Positions 1-64,000 of a DNA stretch of 64,000 bases are shown piece by piece; positions within the stretch are counted from its first letter, which is position 1, and each line of letters begins with the position of its first letter. Below the pieces are notes generated by a model. That model made no database searches. It was not told the DNA's origin and saw only the letters and a program-made list of their open reading frames with translations. This DNA comes from Longimicrobiales bacterium (GTDB lineage Bacteria; Gemmatimonadota; Gemmatimonadetes; Longimicrobiales; Gaopeijiaceae), in the NCBI GenBank assembly GCA_965238005.1, contig OZ250165.1, positions 192,001 through 256,000 on the forward strand. The letters are read 5' to 3'. A program made the translations under genes and the position numbers.

Positions 1-1898
1 TCGTTGCTCCCCGGCGGCAGGAACAGCATGTCGCCGTTGCCGAGCAGGGCGTCCGCGCCGTTCTGGTCCAGAATCGTCCGGGAGTCCGTCTTGGATGCGA
101 CGCGGAAGGCGATCCGGGACGGGAAGTTCGCCTTGATCAGGCCCGTGATGACGTTCACGCTGGGCCTCTGGGTCGCCACGATGAGGTGGATGCCGATGGC
201 CCGGGCCTTCTGGGCCAGGGTCGTGAGCGGCTTCTCCACCTCGCTCTGGACGGTCATCATGAGGTCGGCCAGCTCGTCCACCACCACCACCACGTAGGGA
301 AGCACCCCCTCCTGGTAGATCCAGCGGTCCGGGTCCTCCTCGGCTCCCCGGGCCTCGAAGCGCCGAAGGGTCACGCCCTCCCGGGCCCGCTCGTTGAACT
401 CGCCGATGGAGCGCACGCCGTTCGCGCTCAGGAGACCGTAACGGCGCTCCATCTCCAGAACGGCCCACTTGAGGAGCCCGGCCGCGTCCCGGGGGTCGGT
501 GACCACCCTGTGGCGGAGATGCGGAAGCATCTTGTAGGTGGAGAGCTCCACCATCTTGGGGTCCACCATGAGCAGCCGGAGCGTCTCCGGCGTGTGCCGG
601 TAGACCAGGCTCGTAATGATGGTGTTGATGCAGATGGACTTGCCCGAGCCTGTGGTGCCCGCGATGAGGACGTGGGGCATCTCGCACAGATCCGCCACGT
701 ATGGCTTTCCGTTGAGGTCCTTGCCCAGGGCCAGCGGCAGCTCGGCCCGGCTATTCCGGTAGGCCCGGGAATCCAGGATCTCCCGGAGCCGGACCACCTC
801 GGGTTCGGGATTGGGGATCTCCACCCCCACAGCCCCCCTCCCCGGGATGGGCGCCACGATCCGGATGCTTTTGGCCTTCATGGCCAGCGCGAGGTCGGCG
901 TCGAGATTGGCGATCTTGTTGACCTTTACGCCCGGAGCCGGGATCACCTCGTACTGCGTGACCACCGGACCCGTGGTCCGACCGCCGAGCTCGCTCTCGA
1001 CGCTGAACGTCCGGAGCTTCTCCACCAGGACCTCGCCCAGGGCGTCCAGCTCGCGCTCCATGTCGCCTCGATCCTCGTCGTCCCTCGTGGTCATGAATTC
1101 CATGGGCGGGAGTCCCGTCGCGCTGAGCTCTCCCTTGGGGAGGGGGTCAGGCAAGATCTCGTCCGACCCCTCGAGAGGCTCGTCGACGCCCTCGCCCTCT
1201 GACCCGGACACGGCCTCCTCGGCTGGCTCATCGTCGAGTGCCTCACCCTCCAGGTCGTCGTCGCTCGCCTCCTCTCCCTCCAAGAGCTCCATGGGCGGTG
1301 TCCGCTCGAGCCGCTCACGCGCGCGCTCGTCCCACCGGGCTTTGAGGCCCTCACCCCAGGACACGAGCTTGCCGGCACCCCGCGCCATGACGCCGCTACC
1401 CTGGGCCATCCCGTAGGCCAAGGAGCGAAGCGGATTCCATCCCAGCGTGCCCACCGACAGCACGACCAGGAGGAGTGTCAGGAAGAGGACCGCCCCCAGG
1501 AACCCCAGGGCCGTGGAAAGGGGTGGGCCTGCAAGGGTCCCCCAGCCGCCCACCGTCTCCTGCTCCTGGCCCAGCACCTGGAGTCCAACGGGAAGGATGA
1601 GCATGAGGCCCGAGGACAAGATCGCCAGACGCATGGTCCACCCCGGCGACAGCCAATCCCCCGCCCTCACACCCGCGATCAGGAGAAGGATCGGAACGAA
1701 GAACGCGGCGCCACCGAGCAGGCCGTCGAGGGCGCGCTGAGTCGTGCCACCGACGAGGCCCATCATGTTCCCCGAGGGGAACCACGCGGCCGGGCGAGAA
1801 CCGAGGGCCACCACGGGAATCAGGGCCGCGACAATAAAGAGCGCCAGTGCCAGCAGCCCTGCCGCCAGGATGTCCCGCTGCTGCTCCCGCGACAACAT
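1..1898 (-). CDS. ftsK: DNA translocase FtsK/SpoIIIE (3' end runs off the window)
   Basis: Not in the ORF track; read manually from ATG at 1898 (overlaps comB stop). N-terminal TM segments, acidic linker, then MPHVLIAGTTGSGKS Walker A, DPKMVEL, VVVVDELADLMM, HLIVATQRPSVNVITGLIKANFPSRIAF. Confidence 0.95.
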   Translation of the reverse strand, partial: MLSREQQRDILAAGLLALALFIVAALIPVVALGSRPAAWFPSGNMMGLVGGTTQRALDGLLGGAAFFVPILLLIAGVRAGDWLSPGWTMRLAILSSGLMLILPVGLQVLGQEQETVGGWGTLAGPPLSTALGFLGAVLFLTLLLVVLSVGTLGWNPLRSLAYGMAQGSGVMARGAGKLVSWGEGLKARWDERARERLERTPPMELLEGEEASDDDLEGEALDDEPAEEAVSGSEGEGVDEPLEGSDEILPDPLPKGELSATGLPPMEFMTTRDDEDRGDMERELDALGEVLVEKLRTFSVESELGGRTTGPVVTQYEVIPAPGVKVNKIANLDADLALAMKAKSIRIVAPIPGRGAVGVEIPNPEPEVVRLREILDSRAYRNSRAELPLALGKDLNGKPYVADLCEMPHVLIAGTTGSGKSICINTIITSLVYRHTPETLRLLMVDPKMVELSTYKMLPHLRHRVVTDPRDAAGLLKWAVLEMERRYGLLSANGVRSIGEFNERAREGVTLRRFEARGAEEDPDRWIYQEGVLPYVVVVVDELADLMMTVQSEVEKPLTTLAQKARAIGIHLIVATQRPSVNVITGLIKANFPSRIAFRVASKTDSRTILDQNGADALLGNGDMLFLPPGSN

Positions 1899-2611
1899 CA
1901 GCGGCTCGCCTCGGGGGCCCTCGGGCTCATGGAGGGAACGTAGATCACCCGCTCCTCCATCTCGGGAACGACGGCGTAGCGGTCCACCTGGGCGCAGAAT
2001 CTCAAGTCGTCGCGGAACCCGATCTCGATGAGATTCTTGCCGGCGTCGGTCATGGCGAGGAAGTCGGCACCGACGCGGAATCTGTGTGAGAGCTCCAGGG
2101 CGGCGTACCCTGCATCGTTGAGCTCGATCTCTCCGTCGTGCCGCTCGCGAAGGCTATTGAGGAGGGCGCCTGCGCAGACCGCGTCATCCACGGAGAACCT
2201 GCCCTCCCTGCCAGCGCAAACCACCACCAACCGCTCCACTGCGGCCACCGCGTCGACGGCGGCGCCGAGGTTCAGGAAGCAACATGCCAATACGCGATCA
2301 GCGTCTTCGGCCATCAGAAACGCCCGGGTCGCGTTGGTCGTGCTCATGACCAATCGCTTGTCCGCCACACGCTCCGCGACGAACTCACGGGGGGAGTTCC
2401 CGAGATCGAACCCCTCGATCATGAGGCCCTTGGACTCACCACATAGAAGTGTGTCCTCCGTGGACGAAGCGGGATACACGCCACGAGCCCCGTTCACCAG
2501 GGCCTCCACCATGGTGCTCGTGCCTCTCAGAACGTCGATGACCACGACGGTGCGCTCCGCCATGTCGAGCGCCGCGGGCTCTCCGGCCTGGAAGAATAGA
2601 TCGACCCTCAT
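1898..2611 (-). CDS. comB: 2-phosphosulfolactate phosphatase family protein (apparent short internal deletion)
   Basis: [40 protein letters not shown] motifs. Confidence 0.85.
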
Positions 2612-3966
2612 CCCTGGCTCGATCGTTCGCTGAGGAATCGGTCCACGAATCCGGTGTCCACGTTCCCCGAGACGAAGCGCTCGTCCCGGGTGATCTCGGA
2701 GAGAAACGGAATGGTGGTCGTGATCCCCTCGATGACGAAGGACTCGAGCACGTGCCGCGCCCTCACGATGGCCTCCTCACGGTTGTTCCCGTGCACGATG
2801 AGCTTAGCCAGAAGAGAGTCGTAGTAAGGCGGCACCTGGTATCCACTGTAGATGTGGGTGTCGAGCCTCACTCCGGGACCCCCGGGTGGGTGGAAGGTGA
2901 GGATCAGCCCGGGCGAGGGCGCAAAGTTCCGCTCGGCGTCCTCAGCGTTCACCCGAAACTCGATGGCGTGCCCACGCAGGGTCACGTCCTCGCACGGGAA
3001 GGAGAGCGGCTCGCCCGCCGCCACCCGGATCTGCTCCTTCACCAGGTCCAGCCCGGTGGTCACCTCGGTAACGGGATGCTCCACCTGGATCCGGGTGTTC
3101 ATCTCGATGAAGTAGAACGAGCCGTCGGCCTCCAGCAGGAACTCCACCGTCCCGGCCCCCACATAGCCGATCCCCTTCGCCGCCAGCACGGCAACTTCTC
3201 CCATCTGCTCGCGCATCTCCGGAGTGAGGGCAGGTGAGGGTGCCTCTTCGATGAGCTTCTGATGCCTGCGCTGGGTGGAGCAGTCGCGCTCGCCGAGATG
3301 GACGATACGGCCGTGCTGATCCCCGAAGATCTGGAACTCGATGTGCCGCGGCCGGACGATGCACCTCTCGAGGTAGATGGTGTCGTCACCGAAGGCGGCC
3401 TGGGCTTCCGTCTGAGCGGCCTGGAGAAGGCGTCCGAAGCTCTTCGCATCCGGGGCGATGCGCATCCCCTTCCCCCCACCGCCGGCCGAAGCCTTGATCA
3501 TCACGGGGAAGCCGATCTCGTCGGCGATACGCACCGCCTCGGCGGGATCGGACACCACTCCGTCCGACCCGGGGACCGTGGGAACGCCGAGCTCGTTCAT
3601 GGTGCGCCGGGCGGTCGCCTTGTCGCCCATGGACCGGATCTGGTCCGGTGTGGGCCCGATGAAGACGATATCGGAGCGCTGGCAGATCTCGCTGAACTCG
3701 GCGTTCTCGGCCAGGAAACCGTAGCCGGGGTGGATGGCCTCGGCCCCCGTCACCTCTGCGGCCGCGATGATCTGCGGGACGTTGAGGTAGCTCTGTGCCG
3801 CGAGAGCCGGCCCAATGCAGACGTCCTCGTCGGCGAAGCGTACGTGGAGCGACTCCCGGTCCGCTTCGGAGTACACGGCCACGGCCTCCACGCCGAGCTC
3901 ATGACAGGCCCGGATGATACGGAGAGCGATCTCCCCTCGGTTGGCGATCAGGACCCTCTTGAACAC
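2608..3966 (-). CDS. accC: Acetyl-CoA carboxylase biotin carboxylase subunit
   Basis: [44 protein letters not shown]. Confidence 0.98.
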
Positions 3967-4003
3967 TCAGCTACACTGTCCTGTGCCGATATGAGAAGCC
4001 GGC

Positions 4004-4504
4004 TCACGAAGGGGAGAGGCGGAACAGGACCTGCCCGAACTCTACCGGCTCCGCATTCTCAACGCAGATCTCCTGGATCACCCCCGACACCTCCGACTCC
4101 AGCTCGTTCATGAGCTTCATGGCTTCGATGATGCAGAGCGTGTCACCTGGGCTCACGCGGCGACCTACCTCGGCATAGGGCGGGGCATCCGAAGCGGGTG
4201 CGCGGAAGAAGGTGCCCACCATGGGAGACTTGATCCCGAACAGGTCCGACGCCGGTGGCGCCGCCTCAGGCTGACCATCCGTGGCGGCCACGAGAGCCGA
4301 AGCGACCGGCTCGGTCTCGGCGGCCGCAGGGGCCGCTACCGGCGGTGGTGGCGTCACGTGGTTCATTGGGGTGGCCACGACGACATCTGCCCCAGATGTC
4401 TTGGCCAGCCTGATGCGCGTGCCACCTCGCTCGATCTCGATGAAATCGAGGCCGCTGGCGTCGATAGCCTCGATGAGGCTCCGGAGGAAATCCAGGTCGA
4501 TCAT
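4004..4504 (-). CDS. accB: Biotin carboxyl carrier protein
   Basis: SPMVGTFFRAP and EAMKLMNE biotinylation motif; adjacent to accC. Confidence 0.97.
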   Translation of the reverse strand: MIDLDFLRSLIEAIDASGLDFIEIERGGTRIRLAKTSGADVVVATPMNHVTPPPPVAAPAAAETEPVASALVAATDGQPEAAPPASDLFGIKSPMVGTFFRAPASDAPPYAEVGRRVSPGDTLCIIEAMKLMNELESEVSGVIQEICVENAEPVEFGQVLFRLSPS

Positions 4505-5067
4505 GAAGAGACCCGAGTCAGATATTTGTCCTCGCGGCGGTCCACCTTGAGCACGTCCCCCTCTTCGATGAAAAGCGGTACCTGAACCACCGCCCCGGTC
4601 TCAAGCGTCGCGGGCTTGGTACCGCCCTGGGCCGTGTCACCACGGACCCCGGGATCGGTCTCGGTCACAGTCAGTTCGACGAACTGGGGGAGCTCCACGC
4701 TGAGGACGTTCCCGTCGTGGACGAGCCCCTCACACTCCATGTTCTCTTTCAGGTACTTGAGCTGATCCCCTCCCAGGAGTTCGCCCGAGATGGGGATCAT
4801 ATCGTACGTCTGTTGGTCCATGAAGTGGTAGAGCTGGCCGTCGGAGTAGCTGTAGGTGACGGGGCGGCGCTCGAGCCGGACGTCGGTCACCTTCTCCCCC
4901 GCCCGATACGTCTTGTCGACAACGGCCCCCGTCAGAACGTTCTTGAGCTTCGTCCTCACGAACGCTCCACCCTTTCCGGGCTTTACATGCTGAAAATAAG
5001 CGATCGCCCAGAGTTGCCCGTCGATGTCCAAAACCATGCCGTTGCGAAAATCAGCAGTCGAAGCCAT
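4501..5067 (-). CDS. efp: Elongation factor P
   Basis: HVKPGKGGAFVRTKLKN, PGVRGDTAQGGTKPA. Confidence 0.98.
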   Translation of the reverse strand: MASTADFRNGMVLDIDGQLWAIAYFQHVKPGKGGAFVRTKLKNVLTGAVVDKTYRAGEKVTDVRLERRPVTYSYSDGQLYHFMDQQTYDMIPISGELLGGDQLKYLKENMECEGLVHDGNVLSVELPQFVELTVTETDPGVRGDTAQGGTKPATLETGAVVQVPLFIEEGDVLKVDRREDKYLTRVSS

Positions 5068-5098
5068 GACGCCTTGTCAGTCGATGGAACCCGCGGAG

Positions 5099-5536
5099 CT
5101 ACCGGCCGGCGATGTGGGCCACGAGGCCCCTGAGCGCTAGAAGATAGCTCTGCGATCCAAATCCAAGAACAACCCCCACGGCCACGGGTGCAAGGAATGA
5201 ATGACGGCGGAATCTCTCTCGACCGGCCGTGTTGGAGAGGTGAACCTCCACGAAGGGCAGTCCGACGCCCACGAGCCCGTCTCGCAACGCCACGCTGGTA
5301 TGGGTCAGGCCACCCGGATTCACAAGAAAGCCGTCGACCCGACCGGCGGCCTCCTCCAGAAAGTCGAGAATGTCACCCTCCGAGTTGGACTGGAAGGTCT
5401 CGACCTCTACGCCCAGTTCCTCACCTAGGGACTGGGCAGCTCCATTGATGTCGTCCAACGTGTCCGTGCCGTAGACGTCGGGCTCTCTCCGGCCGAGGAG
5501 GCGAAGGTTGGGTCCATGAATGATCGCGATCCGCAC
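5099..5536 (-). CDS. aroQ: Type II 3-dehydroquinate dehydratase
   Basis: HGPNLRLLGRREPDVYG, FQSNSEG, EVHLSN. Confidence 0.96.
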   Translation of the reverse strand: MRIAIIHGPNLRLLGRREPDVYGTDTLDDINGAAQSLGEELGVEVETFQSNSEGDILDFLEEAAGRVDGFLVNPGGLTHTSVALRDGLVGVGLPFVEVHLSNTAGRERFRRHSFLAPVAVGVVLGFGSQSYLLALRGLVAHIAGR

Positions 5537-5550
5537 GGCGTTTCCCCCTA

Positions 5551-5741
5551 GAGACCTGTGGAAGGAGTACAGCGGGTCGCGTTAGGATCGCCGAGGATCC
5601 AGCGCGTAGGCGGCGCGACGACGCGATGCTGAAGTATCGGGGAGGAGGAGCGCCAACACCCGGGGCACCGCGCGGAGCGTGGTCGGGCCCTCGCCGCCCT
5701 AACCCGAAGGGCACAGGGGGGTTGCGGTCTCATAGGTCGTC
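5551..5741. mobile_element. MITE-like palindromic repeat, copy 1 (right end missing)
   Basis: Near-identical to 6896-7085 and 11035-11225; starts GAGACCTGTGGAAGGAGTACAGCGGGTCGCG; the right part is replaced by the 3' end of the TPR gene. Confidence 0.8.
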
Positions 5742-6881
5742 GGTCTCGCCATCGGAGGGTCCGTCCGGAGCGAGGGACTCGACGGGAACCACCGGACGAT
5801 CGTCGTGAACGGAGGACGCATCCTCCGTCGCCAAGGATCCAACAGGCTCCGGATCGGCTACCGGTGGCTCCACCACCAGAGGATCCGGATCCGGCGCGAG
5901 GTCCTCCACGGGGACCGCCGGCTCGGGTGCAACGGCCTCCGTCGGGTCCAGGTCCGGAGCCAAGGACTCGATGGGAACCACGGGACGGTCGTCCGCAGCC
6001 ACGGGCTCCGGGTCAGGCGCCAGGGATTCGATGGGGACCAGGGGACGGTCGTCCGCGGCCACGGGCTCCGGGTCAGGCGCCACGGATTCGATGGGGACTA
6101 GGGGACGACCGTCGGCTAGGCCTGTGTCGATACTCCAGATCAGCTCGGCCACGCGGTGAAGAAACATCCCATTGTCGGGATCATCGGCGAGGAGCTTCCG
6201 GTAGACCTCCACCGCCTTGTCCACGGCGCCTTGCTTCGCATAAAGCTCGGCCAGCGTCTGGGTGTAGATCTCCCCGTCATCCTCGGCCACGTCCTCGGCC
6301 GGGGGCTCCACCTCCACGACAGGCTCCTCGAGCACGACCTCGTCCGGGGCCGACACCTCCGCCGTCTCCAGCGGCGCCGCGTCCTCCACCGGAACCGCCT
6401 CCGCAAGCGAATCCTCCACCACCGGCTCTTCCGGCGCCACCGCCTCGGTTCCAGCGGCCGTAGACGCTTCCGCCACCTCGGCCTGGAGGCTCTCCAGCAC
6501 AGCAAGCACCTCCGGATCGTCGGGCTCTAGCTCGACCAACCTCTCTATGTACGTCAGTCCCCGACTGGCATCTTCCACCAGCTCGGCCAGGGAGCGCAGA
6601 GCCACCCCGTTCTCGGCATCGAGCTCCAGGACTCGCTCCAACGCGCGGATCGCGCTGTCGACCTCCCCCCGATCCCGATACAGCCACCCCACCACCACGT
6701 GACCCGAAGCGGAACCGGGGTGGCCGACCAGTCCCTCCTGAAGCACGTCGAGAGCCTGGTCCAGCTCGCCCAGCCGACGGTGAGCGTCGGCCAGGGGCAC
6801 GAAAGCGCGACCGGTAGGATCCTTCTCGGAAAAGAAGATCTCCTTGAGCCGATCGATCTGCTGATTCAGCGGTTCGGGCAC
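5730..6881 (-). CDS. Tetratricopeptide-repeat protein with acidic Pro-rich repeats
   Basis: RAFVPLADAHRRLGELDQAL TPRs, YTQTLAELYAKQG motif, C-terminal DDRPxVPIESLAPD repeats; GAGGGGAG RBS before GTG. Confidence 0.85.
   Translation of the reverse strand: MPEPLNQQIDRLKEIFFSEKDPTGRAFVPLADAHRRLGELDQALDVLQEGLVGHPGSASGHVVVGWLYRDRGEVDSAIRALERVLELDAENGVALRSLAELVEDASRGLTYIERLVELEPDDPEVLAVLESLQAEVAEASTAAGTEAVAPEEPVVEDSLAEAVPVEDAAPLETAEVSAPDEVVLEEPVVEVEPPAEDVAEDDGEIYTQTLAELYAKQGAVDKAVEVYRKLLADDPDNGMFLHRVAELIWSIDTGLADGRPLVPIESVAPDPEPVAADDRPLVPIESLAPDPEPVAADDRPVVPIESLAPDLDPTEAVAPEPAVPVEDLAPDPDPLVVEPPVADPEPVGSLATEDASSVHDDRPVVPVESLAPDGPSDGETDDL
5951..6115 (-). repeat. 60-bp coding tandem repeat (~2.7 units)
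   Basis: Sequence recurs with a 60-nt period and encodes DDRPLVPIESLAPDPEPVAA; a further partial unit lies near 5762-5805. Confidence 0.9.
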
Positions 6882-6895
6882 AGCGTACTCCCCTC

Positions 6896-7156
6896 GAGGT
6901 CTGTTGAAGGAGTACAGCGGGTCGCGTTAGGAGCACCGAGGGTCCAGCGCGTAGGCGGCGGGACGACGCGATGCTGGAGTATCGGGGAGGAGCGCCAACA
7001 CCCGGGGCACCGCGCGGAGCGTGGTCGGGCCCTCGCCGCCCTAACCCGAAGGGCACAAGGGGGTTGTGGTCTCATAGGTCGTCTCTCCTCGTCGTTTCTA
7101 CTCTGAGCCTCACAAGACCCCTGTGCGCGACCCACTGTACTTCTTCAACAGACCTC
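6896..7156. mobile_element. MITE-like palindromic repeat, copy 2 (complete)
   Basis: ~31-bp terminal inverted repeats GAGGTCTGTTGAAGGAGTACAGCGGGTCGCG ... CGCGACCCACTGTACTTCTTCAACAGACCTC; no transposase. Confidence 0.85.
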
Positions 7157-7341
7157 CCGAATTGGAAAAATACGGGGCTGAGCTGAAGAAAGAGTGGACG
7201 GGGCAAGATACTGATTCCGCCAAAAACGTGTCAACGAAGGAGGTTGAGGGCCCCATAGGGTGCCGTTATTTTTGAAGGCCTTTTGCGTATGAAAGGGGCG
7301 AGTCTTCTTGACCGCCGCACACGCCGAGGAGTAGCCGGGTT

Positions 7342-9165
7342 ATGATGCGTCAGATGAGGGAGAACACGAAATGGATCATGCTGATCACAGCAATGGCCTT
7401 CGTGGGTCTTATGGTGTTCCAGTGGGGCATGGACATCACGGGGAGAAGTGGACTGTCCGTCGGCGAGATCGGCAGCGTGAACGGCGTGCCCGTCAGCTAT
7501 GAGGAGTACAACTTCACCTACAGCCGGCTCCTCGATCAGGTTCAGAACTCCCAGGAGGATCCGGTCACAAGCCAGCAGATCAGCGACATCGAGGACGCCG
7601 CCTGGGACGAAGTGGTCAATCAGGCCCTGATCGGTCAGGAACTGCGGAGGCGCGGCATCGAGGTCACGGACGAGGAGATCCGCAACGCGGCCCGTTTCAG
7701 CCCGCCCCCTGAGCTGCGCTCGAGCCCCGCGTTCCAAACCGACGGCGCATTCGACATCCAGAAGTACCAGGACTTCATCTCTTCGCCCACCATCGACGAT
7801 CGGATCCTGCTCCAGCTCGAGGCCTATTACCGGGACCTCATTCCGCGGGGTAAGCTGCTGAGGCAGGTGTCTTCGGACGTCTACGTCACCGATGCGGCCC
7901 TGTGGCAGGACTACAGGGACCGCAACGAGCGGATCTCGGTCCGCTACATACCCCTCGACCCGACCCAGCGGATCGCCGACTCACTCGTGACCGTCACGCC
8001 GGACGACGTGGAGGAGTACTACGACGAGAACCGCGACGAGTTCGCGATCCCGGCCCAGGCTTCCGTGAAGGTGGTGGTCCTGGACAAGGCACCGACGGCC
8101 GCTGACACAGCCGCGGCCGGGGAGACGGCGGCAGAGCTCCGACAGGAGATCCGGGACGGGGTCGACTTCGAGGAGATCCTGGCCAGGCCGCGAATCTCGA
8201 CGGGATCGGGCGATCTCGGGTGGTTCACGGAGGACCGGATGGTTCCCGAGTTCTCCGCCGTGGCGTTCACCGCCGCCAAGGGGGACATCACCGAGCCGGT
8301 GAGAACGTCCTTCGGTTACCACATCATCGAGGTGCAGGACAAGGCCGCCGACAGCATCAAGGCCCGTCACATCCTCCTCCCCTTCGAGCGCACGGACGAC
8401 TCGGAGCTCGAGCTTCTCACCCTGGCCGACTCGCTGGAAGGGCTGGGGGAGTCACGCACCTTCGAACAAGCCGTCGAGATTCTGGGCCTCCAGATGGAGA
8501 ACGCCACCTTGAGCCCGGACTTCGCCTTCGTGATCGGCGCCGGTCAGGTGGGCGAGGGCGCGGACTGGGCGTTCGAGGAGGCTGTGCCGGGTGACGTGAG
8601 CCCGGTATTCGAGACGAGACAGGCCTTCTACATGCTCGAGCTCATGGAAGTGCGCGAGGCGGGCTTCATCTCCCCACAGGACGCTACGGCAGCCATCGAG
8701 CAGGAGGTCCGGACACGCAAGAAGCTGGAGATGGCCAAAGCCGAAGGTGAAGAGGTGGTCGCAGAGATTCGGGGAGGAGCCTCCATGGACGATGTCGCGG
8801 AGCATCGGGACCTGGAGATCCGTGACGCTGGCCCGTATGGCCGCAGGGACTTCGTCCCCGGTCTCGGCCGCTTGAATGCCGCGGTGGGAGCCGGATTCGG
8901 TCTCTACCAGGGCCAGGTCAGCAATGTGGTGGAAGCCAATAACAACGCCTTCATTCTCGCGCTGGTCGACTACATTGCCGCAGACACCACGCTTTTCGAG
9001 GAGGAGCGGTTGGTGCAGCGGTCACAGATGGTGGCCAACGTTCAGCAGACGCGGCTCCAGGATTGGCTCCAGGGCCTGCGGGCCGCGGCTCGCGTCGTGG
9101 ACCGCCGCGACGAGGTCCTGAACGTCGACCCCGCGGATCAGCCGCTGATTCCGCCGATCTTCTAG
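7342..9165 (+). CDS. PpiD/SurA-like peptidyl-prolyl isomerase chaperone
   Basis: N-terminal TM, SurA-N-like domain, parvulin motifs GDLGWF and PVRTSFGYHIIEV. Confidence 0.9.
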   Translation: MMRQMRENTKWIMLITAMAFVGLMVFQWGMDITGRSGLSVGEIGSVNGVPVSYEEYNFTYSRLLDQVQNSQEDPVTSQQISDIEDAAWDEVVNQALIGQELRRRGIEVTDEEIRNAARFSPPPELRSSPAFQTDGAFDIQKYQDFISSPTIDDRILLQLEAYYRDLIPRGKLLRQVSSDVYVTDAALWQDYRDRNERISVRYIPLDPTQRIADSLVTVTPDDVEEYYDENRDEFAIPAQASVKVVVLDKAPTAADTAAAGETAAELRQEIRDGVDFEEILARPRISTGSGDLGWFTEDRMVPEFSAVAFTAAKGDITEPVRTSFGYHIIEVQDKAADSIKARHILLPFERTDDSELELLTLADSLEGLGESRTFEQAVEILGLQMENATLSPDFAFVIGAGQVGEGADWAFEEAVPGDVSPVFETRQAFYMLELMEVREAGFISPQDATAAIEQEVRTRKKLEMAKAEGEEVVAEIRGGASMDDVAEHRDLEIRDAGPYGRRDFVPGLGRLNAAVGAGFGLYQGQVSNVVEANNNAFILALVDYIAADTTLFEEERLVQRSQMVANVQQTRLQDWLQGLRAAARVVDRRDEVLNVDPADQPLIPPIF

Positions 9166-9198
9166 GGACGCCTGCGTCCGGACAGGACCGCAACGAAG

Positions 9199-9235
9199 AG
9201 CGGCGGCCGGAACCTCGAAGGTTCCGGCCGCCGCT
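9199..9235. terminator. Hairpin between convergent genes (probably bidirectional terminator)
   Basis: Perfect 17-bp stem AGCGGCGGCCGGAACCT-cga-AGGTTCCGGCCGCCGCT between the PPIase gene and tatA. Confidence 0.8.
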
Positions 9236-9287
9236 TTCGTCTGTGCGAGTCCCCCGCGCGGCCGCACCCTATTACTCGGAGAGGCTC

Positions 9288-9587
<300 letters not shown>

Positions 9588-9626
9588 GATATCAACCTCC
9601 GTTAGAGGTCCGTCCAGACCTTCGCC

Positions 9627-9905
9627 TCAGATCCAGGATCGGACGATAAATGCTACGATCGAGATTCCAACGAGCGTCAACACGTTCAAGCTCAATGTGA
9701 GTGGCCCGATCGTGAACGCAACAGCGACCAGATCGATGGACAGAGGCCCGATGGACGCTTCCACCGCAGTGGTGAGAAACGACTTGGCCGCGCTCTCCGG
9801 AAGGAACAGCTCGGACAACTTGGTGAGCAGTCCTCCCAACAGCAGCCCGAGCACCTGAGTCCAGGCCAGGCGCTTTACGTTCCGCCGATACGTATCAACT
9901 AGCAT
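9627..9905 (-). CDS. Small membrane protein, DUF4321-like
   Basis: 92 aa; pattern ASIGPLSIDLVAVAFTIG..LSLNVLTLVG; within the operon. Confidence 0.65.
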   Translation of the reverse strand: MLVDTYRRNVKRLAWTQVLGLLLGGLLTKLSELFLPESAAKSFLTTAVEASIGPLSIDLVAVAFTIGPLTLSLNVLTLVGISIVAFIVRSWI

Positions 9906-9974
9906 ACGGTCCGCAGGCGCGTCTGGTTCCCATTCTTCTGTGGATCAGGGATGGTCGGAGCGTAGCCCCCGGCA

Positions 9975-10982
9975 TCAGCGGTCGCGGCCGATGGCGTACG
10001 CCACGGCGCTCCGGAGCGCCTCGACGGCAAGATCTTTCGGGAGGTCGCGGAGCGCCTCGTCGGCGCGTTCGGCGTAGAAGTCCGCCTGGCCCCGGGCGTA
10101 TAGGAGTCCCCCCCTGTCACGGACGATGCCGATGACGCGCTGGATGTCCTCGTCGGAAGCCTCGACCAGGGTGAAGAAGTCCCGGATCTCTGCCATCTCG
10201 CCGCCCGATACGTTGGCCAGGGCCCCCACGAGGGGGAGCGTGACCTTGCGCTCCCTTAGGTCGTGTCCCGAGGGCTTGCCGGTCACCGCCTCGGAGCCGG
10301 TGTAGTCCAGCAGGTCATCGGCGATCTGGAATGCCATCCCGAGATTGTGCCCGAAGCGAGCGAGGGGTTGGCGATACTCACGGACCCCGTCCAGGGCACC
10401 CATCTCGCAGGTGGCCGACATGAGCGACGCCGTCTTCGCCGCGATGAGCCGGTAGTAGTCCTCCTCGGTGAACTCGAGGGCGTCGTAGGACGTCAACTGG
10501 CGCATCTCCCCGACGCTCATCTCGTTGGCCGCGACGGCGAGCACGGCCAACGCTTCGAGCTTGCCGAGGTGAGTGAGCTCCGTGATCGACCGGCTGTACA
10601 GATAGTCGCCCATGATGATGGCGATCTGATGGGTCCAGAGAGCGTTGACCGTGGGGAGGCCCCGGCGGAGGACGCTGTGATCGACGGCGTCGTCGTGAAC
10701 CAGCGTAGCCAGGTGCACCAGCTCTACCACAGCCCCCAACGTCACGGCATCGGGCGAGGGCCTTCCCCCAACCTGATTGGCCAACAGCAGGAGTGTGGGG
10801 CGGAACAGCTTCCCCCTCATCAGCAGGAGGTATTCGTTGACCTCCTCGATCATGTCGAAGTCCGAAACGATGATCCGCTTCAGCTCCTCCTGCACGGACT
10901 CGAGCCGATCCCCCACCAGGGACTGCATCGCAGACAGGCCTGGGGGGGGTTCTCTCAGCAGCGAGCTCCGAGCCGCCTCCAT
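9975..10982 (-). CDS. ispB: Polyprenyl diphosphate synthase (IspB-like)
   Basis: GKLFRP, LVHDDAVD..RRG, AFQIADDLLDY, GKPSGHDLRE; the ORF-track extension to 11195 comes from the MITE. Confidence 0.9.
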   Translation of the reverse strand: MEAARSSLLREPPPGLSAMQSLVGDRLESVQEELKRIIVSDFDMIEEVNEYLLLMRGKLFRPTLLLLANQVGGRPSPDAVTLGAVVELVHLATLVHDDAVDHSVLRRGLPTVNALWTHQIAIIMGDYLYSRSITELTHLGKLEALAVLAVAANEMSVGEMRQLTSYDALEFTEEDYYRLIAAKTASLMSATCEMGALDGVREYRQPLARFGHNLGMAFQIADDLLDYTGSEAVTGKPSGHDLRERKVTLPLVGALANVSGGEMAEIRDFFTLVEASDEDIQRVIGIVRDRGGLLYARGQADFYAERADEALRDLPKDLAVEALRSAVAYAIGRDR

Positions 10983-11034
10983 CAGCGCACGGCCAGGTTC
11001 GACATTGCCATCGATCAGGAATTCGCCGGGTTTA

Positions 11035-11344
11035 GAAGGCTGTGGGGGGAGTACAGCGGGTCGCGTTAGGAGCGCCGAGGGTCCAGCGCGTAGGCGGCGC
11101 GACGACGCGATGCTGGAGTATCGGGGAGGAGCGCCAACACCCGGGGCACCGCGCGGAGCGTGGTCGGGCCCTCGCCGCCCTAACCCGAAGGGCACAGGGG
11201 GGTTGTGGTCTCATAGGTCGTCTCTCCTCCTCGCCGTAGCCCTGCTACGACTCGTCGTCGTTCCTACTCTGAGCCTCACAAGACCGGGGCACCCGCGCCG
11301 AAGGCGTGGGTCGCGCGACCCGCTGTACTCCTTCCACAGCCTTC
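11035..11344. mobile_element. MITE-like palindromic repeat, copy 3 (complete)
   Basis: TIRs GAAGGCTGTGGGGGGAGTACAGCGGGTCGCG ... CGCGACCCGCTGTACTCCTTCCACAGCCTTC; abuts the TAG stop (11346-11348) of the upstream gene. Confidence 0.85.
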
Positions 11345-11345
11345 T

Positions 11346-13169
11346 CTAGTCCCGGAGAGCCCGCAAGCGCTCCGTAACGTCCGCGAAGTTGATGTCCAGA
11401 GTAAACACCCTGTCGTAAAACTCTAGGGCCTGGTCCTTGTTCCCAACAGCCTCGTAGGCCACGCCCAAGTAGTAGTAGATGCCCATGAGCTCGTCCTCGA
11501 CCTCGTACGGCGCGTCGAGGGCGCGGGGGAGAGATCGGAGGGCAGCCTCAGACTCACCCTTCTCGAGGAACGTCTGCCCGAGCAGCTCGTACGTGGGGAG
11601 GTGGTCTGCGGAGGCACGTAGCGCCTGTTGGTACTCGGCGATGGCCTCGTCCAGCAGGCCCATCTCCTTGAAGGCCGTGCCCAGGTCATAATGTGCCGTG
11701 GCGTCGTCGGCTCCGATGTTCTCGGACACCTTCTCCCGGAACTGCGAGAGCATGCGCTGGAAGTCCGCCGACTCGTCTCCGGTGGGCTCCTCGTAGGCCA
11801 CCACGAATCGGGTCGTCTTCTCTTCCTCGTCCCCGAGGAGCATAGAGCCCAGGTCGACGTAGGATTCCGCCGAGGAGACCTCCTGAGCCGCCTCGGCCGC
11901 CGTCTCTCCCTCGAGCTGGCCAAGCGCCGCCCTGGCCCGCTCGTCGGTGGGATCCGCCGACAGGGCCTGCTCGAACACGGCCTTGGCCCGCGTCTCCTGC
12001 CCGGCCCGTTGCAGACACTCGGCGAGACCCAGGTACGCCTCTGCGAGGGCCCCCGAGTCGTTGGAGCGGAACGCGTACTCCACCATGCGCTGGTGGTGGT
12101 TCTGGTCGTCGGGCTCCGCCTCCACGACGGCGGAGAGCGCCTCGATAGCCCCCAGGAAATCTCCGGTGGCAGCCAGAGCCTCGTGATCTGAGGTGGCTTC
12201 CTCCGCCTTGGCTTCGGCCAGCGACTCTTCCACCGCCGCCTCGACGGCCTCCTCCTCCTCGTCATCGTCGAAGGACAAGAGAGGCAGGTCCGTAACGGCC
12301 TCTTCTTCTTCTTCTTTTTCTTTTTCTTCCTCGTCCGCCGCTTCGACGTCGAGAGACAGGCCACCCGTGTCCACCTCTTCGGCCTCCTTCTCGTCACCCG
12401 AGATCTCCAAGCCACCGGCCTCGATCTCCCCGGGCACGCCCGGCTCCCCGGCGGTGGCTTCCTCGAAGCCAACGTCTCCAAGGCCGTCGTCGGCGCCGGA
12501 AGCGACGCCGGCCATGGGCGCGGCTTCGAGGGAAGCGGTGGGATCCATCGCCTGAATCTGAGCCTCGACCTGCGCGGCCTCCTCTACCATCCCCTTCCCC
12601 ATCATGATCTGATGGGCGCCGACCAGCTGCTGGACGGCCTCGCCCATCCGGTCGTGTTGCCCCAGCTGGGCCGCCAGGAGCTGTCGGATCTCGTAGTCGT
12701 CGGGCGCCAGGTCCACGAACTCGATGAGCGCCCGGAAGGCCTCGTCCATATCCCCGTACGACTGTACGCGCTCGGCGTAGGTGATGAAACTGGCGCGGGC
12801 GTCGGTGATGAAGCCCTGGGCCGCCCGGATCTGGCCGATCTTCAAGTGGATCGTATACCGATCCGGGAGATTGCGAATCACCTTCTTGCAGATGGCGATG
12901 GCGTTGTTGGGAAGCTCCGCCTCGACGTAGTAGTCGACGGCCCTCTCGTAGAAGCTCACCGCCTGAGCAGAAGCGCCGGTCCGGGTCGCGAGGTCGCCGG
13001 CACGGTTGAACAGGCCGATGTCCGGGACGTCCTCGTCGGACATCTGGTCGATGGCCTTGATATAGAGGTCCAACGCCTTCTGCCACTCTTCCTTCTGCTC
13101 GTGACCCCGGGCCTGCTCTTTTATCGCTTCTACGCTCATGTACTCGCACTCGTACTTGAGTCTTCCCAC
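11346..13169 (-). CDS. Tetratricopeptide-repeat protein
   Basis: N-terminal TPRs, acidic linker, C-terminal AHYDLGTAFKEMGLLDEAIAEYQQA...DINFADVTERL. Confidence 0.88.
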   Translation of the reverse strand: MGRLKYECEYMSVEAIKEQARGHEQKEEWQKALDLYIKAIDQMSDEDVPDIGLFNRAGDLATRTGASAQAVSFYERAVDYYVEAELPNNAIAICKKVIRNLPDRYTIHLKIGQIRAAQGFITDARASFITYAERVQSYGDMDEAFRALIEFVDLAPDDYEIRQLLAAQLGQHDRMGEAVQQLVGAHQIMMGKGMVEEAAQVEAQIQAMDPTASLEAAPMAGVASGADDGLGDVGFEEATAGEPGVPGEIEAGGLEISGDEKEAEEVDTGGLSLDVEAADEEEKEKEEEEEAVTDLPLLSFDDDEEEEAVEAAVEESLAEAKAEEATSDHEALAATGDFLGAIEALSAVVEAEPDDQNHHQRMVEYAFRSNDSGALAEAYLGLAECLQRAGQETRAKAVFEQALSADPTDERARAALGQLEGETAAEAAQEVSSAESYVDLGSMLLGDEEEKTTRFVVAYEEPTGDESADFQRMLSQFREKVSENIGADDATAHYDLGTAFKEMGLLDEAIAEYQQALRASADHLPTYELLGQTFLEKGESEAALRSLPRALDAPYEVEDELMGIYYYLGVAYEAVGNKDQALEFYDRVFTLDINFADVTERLRALRD

Positions 13170-13292
13170 CCCACTCGCAGGTTTACCTGCTCGAGAACGC
13201 GGCGGAACAGTGGACGCGAAGCATGAGGATGGAGAGCACTAATCTGCCTGCAACAGACGGAAGCACAAGGGGATAGCCGCGAGAGCCGACGC

Positions 13293-13326
13293 GACGCCCC
13301 CGATGACCGAAGCCATCGGGAGCGTC
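13293..13326 (-). terminator. Hairpin downstream of lipoprotein gene
   Basis: GACGCCCCCGATG...CATCGGGAGCGTC imperfect inverted repeat ~30 nt after the stop; no clear U tract. Confidence 0.45.
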
Positions 13327-13354
13327 CCGCGGATTCAGCGGACGACGGAGGCGG

Positions 13355-14479
13355 TCAGCGACCCACCAGCTGTGGGTTTCCGGCCTGGAGCTGGTAGGCC
13401 CAGTCGAAGATCATGATCTCCGCACCGGTCTGATCCGTTCCCAGCAGAGCAACGCGAATGGCGCCATAGTGTAGCTGACCATCGTCGCCCACCACACGCA
13501 GCATATACGTGAGCTCCGGCTCCAGGAACACGTCACCTCCCGTGTACCCCGAGGTCGGGGCGGTCGTCCAATCCTGGCACTGGGGGTCCGCGGCGACACC
13601 GCACTTGAGTGCGGTCGTGAAGGTTCCCTCTGGGAAGATGTCGGCCGAGGATCCGGGCACCAGCCACCAGCCGATGGCGTCGGTCTCCAGCCGGAAGTGC
13701 CTGGACGGCGACGATCCGCTAACGATCGGATCCAGCTCGTCGGACTCGGCGAACCGGAACCCGGAACGCGCCGGGTTGTCGGCGAACGAGAGGACCAGCT
13801 CTCCCCGGAAGTCGGGCCGGGGCGTCCCCGGGCTCTCGAAGCTGTCCAGGCTCTCGTGGCCGTAGACGTCCACCGACGACACCACGTACGTGGAGGTCAC
13901 TCCGTTCTCGGCCAGCTCGTCCAGAAAGCCCTCCGAGTCGGTCTCCCCGAGGAGCGTCGCACCGCCGTCAGTCAGCAGATACACCCGGTAGTGCGAGAAA
14001 TCGCTGGCGGAGCGGGCGTTGTCACTCCAGCGGATGTAGTTGGTGTCGTCCAGTGCCACCACGTCCATGCCCGAAGGCACCGGCGGCGGAATGAAAGACG
14101 GCACCGAAACCACGATCACGGCGTCCGAGTCGGTCTCCGCACCTGTATCGGGGTCCACCGACGACACGAAGTACTCGTAGCTGACGGACTCGACGATGTT
14201 CGTGTCCGTGTACTCGCACGCCCCGTCGGCACAGCTCGTCACTTCCGCGATCACCAGAAAGGAGGCGTCGCCCACGCGCCGACCGGAGACCCGGAAGGAC
14301 TCTCCGTTCCACTGGGCCCCCAGGAACCAGTGAAGCGTGATCGCCTGGTTGAAATACTCGCCTTCGAGCCCCTCAGGCGGGGCGGGAAATTCGTCTACGG
14401 GAATGAAGACGGTGTTGTCGTTATCGCAGGCACCCAGCAGCAGAGCCATCCCAACCACCGCAAAGAACCGTTTCCACAT
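13355..14479 (-). CDS. Lipoprotein with fibronectin type III-like repeats
   Basis: Lipobox LLLGA-C; two FN3-like units (YTDTNIVESVSYEYFVSSVD; FLDELAENGVTSTYVVSSVD). Confidence 0.75.
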   Translation of the reverse strand: MWKRFFAVVGMALLLGACDNDNTVFIPVDEFPAPPEGLEGEYFNQAITLHWFLGAQWNGESFRVSGRRVGDASFLVIAEVTSCADGACEYTDTNIVESVSYEYFVSSVDPDTGAETDSDAVIVVSVPSFIPPPVPSGMDVVALDDTNYIRWSDNARSASDFSHYRVYLLTDGGATLLGETDSEGFLDELAENGVTSTYVVSSVDVYGHESLDSFESPGTPRPDFRGELVLSFADNPARSGFRFAESDELDPIVSGSSPSRHFRLETDAIGWWLVPGSSADIFPEGTFTTALKCGVAADPQCQDWTTAPTSGYTGGDVFLEPELTYMLRVVGDDGQLHYGAIRVALLGTDQTGAEIMIFDWAYQLQAGNPQLVGR

Positions 14480-14549
14480 GATTCATCTACCTCACGCTGG
14501 GTTCAGCGCCGGGGTCTCTCGGATCCCGGCGATCCTCGCCCAACACGTA

Positions 14550-14567
14550 TTGCACAACCGGTACCAA
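14550..14567 (-). promoter_or_regulatory. Putative sigma-54 (-24/-12) promoter
   Basis: Minus strand TTGGTACCGGTTGTGCAA = GG-N10-GC, ~70 nt upstream of the lipoprotein ATG. Confidence 0.5.
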
Positions 14568-14703
14568 AACTGAAGACCGCATAGAGCAAAGGGTTTCGGC
14601 GATGATCGCAGCCAGATCGTCCTCTGGAGAGGACAGGGACCGGACCGCCGCAAGACATGGGGGCACGGCCGTGGAGGGTGCCGTACCTAGTGTGGACACC
14701 ACA

Positions 14704-17700
14704 CTAGAACCGGTCCTGGATGTCCGTGTTGCGCTGCCTGTAGTCGAACTTCAGGTCGCGGTTGTCGGTGAGGGACACCTGGAAGCGGAAGGACCAGTTC
14801 CCGGTGGCCGTCTGCAGGAAGTCGAAGTTGGCGTTCCACCGGTGGAGGTCCCTGGTGAGCCGGATACGGTGGTCCGTGAAGCTCCGGACGTCGATGTCGT
14901 AGGACGTGCCCCAGGTCAGGCTCCACTTCTCGGTGGGACGGAGGCGGAGCCCTATCTGCACGAGCTGGCTGGCGGGCAGGCTCTCGTCCCGGTTCCTGCG
15001 TATGGAGTAGTTGAAGTTGGCCGACCATGTGCCCGCGGCCCCACGACGGCGGACACGCCTCTGAGCGGCAGGGTCGGCAGAGCCCGAGCCCGGGACCACG
15101 ACGGATTCGTCGGTCACCCCTATGTCGCCCAAGCCGCCCAGGAGGGGATCCAGATCGTCGGGATCCTCGCCCAGGACGGGAACCGTGTCCCCCGGGGCCG
15201 TTGCCTGCTCCGCCGCCCGGGCGGCGGCAGCCTCTTCCTCGTCTCCGCCACCCAGGAGGCGCCCCAGGGCCCGGAGCACCCCCGAGTTATTGCTAATGCC
15301 GAAAGAGAAGTTGAGCTGCGACAGGAGGGGCGACAGGCTACGCTTCCCTTCCTCACTCCGATCGAAGAGGTCGTGCTCCACCGACACCGCCATCCCACGG
15401 AGGAAGTCGGAGCTGATCTGGTTCTGGAGCCGCGTCGTGGTGAACCCCTCGAGGAAGTCGTCCTCGTCGCTGGCCCGGACGAAGTCGTAGGTGACCACGC
15501 TCGTACGGATGGCCAGAAGGTTCACGATCCTGGAGGCCGGAAGCCTTTGGGGACCGCCCTCCGCGTCCCGCTCCTGCCGGCGGAGGGCGAGCGCCTCGGC
15601 CTCCGCGGCCAGCGAGTCGGCCCTGGCCTCCTGAAGGGAGTCGGAGGCGAACGGATCGTCGAAGAGGTCGATGGCGTCCGGGTCGTCCTCGGCCTCTCCC
15701 TCGGCCTCTTCCTCGGTCCGGTCCTCGGGCCGCTTGGCCTCGAGCGTCTGGTTGAGCGCGAAGCTGACAACGTTCCTGGCCTTGGCTTCCCGCGCTCCGA
15801 ACACCGTCTCCTGGATGGCCGAGGGCACGATCTCCGGCGCGTACGCGTAGGTGAACGACGGCGAGATCTTGTGACGGATCGCCTCGAAGCCGGCAAAGCC
15901 ACCGTAGAAGCCGTAGATGTCGCTCTTGAGCCGGGCGCCGAAGGAGATCCGCATGGGCCCGGACACGAAGCTCGAGGCCTCGGGGATGTCGTCGGAGCGC
16001 TTCGAGGCGCCGGAGACGCGCAGATCCGGTGTCAGCGTGGTGGTTCCGATCAGCCGCTGCTGATAGTTGAACGCCATGCTCCACGTGATGTCGGCTTTGC
16101 TCTTGTCCAGAAAGCCGGTGGGCAGGGGACCCAGGGTATCCCCCGGGAAGGCCACCAGGGCCGGCACGTCCAGCACGCTCGAGCCCGTGAAGTTCAGGTT
16201 CTGGTTCCACGAGAAGGCACCGAGGTTGAACGAGCTGCTTACGCTCCCCCTGGTGTTGCTCGCATCGGCCAGGTTTTCGAAGAAGGCCGAGTCAGCCTGC
16301 GTTGCCCGATCGATGGTGCTCCGGCTGTACCGGGCACTCCCCGACCACGTCATGTTGTTGAAGAACTTGGCCCTGCTGTCGGGCACCTTGAAGAGTGTGA
16401 TGGTCTTGAGGGATAGGTTGGCCGTGGGCAGCGTCATCTCCACCCGATCGTCGCTCAGGAACTGTCGGCGGTTGGCGCTCAGGGACAGCGTACCCCAGTC
16501 GAAGCGCCGGTTCAGGCCTCCGTCGGAGTTGATGGACTGGGTGATCTCCCGTGGATCGAAGGAGTTCTCCCTCACGAATTGCGAGCTGGAGGCGTAGCGG
16601 GCGGAAACGCGGATGGAGGTCCGCTCGTCCATCTGCCAGTTGTGCCCGGTGTCGAAGGAGAGCTCCCTCCCGCCGTCCACCCTCCAGAAGCGCCGCACAT
16701 TGGCCCGGCCGTCCAGAAACTTCCGGGTCACCCGGTAGCGGAACCCTCCGGTCAACGCCGTGAAGTTGTCGCTCCACCAGTCCATCGCCATGGTGGCGTC
16801 GGCGTAGTCGTTGATGGCCCAGAAGAACCCGACGTTGGACAACCTCCGGGTGTGGCCCCGGGAGGTGCGCACGATGTCGTTCACGCCGAAGCGTGGAGGC
16901 AGGATGCCGCTGTGCCTGCCCGTCTCCGTGCTTTGGAAGATGAAGGGGAGCCAGAACACGGGCACGTCGCCGAAGTTGAGCGTGACGTTGCGGGCGACGA
17001 GCCAGCTCCCGCCGATGGCCTTGAGCTCGCGGGCCGCGAAATGGTAGTGGGGCTCTTCCTCTTCGCACGACGTGAAGTTGATGTGGTGGCCGAACACCGT
17101 GTCCGGGAGGATGGCCGGAAGATCCCCGTCCATGATCCACGTAGCACCCGCCGTCAGCTTGGTCTGAGCGTCGAAGGCGGATCCCCTGCCCTGCCTCAGG
17201 TCATAGATGATGTTCGCGCTCCGCACCGGCTGCTCGCCGGGCCGTTCGGTGACGGTCTCACCAGCGGTCCAAACAAGGGAATCGGCCAGCGTGATGGTGT
17301 CCGTCGCCGTGATGGACTGCCGCTGCTGCGTGAGCTGCGCCGGCGATCCCTCGGCGCCGATGAGGGTCAGGCGCTCCTCCACGGCGTCGAAGCGCGCCGC
17401 CGCCGCCTCGTACCGGGCCACGGCGTAGCCTGGAAGCTCCAGGAGCGCTGCCATGAAGCTGTCTGCCGTCGCAACGGGGGGCGTCTGGGGAGGCCGACGA
17501 CCACTCAGGGAGTCCCGAAACAGGGTCGAGTCCACGCCAGGGGGCTTCGAGAGCAGCTGGAGCCGCTCCAGAATCCGGATCCGGGCCGAATCGACCTCCT
17601 CTTCCACCGCCTGAGCCGAGAGCGGGGCGGCCGCAGCCAATCCGGCACCGAGAACGCCAAGGGTAAAGAGCCAACGGGCGAGGCGACCGGCGGGTCGTGC

Positions 17701-17712
17701 CTCGAGCATCAT
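14704..17712 (-). CDS. lptD: Putative LPS-assembly outer-membrane protein (LptD-like)
   Basis: Signal peptide, FTSCEEEEPHYHFAA, DVPVFWLPF, RHSGILPPRFG, beta-barrel C-terminus; start overlaps the tatC stop. Confidence 0.8.
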   Translation of the reverse strand: MMLEARPAGRLARWLFTLGVLGAGLAAAAPLSAQAVEEEVDSARIRILERLQLLSKPPGVDSTLFRDSLSGRRPPQTPPVATADSFMAALLELPGYAVARYEAAAARFDAVEERLTLIGAEGSPAQLTQQRQSITATDTITLADSLVWTAGETVTERPGEQPVRSANIIYDLRQGRGSAFDAQTKLTAGATWIMDGDLPAILPDTVFGHHINFTSCEEEEPHYHFAARELKAIGGSWLVARNVTLNFGDVPVFWLPFIFQSTETGRHSGILPPRFGVNDIVRTSRGHTRRLSNVGFFWAINDYADATMAMDWWSDNFTALTGGFRYRVTRKFLDGRANVRRFWRVDGGRELSFDTGHNWQMDERTSIRVSARYASSSQFVRENSFDPREITQSINSDGGLNRRFDWGTLSLSANRRQFLSDDRVEMTLPTANLSLKTITLFKVPDSRAKFFNNMTWSGSARYSRSTIDRATQADSAFFENLADASNTRGSVSSSFNLGAFSWNQNLNFTGSSVLDVPALVAFPGDTLGPLPTGFLDKSKADITWSMAFNYQQRLIGTTTLTPDLRVSGASKRSDDIPEASSFVSGPMRISFGARLKSDIYGFYGGFAGFEAIRHKISPSFTYAYAPEIVPSAIQETVFGAREAKARNVVSFALNQTLEAKRPEDRTEEEAEGEAEDDPDAIDLFDDPFASDSLQEARADSLAAEAEALALRRQERDAEGGPQRLPASRIVNLLAIRTSVVTYDFVRASDEDDFLEGFTTTRLQNQISSDFLRGMAVSVEHDLFDRSEEGKRSLSPLLSQLNFSFGISNNSGVLRALGRLLGGGDEEEAAAARAAEQATAPGDTVPVLGEDPDDLDPLLGGLGDIGVTDESVVVPGSGSADPAAQRRVRRRGAAGTWSANFNYSIRRNRDESLPASQLVQIGLRLRPTEKWSLTWGTSYDIDVRSFTDHRIRLTRDLHRWNANFDFLQTATGNWSFRFQVSLTDNRDLKFDYRQRNTDIQDRF

Positions 17713-18506
17713 CCAGCCTCGACCGCGCCCTCCGGCGGCTGGCCGCCGATCTCCCGCTCTTCCCGGCGGCGGTAGATCAGGACCGAGAGGAGGATGCTGA
17801 ACTCGTAGAGGAGCACGAGGGGCGCCATCATCATGATGGTCACCGTGACCACGTCGCCGGGGCTGAGGAAGCTGGCCAGGACCGTGATCATGACGATGGC
17901 GTGACGCCTCTTCTTCCGGAGGAAGGCGGGCGTTACCAGACCCAGAGCCGAGAGGATCATGATCACCACCGGCAGCTCGAAGAGCACTCCAAAGGCCACC
18001 AGGAGCTTCGTCACGAAGCCCAGGTAGGGGCCGGCCTGGAGGATGGGGTCCCAGTACTCCTCGCCGAAGAAGAGGAGGAAGCGGAGCGTGACCGGCAGAG
18101 CGATCAAGTACGACATGGCCACGCCGGCCGCGAAGAGCACCAGACCCATGTAGAGGCTGGGAATGATGGCCTTCTTCTCGTGACGCTCCAACGCCGGAGA
18201 CAGGAAGGCCCAGATATGGTAGATGATGATGGGAGATACCAGGATCACCCCGACCAGAACGCCGATCTTCAGGATCAGGAAGAAGGGCTCGGTGGGCGAG
18301 AAGAACTTGAGCTTCTCCCCTTCGCCCATCACCTGCTCGAGGGGCGCCAGCAGGATCTCCAGGACGCCGAACTGCAGCACGAGCACGAAGCCCGCCACGC
18401 TCCCCAGCACGATGGCCACAAGGCTCCACAAGATCCGCCACCGGAGTTCTTCCAGGTGGTCGAGGAAGGGCATTTCGCCCCGTGAAGTTCGGATTCGCTT
18501 CAACAT
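17709..18506 (-). CDS. tatC: Twin-arginine translocase TatC
   Basis: EMPFLDHLEELRWRI, FLSPALERHEK, FGVLFELPV. Confidence 0.97.
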   Translation of the reverse strand: MLKRIRTSRGEMPFLDHLEELRWRILWSLVAIVLGSVAGFVLVLQFGVLEILLAPLEQVMGEGEKLKFFSPTEPFFLILKIGVLVGVILVSPIIIYHIWAFLSPALERHEKKAIIPSLYMGLVLFAAGVAMSYLIALPVTLRFLLFFGEEYWDPILQAGPYLGFVTKLLVAFGVLFELPVVIMILSALGLVTPAFLRKKRRHAIVMITVLASFLSPGDVVTVTIMMMAPLVLLYEFSILLSVLIYRRREEREIGGQPPEGAVEAG

Positions 18507-18546
18507 TTCGTGTGCTTGCCTGCCGAAAAGGCGGACCCCGGACGGG

Positions 18547-19044
18547 TCAGAGCGGGAGCTCTTCCTGGTTCCGCGACCGGACCCTCCGCTCCTCCTGCGT
18601 GTTCAGGTCCTGGACCACCTCTTGGAACTCGCCGATGTCCTGGAAGTTCCGGTAAACCGAGGCGAATCGGATGTAGGCGACCCGATCGAGGGGAGCGAGG
18701 CGCTCCATGGCCATTTCACCGATGCGCGAGGCGGGAACCTCCGATCGCAGCTGCCCGGTCAGATCATCCTCGATGGCATCGACCAGCGCGTCGATGTCAT
18801 CCTGGGTCACCGGGCGTTTGGCGCAGGCGATCGTGATGCTCCGCAACAGCTTGGTCCGGTCGAACTCCTCGGTCCGGCCGTCGTGCTTCACAACGTGCAG
18901 GGGCCGTGCCTCGACGTGCTCGTAGGTGGTGAAGCGGGCACCGCACACCGCGCACTCGCGCCGGCGTCTCACGGCGCGTCCTCCCCGGCTCTCGCGGGTG
19001 TCCACGACCCGGTTCTCGGTCGCGTCGCACTCAGGGCAGCGCAT
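18547..19044 (-). CDS. nrdR: Transcriptional repressor NrdR
   Basis: MRCPEC...RRRRECAVCGARFTTYE, ATP cone, AYIRFASVY. Confidence 0.98.
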   Translation of the reverse strand: MRCPECDATENRVVDTRESRGGRAVRRRRECAVCGARFTTYEHVEARPLHVVKHDGRTEEFDRTKLLRSITIACAKRPVTQDDIDALVDAIEDDLTGQLRSEVPASRIGEMAMERLAPLDRVAYIRFASVYRNFQDIGEFQEVVQDLNTQEERRVRSRNQEELPL

Positions 19045-19062
19045 GAGCGGCCGGGCCGGGGC

Positions 19063-19893
19063 TCAGCGGATCTCCTGCAGCAGCTCCCGGGCCAGGTCCG
19101 CCGCGCCGCTGTCAGGGTAGGTGTTGACCACCGTCTCCAGGTAACGGACCGCCTCTTCCGTGTTGTCCTGGAGGGCGTAGATGGCTCCGGTCCGATAGAG
19201 CGCCTGAGGGACGCGGTCGTCGGTGGGGTACAGCTCGGGAATGCGGAGGAACACCTCGACGGCCTCGTCCAGGCGGTTCTCCTGCTCGAAGATATCGCCG
19301 AGGAAGAACTGGGCCGAGGGCGCGAGACGGTGGTCCGGATAGTCGGCAAGGAAGCCCTCGAAGGCCCGTCGCGCCGTGGTTAAGGAGCCCCGGCTGAGTT
19401 GGGCCATGGCCGCCTGGTAGGTGTCGTCGGCGGCCGCCGGATCGGCTCCCTCCACCTCTGGCGTGAGGACGCCCACGGAATCCGGATCACGCGGTCGGAG
19501 GGAAGGAATCACCCGGGCCGACTGGACGTCGATCCGATTTGACAGCAGGGTGACCTCGCGTTGGATCTCACCCGTCAGCGCCGTGAGGCGTGACAGCTGG
19601 TCCTGTATGTCCCGGAGCTCCCTGGCGATACCGCCCCGGGTGTCCACCACCATGCCGGACTGGATCTCGAGCGTGTCCTGGATGGCCTGGATCTCGGCGG
19701 CCAGGTCCCCGAGCTGTTGCTCCTGCTGGGCCGCCTGCCCCTCCACCGCGTCCCGAAGGCTCCGGATGTCGCCTTTGGTGGCGCACGCCGGCACCAGGGC
19801 GAGGAGAACCAGCGAGAAAAGCACCCCTCCCCCACGGCCTCCTCGACCGCGATAGGGCGCGGCGAAGGGGCCGGAGGGAGGGGTGAAGCTCAT
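19063..19893 (-). CDS. cpoB: Tol-Pal-associated TPR protein CpoB/YbgF
   Basis: Lipobox, coiled coil, TPR (YPDHRLAPSAQFFLG...YPDSGAA); follows pal. Confidence 0.88.
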   Translation of the reverse strand: MSFTPPSGPFAAPYRGRGGRGGGVLFSLVLLALVPACATKGDIRSLRDAVEGQAAQQEQQLGDLAAEIQAIQDTLEIQSGMVVDTRGGIARELRDIQDQLSRLTALTGEIQREVTLLSNRIDVQSARVIPSLRPRDPDSVGVLTPEVEGADPAAADDTYQAAMAQLSRGSLTTARRAFEGFLADYPDHRLAPSAQFFLGDIFEQENRLDEAVEVFLRIPELYPTDDRVPQALYRTGAIYALQDNTEEAVRYLETVVNTYPDSGAADLARELLQEIR

Positions 19894-19979
19894 CTAGTGC
19901 CCTGAGTCAGAAGTGCGGCGCAGAACCGAGGGGACCGCAGCGCCGCTCTGGCAAAGGACACTAACCTCCGAGCGGAGCG

Positions 19980-20597
19980 TTATGGCCGATCCCGGTCGTC
20001 CTCGCTGACCACGATGGTGCCGCCCGTGATCACGAACTCGACCCGGCGGTTCTGAGCCCACGCCGCTTCGTCACTACGGTTGACCAGCGGACGGTCCTCA
20101 CCGAAGGACGTACTCGTGAAGCGGTCCCCGGAGATGCCGAAGCCCGTGAGGAAGTCACGCACGCTCTCGGCGCGGCGGCTGCCCAGGGCCAGATTGTACT
20201 CCGTGGAACCCCTCTCGTCGGCGTGGCCCTCCATGCGGAGCCGGACGGTCGAGCTGTTCCGGAGGATCGGAATCTTCCGACGAAGGGCCTGCTCCGCTTC
20301 GTCGGTGATGGCGGACTCGTCGTACTCGAAGTTCACCGTCTCTTCGAGGCTTGACCGGGCGTCCCGCCGCGCACGATCCTGCCGTGCGCGCTCGCGGTCC
20401 GCGGCTTCCTGCTCCGCCCTGCGACGGGCAGCATCGGCGGCCTCGGCAGCGGCGATGGAGTCGGCGCGACGCTGCGCGAGTTCAGCGGCAGTCGGCCCCG
20501 TGGGAGCCGGCGGCGGTGCTGGATCACTGGAGCAGGCGCCGAGTACGAGTGCCGCGGCCAGACCCGGCACGAGTAGATCTTTGATCCTCATCCCCAA
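19980..20597 (-). CDS. pal: Peptidoglycan-associated lipoprotein Pal
   Basis: LGAC lipobox, EGHADERGSTEYNLALGSRRA, AQNRRVEF. Confidence 0.95.
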   Translation of the reverse strand: MGMRIKDLLVPGLAAALVLGACSSDPAPPPAPTGPTAAELAQRRADSIAAAEAADAARRRAEQEAADRERARQDRARRDARSSLEETVNFEYDESAITDEAEQALRRKIPILRNSSTVRLRMEGHADERGSTEYNLALGSRRAESVRDFLTGFGISGDRFTSTSFGEDRPLVNRSDEAAWAQNRRVEFVITGGTIVVSEDDRDRP

Positions 20598-20720
20598 TCC
20601 TGTCGTGGAGTGTCCATGTCACGAGGCTCGCCCATGCTGGCGAGCCGCTCCTTAAACGCTTGCGTTGACACGCGTTTCGACCCCCTGAGTGAGACCGAGC
20701 GGCCTTAGGCATATACCCAA

Positions 20721-22184
20721 TTACGGTCCTCCGCGCAATGACCCGGGTCCCGCCGTTCCGAGCGACGGAGACCAGTCCGGCACCCGAACGTCGAACCCAC
20801 GCAGGAGCATGCGGTACTTGCCCGTGGCCGTGTCCACAACCATGAGCCCCGTCCCCCAATCGCGCCTCCCGATGAACACCAGGTGCCGCCCGTCGGGCGC
20901 CCAGCTCGGATCCTCGTTGTTTCCCTCCCAGGTGAGCTGCCGGAGGCGGCGCCCCCGATCCGACACCTCGGCCACCAGAATCTGATACCAGCCCCGCCGG
21001 CTCACGCGGCCGTGGAAGGCCACGTAATCGCCCATCGGAGCCCATTCGGGCGAGGTGTAGTAACCCTCCTGGCCGTGGAGGTACGGTGAGATGAGATCGG
21101 CCTCGCCACCTGACGCAGGCATCACGTAGATCTGAGGATGGGCGCTGCCGAGACGGTTGGAGTTGAAGGCCATCCGGCTGCCGTCGGGGGAAAACGTGGG
21201 CGAGATGTCGTCCCAGCGTCCGCCGCTGATGTGCGTGAGGCAGCAGTTCCGCTCCAGATCGTAACGGAAGATCCCGCTCCGGTTACCGCCGGTGACGGCA
21301 AACGCCAGCTCCCGGCCGTTCGGGTTGTAGGTCGGGGTGATGTGGTCACCGACCCGGTTCGGCTCGAGAACCCTCTCCTCCCCCGTGTCCAGGTTCAACT
21401 CGTAGATCCTGGGCAAGCCGGTGTCTTTTCGGGACGTAAAGGCGATCCGCTTCCCGTCGGGAGACCAGGTGGGGCTCATGGTCAGGTCGCCGTAGTCCGT
21501 GAGGCGCCGAAAGCTCTCCCCGTCGGAGTCGATGAGGTAGACCTCCTGGTTGCCGTCCTCGGTCCTCCGCGAGAACGCGATCCGGCTGGCGGCCATGCCG
21601 GGCTCGTCGAAGATCCACTCCACGATGGCGTCCGACGCAACGTGGACGGCCATCCGAAAGTCGTCCGACATATCGGCGGGGATGGGAAAGCGCCCGCGCT
21701 GGCGGACCTCGCCATAGACGACGTCATGGAGCTCCAGGACCAGCACGAACCCCTCGCCGGCTCCTTCCAGCGCGCCCGAGAGGAGCCAGACGGCCCCCAG
21801 CTGATCCCAGAGCTGATAGTCAATCTCGTCGCCCACCAGCGACTCCGGAAGGGAGTCCATGATCTCGAACCGGTCGCTGTAGCGCAGGTCCCGGGCCATG
21901 ATGGCCTCGACCCGTGGAGCCGAGGCCTCACCCCCCAGCCGGCCCGAGAAGGGCTGGAAGGCGAGAGCGGGTTGATACCCCCTCTCGTAGAGGAGCCCGA
22001 GCGTGACGCCCGGAATGGAGTCGGGCCCCTGGGCCGCCGCAGGCTCGAAGGGCAGAACCGCCGCCGCCAGGGCGAAGGCCAGCAGCCATCCCCGAACGCC
22101 ACTTCTCGAGCCCGCCATCCCCACCTTCGGGTTCGTCCGCAAATCATCATTCCTCGACACGTCCCGTTTCATTCGCGACCTCAC
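20721..22184 (-). CDS. tolB: TolB-like beta-propeller protein
   Basis: PD40 repeats SPTWSPDGKRIAF, SPTFSPDG, DPSWAPDG; start uncertain. Confidence 0.9.
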   Translation of the reverse strand: MRSRMKRDVSRNDDLRTNPKVGMAGSRSGVRGWLLAFALAAAVLPFEPAAAQGPDSIPGVTLGLLYERGYQPALAFQPFSGRLGGEASAPRVEAIMARDLRYSDRFEIMDSLPESLVGDEIDYQLWDQLGAVWLLSGALEGAGEGFVLVLELHDVVYGEVRQRGRFPIPADMSDDFRMAVHVASDAIVEWIFDEPGMAASRIAFSRRTEDGNQEVYLIDSDGESFRRLTDYGDLTMSPTWSPDGKRIAFTSRKDTGLPRIYELNLDTGEERVLEPNRVGDHITPTYNPNGRELAFAVTGGNRSGIFRYDLERNCCLTHISGGRWDDISPTFSPDGSRMAFNSNRLGSAHPQIYVMPASGGEADLISPYLHGQEGYYTSPEWAPMGDYVAFHGRVSRRGWYQILVAEVSDRGRRLRQLTWEGNNEDPSWAPDGRHLVFIGRRDWGTGLMVVDTATGKYRMLLRGFDVRVPDWSPSLGTAGPGSLRGGP

Positions 22185-22248
22185 GTCGGTTGACTCGTCC
22201 CGCCGGACCAGTGCGCAAGGTACCGTACCAGTGCGCAGGGTAAAGGGC

Positions 22249-23031
22249 TCAGGGCAGGAGCGCCTCCACCTTCACTGTCTCCTCCGGAAGATCCGTACCG
22301 CGCCCGCCCTTGGGATCGATCTTGAAGACGACCGGCAGGAGATCGAAGGGAAGATCTTCGGGGAGCGGTCCCAGACGGCCTCGGCTCCCAGCACACTCCG
22401 CGGCCCCCATGGCCTCTATGTCGAAGGGCGTGTTGTTAGAGGACTCCAGCACGTCGATGCCGGAAACCGTTCCGTCGCGGTTGATGACGAAGTAGATGGT
22501 CGCCCGAAAGTCGTCGGATCCCCTCCACCGGAAGCACCGCTGCATCTGACGGATGATGTTGTGGTAATACTCCGGATAGTCCCGTCGGACCCCCTCCATG
22601 CGCACGTTCAGGTCCTCACCCGGAGTCTCCACGTCGGGGTCGGGATCCGGGCTCGTGGGCACCGCCGGGTCCTCCTCTGGCTCGGGCTCGGGAGGGGACG
22701 TCACGTCTTCGGGCTTCGGGTCCTCCTCGGGGGGAGGCTCGTCTTCGATGACGGGCGGCGGCGTCTCCTCCCGAGGCTCCGGCACGACCTCCTGGGGGGT
22801 CTCGATGACCAGCTCCTCGGGCGGCGGCGGCGTGGGATCCCCGAGCTCCGCCGCGGGAGGTGACACCAGCTCGATCTCGTACACGACGAAGTTGGGGACT
22901 ACGCGCTCGATGGCCGACGTCCACCACGCAAGGAAGATTGCGATGGTGTGGACGAGGGCCGATCCCAGGAGGGGGCCCTTGCCGACCTTCTCGTGCTGTC
23001 GCCGCCTGGGCGTCGCGACCGGGCCGGTCAT
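22249..23031 (-). CDS. TolA/TonB C-terminal domain protein
   Basis: TM with His, Pro/Glu-rich linker, FVINRDGTVSGIDVLESS domain; in the tol operon. Confidence 0.85.
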   Translation of the reverse strand: MTGPVATPRRRQHEKVGKGPLLGSALVHTIAIFLAWWTSAIERVVPNFVVYEIELVSPPAAELGDPTPPPPEELVIETPQEVVPEPREETPPPVIEDEPPPEEDPKPEDVTSPPEPEPEEDPAVPTSPDPDPDVETPGEDLNVRMEGVRRDYPEYYHNIIRQMQRCFRWRGSDDFRATIYFVINRDGTVSGIDVLESSNNTPFDIEAMGAAECAGSRGRLGPLPEDLPFDLLPVVFKIDPKGGRGTDLPEETVKVEALLP

Positions 23032-23435
23032 CTTCGGGGACGTTGTTGGGCCACCACAGCGAACGGGAGTCCGCTGTCCTTGACGGTCCCCATGATCTCG
23101 ACCCCGATCCCCCAGGCGGCCAGGGAGTCCGCCTGGATCCAGACCTTCTCGATCCGGCCGCCGGAGACGAGCTGGCTGAAGGACTGGGCGAAGTCGGTCC
23201 GGTTCACGGGCGTCTCGGCCAGGTAGACCGTGCCCTCGCGGTCCACCGATACGATGAGCGTGTTGTCTTCAGCCGACAGGGCGGAGACCTCCGCCTCGGG
23301 GACCTCCACCTCGATGCCACCCTGGAGGATGGGCGCCGTGATGATGAAGATGATGAGCAGCGTGAAGGCCACGTCCACCAGGCTGGTGACGTTGATGTCG
23401 GACATGAGCTCCAGATCCCGAGCCTTCGATCGCAT
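23028..23435 (-). CDS. tolR: TolR/ExbD
   Basis: DINVTSLVDVAFTLLIIFIITAP. Confidence 0.9.
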   Translation of the reverse strand: MRSKARDLELMSDINVTSLVDVAFTLLIIFIITAPILQGGIEVEVPEAEVSALSAEDNTLIVSVDREGTVYLAETPVNRTDFAQSFSQLVSGGRIEKVWIQADSLAAWGIGVEIMGTVKDSGLPFAVVAQQRPRR

Positions 23436-23457
23436 TATCCGGCCTCGCAGGTGCGCA

Positions 23458-24177
23458 TCATATCCGGCCCTCCCGGGCCAGCGTCCCGATGAACTCGCTG
23501 GAGAAGCCCTCCAGCTCGCCACTCACCAGGTTCAGCCTCGCCACGAAGTGGTTGTAGGCGATGACCGCGGGAATGGCCACGGCCAGCCCCGCCACGGTGG
23601 TCACCAGTGCCTCGGCCACGCCGGGGGCCACCGCCCCGATGTTGGTGGAGCCCGACACCGTGATCCCAAGGAAGGTGTTGGTGATGCCGATGACCGTCCC
23701 CATGAGCCCCAAGAGGGGTGACACCGAGCCCATGACCGCAAGCCAGGTGAGGCCCCGGCCCAGCTCGTCCCTCTCCTCGGCCTCCTCCTTCTCGAGCACA
23801 AGCTTCAGGGCCTGGAGCTGGGTCAGTGACAGCCCGTCGCCGACGGGGGCGCCCTCCCGGAGGGCACCGGGCCTGAGCTCGCTGAAGAAGTTCACGCCCT
23901 GCCGAAACACACGGCCGTAGGGCGATGCGGGGAGGGCGATGATGGCCTTGTAGGCGTCTTCCAGGCCCGTTGCGCGCTCCATCTGCTGGAGGAAGCGACT
24001 GCCCTGGTGCCGGACGGTCCTGAACTGCCTCGCCTTCCAGAAGATGAGGATCCAAGAGGCCGCCGAGGACACGGCGAGCAAGAGCAGGACGAGCCTGGTC
24101 GCGAGACTCCCGCCGAACACCATGTCCCATGCGCTGGTCGGCGCGCCGACCTGCGCGAGGAGTGTGGAAAGCCCCAC
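23458..24177 (-). CDS. tolQ: TolQ/ExbB proton channel
   Basis: SPLLGLMGTVIGI, VAPGVAEALVTTVAGLAVAIPA. Confidence 0.92.
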   Translation of the reverse strand: MGLSTLLAQVGAPTSAWDMVFGGSLATRLVLLLLAVSSAASWILIFWKARQFRTVRHQGSRFLQQMERATGLEDAYKAIIALPASPYGRVFRQGVNFFSELRPGALREGAPVGDGLSLTQLQALKLVLEKEEAEERDELGRGLTWLAVMGSVSPLLGLMGTVIGITNTFLGITVSGSTNIGAVAPGVAEALVTTVAGLAVAIPAVIAYNHFVARLNLVSGELEGFSSEFIGTLAREGRI

Positions 24178-25173
24178 TTAGGAGCTTTTCCGGACTGCGG
24201 CCTCATGCGTTGCCACTCGTAGTCCCCGGTTTGCAATGAAGTTAAACGTCTCCCGCAGACCGTCCTTGAGCGCGTGGCGGGGTGCCCAGCCCCGATCCGC
24301 GAAGCGCGACACGTCCAGGGTGCTGTGGTGCAGCTCTCCCGGGCGCTCAGCCCGATAGATGCGGCCGGGATGATCGGCGGCGATGCTCTCGAGCAAGTCG
24401 GCGAGGCGGTTCACGCTGGTCCCCGTCCCCGTGCCCACGTTGAATGCCACCGAATCGAGATCAGGCTCTCGGCTCAGCGTCATGTCCGAAGCTCTGAGGT
24501 TGGCGCTCACCACGTCCTTAACGTATACGTAGTCACGGGTCTGCTCCCCGTCACCGAAGATGGTGAGCTCTTCCCCGGACTGCAGGCGGTCGCAGAAAAT
24601 CGCTACTACACCCGCCTCCCCATGTGGATCCTGGCGTGGCCCGTAGACGTTGGCGTACCGCAAAGCCACGTATTCCAGGCCGTGCACCTCGCGATAGTAG
24701 TGAAGGTAGTGCTCCCCCGAGAGCTTCGTGACGCCATACGGCGAGAGGGGCAGCTTCGGCGCCGACTCGGGTGTGGGCACCTCCTCCGGCTCGCCGTAGA
24801 CGACCCCTCCGCTGGACACGTAGATGATCCTCTTGGTGCCAGCCCCCCGCGCTCCTTCGAGGACGTTGATGAGTCCGAGGACGTTCACGGCAGCGTCCCT
24901 GGCCGGGTCGGCCACGGAGAAACGGATGTCGATCTGCGCCGCGTGCTGGTTCACGAGGTCGAAAGGGACCTCCCGGAAGAGATCCCTGAGGGCCGGGTCG
25001 GCGATGTCCATCTCGATGAACTCGACCTCGGGGCCTACGTTGTCCCGGATCCCGCTGGAGAGATCGTCCACTACCCACACACGGTCACCACGCGCCACGT
25101 AGGCGTCGACCACGTGGCTGCCGATGAACCCGGCACCACCCGTCACGAGGACCTTCCTTGCCGAATCACTCAT
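24178..25173 (-). CDS. NAD-dependent epimerase (UDP-glucose 4-epimerase-like)
   Basis: VTGGAGFIGSH, SPYGVTK, RYANVYGPRQDPHGEAGVV; start overlaps the hemA stop. Confidence 0.92.
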   Translation of the reverse strand: MSDSARKVLVTGGAGFIGSHVVDAYVARGDRVWVVDDLSSGIRDNVGPEVEFIEMDIADPALRDLFREVPFDLVNQHAAQIDIRFSVADPARDAAVNVLGLINVLEGARGAGTKRIIYVSSGGVVYGEPEEVPTPESAPKLPLSPYGVTKLSGEHYLHYYREVHGLEYVALRYANVYGPRQDPHGEAGVVAIFCDRLQSGEELTIFGDGEQTRDYVYVKDVVSANLRASDMTLSREPDLDSVAFNVGTGTGTSVNRLADLLESIAADHPGRIYRAERPGELHHSTLDVSRFADRGWAPRHALKDGLRETFNFIANRGLRVATHEAAVRKSS

Positions 25174-26542
25174 CCGTGTCATTCCGCTCCGACTGTTCAG
25201 CAAGTTCCGGTCCAGAGTCCGTGGGTGCCCGTGCCGGATCCTCGGGATCCTCGTCCGGCTCGGAGTCCTCGAGGGCGTGGAGGTAGCGGATGGCGTCGAT
25301 GAACTCGGCCCCCCGGCCGTCGGCGACACCCTCCTTCAGGCGGGTGGTGGGCTCGTGCAGCAGCTTGTTGAGCAGCCGCTTCGAGAACGACTCCACGACC
25401 TCCCGATCCTCCTCGGGTAGATGGGAGAGACGGTGCCAGAGCCACTCCAGCTCGCTCTCTCTCAGGTGGCCCCACCGGCCCCGGAAGCTCTTGATCAAGG
25501 GGACCATGTCGCGGGCGTCGTGCCATCGGGCGAATGCCTCGGCGTGCTCCCGCACGATGGCTTCGGCGTCGGCGACGGAGGCCTGCCTCCGGACCAGGTT
25601 CCCGTCTACGATCTCGCGCAGATCGTCCACGTTGTAGAGGAATACATTGTCCTCACCGCCCAGCTCTGGCTCCACGTCTCTGGGGATAGCCAGATCCAGG
25701 ATCAGGAGCGGCTTCTTGCGGCGCCCCCCCACGGCATGGCGGAAGCCGTCGAGGGTGACCAGGGCGTGGGGGGCCGCCGTGGACGCCACCAGAACGTCGG
25801 TCTGGGCCAGGGCGAAGGGCATCTCGTCGAAGTGGACCGCTTTTCCGGCCAGTCGTTCGGCGAGGTTCTGGGCTCGGTCGTAGGTCCGGTTAGCCACGAT
25901 GACGCCCAGGATGCGATCCCGCTTAAGGGCTTCCACGACCAGCTCCGCCGTGGTGCCGGCACCCAGGATCATCACCTGACAGCCCTCCAGGTCGCCGAAG
26001 ATCTTGCGGGCCAGCTTCACGGCCACCGACGCCACGCTCGCCGCCCCCTCGCCGAGAGGAGTCTTGGACCGGATCTCACCACCCACGGCAAAGGCCGTCT
26101 GGAAGAGTCGATGGAGCACGGGGCCGGCAACGGGCGGGTCAACGGGCACGCGGCCGGCCAGCTCATATGCGTTCTTCGCCTGTCCTTGGATCTCGGCCTC
26201 GCCCAGAATGAGAGAATCCAGGCCGGCCACGACACGGTAGAGGTGACGAACCGACTCCAGGCCCTGCCGTCGATACAGATACTGTGCCGTCCCTCCCACC
26301 AGACCACCGGCCTTCTCCGACAGGACGGCCTCCGCGGCCGCCAGAAGGTCAGGGTCCGACCCCGGGCAGAGGTACAGCTCCGTCCGGTTGCAGGTGGAGA
26401 GGAGGACGACCTCCTTCATTCCGGCACGGTTGCGGAGCCCGCCCAGGGCCGCCACGACCTCGCTCTCGGTGAAGGCGAAACGCTCCCGTATCTCCACGGG
26501 GGCCGTCCGATGGCTCACACCCACGACCGCAATGGAGGTCAC
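25166..26542 (-). CDS. hemA: Glutamyl-tRNA reductase
   Basis: GVSHRTAPVEIRE, LSTCNRTE, GLDSLILGEAEIQGQ, DLAIPRDVE; GTG overlaps the upstream stop. Confidence 0.97.
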   Translation of the reverse strand: MTSIAVVGVSHRTAPVEIRERFAFTESEVVAALGGLRNRAGMKEVVLLSTCNRTELYLCPGSDPDLLAAAEAVLSEKAGGLVGGTAQYLYRRQGLESVRHLYRVVAGLDSLILGEAEIQGQAKNAYELAGRVPVDPPVAGPVLHRLFQTAFAVGGEIRSKTPLGEGAASVASVAVKLARKIFGDLEGCQVMILGAGTTAELVVEALKRDRILGVIVANRTYDRAQNLAERLAGKAVHFDEMPFALAQTDVLVASTAAPHALVTLDGFRHAVGGRRKKPLLILDLAIPRDVEPELGGEDNVFLYNVDDLREIVDGNLVRRQASVADAEAIVREHAEAFARWHDARDMVPLIKSFRGRWGHLRESELEWLWHRLSHLPEEDREVVESFSKRLLNKLLHEPTTRLKEGVADGRGAEFIDAIRYLHALEDSEPDEDPEDPARAPTDSGPELAEQSERNDTDE

Positions 26543-27348
26543 AGGAAGAAGCCTCCGCCGGAGCTCACCAGTCGGAGTGTCAGGTACGACACGATGACGA
26601 AGGCGAAGCCCACCACGGTCGTCAGAGCGCTCCTGCGCTCCTTGAGGCCTCCCCCCGCTCTCGACCCCAGTGCGGCCACGAAGACGAGCCAACTCAGGAC
26701 GGCCCAAACCACCTTGGGGTTGGATTGATCCAGGGAGTTCCGGAAGCTCACCGTCCACGCCCATCCCAGAACGAGTGCGAGCGTGAAGGCCGGAAAGCCG
26801 GCGACCAACCCAACCCGAACGAGGCGATCCAGAGTGGCCAGAGGCGGGGTGAACTGGAAGAGTCGTCCCAGACGCTTGCTGTTAAGCTCTCGGAGCTGGA
26901 CCAGGTAGAGGAGTCCCGCCGCGAAGGCCAGCGCCAGCCCACAGAGCCCGGCGAAGGCGAGGGTCACATGAAAGACGAACCAAGCTCCCTGAAAGTCCAA
27001 GACTTGGGAAGTCGGCTCGAAGCCGAGTGAGACGGCGATCCCCTGGAGAACGATCACGCCCGGGATGATGACGATCCCCACCCTCCGCCCTTCGCCCAGA
27101 CCGAGAGTGGCGACGAGCCCGGCTCCGATCACCAGGGCCAGGGTGGAGAGCGAAGGAGCCAGTCCGACCAGGGGAAGCTGGCCGTAGGCCGCCGTGAAGC
27201 GGGCCAGCGCGACCGCGTGTACCAGGACTCCCGCGGCGGCCATGCCGAAGGCGAGGTGGGGTCCACGACCTCGCCCCCCGGTCAGGAGGGAACGGAACCA
27301 CAGGATCAGAGATCCGATGTATAGAAGAAGGGCGACTACGTGTGTCAA
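26539..27348 (-). CDS. Cytochrome c assembly/HemX-like membrane protein (CcsA family)
   Basis: Multiple TMs, FHVTLAF, LPPLxxLD-like (TPPLATLD), NPKVVW; upstream of hemA. Confidence 0.85.
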   Translation of the reverse strand: MTHVVALLLYIGSLILWFRSLLTGGRGRGPHLAFGMAAAGVLVHAVALARFTAAYGQLPLVGLAPSLSTLALVIGAGLVATLGLGEGRRVGIVIIPGVIVLQGIAVSLGFEPTSQVLDFQGAWFVFHVTLAFAGLCGLALAFAAGLLYLVQLRELNSKRLGRLFQFTPPLATLDRLVRVGLVAGFPAFTLALVLGWAWTVSFRNSLDQSNPKVVWAVLSWLVFVAALGSRAGGGLKERRSALTTVVGFAFVIVSYLTLRLVSSGGGFFL

Positions 27349-27379
27349 CGGGCCGCGTCAGGGTGAAAAGGTCCGGACC

Positions 27380-28486
27380 CTACCTCATCTTGCGATCCAA
27401 GTGTACCGCGATCCCGGTGCGGAACACAGGCCCCTGTAAGGATACGATCCTTGCCGAAGACGTCTGGCTCTCCGTCGCCACCACCCGGAGCCGGCCCACC
27501 ACCTCCTCGGTCGAGCCGTCACCCTCGAATGCGACGTACTCGTCGCCGATTTCCACCCCGTGCTCCCCACCTTTGTCTAGAATAGCGACATCGCTAAGGC
27601 CGTACAGGGCGTGACTGCCACCGAACTCGACGACGAGAGCACTGGTGCGGCTCGTCACAACGTCCGGATACTGGCCCGCCTCCAGGTCGAAGTCCGGTGC
27701 CGGCCGGACCAAGTCACCCGACAGCACCCGCTCGAAGGGCTGTAGCACCACACCCTCGGTACCCCCGCCATCGGCTCTGGTGATGTACAGCACCCCTGTG
27801 GGACGGATGATGGAGCCCACGCCCACGACGGTCCGCACGGGCCGGAAGATCTGGAGGGCGTCGCCCACGGCGACGCGGAGGCCGTCGTCGAGGGAGAGAC
27901 GGACGCGCGTGTACGGAAGGGCGGTGCGGAGCTCACCCTGTGCGATGAACGACTCGATCTCCCCGTCGGACTCGACGTCGTCGGTGTTCTCGGGCCCCAG
28001 CCACTCGGCCGACCATACCGACGCCCGACTCACGAACAGGTAGTCGGCCTCCTCGAGCCCTCGAACACCCGTTGAGGTCATCGGATCACGGTAGAAGACG
28101 GATCGCCGGTCCCGCTCGCTGATCGTCTCCTCGGCCTCTGCGCCGCCCGGCGGGGCATCCGGGGCCTGCGGACGTGCCGCAACGACCTCCACGCCCCCTA
28201 CGATCGCAGGCTCGTCCGCGGCGATCGCAGGCTCGTCCGCGGCGATTCCGGGAATCACGAACTCCTGGTCCGGCCAGATGAGGTTCGGGTCCCCGATCTG
28301 GGACCGATTCGCCTCGTAGATGCGTGGCCACTGGAACGGATCCTCGTAATAGCGCTGGGCCAGGGCCCAGAGGGTCTCTCCAGCCACAACCACGTGCGTC
28401 CGGGAAGCGGTCTGTGCGGGCTGCTGCGCAACCGCAAAACCGGGGAAAATTGACAAGGCCAGCACGGCTATGGCGGACCGGACCAT
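27380..28486 (-). CDS. LysM peptidoglycan-binding protein
   Basis: Signal peptide then HVVVAGETLWALAQRYY..WPRIYEANR..IGDPNLIWP. Confidence 0.9.
   Translation of the reverse strand: MVRSAIAVLALSIFPGFAVAQQPAQTASRTHVVVAGETLWALAQRYYEDPFQWPRIYEANRSQIGDPNLIWPDQEFVIPGIAADEPAIAADEPAIVGGVEVVAARPQAPDAPPGGAEAEETISERDRRSVFYRDPMTSTGVRGLEEADYLFVSRASVWSAEWLGPENTDDVESDGEIESFIAQGELRTALPYTRVRLSLDDGLRVAVGDALQIFRPVRTVVGVGSIIRPTGVLYITRADGGGTEGVVLQPFERVLSGDLVRPAPDFDLEAGQYPDVVTSRTSALVVEFGGSHALYGLSDVAILDKGGEHGVEIGDEYVAFEGDGSTEEVVGRLRVVATESQTSSARIVSLQGPVFRTGIAVHLDRKMR
28201..28246 (-). repeat. 21-bp exact tandem duplication in the LysM linker
   Basis: CGATCGCAGGCTCGTCCGCGG twice; encodes IAADEPA x2. Confidence 0.9.
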
Positions 28487-28613
28487 GATCGCTTCCTTTT
28501 CCAGATGGGACAGGACTTTACGCTCCACTGTCCATGCTCGAAGATAGGCCGATACGGCCCTGGTGGTCAACGCGTTTTTTATCATTCGACTACAAACGTT
28601 TCCACAGAGATGC

Positions 28614-29102
28614 TCAGGAAGCGTCGTCATCTCCACCCGATCCCAGTGTCGCTTTGAGCACGCGCGCGTCCTCCCGGGGCCGCTCGTAGTACGCCTTCCG
28701 CACCCCGATCTCCTCGAAGCCACGACCCCTGTAGAGACGCAGGGCACCCTCATTCGACTCGCGAACCTCGAGGTAGAGATTCCGCACTCCAGCCTTCTCC
28801 GCCACACCCAGCATCCAATCGAGAAGCTCGGAGCCGATCCCCCGCCCCCTCAGGTCGGCGCGCACCGCGATGTTCGCCAGCTCCCCCTCCTCGATGATGC
28901 ACCAGAGGATTGCGTACGCAGCCACTTCCCCGTCCACCTCGGCGACCCAGAGCTCCGCGCCCGGTCGCTCCAGGAGTGAGTGGAAGGTGTTTTCCTTCCA
29001 GGGGGTGCTGAAGGTGGACGCCTCCATGCCGGCCACGGCGGACACGTCGCCGGCGGCCATGGGCCGCATGGTTGGACGGCGTATGGCGTCGCTCCCACTC
29101 AC
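28614..29102 (-). CDS. rimI: Ribosomal-protein alanine N-acetyltransferase RimI
   Basis: GELANIAV..RGRGIG, LEVRESN, RKAYY; follows tsaB. Confidence 0.93.
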   Translation of the reverse strand: MSGSDAIRRPTMRPMAAGDVSAVAGMEASTFSTPWKENTFHSLLERPGAELWVAEVDGEVAAYAILWCIIEEGELANIAVRADLRGRGIGSELLDWMLGVAEKAGVRNLYLEVRESNEGALRLYRGRGFEEIGVRKAYYERPREDARVLKATLGSGGDDDAS

Positions 29103-29863
29103 AGTGACGACCCGGAGATGCGCTCCGCGGAGGACGGCCGGAGATACTCGGGCCCCCAACGGGCCACATCGGCGACGGGAGCTCGCTCGGGTCCATTCCT
29201 CAGAACCGTGAGAAGCCCATCCCCCGTGGGCATTCCCAGGGGCGGCGGGAGCACCGGAAAGCCTGCGCCACGGATCTCGTCCGCGTGGCGGTCGGCCCCG
29301 TCGCCGCCGAAGATGGAGAAGGGCACGCTATCCGAGAGGATCTCTCCGATGGTCGTCGAATGAGGCGGGATGAGCTCCTCGAGCCCCTGCTCGGTGGGTA
29401 GATAGCACGCGGCGTACACGCGGTCGCTCCTGGCGTCGAAGAGGATGTAGCGGGGCCACGTCCGTTCGTCGTCGGAAAGCTCGGCCCGGGGCTCGTCGGA
29501 GAGGGGGACCCAGGGTGCGTCCACGGCCGCAGCCCCCGCCTCCAGCGACGAGACGGCCCAAAGGGGGACGTCGAGGGCCTGAGCCAGCCCCTTGGCCGTG
29601 GCCGCCGCCACGCGGACCCCGGTGAAGGAGCCGGGCCCCGACCCAACCACGAGGCCGGACAGCTCCCCCAGGTCCACCCCTCCCCCCTCGAGCGTCTCTT
29701 GGATCTTGGGTATCAGATCCGACGAGTGGGCGCCCTGCCTTCTCAGCGCGCTCCGTGCCAGAACATCCGTGCCGGCACCCACGGCTACCGAGCCCAGGGG
29801 CGTAGACGTGTCGAAGGCCAAGTAGAAGCCTTGCGTCGATCGAGGGGAGATGGTGTCGCTCAT
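29099..29863 (-). CDS. tsaB: tRNA t6A biosynthesis protein TsaB
   Basis: LAFDTST, GSGPGSFTGVRV, DARSDRVY. Confidence 0.95.
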   Translation of the reverse strand: MSDTISPRSTQGFYLAFDTSTPLGSVAVGAGTDVLARSALRRQGAHSSDLIPKIQETLEGGGVDLGELSGLVVGSGPGSFTGVRVAAATAKGLAQALDVPLWAVSSLEAGAAAVDAPWVPLSDEPRAELSDDERTWPRYILFDARSDRVYAACYLPTEQGLEELIPPHSTTIGEILSDSVPFSIFGGDGADRHADEIRGAGFPVLPPPLGMPTGDGLLTVLRNGPERAPVADVARWGPEYLRPSSAERISGSSL

Positions 29864-30317
29864 GCGCTCAGCGAGACCGGAAAGCCGGGAAGGTGGGGTG
29901 GGCGACCGACACGATACACCTCGACGGTGCGGGTGTCCGGGTCCCCGTCGACGCGATCCAGTGCGACCTCCCAGCGATCGGGGGGGAGCAGCTCCTCGGC
30001 CCGCTCCGGCCACTCCACCAGGACGAGCTCGTCAGGCGCTCCCAACTCCTGCCAACCCAGCTCCCAGAGCTCCTCCGGCCCGGAGAGGCGGTACAGGTCC
30101 AGATGCACGACCTGGAGTCCCCGGGGCACCGGATAGCGGAAAACGAGGTTGAAGGTCGGAGAAGGGATCGGCCCTTCCACACCGGCCCCCCTGGCGATGG
30201 CGCGAGCCAGGACCGACTTACCAGCTCCCAGCGGCCCCCGGAGCAGCACGAACATCGGGGAGTGTACCTCGGCACCTATGACTTCGCCCCAACGGACCAG
30301 CTCCACCTCGCTGAGAT

Positions 30318-30321
<4 letters not shown>
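29860..30321 (-). CDS. tsaE: tRNA t6A biosynthesis ATPase TsaE
   Basis: [26 protein letters not shown]. Confidence 0.96.
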
Positions 30322-32306
<1,985 letters not shown>

Positions 32307-32349
32307 CGATGCGTCGGCGTCTCGAACGTTCGGCTCGGCCGGTAGCCGT

Positions 32350-34557
32350 CTACTGGAGGTCGGACTCCTGGAAGGTCTCCCGCCGGTTCACCTCCAGCAC
32401 GCCCTTCACGCGGCGGATCGACTTCATGACCCGGTTCAGGTGGGCCAGGTCCTGGACCTCCACGGAGAACTGGCCGATCATGCCCCTGTCGACACCTCTC
32501 ATGTCGGCCTGGGCGATGTCGGTGCCGGTGTCGGTGATGGCCTTGGCCACGTCCGACAGGAGGCCTCGCCGATCGGTCCCCTCCATGTACAGCTTCACGA
32601 AGAAACGGTCTCCTTTTTTGTCCGCCGTCCACTCGATCTCCACGCGCCGGTCCTCGGAGCGGTTCAGGATGTTGGGGCAGTCCACACGGTGGATGGAGAC
32701 GCCCCGCCCTCTGGTGATGTAGCCTATCACCTTGTCCCCGGGGACCGGCTGACAACACTGGGAGTAGCGGATCATCAGGTTGTCCATCCCCTGGATCCGC
32801 ACACCCCGGCTGGAGCGGCGAATGCGGTCGGCGATGCGCTCGAGGGCGCTCGGTGAGCGGTTGACGACCTCGTGGGGATCCTCGTCCGGGTAGAGGGCTC
32901 GGATGACGGCCGTGGGCCCCACGTCCCCACATCCCAGGGCCGAAAGCACCTGATCGAACTCGGTGTAGCCGAGGCTCTCGGCGGCCTCCTGCCTCTGCGC
33001 GTCGGTGGGCTTCTCCCGCCGGGCCTTCCTCACCTCCCGCTCGAAGAAGTCCTTTCCGAGCTTGAGGGCCGACTCGTGCTCTTCCTTCCGGATCCACTGC
33101 CGGATGCGTCCCCGGGCTCGGGACGTCTTTACGAACGCGAGCCAATCCCGGCTCGGACGCTTCCGGGAGTCGGTGATGATCTCCACCGTGTCGCCGCTCT
33201 TGAGCTCCCTGGAAAGGGGAGCGATCCGTCCGTTCACCCTCGCACCGGCACAGTGTTGCCCGACCTCGGTGTGGACGGAGTAGGCGAAGTCGATGGGCGT
33301 GGCGCCCAGCGGCAGCGGCTTCACGTCACCCCTGGGGGTGAAGATGAAGATCTCGCCCTGGAACAGGTCCATGCGGAGGAATTCCATGAATTCCTCGGGC
33401 TCATCGGTGTCCTTCTGCCACTCCAGAACCTGACGGAACCAGATCAGGGCCTCGTCGACCTCGTCGGGCTCCTGCTCCGGCTCCGGCTCGGTGAGCCCTT
33501 CTTTGTAGCGCCAGTGCGCCGCGATGCCGTACTCGGCGGTGCGGTGCATCTCCTCGCTGCGGATTTGGATCTCGTACCTGCGCCCCCCGGGTCCGATGAC
33601 CGTCGTATGGAGCGAGCGGTACATGTTGGACTTGGGCGTGGCGATGAAGTCGTGGAAGCGGTCTTGGACGGGGGTCCAGCGGTTGTGGATGACGCCGAGG
33701 GCCGCATAGCAGTTCTGGACACTATCGGTGAGCACCCGCATGGCCATGAGGTCGTAGATGTCCGCGTAGGGCACGCCGCGATGGACCATCTTGAGGTAGA
33801 TGGACCACAGGTGCTTGGGACGGCCGGTCACCTCGGCCGGCACGCCGGCTTCCGCCAGGGCCTCATCGAGGGGGCGCTTCATGTCCAGGATCTGTCGCTC
33901 TCGCTCCTTGCGCCGCTGGCGGACCTTCTTGCCCAGCTTCTCGTGGGCGTCGGGCTCCAGATACTTGAAGGCCAGGTCCTCTAGCTCCCACCGGACGGCG
34001 GCCATCCCCAGACGATGCGCCAGCGGGGCGTAGATCTCCCGTGTCTCGAGGGCGATCCGGCGCTGTTTCCCCGGCTTGAGGGCATCCAGGGTGCGCATGT
34101 TGTGCAGGCGGTCTGCCAGCTTGACCAGGATCACCCGAGCGTCCCGAGCCATGGAGAGGAGGAGCTTGCGGTAGGTCTCGACCTGCTGTTCGGTGTGGGA
34201 GCGGAACTCCACGCGACCGATCTTCGTGACCCCGTCCACGATGGTGGAAACGCTCTCGCCGAAGCGCTTGTCGATGTCGGCCAGGGAGACGGTCGTGTCC
34301 TCGACGACGTCGTGGACCAAGCCCGACACCAGGGAATCGGTGTCGAGGCCCAGCAGAGCCAGGATGGTAGCTACCTCTACGGCATGGCTGACGAACTCGT
34401 CGCCCGACGCCCGGCGCTGGCCCGCGTGGGCCTCTTTGGCGAGCTCATAGGCGTCGCGCACCACGTCGACGTCCAGTCGATCGGCGTACGACTCCATGGC
34501 CCTGGCGAGCGGCCGGGGCAAGCCTCGAATCGTGCGGGTAGCTGTCGCGGTGGGCAT
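32350..34557 (-). CDS. relA: Bifunctional (p)ppGpp synthetase/hydrolase
   Basis: [29 protein letters not shown] and ACT domains. Confidence 0.96.
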
Positions 34558-34725
34558 CCCTCAGCTACCCCCACTTTCACACATCTGTTTCCCGATCTCT
34601 GGCCACCTCGGAAGCGGAATAGAATTGCAGGGCGGCGTGCGGCAGGTGCAGTTTGGAATAAACCGGTCACGTAGCCTATTGTAGCCCTCCTGGACGGCCC
34701 TCCCCCAGGGGAACTGAAGAACCGC

Positions 34726-35216
34726 GTGAAACCTATGCGTCTACTCGCTTTCCTGGCCATCGGCGTCACTTCGTTGGTGCTCTCGTGCACCGGCGGCGAC
34801 TCCCCCACGGGGGACCGTCCGCCGGCTATGGCCCTCGTCGGGCTCAATGCCATTTTTCCGGTGCAGGCGGGAGAGGCGCAAGCCGGCGATATCAGCCGAA
34901 TCCGGATGAGACGAACGACGGGCCCACTGAGGCATCGGACGTGGTGCTCTTCGACCGACTCCCCGACGGCCTCCACCTCGTCTCGGCCGACCAGTCTCAC
35001 GGAAGCTACGACCCGGCCGCCGGACGTTGGGATGTCGGGTCCCTGGTGGTCGGCGAGCAAGCTACGCTGACCCTCGTGGCGATGGTCACCTTAGACGAGC
35101 CGGATCCTGACCTGAGCAACAACGTCAGCGAGGCTTCTCTGTTCGTGCCCTCGCCTGTCGCGCCGGGGCCGGCCGATGGGCCACCAGAGCCCTCAACGCA
35201 CTCTCCACCCAGGTAG
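34726..35216 (+). pseudogene. Collapsed lipoprotein relic: signal/lipobox N-terminus joined out of frame to a DUF11-like domain
   Basis: Frame 1 MKPMRLLAF..LVLSC; after ~34915 another frame gives NDGPTEASDVVLFDRLPDGLHLVSA..GSYD..GRWDVGSL...DPDLSNN. Confidence 0.65.
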
Positions 35217-35885
35217 TCACGACAAGCCCCCGTCCTCGGCAATGGACACGAAGCGGCCATCGCCCACCACCACGTGGTCGACGACCGGAATGCCCACCGC
35301 CACACCGGCACGCGCAAGCTGGCTGGTCACTGCCCGGTCCTCCGCCGAGGGGGTCGGATCGCCTGACGGGTGGTTGTGGACGAGGATGATGCCGGCCGCG
35401 CTCCGGACGATCGCGGGCCTGAACACCTCCCGGGGGTGGATGAGGGAGGCGTCCAAGATGCCACGCGTGATGAGAACCTCCCCGATCACGCGGTGCTGAG
35501 ACGACAGCAGGAGCGCGTGGAACTCCTCCTGCTGCAGGTCGCGCAGGCGCGGCTCCATGCGGTCGAATACGTCCTTGGCGCCACGGATGCGCTCTCCCGG
35601 GTAGCGCTCCTCAGCGCTCGCCCTGCGCCCCAGCTCCAGGGCGGCCGAGATCCGGGCGGAGGTGGCCTCCCCTACCCCGCGGATGGCCGTGATCCCCAGC
35701 GGCGTAAGGGATCCCATTGCCCGGAGGGACCCGTTCACACCGGCGAGCACCGCCTCCGCGATCTCCAGCGCCGAGGCCTCGCGGCCCCCACTCCCAATCA
35801 GGATCGCCAGCAGCTCGCGGCTCGAGAGGGCCCCGGGACCCAGCGTGATGAGGCGCTCACGTGGGCGCTCCTCGGGGGGAGACAG
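35217..35885 (-). CDS. radC: RadC/JAB-domain protein (canonical start codon missing)
   Basis: EERPRERL..LSSRELLAILIGSG N-terminus is in frame upstream of the ORF-track start; HPREVF, HNHPSGDPTPSAED; only CTG at 35885 is available as a start. Confidence 0.85.
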   Translation of the reverse strand: MSPPEERPRERLITLGPGALSSRELLAILIGSGGREASALEIAEAVLAGVNGSLRAMGSLTPLGITAIRGVGEATSARISAALELGRRASAEERYPGERIRGAKDVFDRMEPRLRDLQQEEFHALLLSSQHRVIGEVLITRGILDASLIHPREVFRPAIVRSAAGIILVHNHPSGDPTPSAEDRAVTSQLARAGVAVGIPVVDHVVVGDGRFVSIAEDGGLS

Positions 35886-35889
35886 TGAA

Positions 35890-36141
35890 CTAGGCTGCCT
35901 TACCGTTCTCCGAATCCGGTACCATGGGAACGGCTTGTGCGCCTTCGTCGCTGAGAGCCTCCAAGATGGCGTCCGTATCGAGCATCTCTTCGAGCTCCTC
36001 CAGGGGAGACCGCATCTCCCAAGGTCTCAGCATGTACTCTCTTCCCGCTCGCTGACGGATCTTGACGTATCCCGTGATCCAGGCCTCATCCATCAGGGCT
36101 TCGAGATCGGCCATTGCCTCCGCGGAGTTGTAGACCTTCAT
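35890..36141 (-). CDS. Orphan Phd/YefM-like antitoxin
   Basis: GGAGGT RBS; MKVYNSAEAMADLEALMDEA..VKIRQRAGREYMLRP resembles a prevent-host-death N-terminus. Confidence 0.6.
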   Translation of the reverse strand: MKVYNSAEAMADLEALMDEAWITGYVKIRQRAGREYMLRPWEMRSPLEELEEMLDTDAILEALSDEGAQAVPMVPDSENGKAA

Positions 36142-36492
36142 TGGCACCTCCGGTGATCGTTCCTCCAAGTGTCGGTCGGACCAGGTAAGAAGCCATGCCC
36201 GGGTGGGCGGTTGAATGGCTGGATGGGAACCCAACGCCCGCAGAGGGGACCACCCAACTCGATACACGCCGCGAATCGCCCTACACTCCTCCTCGAGGTG
36301 CTGACCGACCGTCACTCAAGAGAGATCAAGGAGCTGGTACGAGGCTTGGCGTACCGTTCCTATCAGGTTGATTGAGGAGGTCGGCCCGGCGCCAGTGACG
36401 GAGGGGGCCAGTCCCTGTGTTGGCCGAAATGTGCTTCTGTTTAGTCCACACGTAGCGGAAGGACTGGGCCTCGCGACTCGATGGGGGCGCCG

Positions 36493-39834
<3,342 letters not shown>

Positions 39835-39877
39835 TGGGCTCTATCCTTCTCAGGCATCCGGCGACGGACTCCAGGTC

Positions 39878-40096
39878 TCATTCGGGCCGGGCCACCACTA
39901 CACCGAAGCGAATAAAGTTGTACCAAAAGCGTTCGTGCAGGTAGTAGAGGGCCAACTTCGTGAACACCTCGATGACACCCACCTGCACGCCTACCTGCCA
40001 GTTACCCGTCACCCACCACGCGATGACGACGGTGTCAAAAGTCGCCACGCATCTCCATGTGATCGCCTTCACGACGTGCCGTCTGCGTGAGATCAT
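39878..40096 (-). CDS. DUF2061 small membrane protein
   Basis: KAITWR..T.DT and LYYLHERFW motifs. Confidence 0.85.
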   Translation of the reverse strand: MISRRRHVVKAITWRCVATFDTVVIAWWVTGNWQVGVQVGVIEVFTKLALYYLHERFWYNFIRFGVVVARPE

Positions 40097-40166
40097 ACTC
40101 GCTCCACCTAGGAATGTGTTGTTCGTCCGCCGCGGCCCCATCGCTCGCACGGCCGACTCAGGGCCC

Positions 40167-40772
40167 TCAATCCCGGTAGAGCCCCTCTCGCTCGATGACC
40201 TCGGCCACTCCCTCGGGGACGAGGTGACGGAACGGCTCACCTTCCCGGATGCGCCGCCGGATCTCGGACGACGAAACGTCGACCCTCGATACGTGGGCCG
40301 ACGTCCACTCCACGTCCACGCCCGGGTCCACGTCCCGGGGGTTCTCGCCCTCCGGCTCCAGAACCCACAGCCGGGCCAGACGGGCCACCTCCTCCGGCTC
40401 TCTCCACGTGGAGAGCTCGGCGAACTGATCGGCGCCCAGGATCAGCACGGGATCGACGTCGGGATACTCAGACCGCAGGGCACGAAGCGTGTCCACCGTG
40501 TAGGAGGGCCCCTCGCGCGCGAGCTCCAGATCGCTCACCACCTGTCCCTCGACTCCGTCCGTGGCGGCCCTCACCATCTCCAGGCGGAGACCCGCGGGAG
40601 CGATGCGGCGATGGGGCTTGTGGGGGGGAATCCGGGCGGGCATCCAGACGACCTCGTCCAGGTCCTCCGTCTCCACGAGCTGCCGTGCCACGGCGAGGTG
40701 GCCGATGTGGGGGGGGTCGAACGTGCCCCCGAAGACCCCGAGAGGCCGGGGGCGTTCTCCCTTAGGCTCCAT
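40167..40772 (-). CDS. nadD: Nicotinate-nucleotide adenylyltransferase
   Basis: GGTFDPPHIGH, PPHK, SYTVDTL, VSSSEIR. Confidence 0.96.
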   Translation of the reverse strand: MEPKGERPRPLGVFGGTFDPPHIGHLAVARQLVETEDLDEVVWMPARIPPHKPHRRIAPAGLRLEMVRAATDGVEGQVVSDLELAREGPSYTVDTLRALRSEYPDVDPVLILGADQFAELSTWREPEEVARLARLWVLEPEGENPRDVDPGVDVEWTSAHVSRVDVSSSEIRRRIREGEPFRHLVPEGVAEVIEREGLYRD

Positions 40773-41496
40773 TCCCGAGTAGCTTGGCGGGCTCGGAGTC
40801 CGGATACAGCTCGAGCAGCTTTTCGCGAGCCTCCTCGACGTCCTGTCTGTAGCCGATCTTCTCGAAGGCCTCGATCTTCTTCAACAACGCCCAGGGCGCC
40901 CAGCTCGACTCGGGATAGCTTGCCTCGACCTCCTCGAAGTAGAGGATGGCCGAGTCCACAAGATTCCTCTTCAGATAGTGGAGCCCCGTGGTGTAGTCCT
41001 GCTCGGCGAGCTTGTCGTGCATCTCCACGGCGACCTCCGAGGCTCGGAGGCCGATGAGCGTTCCGGCGTAGTCGGACGCCGTCTGTCGGCAGTTCGTCCG
41101 GGCCTGCCGGGTGAACGACTGGTCGCGATGGGGCGTGGGCGACAGCCCGGCCAACGAGCGGCAGATTCCCAAGGCCGCGTGGGGCGCCGTGGTGTCGGCC
41201 GGGAAGAGGTAGAGCGCCCGCTGATACTCCGCCCGGGACTCGATGTAGTGCTCCCTCTCGTACTCCGACCGGGCGAGCTGCAGTCGTGCCTCGGCGGCGA
41301 ATTCGAAGCTGGATGTCATGAGCACGTTCTCGAACGCCTCGGCAGCCGCGCCCCACCGCTCCTCCTGCATGGCCTGGACCCCGATGTTGTAGACCTCCAT
41401 GGTGGTCAGGCCGGGGAACGGCAGGCCCCCGCTACAGGCCATGAAGGCAAGGCCTGAAATCAGGAATGTGAGGGGTGCTCGGAGGTCGATTTTCAT
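40762..41496 (-). CDS. bamD: Outer-membrane assembly lipoprotein BamD
   Basis: Lipobox FMAC, TPRs, RDQSFTRQA, KLAEQDY..GLHY. Confidence 0.85.
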   Translation of the reverse strand: MKIDLRAPLTFLISGLAFMACSGGLPFPGLTTMEVYNIGVQAMQEERWGAAAEAFENVLMTSSFEFAAEARLQLARSEYEREHYIESRAEYQRALYLFPADTTAPHAALGICRSLAGLSPTPHRDQSFTRQARTNCRQTASDYAGTLIGLRASEVAVEMHDKLAEQDYTTGLHYLKRNLVDSAILYFEEVEASYPESSWAPWALLKKIEAFEKIGYRQDVEEAREKLLELYPDSEPAKLLGNGA

Positions 41497-41585
41497 ACCC
41501 GGGAAATACACCGGCGCCAGCGTCAGGTTCGTATAGGCAGCCCTAGCGCTCGCCGGATTTCCGGCGCTTGGCAATGGGAGGAAAA

Positions 41586-42356
41586 CTAGGAATCCAGCGC
41601 CGTCAGGTAGGCCCGCACGCGCCGGTCCTCGGGATCGGCTTCGGCGCAGCGCTCCCACTCTCTACGGGCCCCTTCGAGGTCGTCCAGTCGGTGCAGCAGT
41701 GCGCCGAGCCTGACCCGGGCGTCGTGGAATCTCGGGTGCATCTCCAAGATGGCCTCGAGATGATCCCGGGCGTCGTCGAGGCGGTCGAGATTCATGTAGG
41801 CCTCGGCGAGCTTGAAGCGCAGGTCGGCGAAGCGGGGACGGACCGACACCGCCGCCGCGTACTGCTGAGCGGCCTCTTCCGGACGGCTGGCCACCAGGTA
41901 GAGGTCCCCGCTCCGGGCAAGGGAGTCGGCGAGTTGATTGCCCAGGTCCGACGGGAAGACCATCGAGTCACGTGTGTCTAGGGTGTTGGCGCGCTGGAAG
42001 GCCTCCGACGCCTCTTCGAAGCGTCCCATGTCGTTGAGGACGATGGCCCGGTTCAGATGGGCCTCGGCGTACCTGTCATTGAGCAAGGCCTCGTCGAACT
42101 CGTCGAGGGCGCTCTCCATGTCGCCCATCATGGCCAAGCACAGCCCGGCCTTGTTGCGCACGTCGGCGAAGCCGGGCTCCTCTTCGATGATTCCCCTGAA
42201 GTGCTCGAAAGCGCTCTGGAAGTCGTCACTCTCCCACGCCGCCACGCCCTGGGCCATGATCTGGCGCAGGGACGACTGCGCGGATTCGGAGCCGGGACCC
42301 ATCTCGGGCCGATGATACTCCGGGGTTTTGGTCTTCTTTTTCGGGCTCACGGTCAT
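41586..42356 (-). CDS. Tetratricopeptide-repeat protein
   Basis: Multiple TPRs (PGFADVRNKAGL, YAEAHLNRA, PRFADLRFKLA). Confidence 0.85.
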   Translation of the reverse strand: MTVSPKKKTKTPEYHRPEMGPGSESAQSSLRQIMAQGVAAWESDDFQSAFEHFRGIIEEEPGFADVRNKAGLCLAMMGDMESALDEFDEALLNDRYAEAHLNRAIVLNDMGRFEEASEAFQRANTLDTRDSMVFPSDLGNQLADSLARSGDLYLVASRPEEAAQQYAAAVSVRPRFADLRFKLAEAYMNLDRLDDARDHLEAILEMHPRFHDARVRLGALLHRLDDLEGARREWERCAEADPEDRRVRAYLTALDS

Positions 42357-42439
42357 CAGGTTCGGGGCGAGTAGAGGCTTTAGCGTGGGCCTACTTCACA
42401 CTAGCCACAGAATCTGGCCGAACGCAAGGGGAAACAGGC

Positions 42440-43465
42440 TCAGCAGCCCACCCCGAGACGTCCGCCCGACGGTCCCACGAAGCGAAGCTCGTCATAGCGC
42501 CACTGGGCTCGCTCCACCAAGGGGCTCGAACCCGTCTGATCCACCCGGCGCACCTGGAGGAACGCCTCCATGGCGTCCGCGCAGCGTCCCAGGTCCGACA
42601 GGCTCTCTCCCATCTCGAAGTAGGCCACGGCCTGGAGGCTCCGTGGCTCGCCCAGGGCGACGGTGCGCTCGATGTGCAGGAGAGCCTCCTCGTCGTCGTT
42701 CGTCGCACGGAGCTCCTGTGCCAGTCGGAGCGAGCAGCTTCCGATCTTCCAGTCCACCTCGCCCCTCTGCCAGCGGCGGATCATGCGCCGGTACTGCTCG
42801 TAGTGGAGGAGCGCGCGGCGGCAACCGCCAACCTCGCCATAGGCCGAGGCCGCCTCGAAGAGCACGTCCGCTACGGTGTCCTCCTCCATCCCGGCGATGG
42901 TGGACTGATAGTAGGGCAAGGCCGTGGCGTACTCGCCCGCCCGGAAGTAGTGACGCGCCAGCGGGAGCTCCATGTCCTGAATGGTGATCCCGGGGCGGAA
43001 CGACATGGCGGTCTCCATGGCAGAGGCGAGGCCGAAGAGGTCGGCCCGATCCTGGGCCGCCCGGGCCAGCCGCACCATGTCCGAGACCGCCTGATCGGTG
43101 TACGCAGGGTCCTGCTCGACGGCCTGATGATAGAAGTCCCCGGCCTCGTCGATGCGGCCCATCTCGGCGTAGGTGTGGGCGACACGGGCCAGCGTGGGCG
43201 CGTCGTCCGAACCCAGCCGGACCGCCAAGCGGTACTCGGCCAGGGCCGCGTCCAGCTCTCCCCGTGCCGCGGCCTCGTCTCCCCTGAGGACCGAGGACTC
43301 CTCCTCGCTGAAGAAGCAGCCGGTGAGGAGGGTCAGGAGGACGAGGAGGGTGGTGGTGCCGCCGCGGCGGGCAACGGCCTCGCAGCGCGCCAGTGTGGCA
43401 CGAGCATCGGCGCCGGTAGGGATCCCACCTCGCGGCCGCTCCGTCTGGTCGGTTCGGATGATCAT
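42440..43465 (-). CDS. TPR lipoprotein
   Basis: LLTGC lipobox, TPRs. Confidence 0.8.
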   Translation of the reverse strand: MIIRTDQTERPRGGIPTGADARATLARCEAVARRGGTTTLLVLLTLLTGCFFSEEESSVLRGDEAAARGELDAALAEYRLAVRLGSDDAPTLARVAHTYAEMGRIDEAGDFYHQAVEQDPAYTDQAVSDMVRLARAAQDRADLFGLASAMETAMSFRPGITIQDMELPLARHYFRAGEYATALPYYQSTIAGMEEDTVADVLFEAASAYGEVGGCRRALLHYEQYRRMIRRWQRGEVDWKIGSCSLRLAQELRATNDDEEALLHIERTVALGEPRSLQAVAYFEMGESLSDLGRCADAMEAFLQVRRVDQTGSSPLVERAQWRYDELRFVGPSGGRLGVGC

Positions 43466-43585
43466 GCAGGAATGTACAGCAAAGATCGGACCGCGGTCCG
43501 AGAATGCCTGAGGCGCCTCAGTTCTCTCGTTGCTGTAGAAGAAGAAGTGATACGGCCCGTGGACACTGCCGACCGAAAAAGCGAT

Positions 43586-44536
43586 CTACCCCTCCTCCCT
43601 GAACCACTCCACGAACCGCCGCACGCCCTCCTGGAAGCCGGTGCGCGGAGCGTAGCTCAGGAGCGCCCGGGCCTTGGAGACGTCGGCGTAGGTCCTGAGG
43701 ACATCTCCGGGCTGCAGGGGCAGCTCGTTGATGGCGGGCGTCACTCCGAGAGCCCGGGACACAGTGTCGATCATCTCGCTGAGGGAGACCGTGCGACTCT
43801 CGCCCCGGTTGATGATCTCGTAGGCGTCCGGATGTGCCTCGAGGTACTCGAGCGCCGCCATCACACCTTCGAGGATGTCGTCCACGTACGTGTAGTCCCG
43901 CTCCGTGGTGCCGTCTCCGAACCTGGGAACCGGCTCCCCGGCAGTCATGAGGCGGGCGAACTTGTGGATGGCCAGGTCGGGGCGCTGGCGAGGCCCGTAC
44001 GCCGTGAAGAAGCGGAGGCAGAGCACACCCAAACCGTGAAGGTGATGGTAGGTATGGCAGAGGAGCTCCCCAGCCTTCTTGGTTGCGGCATAGGGTGAGA
44101 TGGGGCGGTCCACGGAGTCGTCCTCGGAGAACGGCACCTTCTCGTTGTTGCCGTAGACCGACGAGGACGAGCCGAAGACGAAGCGTCGGATGCCCCGCTT
44201 CCAGGCGAGCTCCAGGAGCGCCAGGGTGCCGCCCACGTTCACGTCCTGGTAGAGGACGGGCTCCTGGATGGAGGGGCGGACACCGGCCCGGGCGGCCAGG
44301 TGGATGATCGTGTCGACCTCGGGAAGCTTGTCCAGAGTCGCGGCGTCGCGGATGTCGCCCTCGACCCCGGTGAAGCGGGCGTGATCACGGCACCGGGCCA
44401 GGTTCCCCCTCTTGATAGCCGGATCGTAGAAGTCGTCGTAGGAGTCCAGGGAGACCACCTCGAAGGCTTCCTCCAGCAGGCGCTCGCAGAGGTGCGAGCC
44501 AATGAAACCGGCACCGCCGGTGACGAGGACGCTCAC
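43586..44536 (-). CDS. NAD-dependent epimerase (UDP-glucuronate 4-epimerase-like)
   Basis: HLAARAGVRPS, PISPYAATKK, RFFTAYGPRQRPDLA. Confidence 0.92.
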   Translation of the reverse strand: MSVLVTGGAGFIGSHLCERLLEEAFEVVSLDSYDDFYDPAIKRGNLARCRDHARFTGVEGDIRDAATLDKLPEVDTIIHLAARAGVRPSIQEPVLYQDVNVGGTLALLELAWKRGIRRFVFGSSSSVYGNNEKVPFSEDDSVDRPISPYAATKKAGELLCHTYHHLHGLGVLCLRFFTAYGPRQRPDLAIHKFARLMTAGEPVPRFGDGTTERDYTYVDDILEGVMAALEYLEAHPDAYEIINRGESRTVSLSEMIDTVSRALGVTPAINELPLQPGDVLRTYADVSKARALLSYAPRTGFQEGVRRFVEWFREEG

Positions 44537-45534
44537 AGACCCCCTCTCCCGGAGGATGGGGCCGGCCGATGGGCCGCCAGCCATTCCACGGTCCTCTGAA
44601 GGCCCTCGCTGAGTGACACGGTGACGTCATATCCGAGGCTCTCCCGGGCTTTGTCCAGAGAGGCGAGGGAATCGCGAACGTCCCCCTCCCTTGCCGGCCC
44701 GTGGATCGCGTCCACAGGTGCCTTTGTGGCCTCCTGGATGGCTTCCCAGAGGTGATTTATGGAGATCCGTTCGCCACACCCCACGTTGAACACCTCGCCC
44801 GCCACATCCTCGGGCGCCGCCGTGCACGCCAACAGGTTCGCCCGGACCGCGTTCTCCACGTAGGTGAAGTCCCGGGTCTGCTCACCGTCCCCGTCGATGG
44901 TGGGCGCCTCGCCGGCCATGGCCTTCGTGATGAAGAGGGGAATCACGGCCGAGTATTGCGACGTGGGGTCCTGCCTGGGACCGAAGATGTTGAAGTAGCG
45001 GAGCACCACCGTCTCGAAGCCGTAGACCAGGGCGAAGGCCTGGCAGTAGTGCTCTCCCGTGAGCTTGGCCACGGCGTAGGGAGAACGGGGTTGGGCGGCC
45101 ATGCTCTCTACCTTCGGGAGCGTCGGTGTGTCCCCGTACGCCGAGCTGGATCCCGCGTACACGAAGCGCTTCACCTCGGCGTCACGGGAGGCGATGAGCA
45201 TGTTGAGCGTGCCCGTGGCGCAGGTGGCGTGGCTGGCGCCGGGGTCGGCGACGCTACGAGGAACCGACGGAAGGGCGGCCTGGTGAAGCACGTAATCGAC
45301 ATCTTTGCACGCGGCCACGCACGTCCCGGGATCCGTGATGGACCCCTCCACCATGTGGATGTGGTCCCAGAGGCCGTCCAGGTTCTCCTGCCGCCCGGTG
45401 GAGAAGTCTTCGAGGACGCGGACCGTGGCACCGGCGTCCGCCAGAGCAGCCACCAGGTTCGAGCCGACGAAGCCGGCTCCCCCGGTGACGAGGTAGCTGG
45501 CGCTGGGTGGGACCAGACCGGAGTCCTGAGTCAC
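44533..45534 (-). CDS. SDR epimerase (WbpP-like UDP-GlcNAc 4-epimerase)
   Basis: HQAALPSVPRS, SPYAVAK, RYFNIFGPRQDP..YSAVIP. Confidence 0.9.
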   Translation of the reverse strand: MTQDSGLVPPSASYLVTGGAGFVGSNLVAALADAGATVRVLEDFSTGRQENLDGLWDHIHMVEGSITDPGTCVAACKDVDYVLHQAALPSVPRSVADPGASHATCATGTLNMLIASRDAEVKRFVYAGSSSAYGDTPTLPKVESMAAQPRSPYAVAKLTGEHYCQAFALVYGFETVVLRYFNIFGPRQDPTSQYSAVIPLFITKAMAGEAPTIDGDGEQTRDFTYVENAVRANLLACTAAPEDVAGEVFNVGCGERISINHLWEAIQEATKAPVDAIHGPAREGDVRDSLASLDKARESLGYDVTVSLSEGLQRTVEWLAAHRPAPSSGRGGL

Positions 45535-45635
45535 GGGGAGAGCCTCGAGGGTCCGGGGTCAGGAGTCATGGGGACCCCCTCCAGGGTTCGTGGTTTCTGA
45601 GTGATCACGGGATTTCGGCGCCGGGATTCACGCGC

Positions 45636-48026
45636 TCAGTCCGTCAAGGTCCGGGCCCGGGCGTCCCCCGACTCCACCAACTCCCTGAAGTACGGGATCG
45701 TCTTCTTGAGACCCTCGTGGAGCGTGGTGATGGCCTCCCACCCCAGGACCTCCATGGCCACAGAGATGTCAGGCTGTCGGACCTTCGGGTCGTCCTCGGG
45801 GAGCGGTCTGTATTCGATGTCCGACTGGGACTCTGTCTCCTCCAGCACCAGCTCCGCCAGCTCGGCGATGGTGAACTCGTGAGGGTTGCCGATGTTGGTC
45901 GGGTCTGTGCGGTCGGAGTGGAAGACCCGGAAGATCCCCTCGACCTCGTCGTCCACGTAGCAGAAGGAGCGCGTCTGGGACCCGTCCCCGTAGACGGTGA
46001 GGGGCTCGTTTCGCAGAGCCTGCACGATGAAGTTCGAGACGACGCGGCCGTCGGCGGGACGCATGCGCGGCCCGTAGGTGTTGTGGGCAAACACCCCATT
46101 GCCGGCGAGGAAGTTCTCGTAGCCCTCCACGCCGAAGTCGTAGACGTACTCCGATGCCTCTACGGGCTCGATCTCACGGACCTTCGCCCAGACGAGATCG
46201 CCTGTCCGGGTGGCGTTTAGGCGCTGCTCCACCCCCTGGTCCCAGGTCAGGATGTCGAAGTTCGACACCCCACAGACGGTGAGTCTCCAGAAGGGGAACG
46301 TCCGATCACCGTACTTCTTCCTGAAGGTCGTCTCGTAGCGCGCCACCGACGCGACGATTCCGAAGCGCAGCAGAAGGTAGCTCAGGTCCGTCGCGAGCCC
46401 ATCGCTCACCGTGTTGAACGCGAGGTCGCGGCACTCCGGACAGCCGGTGTGTGTGCCATCGCCCTCCCTGTACCCCTCGAGGAAGTGCTTCAGGCGGGAC
46501 AGCGGTAGCTGGAAGATCCAGGGAGGGATTCGGATCGCGGTCGAGGCGCCCGTGACCTGGAACACCTGGTCGAAGAGGCAGAAGAGAGCCTTCGAGTCCA
46601 CGTAGAGGGAAGGACCCCGCTCCATCGTCGCCTCGACCTTACGGGTATCCACACCGAAGCAGGCATCGAACACTTCGCAGGCCCGTTCCACGAATTCGTC
46701 GTCCGACGACAGGAGTAGGCGGTAGGTCCCCTTGGAGTCCACGTGACAGCCCTCGGCAACGAACAGCCCCAGGAGCCACAAGAGATCGTCCGTGATGGGA
46801 ACTCGGCACCGGATCGCGGCTCCACCTCCCCCCGTAAAGGGTTGGATCACCACGTCCTCGGGCCAAACAGCCCCCCACCGTCGATGTAGGCGAGCCATCA
46901 CTGAGAGTGGGATCTTCCCTTCCTTCCTGAGCCTCCGCCACAAGCAACCGACCGTGTTGCGCTTGCGCCGGCTTCCGTCGAAACGCGGGCTCTCCATGAG
47001 GAAGTCGAAGATCTCCTCCTTGTACCGCTCGAGCACGGGCGTCAGACCGGGAGAGACAAGGGCATAACCCCAAAGGCTCTCGTCCGACTCCGACTGCCGG
47101 ATCAGGTGCTCGGCGAGATCCACGTACTCGAGGTCCCGCTCCACCACGGGGAGACGACCCGGAATGGCGATGTAGTCGCCCACCTTCAGGTCTCGAACCG
47201 GAACGGCCTCCGGCAGACGATCGGAATCGCGCCGAAAGAGGCTGTGGTCCCCGGTGACGCGGATGTGTCTTCCGTACCGCGTGACGATCCGAAACGCATC
47301 CTTGCCGAGTGAGTGGTGCTTGATGAGGGCGTCGGCCTCTCGAAGCTCGACTTCGAGCGTCCGCGGATTGAACGCCGGAACGCGCATGCGACGGCGAACG
47401 ACGAGGGGGCTGTCGGATGCCGCATCGAAGTAATCCTCCACTGCCTCTATGTGGGCCGTAGCGTCGTTGAAGAGGATGACCGTCTCGTCGGCGAGGATGC
47501 TGTTGAAGATCCTCACGATCCTCGTATGCACGCCGTGGTACCGGTGGTACGCCATCGTCATGGCCTCAGCGAAGCGCTTGGCCTCGTCGTAGACGCCGCG
47601 TAGACCCACCGGATTCACGTTGCCCCAGTACGCCTCGGGCTGCGGGTGGACGTCCGGATCGCCGTACACCTCCGACGTGGAGGCCAGGAGGAACCGCGCC
47701 GACTTCGCCAGGGAGAGCCCGAGCATGTTGTGTGTGCCGAGGCTCCCGACCTTCAGCGTTTGAATCGGCAACTCCAGGTAGTCCACGGGGCTGGCCGGCG
47801 ACGCGAAGTGGAGGACCCCGTCCAGCTCCTCGTGGATGTAGAGCGGCGTGGAGATGTCGTGTCGCAGAAAGGAGAACCCCTCGTTCTTCTGGAGATTGGC
47901 GATGTTCTCGGGCGAGCCCGTGATGAGGTTGTCCACGCCGATGACGTGGTAGCCCTCCAGAAGGAACCGGTCGGCCAGGTGGGAGCCGAGGAATCCGGCG
48001 GCTCCGGTGATCAGGATGCGCTCCAC
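45636..48026 (-). CDS. uxs: UDP-glucuronate decarboxylase (UDP-xylose synthase) containing an intein
   Basis: [35 protein letters not shown]|...|[17 protein letters not shown] start at 48026 with GAGGAGG RBS. Confidence 0.93.
46080..47501 (-). mobile_element. Intein (474 aa) with LAGLIDADG homing endonuclease in uxs
   Basis: Starts SILADE; block B VTGDHSLF; motifs LLGLFVAEG and [10 protein letters not shown]; block F VYDFGV; ends HN before Thr+1; removal restores RIFNTYGP. Confidence 0.95.
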
Positions 48027-48027
48027 G

Positions 48028-48126
48028 TCAGGCCACCTCCTCACGAAGCGCCTCGACCTCGGAGTCGATGCTGCTAAGACAGCAGGTGAGGAGCTCCACC
48101 AGCTCCTGGTATTCGCTTTGCGTCAT
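48028..48126 (-). pseudogene. Coiled-coil ORF family, N-terminal fragment
   Basis: [12 protein letters not shown]... matches the starts at 53324 and 55020, including upstream DNA; stop abuts the uxs start. Confidence 0.7.
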
Positions 48127-48228
48127 CCGCCCTCGGGTTCTCTGGGGATCCGCCCCATGCTACGCCTTCCCTGCCACCCTCGACAAGGTACGAGGGAGGG
48201 GGACCATTCGGGCCCTTTCTTGCGGAGC

Positions 48229-48648
48229 TCAGCTCGAAGGCCGTGAGGACCAATCCTCCACCTCCAGGGCGGGCACCCGCCCGAACTCCCGGACGTTCGC
48301 CGTCGCCAAGCGGAGGTCGTGGGTGAGACACGCCGCGGCGAGCCAGAGATCGTGGGCACCGATGAGCCGGCCCTCTTCTGCCAGATCCGCCCAGAGGCGG
48401 GCGTGCACCCGGGCGGTGGCGATCTCGACGGGAAGGAAGGGCATGCTCCCGAGAACTCCCTCGACGAAGGCGGTCCTCCGGGCGCGGGTCACGGGATCCT
48501 TCGCCCGATGGACGCCGTGGAGGAGCTCGCTTGCCGTCACGACGGACAGGAAGAAGGTCTCCTCTTCCCGCCCCCGGATCCGCGCTTCCAGGTCCACGCG
48601 ACCCCTCTCGTAGTCAATCAGGACCGAAGTGTCGATCAGGACTCCCAC
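48229..48648 (-). CDS. VapC/PIN-domain toxin
   Basis: [35 protein letters not shown]. Confidence 0.93.
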   Translation of the reverse strand: MGVLIDTSVLIDYERGRVDLEARIRGREEETFFLSVVTASELLHGVHRAKDPVTRARRTAFVEGVLGSMPFLPVEIATARVHARLWADLAEEGRLIGAHDLWLAAACLTHDLRLATANVREFGRVPALEVEDWSSRPSS

Positions 48649-48914
48649 GGATCTTCGTCGGGGAGGGCGGGAAGCGAGTCCCTGGCCTCCTGCATATCCC
48701 GACGCAACGCCTCCGCCTCTTCGACAGACAGGCGGGGAACAGCCTCGAGGAGGGCCGGAAGATCGCCGAGCCGTCCGCCTCGGGGAACCGGGACCAGTCG
48801 AGCCACGGGCCTTCCGCCCCGCTCCAGGACGAAGCGCTCCCCCCTGTAGAACACCCTGCTGACGATGTCCGCAAAGTTTCGGGCCGCTTCCGTCACCGAG
48901 ATCGTGTGCTTCAT
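48636..48914 (-). CDS. Phd/YefM-family antitoxin
   Basis: ISVTEAARNFADIVSRV..GERFVLERGGRPVARLVP; overlaps the toxin start. Confidence 0.9.
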   Translation of the reverse strand: MKHTISVTEAARNFADIVSRVFYRGERFVLERGGRPVARLVPVPRGGRLGDLPALLEAVPRLSVEEAEALRRDMQEARDSLPALPDEDPWES

Positions 48915-48968
48915 CGTTGAGCTGGCAGAGGTCAGGGTCCGGGTTCGAAGACCTGAGATCAAACGAGT

Positions 48969-48999
48969 GTCACATAATCATATAATATGATTATCTGAC
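48969..48999. promoter_or_regulatory. AT-rich palindromic operator/promoter upstream of the antitoxin
   Basis: GTCACATAATCATAT-A-ATATGATTATCTGAC, 14 of 15 positions paired. Confidence 0.65.
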
Positions 49000-49015
49000 G
49001 CGCAAGGCATCCGGC

Positions 49016-49285
49016 TCAGCGATTGCGGGCCGAGGGACCAAGAGGGATTTCATCGACGTATTCGCTCTGGGCCGTAGTGGCCTCGGTCTTGGGGAGATGC
49101 TTGACCTACACAAGCGTAGGTTCGCAGTTCGGGATATCGGGCACGTGGTAATGAGCCTCACCTACTTCGACGACGCCGAGGCCGAGGACATGCCGACAAT
49201 GCTGTGGGATGTGGGCTGGAGCGACGTCAAGCGGTCGATCGAACGCTGGGTTACAGACTACGCCCGCCACCCTGACCCACCCTAG
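49016..49285 (+). pseudogene. C-terminal remnant of AbiEii-like nucleotidyltransferase toxin
   Basis: SAIAGRGTKRDFIDVFAL...SLTYFDDAEAEDMP..W.DVK; no 5' half. Confidence 0.7.
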
Positions 49286-49318
49286 CGACAGGGGGGTCTT
49301 GTGTAAACAGCGGAAGAC

Positions 49319-49475
49319 TCATCGCCTGCGATCTTCCTCCAGGCGCGTCACCCGCCGGTCCAGCTCCAGGTGGCAAGTCCGTAGCAACTCGCCAAGATCC
49401 TGAAAGCCAACGGCCACCTCGGAGCGGAACGCCTCGAGCCTGCGGTCGTTCCCCGACACGGCTTCGGCCACAACC
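49319..49475 (-). pseudogene. Coiled-coil ORF family, C-terminal fragment
   Basis: VAEAVSGNDRRLEAFRSEVA...LELDRRVTRLEEDRRR matches 53063 and 54664 copies. Confidence 0.75.
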
Positions 49476-49542
49476 AAAGGGCTTGGACCTGGGACCGGTC
49501 CATGCTCAACGGAGCAGGCTCCTGAGGCATCGGGTTCCGCAG

Positions 49543-49571
49543 GTTGACATCGTGACGCTTTGATGTCATGG
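49543..49571 (+). promoter_or_regulatory. Sigma70-type promoter with overlapping inverted repeat (leaderless TA transcript)
   Basis: TTGACA-17 nt-CATGGT, 5 nt before ATG 49578; TGACATC...GATGTCA inverted repeat. Confidence 0.6.
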
Positions 49572-49577
49572 TGTGGC

Positions 49578-49811
49578 ATGGACACGAAATCCAAGCGCAC
49601 CACCGTCTACTTCGACGCTACCATCCATAGGGCGCTGCGTCTCAAGGCGGCTGAGACTGAGCAAAGCCTGTCGGATCTCGTGAATGCCGCGGTACGCGAG
49701 AGCCTCTTCGAAGACTCCGAGGATCTCGAGGCCTTCGAGGCCCGCGCCAAGGAACCGAGTCTCCTCTTCGAAGAGGTGCTCAAGGACCTGAGGCGTCGTG
49801 GCAAGCTATGA
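49578..49811 (+). CDS. CopG/RHH antitoxin
   Basis: KRTTVYFD..HRALRLKAAETEQSLSDLVNAAVR; overlaps relE. Confidence 0.88.
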   Translation: MDTKSKRTTVYFDATIHRALRLKAAETEQSLSDLVNAAVRESLFEDSEDLEAFEARAKEPSLLFEEVLKDLRRRGKL

Positions 49812-50055
49812 GCTCCGGATCAAGCCATCGGCCGTGAAGGAGTTGGAGGCCCTGCAGGACAAGGACCGACGTCGCGTTGTCGCCCGGATCCAGGCGTTGG
49901 CCGAGGAGTGCCGGCCCCAAGGATGCCAGAGACTCACCCAGAACGACCGTTATCGAATTCGTCAGGGCGTGTTCCGCATTCTTTACGAAGTGGACGATGG
50001 TGCCCGGACAGTAACCATCGTAAAGATCGGTCATCGTCGCGACGCCTACCGGTGA
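49798..50055 (+). CDS. RelE/ParE-family toxin
   Basis: IKPSAVKELEAL, YRIRQGVFRILYE, KIGHRRDAYR. Confidence 0.92.
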   Translation: MASYELRIKPSAVKELEALQDKDRRRVVARIQALAEECRPQGCQRLTQNDRYRIRQGVFRILYEVDDGARTVTIVKIGHRRDAYR

Positions 50056-50132
50056 TGCTGAGTACCGGTGCTCCGCAATGATCGATGCGGGTAAACTACT
50101 TCTGTGCCACCCGGTTCTGTGCCACCCGGGCG

Positions 50133-50171
50133 GCACCAAGATGCTTCCTCAGGGCGAAGAGGGGGATCGGC
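50133..50171. repeat. Copy of the ugd-leader motif
   Basis: GCACCAAGATGCTTCCTCAGGGCGAAGAGGGGGATCGGC matches 52758-52790 and 56141-56179. Confidence 0.75.
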
Positions 50172-50353
50172 TTGGCTCGCCTCAGGATCCAACGGGTTCG
50201 GGATTCCCCGCTCCAGTTTCCAAAGCAAGGCGAAACCCTGGGCGACACCATGGCGTGGTGGGCCAGCGATAATGGCGCCGGAGGAAGGGCACCAGCCAGT
50301 GGGGGTGTTGTGCGCGAGTCGGCGGCTCAATTGACGCGGTTGGTGAGAGCCGA

Positions 50354-52726
50354 TCAGCCCTGGTCCGGAGCGCCCACCGCCGGGCGGCCCACCGAGTAGT
50401 ACTCGAAGCCCGCCTCCGCCATACTCTCGAGCGAGTAGAGGTTTCGCCCATCGAAGACGAGGGGCTGCGCCATGAGACTTCGCATGCGGCCGAAGTCGGG
50501 GTGGCGGTACGGCAGCCACTCGGTGTGGATGACCAGCGCGTCGGCGTCCTTCAGGGCGTCGTAGTTCGCGTCCACCAACTCGATCGAGTCCCCCAGAATC
50601 CGGCGGGCTTCTCCCATGGCGGCCGGGTCATGCGCGACCACGCGGGCGCCCGCCTCGAGCAGACCGGCGATCGTCACCAGGCTGGGCGCCTCACGCATGT
50701 CGTCGGTGTTCGGCTTGAACGCCAGGCCCCATATGGCGATGGTCTGCCCCGAAAGGTCCGCGCCCAGGCGATCGACGAGCCCCTCGATCAAAAGCCGCTT
50801 CTGCGCCTCGTTCACGGCGTGGACGGCATCGAGGATGGACCCGTCCGTGCCCATCTCGCGCATGGTGTTGGCGAGCGCATTCACATCCTTTGGAAAACAG
50901 TTGTGCACCACGAGGCCCGCGGTCGTAACAAACGTCTCCTTCCCCGGAACCTCGACGGAGTAGACCCAGCCTCTGAAAGGGACAGGCCGGGACTCGGTGA
51001 CGCGCACCCACGCGACGCCTCGGGCGGGGCGGTAGCCGGTGGGAGCGACACGCTTGGTCTGGCGTGCCAGCGACGCGAGAACAGCCGGCCGGTCGGCTGG
51101 CTTCACCAACTCGATGAGCTGTTCCACCTGATTGGCGCCGGCGACGGCGACCCAGTGGGTGTCGGTGGTGGATTTGGCCGTCCGACCCACCTTGAGGCGA
51201 GCGCCGAACCCCAACCCGCCCAGGAGTCGCACCACACCGTCGGCGAGTTCTCGACTCACCGTTCCCCACTCGAGAACCACGCTCTGCCCTCCGTTGACCA
51301 GCGACCACGAGCCGTCTCCTTGCCAGAGGCCGGAAAGCAGGGCGATTTGCTCGGACGACGAGAGGTCCCAGACGGCATCGGGGAGCCGTTGCGTGTAGCA
51401 GTTGGCGCTCCGGGGGTGTTCCATCACCGCCGTCCGTACCTGGGCAAGCTCGAGTCCAGCCCGGGCCTCGGCTCCCAGGCGCACGATGACCTCGTCTTCA
51501 CGGAAGCCCATTGAAGCCATAGTTCCCACGACCTCCAGTTCCTCGTCGGCCTCCTGTAGCGCGGCCGGCTGGCCCATGGCCACCGGCAGCCAATCCTCGG
51601 TGGTCAGCTCCTGCGCCAGCTTCACCTGCGGCGCTCCGCCCACCCCATCGGAGACCACGAAGGGATGATCTGGCGTGCACCGCAGCCGACGCCCCATCTT
51701 GGTGCGGATCTTCAGGACTTCCCCCTCGTACCAGCGTCGGGTCACCGCCGAGGCCCGACGCCACTGCGGTCCCCCATCCGGACTCCACGACAGCACGGTC
51801 AGATCATCCGTCCAGGTCACTTCGGGCTCGAGGTCGTCCGTCACGGACGAAGGCACCACAGCGCAGTCCTCAAAGAGGGCATCCAGACGCACAAGGGTGG
51901 CACACCCCTTCCGCCGTGCCAGGACGGTCTCCTGGCCCAACAAACAGCTTCCCCCGTAGCCCACCCCCGGGAACAGGAAGCTCGACCCGATCCGCGAGTC
52001 CGACCCCACGCCCCGGCGCACGCTGTCCACGTCGGCGCCTGTGCGTGAACACAGGTCGGCCACCGAGTTCATGAAGCTGATGCGGAGTGCCAGCATGGCG
52101 TTCGCGGCGTACTTGGTGATCTCCGCCGCCGCCACGTCCATCAGGAGGATGTCGTGGCCCGTGCGCACGAACGGGGCGTAGAGGTCCCGGAGCACGGCGG
52201 CCGCGTACTCGCTGTCGACGCCCAGCACCACGCGGTCGGGCTTCATGAAGTCTTCAACGGCAGCCCCTTCCTTGAGGAATTCGGGGTTGGAGCAGACGTG
52301 GACCGGATGGTCCGTCTCCGCCTCGACGGCCTCACGAACCTTGGCTGCCGTCCCCACCGGCACCGTGCTCTTGGTGATGACGATCTTCTCGCCGTTCATG
52401 GCCCGGCCGATGGTCCGGGCGGCGTCGAGGATGTGCTGGAGGTCCGCCGAGCCGTCCTCGTCGGGGGGCGTGCCCACTGCGATGAAGATGATCTCGGAGG
52501 CCCGGACGGCCTCTGGGATGTCGGTCGTGAAGGTGAGGCGGCCCGATCGGAGGTTCCGCTCCACCAAGGGCTCGAGGCCCGGCTCGTATATGGGGATCTC
52601 GCCAGCGTTGAGCCGTGCGATCTTGTTCTCGATGATGTCCGAACAGACAACGTCGTTGCCGGTCTCGGCGAGGCAGGCGCCGGCTACGAGGCCGACGTAT
52701 CCGGTTCCGATGACTGCTACGTGCAT
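50354..52726 (-). CDS. ugd: UDP-glucose 6-dehydrogenase containing an intein
   Basis: [29 protein letters not shown]|...|CFPKD, GLAFKPNTDDMREAP. Confidence 0.96.
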   Translation of the reverse strand: MHVAVIGTGYVGLVAGACLAETGNDVVCSDIIENKIARLNAGEIPIYEPGLEPLVERNLRSGRLTFTTDIPEAVRASEIIFIAVGTPPDEDGSADLQHILDAARTIGRAMNGEKIVITKSTVPVGTAAKVREAVEAETDHPVHVCSNPEFLKEGAAVEDFMKPDRVVLGVDSEYAAAVLRDLYAPFVRTGHDILLMDVAAAEITKYAANAMLALRISFMNSVADLCSRTGADVDSVRRGVGSDSRIGSSFLFPGVGYGGSCLLGQETVLARRKGCATLVRLDALFEDCAVVPSSVTDDLEPEVTWTDDLTVLSWSPDGGPQWRRASAVTRRWYEGEVLKIRTKMGRRLRCTPDHPFVVSDGVGGAPQVKLAQELTTEDWLPVAMGQPAALQEADEELEVVGTMASMGFREDEVIVRLGAEARAGLELAQVRTAVMEHPRSANCYTQRLPDAVWDLSSSEQIALLSGLWQGDGSWSLVNGGQSVVLEWGTVSRELADGVVRLLGGLGFGARLKVGRTAKSTTDTHWVAVAGANQVEQLIELVKPADRPAVLASLARQTKRVAPTGYRPARGVAWVRVTESRPVPFRGWVYSVEVPGKETFVTTAGLVVHNCFPKDVNALANTMREMGTDGSILDAVHAVNEAQKRLLIEGLVDRLGADLSGQTIAIWGLAFKPNTDDMREAPSLVTIAGLLEAGARVVAHDPAAMGEARRILGDSIELVDANYDALKDADALVIHTEWLPYRHPDFGRMRSLMAQPLVFDGRNLYSLESMAEAGFEYYSVGRPAVGAPDQG
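50900..51946 (-). mobile_element. Intein (349 aa) with partial LAGLIDADG endonuclease in ugd
   Basis: Starts CLLGQE; block B CTPDHPF; only one LAGLIDADG-like motif seen (LLSGLWQGDG); ends VVHN before Cys+1. Confidence 0.94.
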
Positions 52727-52830
52727 GTGGCCTCGAGGTTGAGGGGGACGAACGAACGCACCAACATACTTCCTCAGGACGAAGAGCGGGCGCTATCTTT
52801 GGAGAGAGCGCCCGATTCCTGGGGGTCGAA

Positions 52831-52922
52831 ATGGCACCTCACAGATCGAATAACGGTCAACCCGAGGCAATGTGGGGGTCGCCCCCGCGTTCGCGGTTTG
52901 CGGATCCGCGTGAGCGATGTCT
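52831..52922 (+). pseudogene. DUF433 antitoxin N-terminal remnant
   Basis: LTDRITVNPRQCGGRPRVRGLRIRVSDV, out of frame with ATG 52831 and truncated. Confidence 0.7.
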
Positions 52923-53062
52923 GCACTTCGCCAGTGATCGCGTGAACCATCCGATCATGGGTGCGTGAAGCTCTGGCTCGGCAGGCGCCTGCCACCAGAC
53001 TCCACCCGCCGCTCTGACCCCCCAAAAGCGACAGGATGGTCTTCCAAAAAACAGCGGAAGAC

Positions 53063-53324
53063 TCAGCGCCTATCGCCTCCCTCCAGACGCGTCACACGTC
53101 GGTCCAGCTCCAGGTGGGAAGTCCAGTAGCTCCCGAAAGCCAGCCGCCACTTCGGAGCGGAACACCTGGAGCTTGCCGTCGATCCCCGACACGGCCTCGG
53201 CCACGATCTGGGTCTGGTGGCGGTTCTCTTCCCCGAGGATCTCCACACGGCGGAGACGCTCGTCGATACCGTCGAGCCGGGGGGCGATGAACTCCACCAG
53301 CTCCTGGTATTCGCTCCTAGTCAT
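53063..53324 (-). pseudogene. Coiled-coil ORF family, frameshifted copy
   Basis: [14 protein letters not shown]...FRSEVAAGFRELL, then LELDRRVTRLE in another frame. Confidence 0.75.
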
Positions 53325-53451
53325 CCGGCCTCTGGCCCCATGCCCACATGCCATGCGTTCGCTCTCACTCGGGCCAAGGTAAGACAATCTTCGCGGCAAG
53401 ACGATGCCCGGATGGGACGACACTCCTTAGGCGGTTTGCCACCGCAGTGCC

Positions 53452-53586
53452 CATCTCGTCGGGATGCGTGGGTGGCCGACGCGTAGGCAGGCTCCTTCGG
53501 GACCCGCTCGATTCCTTTTGTGTTCAGTGGTAGTCCGTGATCTCGACGTGCGCGGGGCCCTGGTCGGTCCCCACAAAACAACGCCG
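53452..53586 (-). pseudogene. HigB 3' end / HigA 5' end junction remnant
   Basis: CFVGTDQGPAHVEITDYH-stop followed by LPTRRPPTHPDEM. Confidence 0.7.
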
Positions 53587-53609
53587 AGGATGGCCCGCCG
53601 ACGACAGGA

Positions 53610-54038
53610 CTACGGGACGCGGACCCGCTCAGCCATCTCGGGCCACGCGATCCTCTTGAAGTGCCCGATGTTCCAGGTGTACACGGCCTCAACCTTCGCG
53701 CGCTCGGCGCACTTGAGGATGAGCGCGTCGTAGATCCGACCGCTCCGCGCCTCCACCCCGGCGACGTGTCGCAACACCCACAGGTAATCGCCCACGTCCA
53801 ATGTCACCGGAGCAAATGCGGTAGCCACGTGTTCGACGGCTTCGAGCACCTGATCCACCCGGCGCATCTTCGGCGTGGGAGTGGCCGAGAGCGTCGCGTA
53901 CAGCTCGGCGAGGGAGTGGGCGGCCACGAAGGCGTTCGAAGGAGTGGCCGTGGCCACGAGAGCCAGAGACCGCCGATGGTGCCGATGCGCGGCCTCGGAG
54001 GCCGCGAAGAGCACGGTCGTGTCGCAGAGAAAAGTCAT
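53610..54038 (-). CDS. VapC/PIN toxin (copy 1)
   Basis: CDTTVLFAA, HSLAELYATL, IYDALI, TWNIGHF. Confidence 0.92.
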   Translation of the reverse strand: MTFLCDTTVLFAASEAAHRHHRRSLALVATATPSNAFVAAHSLAELYATLSATPTPKMRRVDQVLEAVEHVATAFAPVTLDVGDYLWVLRHVAGVEARSGRIYDALILKCAERAKVEAVYTWNIGHFKRIAWPEMAERVRVP

Positions 54039-54052
54039 CGACCGAGAAGCCG

Positions 54053-54328
54053 CTACTCGTCTCCCCGGACCTGCCGGTGCCTGCGCTCCCGCTCGTCCTC
54101 AACGGCCCGGCCCAGGTCAACCGTCTGCTCCTCGCCGGACCGGAACACGACCCAGCCGCTGGCGTGCCGCTCGGCCGGAATCTCCTCCGGCCTCGGCCGG
54201 AGCACAATCCCATCCGGAGACTCGAAGATCTCGAGGCGGTGGCTCCCGTCGAGGAGGCCGTACTTCTCGCGCATGGCCCGTGGGACAACCACGCGACCGG
54301 AGCGATCCATCCTGATGGTCTTCTTCAT
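54053..54328 (-). CDS. AbrB/MazE-type antitoxin (copy 1)
   Basis: MDRSGRVVVPRAMREKYGL..GIVLRP. Confidence 0.9.
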   Translation of the reverse strand: MKKTIRMDRSGRVVVPRAMREKYGLLDGSHRLEIFESPDGIVLRPRPEEIPAERHASGWVVFRSGEEQTVDLGRAVEDERERRHRQVRGDE

Positions 54329-54663
54329 ACCATAAACGATGGCACGCGAAGGTGGTATCGTCAATGGCACAGACATGCCATTCGTGCCGCCATCGATCCC
54401 GAGCTAGACGCCCGTCCGAGCCGGCATCATGTTCGGGTGGGAGGGGAGCCATCATCGCACGATCCGCCGTATCCCACGCCGTGGATCGAACGGAAGGCGG
54501 AAGAAATACCGTCGAAAAGACGGACTCCCAACTCGCTCCCACCTGGGCGCGTCTGGCTCAGCGGCCTATCTCCAGCCTCGATATGAGGACATCGAGATCG
54601 AGCAGGCCCGGTACGATGAGGCAGAACGCAGATTGGGGTGGGTTTCTGTAAGCAGGGTAAGAC

Positions 54664-55020
54664 TCACCGCCCACGATCTTCCTCCAGGCGCGTCATCCGC
54701 CGGTTCAGCTCCAGGTAGGAAGTCCCTATCAACTCGCGAATGTCCTGGAACTCAGCGGCCACCTCCGACCGGAACGCCTCGAGCTTGAGGGCGTTCCCCG
54801 ACACGCCTTCGGCCACTCCCGACAAGCCTTGGGCCACACCCGACAAGCCTTCGGCCACCCCCGACACGCCTTCGGCCACGATCTGGATCTGGTGGCGGTT
54901 CTCTTCCCCGAGGATCTCCACACGGCGGAGGCGCTCATCCATAGAGTCGAAGCGCTTGTCGTTGCGATCGAACCGGACGGCGATGAACTCCGCGAGCTCC
55001 TGGTACTCGCTCCTGGTCAT
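54664..55020 (-). CDS. Small coiled-coil protein with heptad tandem repeats (intact family member)
   Basis: 118 aa, uninterrupted; VAEGVSG-type heptad x4 from a 21-bp repeat at 54797-54879. Confidence 0.75.
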   Translation of the reverse strand: MTRSEYQELAEFIAVRFDRNDKRFDSMDERLRRVEILGEENRHQIQIVAEGVSGVAEGLSGVAQGLSGVAEGVSGNALKLEAFRSEVAAEFQDIRELIGTSYLELNRRMTRLEEDRGR

Positions 55021-55147
55021 CTGGCCTCTGGCTTCAAGCCCCCAGGCTACGCGTTCCCTCTCACTCGGGCCAAGATAAGACAATCTTCGCGGCAAGACGA
55101 TGCCCGGATGGGACGACACTCCTTAGGCGGTTTGGCACCGCAGTGCC

Positions 55148-55281
55148 CATCTCGTCGGGATGCGTTGTGGCCGACGCGTAGGCAGGCTCCTTCGGGACCC
55201 GCTCGATTCCTTTTGTGTTCAGTGGTAGTCCGTGATCTCGACGTGCGCGGGGCCCTGGTCGGTCCCCACAAAACAACGCCG
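55148..55281 (-). pseudogene. HigB/HigA junction remnant (copy 2)
   Basis: Duplicate of 53452-53586. Confidence 0.68.
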
Positions 55282-55304
55282 AGGATGGCCCGCCGACGAC
55301 AGGA

Positions 55305-55733
55305 CTACGGGACGCGGACCCGCTCAGCCATCTCGGGCCACGCGATCCTCCTAAAGCGCCCGATGTTCCAGGTGTACACCGCCTCAACCTTCGCGCGCTC
55401 GGCGCACTTGAGGATGAGCGCGTCGTAGATCTGACCGCTCCGCGCCTCCACCCCGGCGACGTGTCGCAACACCCACAGGTAATCGCCCACGTCCAATGTC
55501 ACCGGAGCAAATGCGGTAGCCACGTGTTCGACGGCTTCGAGCACCTGATCCACCCGGCGCATCTTCGGCGTGGGAGTGGCCGAGAGCGTCGCGTACAGCT
55601 CGGCGAGGGAGTGGGCGGCCACGAAGGCGTTCGAAGGAGTCGCCGTGGCCACGAGAGCCAGAGACCGCCGATGGTGCCGATGCGCGGCCTCGGAGGCCGC
55701 GAAGAGCACGGTCGTGTCGCAGAGAAAAGTCAT
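55305..55733 (-). CDS. VapC/PIN toxin (copy 2)
   Basis: Near-identical to 53610-54038. Confidence 0.92.
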   Translation of the reverse strand: MTFLCDTTVLFAASEAAHRHHRRSLALVATATPSNAFVAAHSLAELYATLSATPTPKMRRVDQVLEAVEHVATAFAPVTLDVGDYLWVLRHVAGVEARSGQIYDALILKCAERAKVEAVYTWNIGRFRRIAWPEMAERVRVP

Positions 55734-55747
55734 CGACCGAGAAGCCG

Positions 55748-56023
55748 CTACTCGTCTCCCCGGACCTGCCGGTGCCTGCGCTCCCACTCCTCCTCAACGG
55801 CCCGGCCCAGGTCAACCGTCTGCTCCTCGCCGGACCGGAACACGACCCAGCCGCTAGCGTGCCGCTCGGCCGGAATCTCCTCCGGCCTCGGCCGGAGCAC
55901 AATCCCGTCCGGAGACTCGAAGATCTCGAGGCGGTGGTCCCCGTCGACGAGGCCGTACTTCTCGCGCATGGCCCGTGGGACAACCACGCGACCGGCGCGA
56001 TCCATCTTGATGGTCTTCTTCAT
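55748..56023 (-). CDS. AbrB/MazE-type antitoxin (copy 2)
   Basis: Near-identical to 54053-54328. Confidence 0.9.
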   Translation of the reverse strand: MKKTIKMDRAGRVVVPRAMREKYGLVDGDHRLEIFESPDGIVLRPRPEEIPAERHASGWVVFRSGEEQTVDLGRAVEEEWERRHRQVRGDE

Positions 56024-56105
56024 ACCATTAATCATGGTACATGAGGTGGTATTATCAATGGTGCCCATATGCCATTCGTGCCGCCCGTCCACGATGACTT
56101 CTATG

Positions 56106-56179
56106 GCATGTGGCCTCGAGGTTGAGGGGGACGAGCGAACGCACCAACATACTTCCTCAGGACGAAGAGGGGGATCGGC
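56106..56179 (-). repeat. Copy of the ugd leader and ATG with no ugd behind it
   Basis: GCATGTGGCCTCGAGGTTGAGGGGGACGA..GCACCAACATACTTCCTCAGGACGAAGAG matches 52723-52789. Confidence 0.9.
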
Positions 56180-56360
56180 CAGGGCGGTGCGATCGATGAT
56201 CAGGCCGGGCGCCTGGATCCTCACTGTTCCGTTGAGGGCCAGGTTCGGGAGCATGGCGTTGACTGACACTCCCGTGAGCCAACGGGTCCCAAGCAACCAT
56301 GGAACGGTTCACGCCCGTGGACTATACTAGGATCAGACAGCGCTCTTCACTGGAGGTCCT

Positions 56361-56588
56361 ATGCCCAGTTCACTGCAATCCGTCGAGGCCGCCGCTCTCG
56401 AGTTGAGCCCCGAAGAGCGGGCCCAGCTCGCTCAGCGCCTGTTCGCGAGTCTCCCTCGGGATCCAGAGGTCGAGGCGGCGTGGGACGAGGAGATCAAGCG
56501 TCGCGTCGCCGAGCTAGAAGCGGGAGTGATGGAGACGATTCCGGCCGAGGAGGTCTTTGGCGAGGCTCGCAGCCGGCTGAAGGCGTAG
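56361..56588 (+). CDS. Addiction-module antitoxin
   Basis: ALELSPEERAQLAQRLFASL..EAAWDEEIKRR..IPAEEVF; GGAGG RBS. Confidence 0.9.
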   Translation: MPSSLQSVEAAALELSPEERAQLAQRLFASLPRDPEVEAAWDEEIKRRVAELEAGVMETIPAEEVFGEARSRLKA

Positions 56589-56879
56589 TTGCGAGTTGAA
56601 TTCGCCACTCCGGCGAGTTCGGAGTTCCTAGCGGCGATCGACCTCTACGAGTCACAGGTTCCGGGGATCGGTCGCGAATTCATCGAAGACGTGGAGCAGG
56701 CCGTCCAGCTCGTCGCTGAGTTCCCTTCCATCGGCAGTCCCGCACCGTCAGGTACACGCCGAGCCCATCTGAGGCGGTTCCCCTATGCTCTCGTGTATCA
56801 GGAGACGTCGGAGTCGATCTGGGTCGTTGCGGTTGAGCATCACCGAAGGAGGCCTGGATTCTGGGAGGATCGACTGTAG
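56589..56879 (+). CDS. ParE/RelE-family toxin
   Basis: YESQVPGIGREF, RRFPYALVY, VAVEHHRRRPGFW; TTG start. Confidence 0.88.
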   Translation: MRVEFATPASSEFLAAIDLYESQVPGIGREFIEDVEQAVQLVAEFPSIGSPAPSGTRRAHLRRFPYALVYQETSESIWVVAVEHHRRRPGFWEDRL

Positions 56880-56965
56880 GGCCCGATTAGCCGAGCAAAT
56901 CATCTCAAGCCTCGATGAGGAAGCCGAGATTGAGCGAGAGTGGCTGGCAGAGGTGGCGGCGACGG
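56877..56965 (+). pseudogene. Second addiction-module antitoxin fragment
   Basis: RARLAEQIISSLDEEAEIEREWLAEV parallels 56361-56588. Confidence 0.6.
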
Positions 56966-57014
56966 GATGCTGAATTGGACACTGGCGACGCGATCCTATT
57001 CGCTGCAGGTGACC

Positions 57015-57186
57015 TCAGCCCTCCGGCTGGGGGTGGACCGTGGGGTCGCTGTAGACCTCGGAGGTGGAGGCCATGAGGAAGCGTCCACCCTTCTCCTTCG
57101 CCAACTCGGGGAGGTTGTGAGTGGCGTAGCTCCCCACCTTGAGGGTGGCCGGGAAGCCGGCGGCGCCGGTGATGAGGAGTGTCTCC
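57015..57186 (-). pseudogene. Internally deleted uxs-like remnant
   Basis: LLITGAAGF joined to [34 protein letters not shown]. Confidence 0.8.
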
Positions 57187-57220
57187 TGGTTGTTCGATCG
57201 AGTTCGACGACGGCCTCAGA

Positions 57221-57436
57221 TCAAGCGGGCACCTCGACGTATGCCGAGTAGCTATGAGGCTCCGGCACTTCGTACTCCTCCGCCCTAAGGCCATCCAGGT
57301 GGAATTGGATGGCCCCCCGCATATTGCGCTCGACATCCTCGCGGGTAGCTCCCGTCGAAACGCATCCGGCCAGGTCGGGTGAGTACGCTGAGTAACCCGT
57401 GTCCGTCTCTTCAATGACGATCAGATACTTCTTCAT
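57221..57436 (-). CDS. hicB: HicB-family antitoxin
   Basis: YLIVIEE..GYSAYSPDLAGCVSTGATREDV..AIQFHLDGL. Confidence 0.92.
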   Translation of the reverse strand: MKKYLIVIEETDTGYSAYSPDLAGCVSTGATREDVERNMRGAIQFHLDGLRAEEYEVPEPHSYSAYVEVPA

Positions 57437-57600
57437 GCCTTGAGTCCCGCCTGCTTGAGGATGCTATTCAGGGTACCCGGAGCAAGCTCGTCGTTCATCG
57501 TCCCCGGTACCGTCACGAGGCCCTTCTTCTCACGGTGCTTGTATTGATGATGACTGCCCCGGGTTCGCGCCAGTACCAGCCGTCCTGGGATCAGCGCCGA
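57433..57600 (-). pseudogene. hicA: HicA toxin, 5' end damaged
   Basis: RTRGSHHQYKH..VTVPG..LAPGTLNSILKQAGL; upstream QDGWY is in another frame and there is no proper start. Confidence 0.75.
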
Positions 57601-58018
57601 AGACTTGGTGCGGCTTCTGTGATGGGCTCCTCGTCGCGTGGGCGAAGGAACGGTTCGGTCCGGCACATCCCGTAACACCCGGTTCCCGCACGGCCCTCAG
57701 GTGCGCCTGCGCGCTTGAGCAAGCAGTCCTTACAATTAACGACGTGCCGGCCCTTCGGGACCTACGTGGCTGCGCGATTCCGGTCGGGAACCGATTGGCC
57801 CGTTACGCGACGTTTGACCCCCCTGGTGGGGGCGTCAGATTCCGTCTATGGTCAAGGTGGTAGATCGCCTCATAAGGCCGGCCACCCGTGGTACCTCTCC
57901 CGCGGCCATGCACCGCTGGGACGAGCCGTCCAGCGAAGGCCTGCGGGCGTACCCGCAGGACCATGGTCTGGGTACACCGAGTCGGTGAGTGCCTCCAAAT
58001 GGGAGATGGCGATGGTGG

Positions 58019-58299
58019 TTAGTCGAAGAGGTCGGAGTGGGTACCCGTTCGCTCAAACGTGATCGTGTCGTCAACGATGCGATAGATCAGGACCCAGCCG
58101 GGGCGGATGTGACAGTCACGGTGTCCCTTCCATTCGCCAGACAACTGGTAATCGCGATGGCGTTCGCCAAGGGGCTACCGGCGATCAGAGATTCCATCAC
58201 CGTCCTGACTTCCATCATGTCGTACCCGCGCTTCCTGCACCTCCTGTAATCGCGCTTGAACTGAGCAGTCCGTGCGGTCCGAAGCGGACCCTTGGCCAT
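58019..58299 (-). pseudogene. yafQ: YafQ-family toxin, frameshifted
   Basis: TAQFKRDYRRCRKRG..PLA then, after a 1-nt shift near 58165, RHRDYQLSGEWKGHRDCHIRPGWVLIY..RTGTHSDLF. Confidence 0.85.
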
Positions 58300-58301
58300 C
58301 C

Positions 58302-58541
58302 TCAGTTCTCGAGATCTTCAAACAGCTCTTCGGCGGATTCGAATTCCCGCACGTTCCGCCCAGCGTCCGCGTCTCGAAGCGTTTCCGCAGTGCGCGCGTT
58401 GGGCGCGACAAGCACACGCGGTTCGAGGACGATCTTTCCGTCCTCGAATTCTCGAACATGGTAGTGGTCGTACTCGGCCTCCCGAATCGTGAGCCGCTTC
58501 CGGGAGTCCAGCTTCGCGTCGTATTCCCTCACCGCACCCAT
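58302..58541 (-). CDS. Antitoxin with AbrB-like N-terminus and DinJ-like C-terminus
   Basis: KLDSRKRLTIR..DGKIVLEPR then PNARTAETLRDA..FESAEELFEDL; directly upstream of yafQ. Confidence 0.75.
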   Translation of the reverse strand: MGAVREYDAKLDSRKRLTIREAEYDHYHVREFEDGKIVLEPRVLVAPNARTAETLRDADAGRNVREFESAEELFEDLEN

Positions 58542-58604
58542 GCTTCCCCCTTGGTGTGGGTATTCCCATCTGGAACTTCACCCCCAGCCTCGGGGAGCGC
58601 AAGA

Positions 58605-58755
58605 GATGGGTCAACCGCAAGTAGCGGGCGTCGCCGCAGAGATCCAGGCCGCCGGGCCATTCGACGCTGCCGTGCTCTCCAATCCGAACCGCCTCTACCA
58701 CCGAGGTCAGAAAGATCGACCGCGCCCTCAGAGCCGTCCTCGAACCGATGGGACG
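58605..58755 (-). pseudogene. DUF2442-like remnant
   Basis: RFEDGSEGAVDLSDLGGRG joined out of frame to EAVRIGEHGSVEWPGGLDLCGDARYLRLT. Confidence 0.7.
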
Positions 58756-58793
58756 GGGGCCATCAGCGCATCACCCTACTTCCGCCGTGTACC

Positions 58794-59278
58794 GCTGTCG
58801 ACGCCCAGAACCACGCGATCGGGCTTCATGAAGTCGTCGACGGCCGCCCCCTCCTTGAGAAACTCGGGGTTGGAGCAGACGTGGACCTTGTGGTCCGTCT
58901 CCGCCTCGATGGCTTCGCGAACCTTCGCCGCGGTCCCCACTGGCACCGTGCTCTTGGTGATGACGATCTTCTCGCCGTTCATGGCCCGGCCGATGGTCCG
59001 GGCCGCATCGAGCACATGCTGGAGGTCAGCGGAGCCGTCCTCGTCGGGGGGCGTGCCCACGGCAATGAAGATGATCTCGGAGGCCCGGACGGCCTCTGGG
59101 ATGTCGGTGGTGAAGGTGAGGCGGCCGGAGCGGAGGTTCCGCTCCACCAGGGGCTCGAGGCCCGGCTCGTATATGGGATCTCGCCGGCGTTCAGGCGGGC
59201 GATTTTGCCGTCGATGATGTCGGCGCAGATGACGTCGTTGCCGGCCTCGGCCAGGCAGGCACCGGCTACGAGGCCGAC
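58794..59278 (-). pseudogene. ugd: ugd 5' fragment B
   Basis: [15 protein letters not shown]...[13 protein letters not shown]; no start; frameshift near 59175. Confidence 0.92.
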
Positions 59279-59279
59279 G

Positions 59280-59362
59280 ATCCTCTCCGTCGTGACGGCC
59301 AGCGAGCTCCTCCACGGCGGGGAACAGCCTCGAGGAGGCCGGGAAGATCGCCCAGCCGACCA
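59280..59362. pseudogene. Scrambled relic of the PIN/Phd pair at 48229-48914
   Basis: [12 protein letters not shown] on + (toxin piece inverted) fused to a segment matching 48733-48775. Confidence 0.7.
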
Positions 59363-59649
59363 CCCGATCCACTTCCTCGGTCTCGATCCAGCGATAGATG
59401 GTGCGTCGGCCAAAGCCCAGTTCACGGGCGATGGCCGCCTAATGCCTTCTTCGAGATAGTGTCTGAGCAACACGTGCTTCTCCCTTCCATACATCGCGCC
59501 TCCGACGTGTGAGTGAAGTCGCGAAGGTTGGGTGATCGGCCGCGAGGACGCCCAGCTAGTAGAGCACACGGCCCTCCAGCCCAAGCTACAGGACCGCCGA
59601 GTGTGAGATTTCGTCCGCCACTTCTGTGCAGTTTTGGGCCCCTCTAACA
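59362..59649 (-). mobile_element. IS21-family left end and istA N-terminal stump
   Basis: TGTTAGAGG..AAAACTGCACA..AAATCTCACA end; [38 protein letters not shown], frameshifted. Confidence 0.7.
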
Positions 59650-59685
59650 CACGGAAGGCTTGGGGCGAACAGAGCTGGATGAGCG

Positions 59686-60381
59686 TCACTGGGCCACGAC
59701 ATAGCCCAGGACGTGATTCAGAATGCCGAGGAATTCACGAGCTACCAGCAACACGTCCCGTCGATGCCGCCACCAATCTGATGGATCGAAGGGATCACGC
59801 GTGGCCGCGCGGACGACCCCCGGCGGACCCCCGTTTGCCACCCGATTCCAGATCAATCGAACCCGACGCGTATGGACCTTCGAGGTGACGAGTATCACTG
59901 GGAGGGTATCCCGGGCCAGAGCCCGCGCCGCGACCTTAAGTTCCTCGAACGTGCCACCCCGAAAACGCTCCTCGGGCACCACGATGGCCGAGTCAGGAAT
60001 CCCGAGTCGTACGAGAACCTCACGCGTTCTCACCATTGACTCAGCGAGCTCAACACCCAGTTCTCGCAGCATCTGCTGTTGCTCCGAGAAGCCTACTTGT
60101 ATGAGCATGAGATTAGGGGCCCATCCTGCGTGATATATCCTGGCCGCCTCGATCTCTCGGACCGGCAGATCCCCACCAAGGACGATGATGGTCGAAGCGG
60201 ATCGTAGAGGATCCTCCACGATCAGGAACGCCGCGGCAGTCCTGAGAGCGGGCCTCCAGCCGAGGATGATGATTAGGACCACTCCGAACACACCGCCTGC
60301 CCAACGCGCCAATCGGCCGCGATTCTTCCCCGCGTGCGCCGGGATCGCCTTCGGCTCCCCTTGCCGGATCGTCTCACTCAC
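59686..60381 (-). CDS. YdcF/DUF218 family protein
   Basis: IIVLGGD..R..EAARIY, TFEE, ILVTSKVHTRR, WW..REFLG. Confidence 0.85.
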   Translation of the reverse strand: MSETIRQGEPKAIPAHAGKNRGRLARWAGGVFGVVLIIILGWRPALRTAAAFLIVEDPLRSASTIIVLGGDLPVREIEAARIYHAGWAPNLMLIQVGFSEQQQMLRELGVELAESMVRTREVLVRLGIPDSAIVVPEERFRGGTFEELKVAARALARDTLPVILVTSKVHTRRVRLIWNRVANGGPPGVVRAATRDPFDPSDWWRHRRDVLLVAREFLGILNHVLGYVVAQ

Positions 60382-60806
60382 GTCGCCGCTCCCCTCACAA
60401 CTGGATCGACCGATCTCGACCGCACCGACAAGCCCTGATCGCCGAAGAATCCGTAGCGGCGAAGGTAGTAGCATTTCCGTCGAACTCGGGCAGGAACTTC
60501 TCGACGATCAGGTGACGATTCTGAAAGACAGTCTTTCTTGGATCGCAGGACAAGGTATTGGCTGAGGGTCCACAACGGTCGAACAGGAAGCGAGCACCGT
60601 TGATGATTCGACGATGCACGGGTTGGCCGAGGAAAAGGATTGACTCGGGCATACCCCCGGAGTTGTTGTCCGTCTTGAGGATAACGGATCCGGCGTAGTC
60701 GCCTTCCGACGACACCAGATTGCAACTGAAGGAGGACTTCCGGATATCCGAATGTTGCCGTGCCGCACCAGGGCCCGGACGTACTCGGGCGGTGGGACAG
60801 AGACAT
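60378..60806 (-). pseudogene. Multiply frameshifted hypothetical (possibly ATP-grasp-like) gene
   Basis: Protein-like blocks in shifting frames: DIRKSSFSCNLV..GSVILKTDNNSGGMPE..IVEKFLPEFDG / YYLRRYGFFGD; stop overlaps the DUF218 start. Confidence 0.45.
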
Positions 60807-61284
60807 CAGTCGTCGACCGCCGCCCCTTCCTTGAGAAACTCGGGATTGGAGCAGACGTGGATCTTGTGGTCCGTCTCCGCCTCGATGACCTCGCGAACCT
60901 TCGCCGCCGTCCCCACCGGAACCGTGCTCTTGGTGATGACGATCTTCTCGCCGTTCATCGCCCGGCCTATTGTCCGAGCGGCGTCGGGACGTGCTGGAGA
61001 TCCGCCGAGCCGTCCTCGTCGGGGGGCGTGCCCACTGCGATGAAGATGATCTCGGAGGCCCGGACGGCCTCTGGGATGTCGGTCGTGAAGGTGAGGCGGC
61101 CCGATCGGAGGTTCCGCTCCACCAGGGGCTCGAGGCCCGGCTCGTATATGGGGATCTCGCCGGCGTTCAGGCGGGCGATCTTGTCCTCGATGATGTCGGC
61201 GCAGATGACGTCGTTGCCGGTCTCGGCGAGGCAGGCGCCGGCTACGAGGCCGACGTATCCTGTTCCGATGAGTGCTACGTGTAT
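60806..61284 (-). pseudogene. ugd: ugd 5' fragment C
   Basis: ATA in place of [15 protein letters not shown]...[17 protein letters not shown]; frameshift near 60990. Confidence 0.92.
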
Positions 61285-61500
61285 GCGAGATCGGGGTTGG
61301 AAGGGACGAGGGGCAGAATGAATGGAGTCGGCCGGAGGACAGTCGAATGAGTCCCCTGCCGCAGTAGTCTATCGCAAACGGGGCGGAAGTGCACTCGGCG
61401 CCGGACTGGAGTGGAACTGGATGACGCCACACGACGGCCGACCGTTACCAGTCCTGACTTCTCAGCGTGCCTAGACGGGCGCGATGGCTTCCCGCGCCCC

Positions 61501-62607
61501 TCACCTCCGACCATCGGTCCAGGCATCGAACACGCCGACGATGCGACCGGCAGCGGCACCGTCCCAGCCCTCGGGCCTTCGGGCTTCCGGCCGGGCGTCT
61601 CTTGTCTCCCGGAAGGCTTCGAGGATGGCGGACCTGCTTCGGTCCGGAACTAGGCGGTTCGTACCCTGTTCGACGGTGACAGGCCGTTCCGTGCACGGCC
61701 GGAGTGTGAGGCACGGCACACCCAAGACGGTGGTCTCTTCCTGGATCCCGCCAGAGTCGGTGAGGACGACGGCGGCCGATTCCATGAGCGAAAGCAGTTC
61801 GAGGTAACCCAGGGGCTTCGTGACCGTCACGCCTGAGGGACTCAGACCGAACGCCTCGCTTCGCTCCTTGGTCCGCGGGTGCATGGGAAATAGCACCGGC
61901 ATCTCGGCCGCGATCACCTCCAGAGCGCTGAAGATCTCGCCGAGCTGGTCACGGTCGTCAACGTTCCGCGGCCGATGGAGCGTGACGACGGCGTAGCCAT
62001 CTTCCTTCACGTCGAAGCGGCGGTGCGCCTCGATCTCCCGGGCGCGATCCACCAGCGAGAGAAGCGTATCGATCATCACGTTCCCCACGAAGTGGATCCG
62101 CTCCGCCGGCACGCCTTCGGCCAGGAGGTTCTCGTCGGCATCCCGGCTCGGCGTAAGCAGGATCTCCGCGACGCGATCTGTGAGCACGCGGTTGATCTCC
62201 TCAGGCATGGCTAGGTCGCGACTCCTGAGCCCGGCCTCCACGTGGGCGACCGGGACGCCCATCTTCACCGCCGTCACGGTGGCAGCCAGCGTCGAGTTCA
62301 CGTCCCCGACTACGACGACCAGCTCCGGTCGGACGTCGCGCAACACGGGCTCCAGAGCAGTCATGACCCCGGCTGTCTGCGTCGCGTGGGTGCCGGATCC
62401 CACGCCCAGGTTGATGTCGGGCGTCGGGATACCGAGCTCCGAGAAGAACGCCTTCGACATGACCTCGTCGTAGTGCTGGCCAGTATGGACCAAGGTGTTC
62501 CGGTATCCGCCACGCCCCTCCATCTCCCTGAGCAGGGGAGCGATCTTCATGAAGTTGGGGCGGGCGCCCACGACGTGGAGGACAGACGTGGCGCCGCTCC
62601 AGCTCAT
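61501..62607 (-). CDS. wecB: UDP-N-acetylglucosamine 2-epimerase (non-hydrolysing)
   Basis: GARPNFMK, HTGQHYD, HVEAGLRS, TDSGGIQEE. Confidence 0.96.
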   Translation of the reverse strand: MSWSGATSVLHVVGARPNFMKIAPLLREMEGRGGYRNTLVHTGQHYDEVMSKAFFSELGIPTPDINLGVGSGTHATQTAGVMTALEPVLRDVRPELVVVVGDVNSTLAATVTAVKMGVPVAHVEAGLRSRDLAMPEEINRVLTDRVAEILLTPSRDADENLLAEGVPAERIHFVGNVMIDTLLSLVDRAREIEAHRRFDVKEDGYAVVTLHRPRNVDDRDQLGEIFSALEVIAAEMPVLFPMHPRTKERSEAFGLSPSGVTVTKPLGYLELLSLMESAAVVLTDSGGIQEETTVLGVPCLTLRPCTERPVTVEQGTNRLVPDRSRSAILEAFRETRDARPEARRPEGWDGAAAGRIVGVFDAWTDGRR

Positions 62608-64000
62608 GCCCCGTCCTTCGCCGCATGGGCGTCAATGAACGCTCCAGCATCGATACCCACGGGTTCCCCGGTCTTCAGCGAATCGAGAGCCCCGAACGTG
62701 GCGAGGCTCGTCGCCACGAGAGATTCGAAGGAGATCGGCGGTGTGCCGCCCGACGCCAGCACGCCTAGGAGCGCCTCCCACTCCCCCCGATAACCCTTGT
62801 CCTGCCTCAACCGCTCGCGGACAACCGTCCGTTTCCCTCCCTCGTAGAGCGCGAGAGTGCGGAAGTCCTCCAGCACCGCGGAGGTGCTGCCACAGAACAC
62901 CTCACAACGCTCCTTGCCCAGGCCCCGGTCCCCACTCGCCACGTAGGTGACCGTGCCCACGGAGCCATCCTGGAAGTCCAGGGTCATCGTAATGTTGTCA
63001 CCGCGAAAGAACCCTCGGTCGGGTGGACCAGTCGCGTGGACGCGGACAGGCAGCGAGTCGGTGAGAAACGAGAGGAAGTCGATGAAGTGACAAGCTTCTC
63101 CGACGATGCGCCCGCCGCCGACCTCCGGATCATGCACCCAGTGCTCGGCCGGGATGTGACCCGCGTTGACGCGGTAGTGGGCCATCAGAGGCCCGATGGA
63201 CCGCGACAGGAAGTCTGCAAGCCTGATGGCCATGGGAGCGAAGCGGCGATTGTAGCCGACCAGCAGCAGCCGACCGGCGTCGGCCGCCTCCAACGCGGGG
63301 GATACCAGATCGGCAAGCTCGACCTGATTGAGGCAGAGCGGCTTCTCACAGAAGACGTGCTTTCCTGCTCCCAACGCTTGCGCGACCTGTCGTGCGTGTA
63401 GGTTATGCCGCGTGGCGATCGCCACGAGATCGATGTTAGGCGCCTCCACAATGGCCGATTCCTCCGTGGTGGCGAGCCCGAACCCGAACCTGCTAGCGGC
63501 ATGGTGAGCCGACGGCCCAGTGGCAGAGCAAATGCTGACAAGCTCGATGCGTCCACCGGGAGCGGCAGACTTTAGGGCCGGGATCAGCGTTCCGACAGCG
63601 AAGTTGCCCGCGCCCAGAAACCCGACACCCATTGCGTCGGCGCCGTCGGACCTCGGCTCGATCGGGCGGAGCTGGATCGAGCGAAGCCAATCCGAGCCCT
63701 CGACCGGCCCTTGCGGGTAAGTGACCAGGATCCCGAGCGACGGACCGGCTCTCCCGGTGAGGAGCTCGTAGGCTTCTTCGCCTCTGTCGATGGGGATCCT
63801 GTGCGTGACGAGAGGGTCGACCTGGACGGTTCCTCGCGCCAGCATCTCCAAGAAAGCTTCCATGTTCCGGTTCTCGGTCCATCGGACGAACCCCACCGGA
63901 TAGTCCACGCCCCCCTCCTCGTAGAGCGGGTCGTAGCGGCCCGGGCCGTAAGAGCGGGAGATCCGGAAGGAGAGCTCCTTTCCGTAATAGGTGGGCCGGG
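62604..64000 (-). CDS. Bi-domain oxidoreductase (Zn-ADH plus Gfo/Idh/MocA), 5' end outside the window
   Basis: SRSYGPGRYDPLYEE..DYPVGFVRWTENRN, GAGNF, VFCEKP, GGRIVGEACHFID. Confidence 0.9.
   Translation of the reverse strand, partial: RPTYYGKELSFRISRSYGPGRYDPLYEEGGVDYPVGFVRWTENRNMEAFLEMLARGTVQVDPLVTHRIPIDRGEEAYELLTGRAGPSLGILVTYPQGPVEGSDWLRSIQLRPIEPRSDGADAMGVGFLGAGNFAVGTLIPALKSAAPGGRIELVSICSATGPSAHHAASRFGFGLATTEESAIVEAPNIDLVAIATRHNLHARQVAQALGAGKHVFCEKPLCLNQVELADLVSPALEAADAGRLLLVGYNRRFAPMAIRLADFLSRSIGPLMAHYRVNAGHIPAEHWVHDPEVGGGRIVGEACHFIDFLSFLTDSLPVRVHATGPPDRGFFRGDNITMTLDFQDGSVGTVTYVASGDRGLGKERCEVFCGSTSAVLEDFRTLALYEGGKRTVVRERLRQDKGYRGEWEALLGVLASGGTPPISFESLVATSLATFGALDSLKTGEPVGIDAGAFIDAHAAKDGA

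Follow-up and report, generated by a model that had tools for sequence, protein, structure and literature searches.

Islands specific to dusA insert into the 5′ end of their target gene and supply a replacement 5′ end. The displaced 5′ fragment flanks the island and the gene remains functional; these islands have a fixed attachment core and a tyrosine integrase of their own. Homology-facilitated illegitimate recombination was reportedly described in transformation and conjugation by de Vries and Wackernagel in 2002 and by Prudhomme in 2002. It joins one homologous and one illegitimate end, giving additive integration of foreign DNA beside the anchor. It is a laboratory phenomenon of single events, and the part of PMC3240628 consulted describes no stacked natural series with toxin-antitoxin (TA) cargo. 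The sequential displacement arrays of T6SS effector-immunity and Rhs genes are ascribed to the same process, which is reported to be rare (PMC5361080, in the sections consulted). In those of Vibrio cholerae T6SS and in the Rhs/CDI orphan arrays left by C-terminal displacement, a conserved 5′ part serves as anchor and the 3′ toxin ends are pushed downstream with their immunity genes, a pattern documented in many strains (PMC5361080, same sections). TA modules stabilise islands and chromosomal integrons; in sedentary chromosomal integrons they are numerous among the small cargo units and act against deletion, and integrons require the IntI integrase, attI and attC (PMC8230891, in the excerpt available).

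We analysed a ~13-kb interval between wecB and uxs, within a window of 64,000 nt (the whole stretch of DNA examined), in which broken front ends of ugd alternate with TA genes. By analogy, this island resembles the Rhs and T6SS arrays: it is likewise integrase-free, a conserved stretch of a resident gene would likewise act as homology anchor, and imports would likewise displace part of the old gene and leave the remnant beside retained small genes (PMC5361080, as far as consulted). Unlike those arrays, it keeps the 5′ ends of a housekeeping sugar-nucleotide gene upstream, its retained cargo consists of TA modules rather than immunity genes, and it is found in one genome. It shares with integrons the small cargo units rich in TA modules, but no IntI, attI or attC was found in the island and the repeated unit is a piece of a core gene. 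As in dusA-type islands, displaced 5′ fragments flank the cargo beside a gene that remains functional; in contrast to them, no integrase was found and the truncation points differ. The host has been called a soil-type bacterium, and ugd is a sugar-metabolism gene.

Organisation of the wecB-uxs interval

Pfam searches bore out two points of the original prediction, namely the order of genes between wecB and uxs and the stacking of TA modules between ugd copies; seven intact and several broken type II modules lie there (Table 1). The additional ugd 5′ copies are real, with self-BLASTN identities of 90-92.5% plus leader copies. Stumps B and C match each other at 92.5% over 455 nt, and the ugd leader (52708-52790) matches 56092-56173 at 94% over 83 nt. 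A 31-nt leader motif occurs three times in the window, and any match to it in 0 of 100 shuffles. Both long fragments had been said to stop near codons 160-170. Alignment places stump C at codons 1-159 and stump B at codons 9 to ~175, which corrects the ends to 159 and ~175. The alignment also gave a single frameshift in each, a 1-nt deletion at codon 44 in stump B and one near codon 100 in stump C, whose start ATG is now ATA. Translation reproduced the peptides by which the differences between copies had been illustrated (ETGNDVVCSDIIENK and others of 15, 25, 10 and 10 protein letters).

Table 1. Features of the wecB-uxs interval and its border genes, with positions in the window
Feature	Position	Strand	Extent or evidence
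wecB (UDP-GlcNAc 2-epimerase), upstream border gene	61501..62607	-	Pfam Epimerase_2, E 3.9e-101
ugd stump C	60808..61309	-	25 nt leader + codons 1-159; 90.9% over 503 nt to intact ugd (52249-52751; self-BLASTN)
DUF218 (YdcF-like) cargo gene	59686..60474	-	Pfam DUF218, E 5.8e-13
phd-vapC scraps, scrambled	59281..59364	.	self-BLASTN 95% and 90%
ugd stump B	58784..59283	-	codons 9 to ~175; 89.9% over 503 nt to intact ugd (52200-52702; self-BLASTN)
putative antitoxin gene upstream of yafQ-like gene	58302..58541	-	position only
yafQ/relE-like toxin gene, frameshifted	58019..58299	-	Pfam YafQ_toxin, E 1.4e-6
hicA-hicB module	57221..57678	-	Pfam HicA_toxin, E 1.7e-16; HicB_lk_antitox, E 2.9e-10
uxs stump	57021..57215	-	weak Pfam Epimerase and GDP_Man_Dehyd matches; tblastn
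Unstab_antitox/ParE module	56361-56879	+	Pfam, E 2e-16 and 3.2e-11
second Unstab_antitox fragment, after Unstab_antitox/ParE module	56773-56970	+	Pfam, E 3.8e-4
stump A: ugd leader copy + ATG + ~6 codons	56092..56179	-	self-BLASTN, motif search
vapB-vapC-X module (vapB 55748-56023, vapC 55305-55733, X 54664-55020)	54664..56023	-	Pfam MazE_antitoxin, PIN
second vapB-vapC-X module (vapB 54053-54328, vapC 53610-54038, X 53070-53324)	53070..54328	-	Pfam
intact ugd (50354-52726; with leader to 52790)	50354..52790	-	Pfam UDPG_MGDP_dh N, central and C domains
ugd leader scrap, 39 nt, downstream of ugd	50133..50171	-	92% to 56141-56179 over 39 nt (self-BLASTN)
RHH antitoxin / ParE toxin module	49560..50055	+	Pfam ParE_toxin, E 2.7e-11; RHH match weak
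gene X copy, 3′ remnant	49254..49471	-	78-85% to 3′ ends of both X genes
phd-vapC module (vapC48)	48229..48914	-	Pfam PhdYeFM_antitox, PIN
32-codon ORF resembling gene X N-terminus, ends at uxs start	48028..48126	-	74 nt, 68-76% to X 5′ ends
uxs (UDP-glucuronate decarboxylase family), with intein	45636..48026	-	Pfam Epimerase, Intein_splicing, LAGLIDADG_3

Several features had been missed by the original prediction. Both ugd and uxs carry one LAGLIDADG intein (Pfam Intein_splicing and LAGLIDADG_3), in ugd at aa 261-609 (nt 50900-51946), directly before the Cys of GGSCFPKD, and in uxs at aa 182-655 of the long ORF (nt 46080-47501); a 796-aa Uxs form is present in the protein collection. The uxs stump is a fourth core-gene remnant within the island and more divergent than the ugd stumps. 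It fuses residues ~8-18 to residues 96-137 of a divergent Uxs, shares 69% over 42 aa with the resident Uxs (tblastn) and 66-76% with the Uxs of relatives, and has nucleotide matches to relatives' uxs genes. The phd-vapC scraps, 39 nt of vapC48-like (inverted) and 49 nt of phd48-like (direct) sequence, lie directly against the truncated 5′ end of stump B. There are two copies of the vapB-vapC-X module, whose vapBC parts are 95-100% identical and whose X parts only 41-88%. Gene X is a coiled-coil gene without a family match in Pfam or NCBIfam; the putative antitoxin upstream of the yafQ-like gene had no match in either database. The uxs stump with its internal deletion, the scrambled TA scraps (one of them inverted), the downstream leader scrap and the module duplication all show later rearrangement. 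The first three of these mean that the order of the stumps need not be a clean chronological record.

Origin of the ugd stumps and of the cargo

The stumps are remnants of once-functional, mutually divergent ugd alleles, and their divergence arose under purifying selection, not neutrally from the local ugd. Pairwise dN/dS was 0.11 between the full gene and B, 0.12 between the full gene and C, and 0.08 between the two stumps; Fisher p was 3e-12, 8e-9 and 3e-11, respectively, and dS 0.25-0.38. Stump-specific changes were likewise mainly synonymous (synonymous to nonsynonymous 17:6 in B and 8:2 in C). Most differences between the copies are synonymous, so the copies had been working alleles before they were truncated, which upholds the earlier view that they are not fresh duplicates. 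Compared with the resident allele, the stumps have 9 changed residues in 149, and the nearest database alleles of other genomes have 10-14. Shared variants fall into blocks that alternate between the three ugd copies (permutation p 0.02), a pattern indicating that alleles have recombined.

Some of the cargo has a foreign base composition: GC3 lies at 0.66-0.71 in the DUF218 gene (0.66), hicAB, parE and the gene at 58302, compared with 0.83-0.91 in core genes. In line with a foreign origin, the nearest database homologue of the DUF218 gene is only 55% identical, and the clusters of vapC53 and hicB (at least 90% identity) spread their 27 and 36 members over many contigs. Searches for a donor allele or donor cargo arrangement found none. 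No recognisable recombinase gene is present: Pfam found no integrase, transposase or recombinase domain in 24 island ORFs, 2 further island ORF pieces and 35 ORFs from 1898-45534, and the 98 stop-to-stop pieces taken from the gaps of the island likewise held no such domain, with not even a fragment of an integrase or transposase at E up to 0.05. A repeat search of the island yielded no attC-like repeat family at the cargo borders, so the predicted lack of integrase and attC sites stands. The searches returned no Rfam families, no phage matches and no plasmid matches except to the ugd stump.

We compared the locus with 80 related loci, all at most 84% identical in Ugd and thus outside the range of the closest relatives (91-94%); in every one, ugd was single, intein-free and stump-free, with no TA cargo and no match to the island cargo. 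At this distance the wecB-uxs interval showed no recurring stumps or stacking in any of the 80 loci, and they lend no support to the predicted recurrent entry point at the ugd 5′ end. The ugd gene abuts uxs in 46 of the 80 (gap -21 to +158 nt), and ugd adjoining uxs is the ancestral state. The structure was seen only in this genome and in near-identical copies of it.

Proposed formation of the island

Our best reading, to which we give a probability of about 0.5, is that this stretch of a Gemmatimonadota chromosome is a scar-rich accretion island, formed by repeated homology-anchored, one-sided illegitimate insertions of foreign DNA and held by TA addiction; it looks like a layered record of repeated integrase-free DNA imports. 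Starting from uxs directly after ugd, DNA of related strains would have entered several times, each import bringing its own ugd allele (at least once also uxs), TA genes and other accessory genes. One end would have recombined homologously inside the conserved ugd-uxs operon and the other would have been joined illegitimately within or just upstream of ugd. The outcome of such integrase-independent homology-facilitated illegitimate recombination would be additive insertion instead of clean replacement, and the 5′ part of the earlier allele would stay as a dead stump upstream of the working copy. Direct repeats such as the ugd copies normally delete the intervening DNA. The survivors would be the segments with TA modules, since losing such a segment is expected to be detrimental to the cell, and deletions, an inversion and a module duplication would later have blurred the record. 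We infer how the recombination took place, in which direction and order the events ran and, from position, that the TA modules have a stabilising role.

It is unlikely, although several observations fit, that the array consists of self-propagating RecA-dependent cassettes, in which recombination between a stump and the intact ugd would loop out a circle of ugd 5′ piece plus TA cargo and a Campbell-type single crossover in the ugd of another cell would recreate the order stump, cargo, intact gene and, when repeated, stack cassettes. All ugd copies are direct repeats (83-500 nt) with cargo in between, the alternating variant blocks are as expected of reciprocal crossovers, clusters of vapC53-like and hicB-like cargo (at least 90% identity; 27 and 36 members) lie on many contigs, and a recombinase gene is absent. 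However, we saw neither a circle nor an empty site, the ends of the stumps vary (codons 6, 159 and ~175), the lost 5′ end of stump B and the uxs piece inside the array are not predicted by a simple circle, and none of the 80 related loci has such cassettes.

We give only a small chance to integrase-type islands that targeted the ugd 5′ end, supplied a replacement 5′ end and later lost their integrase genes by deletion. They would account for cargo flanked by the repeated 5′ end of a target gene, and the stretch at 59380-59510 (-), judged by eye, may resemble the helix-turn-helix start of a transposase or recombinase. Yet the gap pieces held no such domain, the piece at 59425-59643 had no NCBIfam match, and plasmid and phage searches lent no support; moreover, the three stumps end at different codons and therefore share no common attachment core.

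By-products of intein homing are comparably improbable. Here, the LAGLIDADG endonuclease of an incoming intein-bearing ugd would cleave codon 261 of a resident ugd that has no intein. Repair of the downstream end would use homology, and the upstream end, resected by 260-300 nt, would be joined illegitimately to the incoming DNA, leaving a 5′ stump. Inteins are present in both ugd and uxs, just 3 Ugd proteins (our own included) among the 120 closest listed have one, all at one site, both long stumps (n = 2) end 86-102 codons upstream of that site, and only 5′ stumps are found. In contrast, stump A ends at codon 6 and the endonuclease activity is a prediction. A gene that already holds an intein is protected from the endonuclease of that intein, which makes repeated events in one lineage hard to explain, and the identity of Ugd to relatives stays level at ~93% in both exteins on either side of the insertion site, so there is no clear co-conversion tract.

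An assembly artefact, in which ugd regions of strain variants in a mixed sample were joined end to end, is very improbable, although the copies are ~90% identical, a distance seen between co-occurring strains, and the relatives found are mostly metagenome bins. The contig measures 4.84 Mb, the copies differ from one another in their unique flanking sequence, in their frameshift and in their point of truncation, and the large core genes of the window are intact. The exact stump-B ORF (123 aa, including the non-ugd junction tail) is present on 3 contigs, whose assemblies are not necessarily independent. The intein-bearing ugd and vapC48 also occur in a near-identical strain variant (2 of 790 Ugd and 1 of 139 VapC48 residues differ; each variant protein is listed on a 53,119-bp contig). 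On this evidence it would be hard to write the locus off as a chimera. That the resident ugd 5′ end was duplicated locally and then decayed neutrally is close to refuted by the dN/dS values, Fisher tests and stump-specific changes: tandem direct repeats and the clearly duplicated vapB-vapC-X module agree with it, but dN/dS between the stumps would be ~1 had both decayed neutrally, and the observed dS with one indel per stump misfits long neutral decay.

Two further observations concern the TA modules. The YafQ_toxin match covers profile positions 3-41 only, with the C-terminal half in another frame, a frameshift that had not been noted before. A perfect 19-nt palindrome lies at 48975-48993, upstream of the phd-vapC module.

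Copies of ugd and the genes between them

All core genes of the locus are encoded on the minus strand, and we use "downstream" for the direction from wecB (61501-62607) to uxs (45636-48026), the two genes that bound the island. A self-BLASTN search of the window recovered all of the ugd repeats listed in the original prediction, and alignment and translation reproduced the Ugd peptides quoted there. Upstream of the intact gene (50354-52726) lie three leader or 5' copies, which we call stumps A, B and C. Stump A retains the leader, the ATG and about six codons. Stump B begins at codon 9 and carries a 1-nt deletion at codon 44, and stump C begins at codon 1, with ATA in place of ATG and a 1-nt deletion near codon 100. 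Stumps B and C are 92.5% identical over 455 nt.

Features of the island (window positions; slashes mark intein boundaries; aa, residues of the encoded protein)
Feature	Position	Strand	Details
uxs intein	46080-47501	minus	aa 182-655, between RIFN and TYGPRM; RIFN/S...HN/TYGPRM
Phd/PIN pair (phd-vapC48)	48229-48914	minus	Pfam
RHH/ParE	49560-50055	plus	Pfam
Leader scrap	50133-50171	minus	92% over 39 nt to the copy at 56141-56179
ugd intein	50900-51946	minus	aa 261-609, before Cys of GGSCFPKD; GGS/C...HN/CFPKD
MazE-AbrB/PIN pair	53610-54328	minus	Pfam
MazE-AbrB/PIN pair	55305-56023	minus	Pfam
Stump A (leader and ATG copy)	56092-56173	minus	94% over 83 nt to 52708-52790, self-BLASTN
Unstab_antitox/ParE	56361-56879	plus	Pfam
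uxs remnant	57021-57215	minus	residues ~8-18 joined directly to residues 96-137
HicA/HicB	57221-57678	minus	Pfam
YafQ-like gene, frameshifted			Pfam; behind a small ORF without family assignment (the 58302 gene)
Stump B	58784-59283	minus	89.9% over 503 nt to intact ugd 52200-52702, self-BLASTN
DUF218 gene	59686-60474	minus	Pfam
Stump C	60808-61309	minus	90.9% over 503 nt to intact ugd 52249-52751, self-BLASTN

A 31-nt leader motif is present in exactly three copies in the window and was matched in 0 of 100 shuffles. Rfam returned 0 matches over 44000-64000 at E-values up to 1, so the motif corresponds to no known RNA. The motif sites (31-39 nt) are downstream of ugd (50133-50171), upstream of ugd (52758-52796) and upstream of stump A (56141-56179), and the region upstream of stump C lacks the motif. 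Truncated Ugd ORFs of 73-233 aa also occur in the protein collection, where 32 of the 120 matches listed end, at the C-terminus, in non-homologous tails of ≥8 aa. Many of these tails are ugd read in an alternate frame following frameshifts, and the end points of the listed ORFs are distributed like those of partial genes at contig ends.

Every interval between the ugd repeats holds toxin-antitoxin (TA) modules. The island pairs each combine a small antitoxin gene with a neighbouring small toxin gene, both from known families, and are classified on that basis as predicted type II TA systems. One unit, vapB-vapC-X, is present twice, with vapBC parts that are 95-100% identical and X parts that are 41-88% identical. 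Gene X, the small gene at the end of the unit, matched no Pfam or NCBIfam family, and its Atlas neighbours are unnamed coiled-coil proteins. It occurs four times, whole (53070-53324, 54664-55020) or as remnants: a 3' remnant at 49254-49471 and an X-like 32-codon ORF at 48028-48126 that ends at the uxs start. Each occurrence closes a TA module on the downstream side and shortly precedes ugd or uxs, and the 54664 copy contains a 21-nt unit in tandem (54797-54879). A perfect 19-nt palindrome directly upstream of phd-vapC48 (48975-48993) is likely an antitoxin operator.

The GC content of the window is ~65%. GC at third codon positions (GC3) is 0.66-0.71 in the DUF218 gene, hicA, hicB, both parE genes and the 58302 gene, and 0.83-0.91 in the core genes; values are 0.84-0.87 in the vapBC genes (host-like) and 0.80-0.81 in the inteins. 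Based on GC3 and on the distance of the nearest DUF218 homologue (55% identity), part of the cargo looks foreign. At ≥90% identity, proteins like the toxin VapC53 form a cluster of 27 members and HicB-like proteins one of 36, across many contigs. By eye, we took further stretches to be AbiEii-like (48992-49282, plus strand), DUF433-like (~52831-52945, plus) and DUF2442-like (~58600-58700, minus), and a frameshifted stretch (~59380-59510, minus) to resemble a transposase or recombinase at its helix-turn-helix start. None of these four assignments was supported by Pfam or NCBIfam, and they are thus resemblances only.

Selection on the stumps and the state of related loci

We compared the three long ugd sequences over codons 10-158. 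The dN/dS was 0.11 for the intact gene and stump B (dS 0.38), 0.12 for the intact gene and stump C (dS 0.25) and 0.08 for stumps B and C (dS 0.28). Third codon positions accounted for 35 of 47, 24 of 34 and 27 of 33 differences, respectively, and the synonymous excess was significant in each pair (Fisher p = 3e-12, 8e-9 and 3e-11). Copy-specific changes were also mostly synonymous, with synonymous to nonsynonymous counts of 17:6 in B, 8:2 in C and 16:8 in the intact gene. This pattern of selection marks the stumps as once-functional ugd alleles, as originally proposed, and not as fresh duplicates. Local duplication of ugd followed by neutral decay is close to refuted, since decay of both stumps would have brought the B-C ratio near 1, far above the 0.08 found.

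Each stump differs from the resident Ugd at 9 of 149 residues. In a donor search, no database allele was nearer to a stump than the local ugd; between the resident and the nearest alleles of other genomes there are 10-14 differences in 149 residues, so the search identified no donor. Variants are arranged in alternating blocks, with the intact gene matching C at nt 1-64 and 180-378 and B matching C at nt 78-160 and 381-474 (permutation p = 0.02), an arrangement that points to recombination among ugd alleles.

Ugd is closest to proteins of Gemmatimonadota genomes; its best genome_contigs match has 84% amino acid identity, in a Gemmatimonadaceae bin, and a contig of 4,839,169 bp encodes the exact protein. 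In 80 of 80 related loci, with at most 84% Ugd identity, ugd was single and intein-free; a second ugd copy at ≥50% identity was never found, and nothing matched the cargo proteins. In 46 of these 80, uxs directly follows ugd, with a gap of -21 to +158 nt; it lies elsewhere in the locus in four, and the remaining 30 lack a uxs match, partly due to contig ends. A single, intein-free, cargo-free and commonly uxs-adjacent ugd argues that three features are derived here: both inteins, the TA block of 2.3 kb that separates ugd from uxs, and the 8.7-kb block on the upstream side of ugd. The 80 loci, all at ≤84% Ugd identity, have no such array and do not show that the 5' end of ugd is a recurrent entry point, as was proposed.

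Directly upstream of ugd, the three closest genome_contigs relatives carry uvrB (L001:9143-9919, L002:1904-3883, L003:980-2737), and two of them (L001, L002) have a wzi-like gene further upstream. In the window (compared interval 30318-32306), uvrB and spoT are on the opposite side of the ugd-uxs operon, at a distance of ~18 kb, and the operon is therefore in a different chromosomal context here.

Inteins and rearrangement of the array

Pfam places Intein_splicing and LAGLIDADG_3 domains in both intact ugd (790 aa) and uxs (796-802 aa). Both insertions are in frame at a conserved host site, start with Cys or Ser, end with His-Asn and are followed by Cys or Thr, features that identify them as predicted inteins with homing endonucleases. 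UDP-glucose dehydrogenase is named as a known intein host in PMC2874743. Among the 120 closest listed Ugd proteins, only three, this one included, have an intein. All three share the insertion site, and this intein has 54-63% identity to the other two. The seven closest Ugd proteins (91-94% identical) lack the insertion, and extein identity to these seven is flat, at ~93% on both sides, with no sign of co-conversion around the intein. Intein-free Ugd of 91-94% identity is found in the protein collection on contigs of up to 2 Mb. Intein-bearing Uxs at ≥90% identity is encoded on two other contigs, on one of them in a 660-aa form.

The uxs remnant shares 69% identity with the resident Uxs and 66-76% with Uxs of relatives; together with the ugd stumps, it is the only island sequence that matches relatives' loci in DNA. 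This remnant and stump B, which lies upstream of it, may be what is left of a complete second ugd-TA-uxs unit. At its cut 5' end, stump B adjoins 39 nt of inverted vapC48-like and 49 nt of phd48-like sequence. Given these inverted and direct scraps, the uxs remnant, the duplicated vapBC-X unit and the X remnants, the array was rearranged after it formed, and the stack need not be an orderly chronicle of acquisitions.

Candidate modes of import

Pfam searches covered 24 island ORFs, two further island ORF pieces, 35 ORFs elsewhere in the window and 98 stop-to-stop pieces of the island's unassigned stretches, the last at E-values up to 0.05, and detected no domain of an integrase, transposase or recombinase. 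A general repeat search, which is not an attC model, detected no repeat family or recurring imperfect palindrome at the cargo borders. The whole island had no match in the phage database; 88 plasmid records match 52791-60790, and the best 10 of the 88 all align to stump B. The lack of these domains in both the island and the rest of the window agrees with the claim of an integrase-free record of acquisitions. It also separates the locus from integron cassette arrays, which require an adjacent intI.

The best fit, to which we assign a probability of about 0.5, is repeated import anchored by homology, with one illegitimate joint, held in place by TA addiction. Each import would be additive, one end anchored by homology in the ugd-uxs operon and the other formed by the illegitimate joint, and every event would leave the 5' part of an earlier allele upstream of the working gene. 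The direct repeats of 83-500 nt would invite deletion of the intervening DNA, and a TA in every interval would favor survivorship through post-segregational killing. The position of the modules suggests this retention role, and stabilisation by TA systems is documented for islands and chromosomal integrons in PMC8230891. Sequential displacement arrays of the Rhs and T6SS E-I type, attributed to homology-facilitated illegitimate recombination, combine same-orientation remnants of one conserved gene, different small cargo and no recombinase, all of which we find here. The same model is put forward in PMC5361080 for the T6SS clusters of V. cholerae, with their orphan immunity arrays, and for Rhs "C-terminal displacement"; as described there, 3' ends are left downstream, so the island, with 5' ends left upstream, is its mirror image.

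Circles that re-enter by a single crossover are an improbable alternative. A slightly less probable elaboration makes the 5' end of ugd a portable homology arm: circles of a ugd 5' piece plus TA cargo would loop out through host recombination, move among related Gemmatimonadota, re-enter ugd by a single crossover and be locked in by their TA genes. Double-strand breaks by the ugd and uxs intein endonucleases may turn the operon into an unusually recombinogenic landing site. On this reading, the island would be a RecA-driven integron analogue at work, not a passive scar. Decayed integrase islands are unlikely: islands that replace 5' ends require a site-specific integrase and one fixed attachment core, whereas here there is no integrase and stumps A, C and B end at codons 6, 159 and ~175. 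We consider breaks made by the intein endonuclease equally unlikely. The two long stumps do terminate 86-102 codons before the ugd intein site, but a gene that already contains an intein resists the endonuclease of that intein, and stump A stops at codon 6.

An assembly chimera is very unlikely, as each ugd copy has its own flanks, truncation point and frameshift, the long core genes in the window are intact, the exact 123-aa stump-B ORF with its non-ugd tail is on three contigs (possibly not independent data), and a variant strain encodes the intein-bearing Ugd (2 of 790 residues different) and VapC48 (1 of 139), each on a contig of 53,119 bp. Exact copies of wecB, the DUF218 gene, X, vapC53 and the 58302 gene are on 3-4 contigs each, which again may not be independent.

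Gemmatimonadota are a little-studied soil phylum. If homology-anchored import holds, the island would be a natural layered record of additive gene import by host recombination alone, in which TA modules appear to decide which insertions persist. It predicts that strains with >90% identical ugd differ here in cargo and stump series; if they do, displacement arrays would reach beyond polymorphic toxin loci, where they are known so far, to a housekeeping operon. Whether intein endonucleases could seed hotspots of this kind is a further question that follows from this reading. If the fixed structure proves common to all relatives, the island would be an old, locally scrambled insertion of limited general interest. 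Far from the island, near genes for TPR proteins, the window contains three copies of a ~190-210-nt repeat (5533-5741, 6878-7094 and 11040-11233) that are 91-96% identical.
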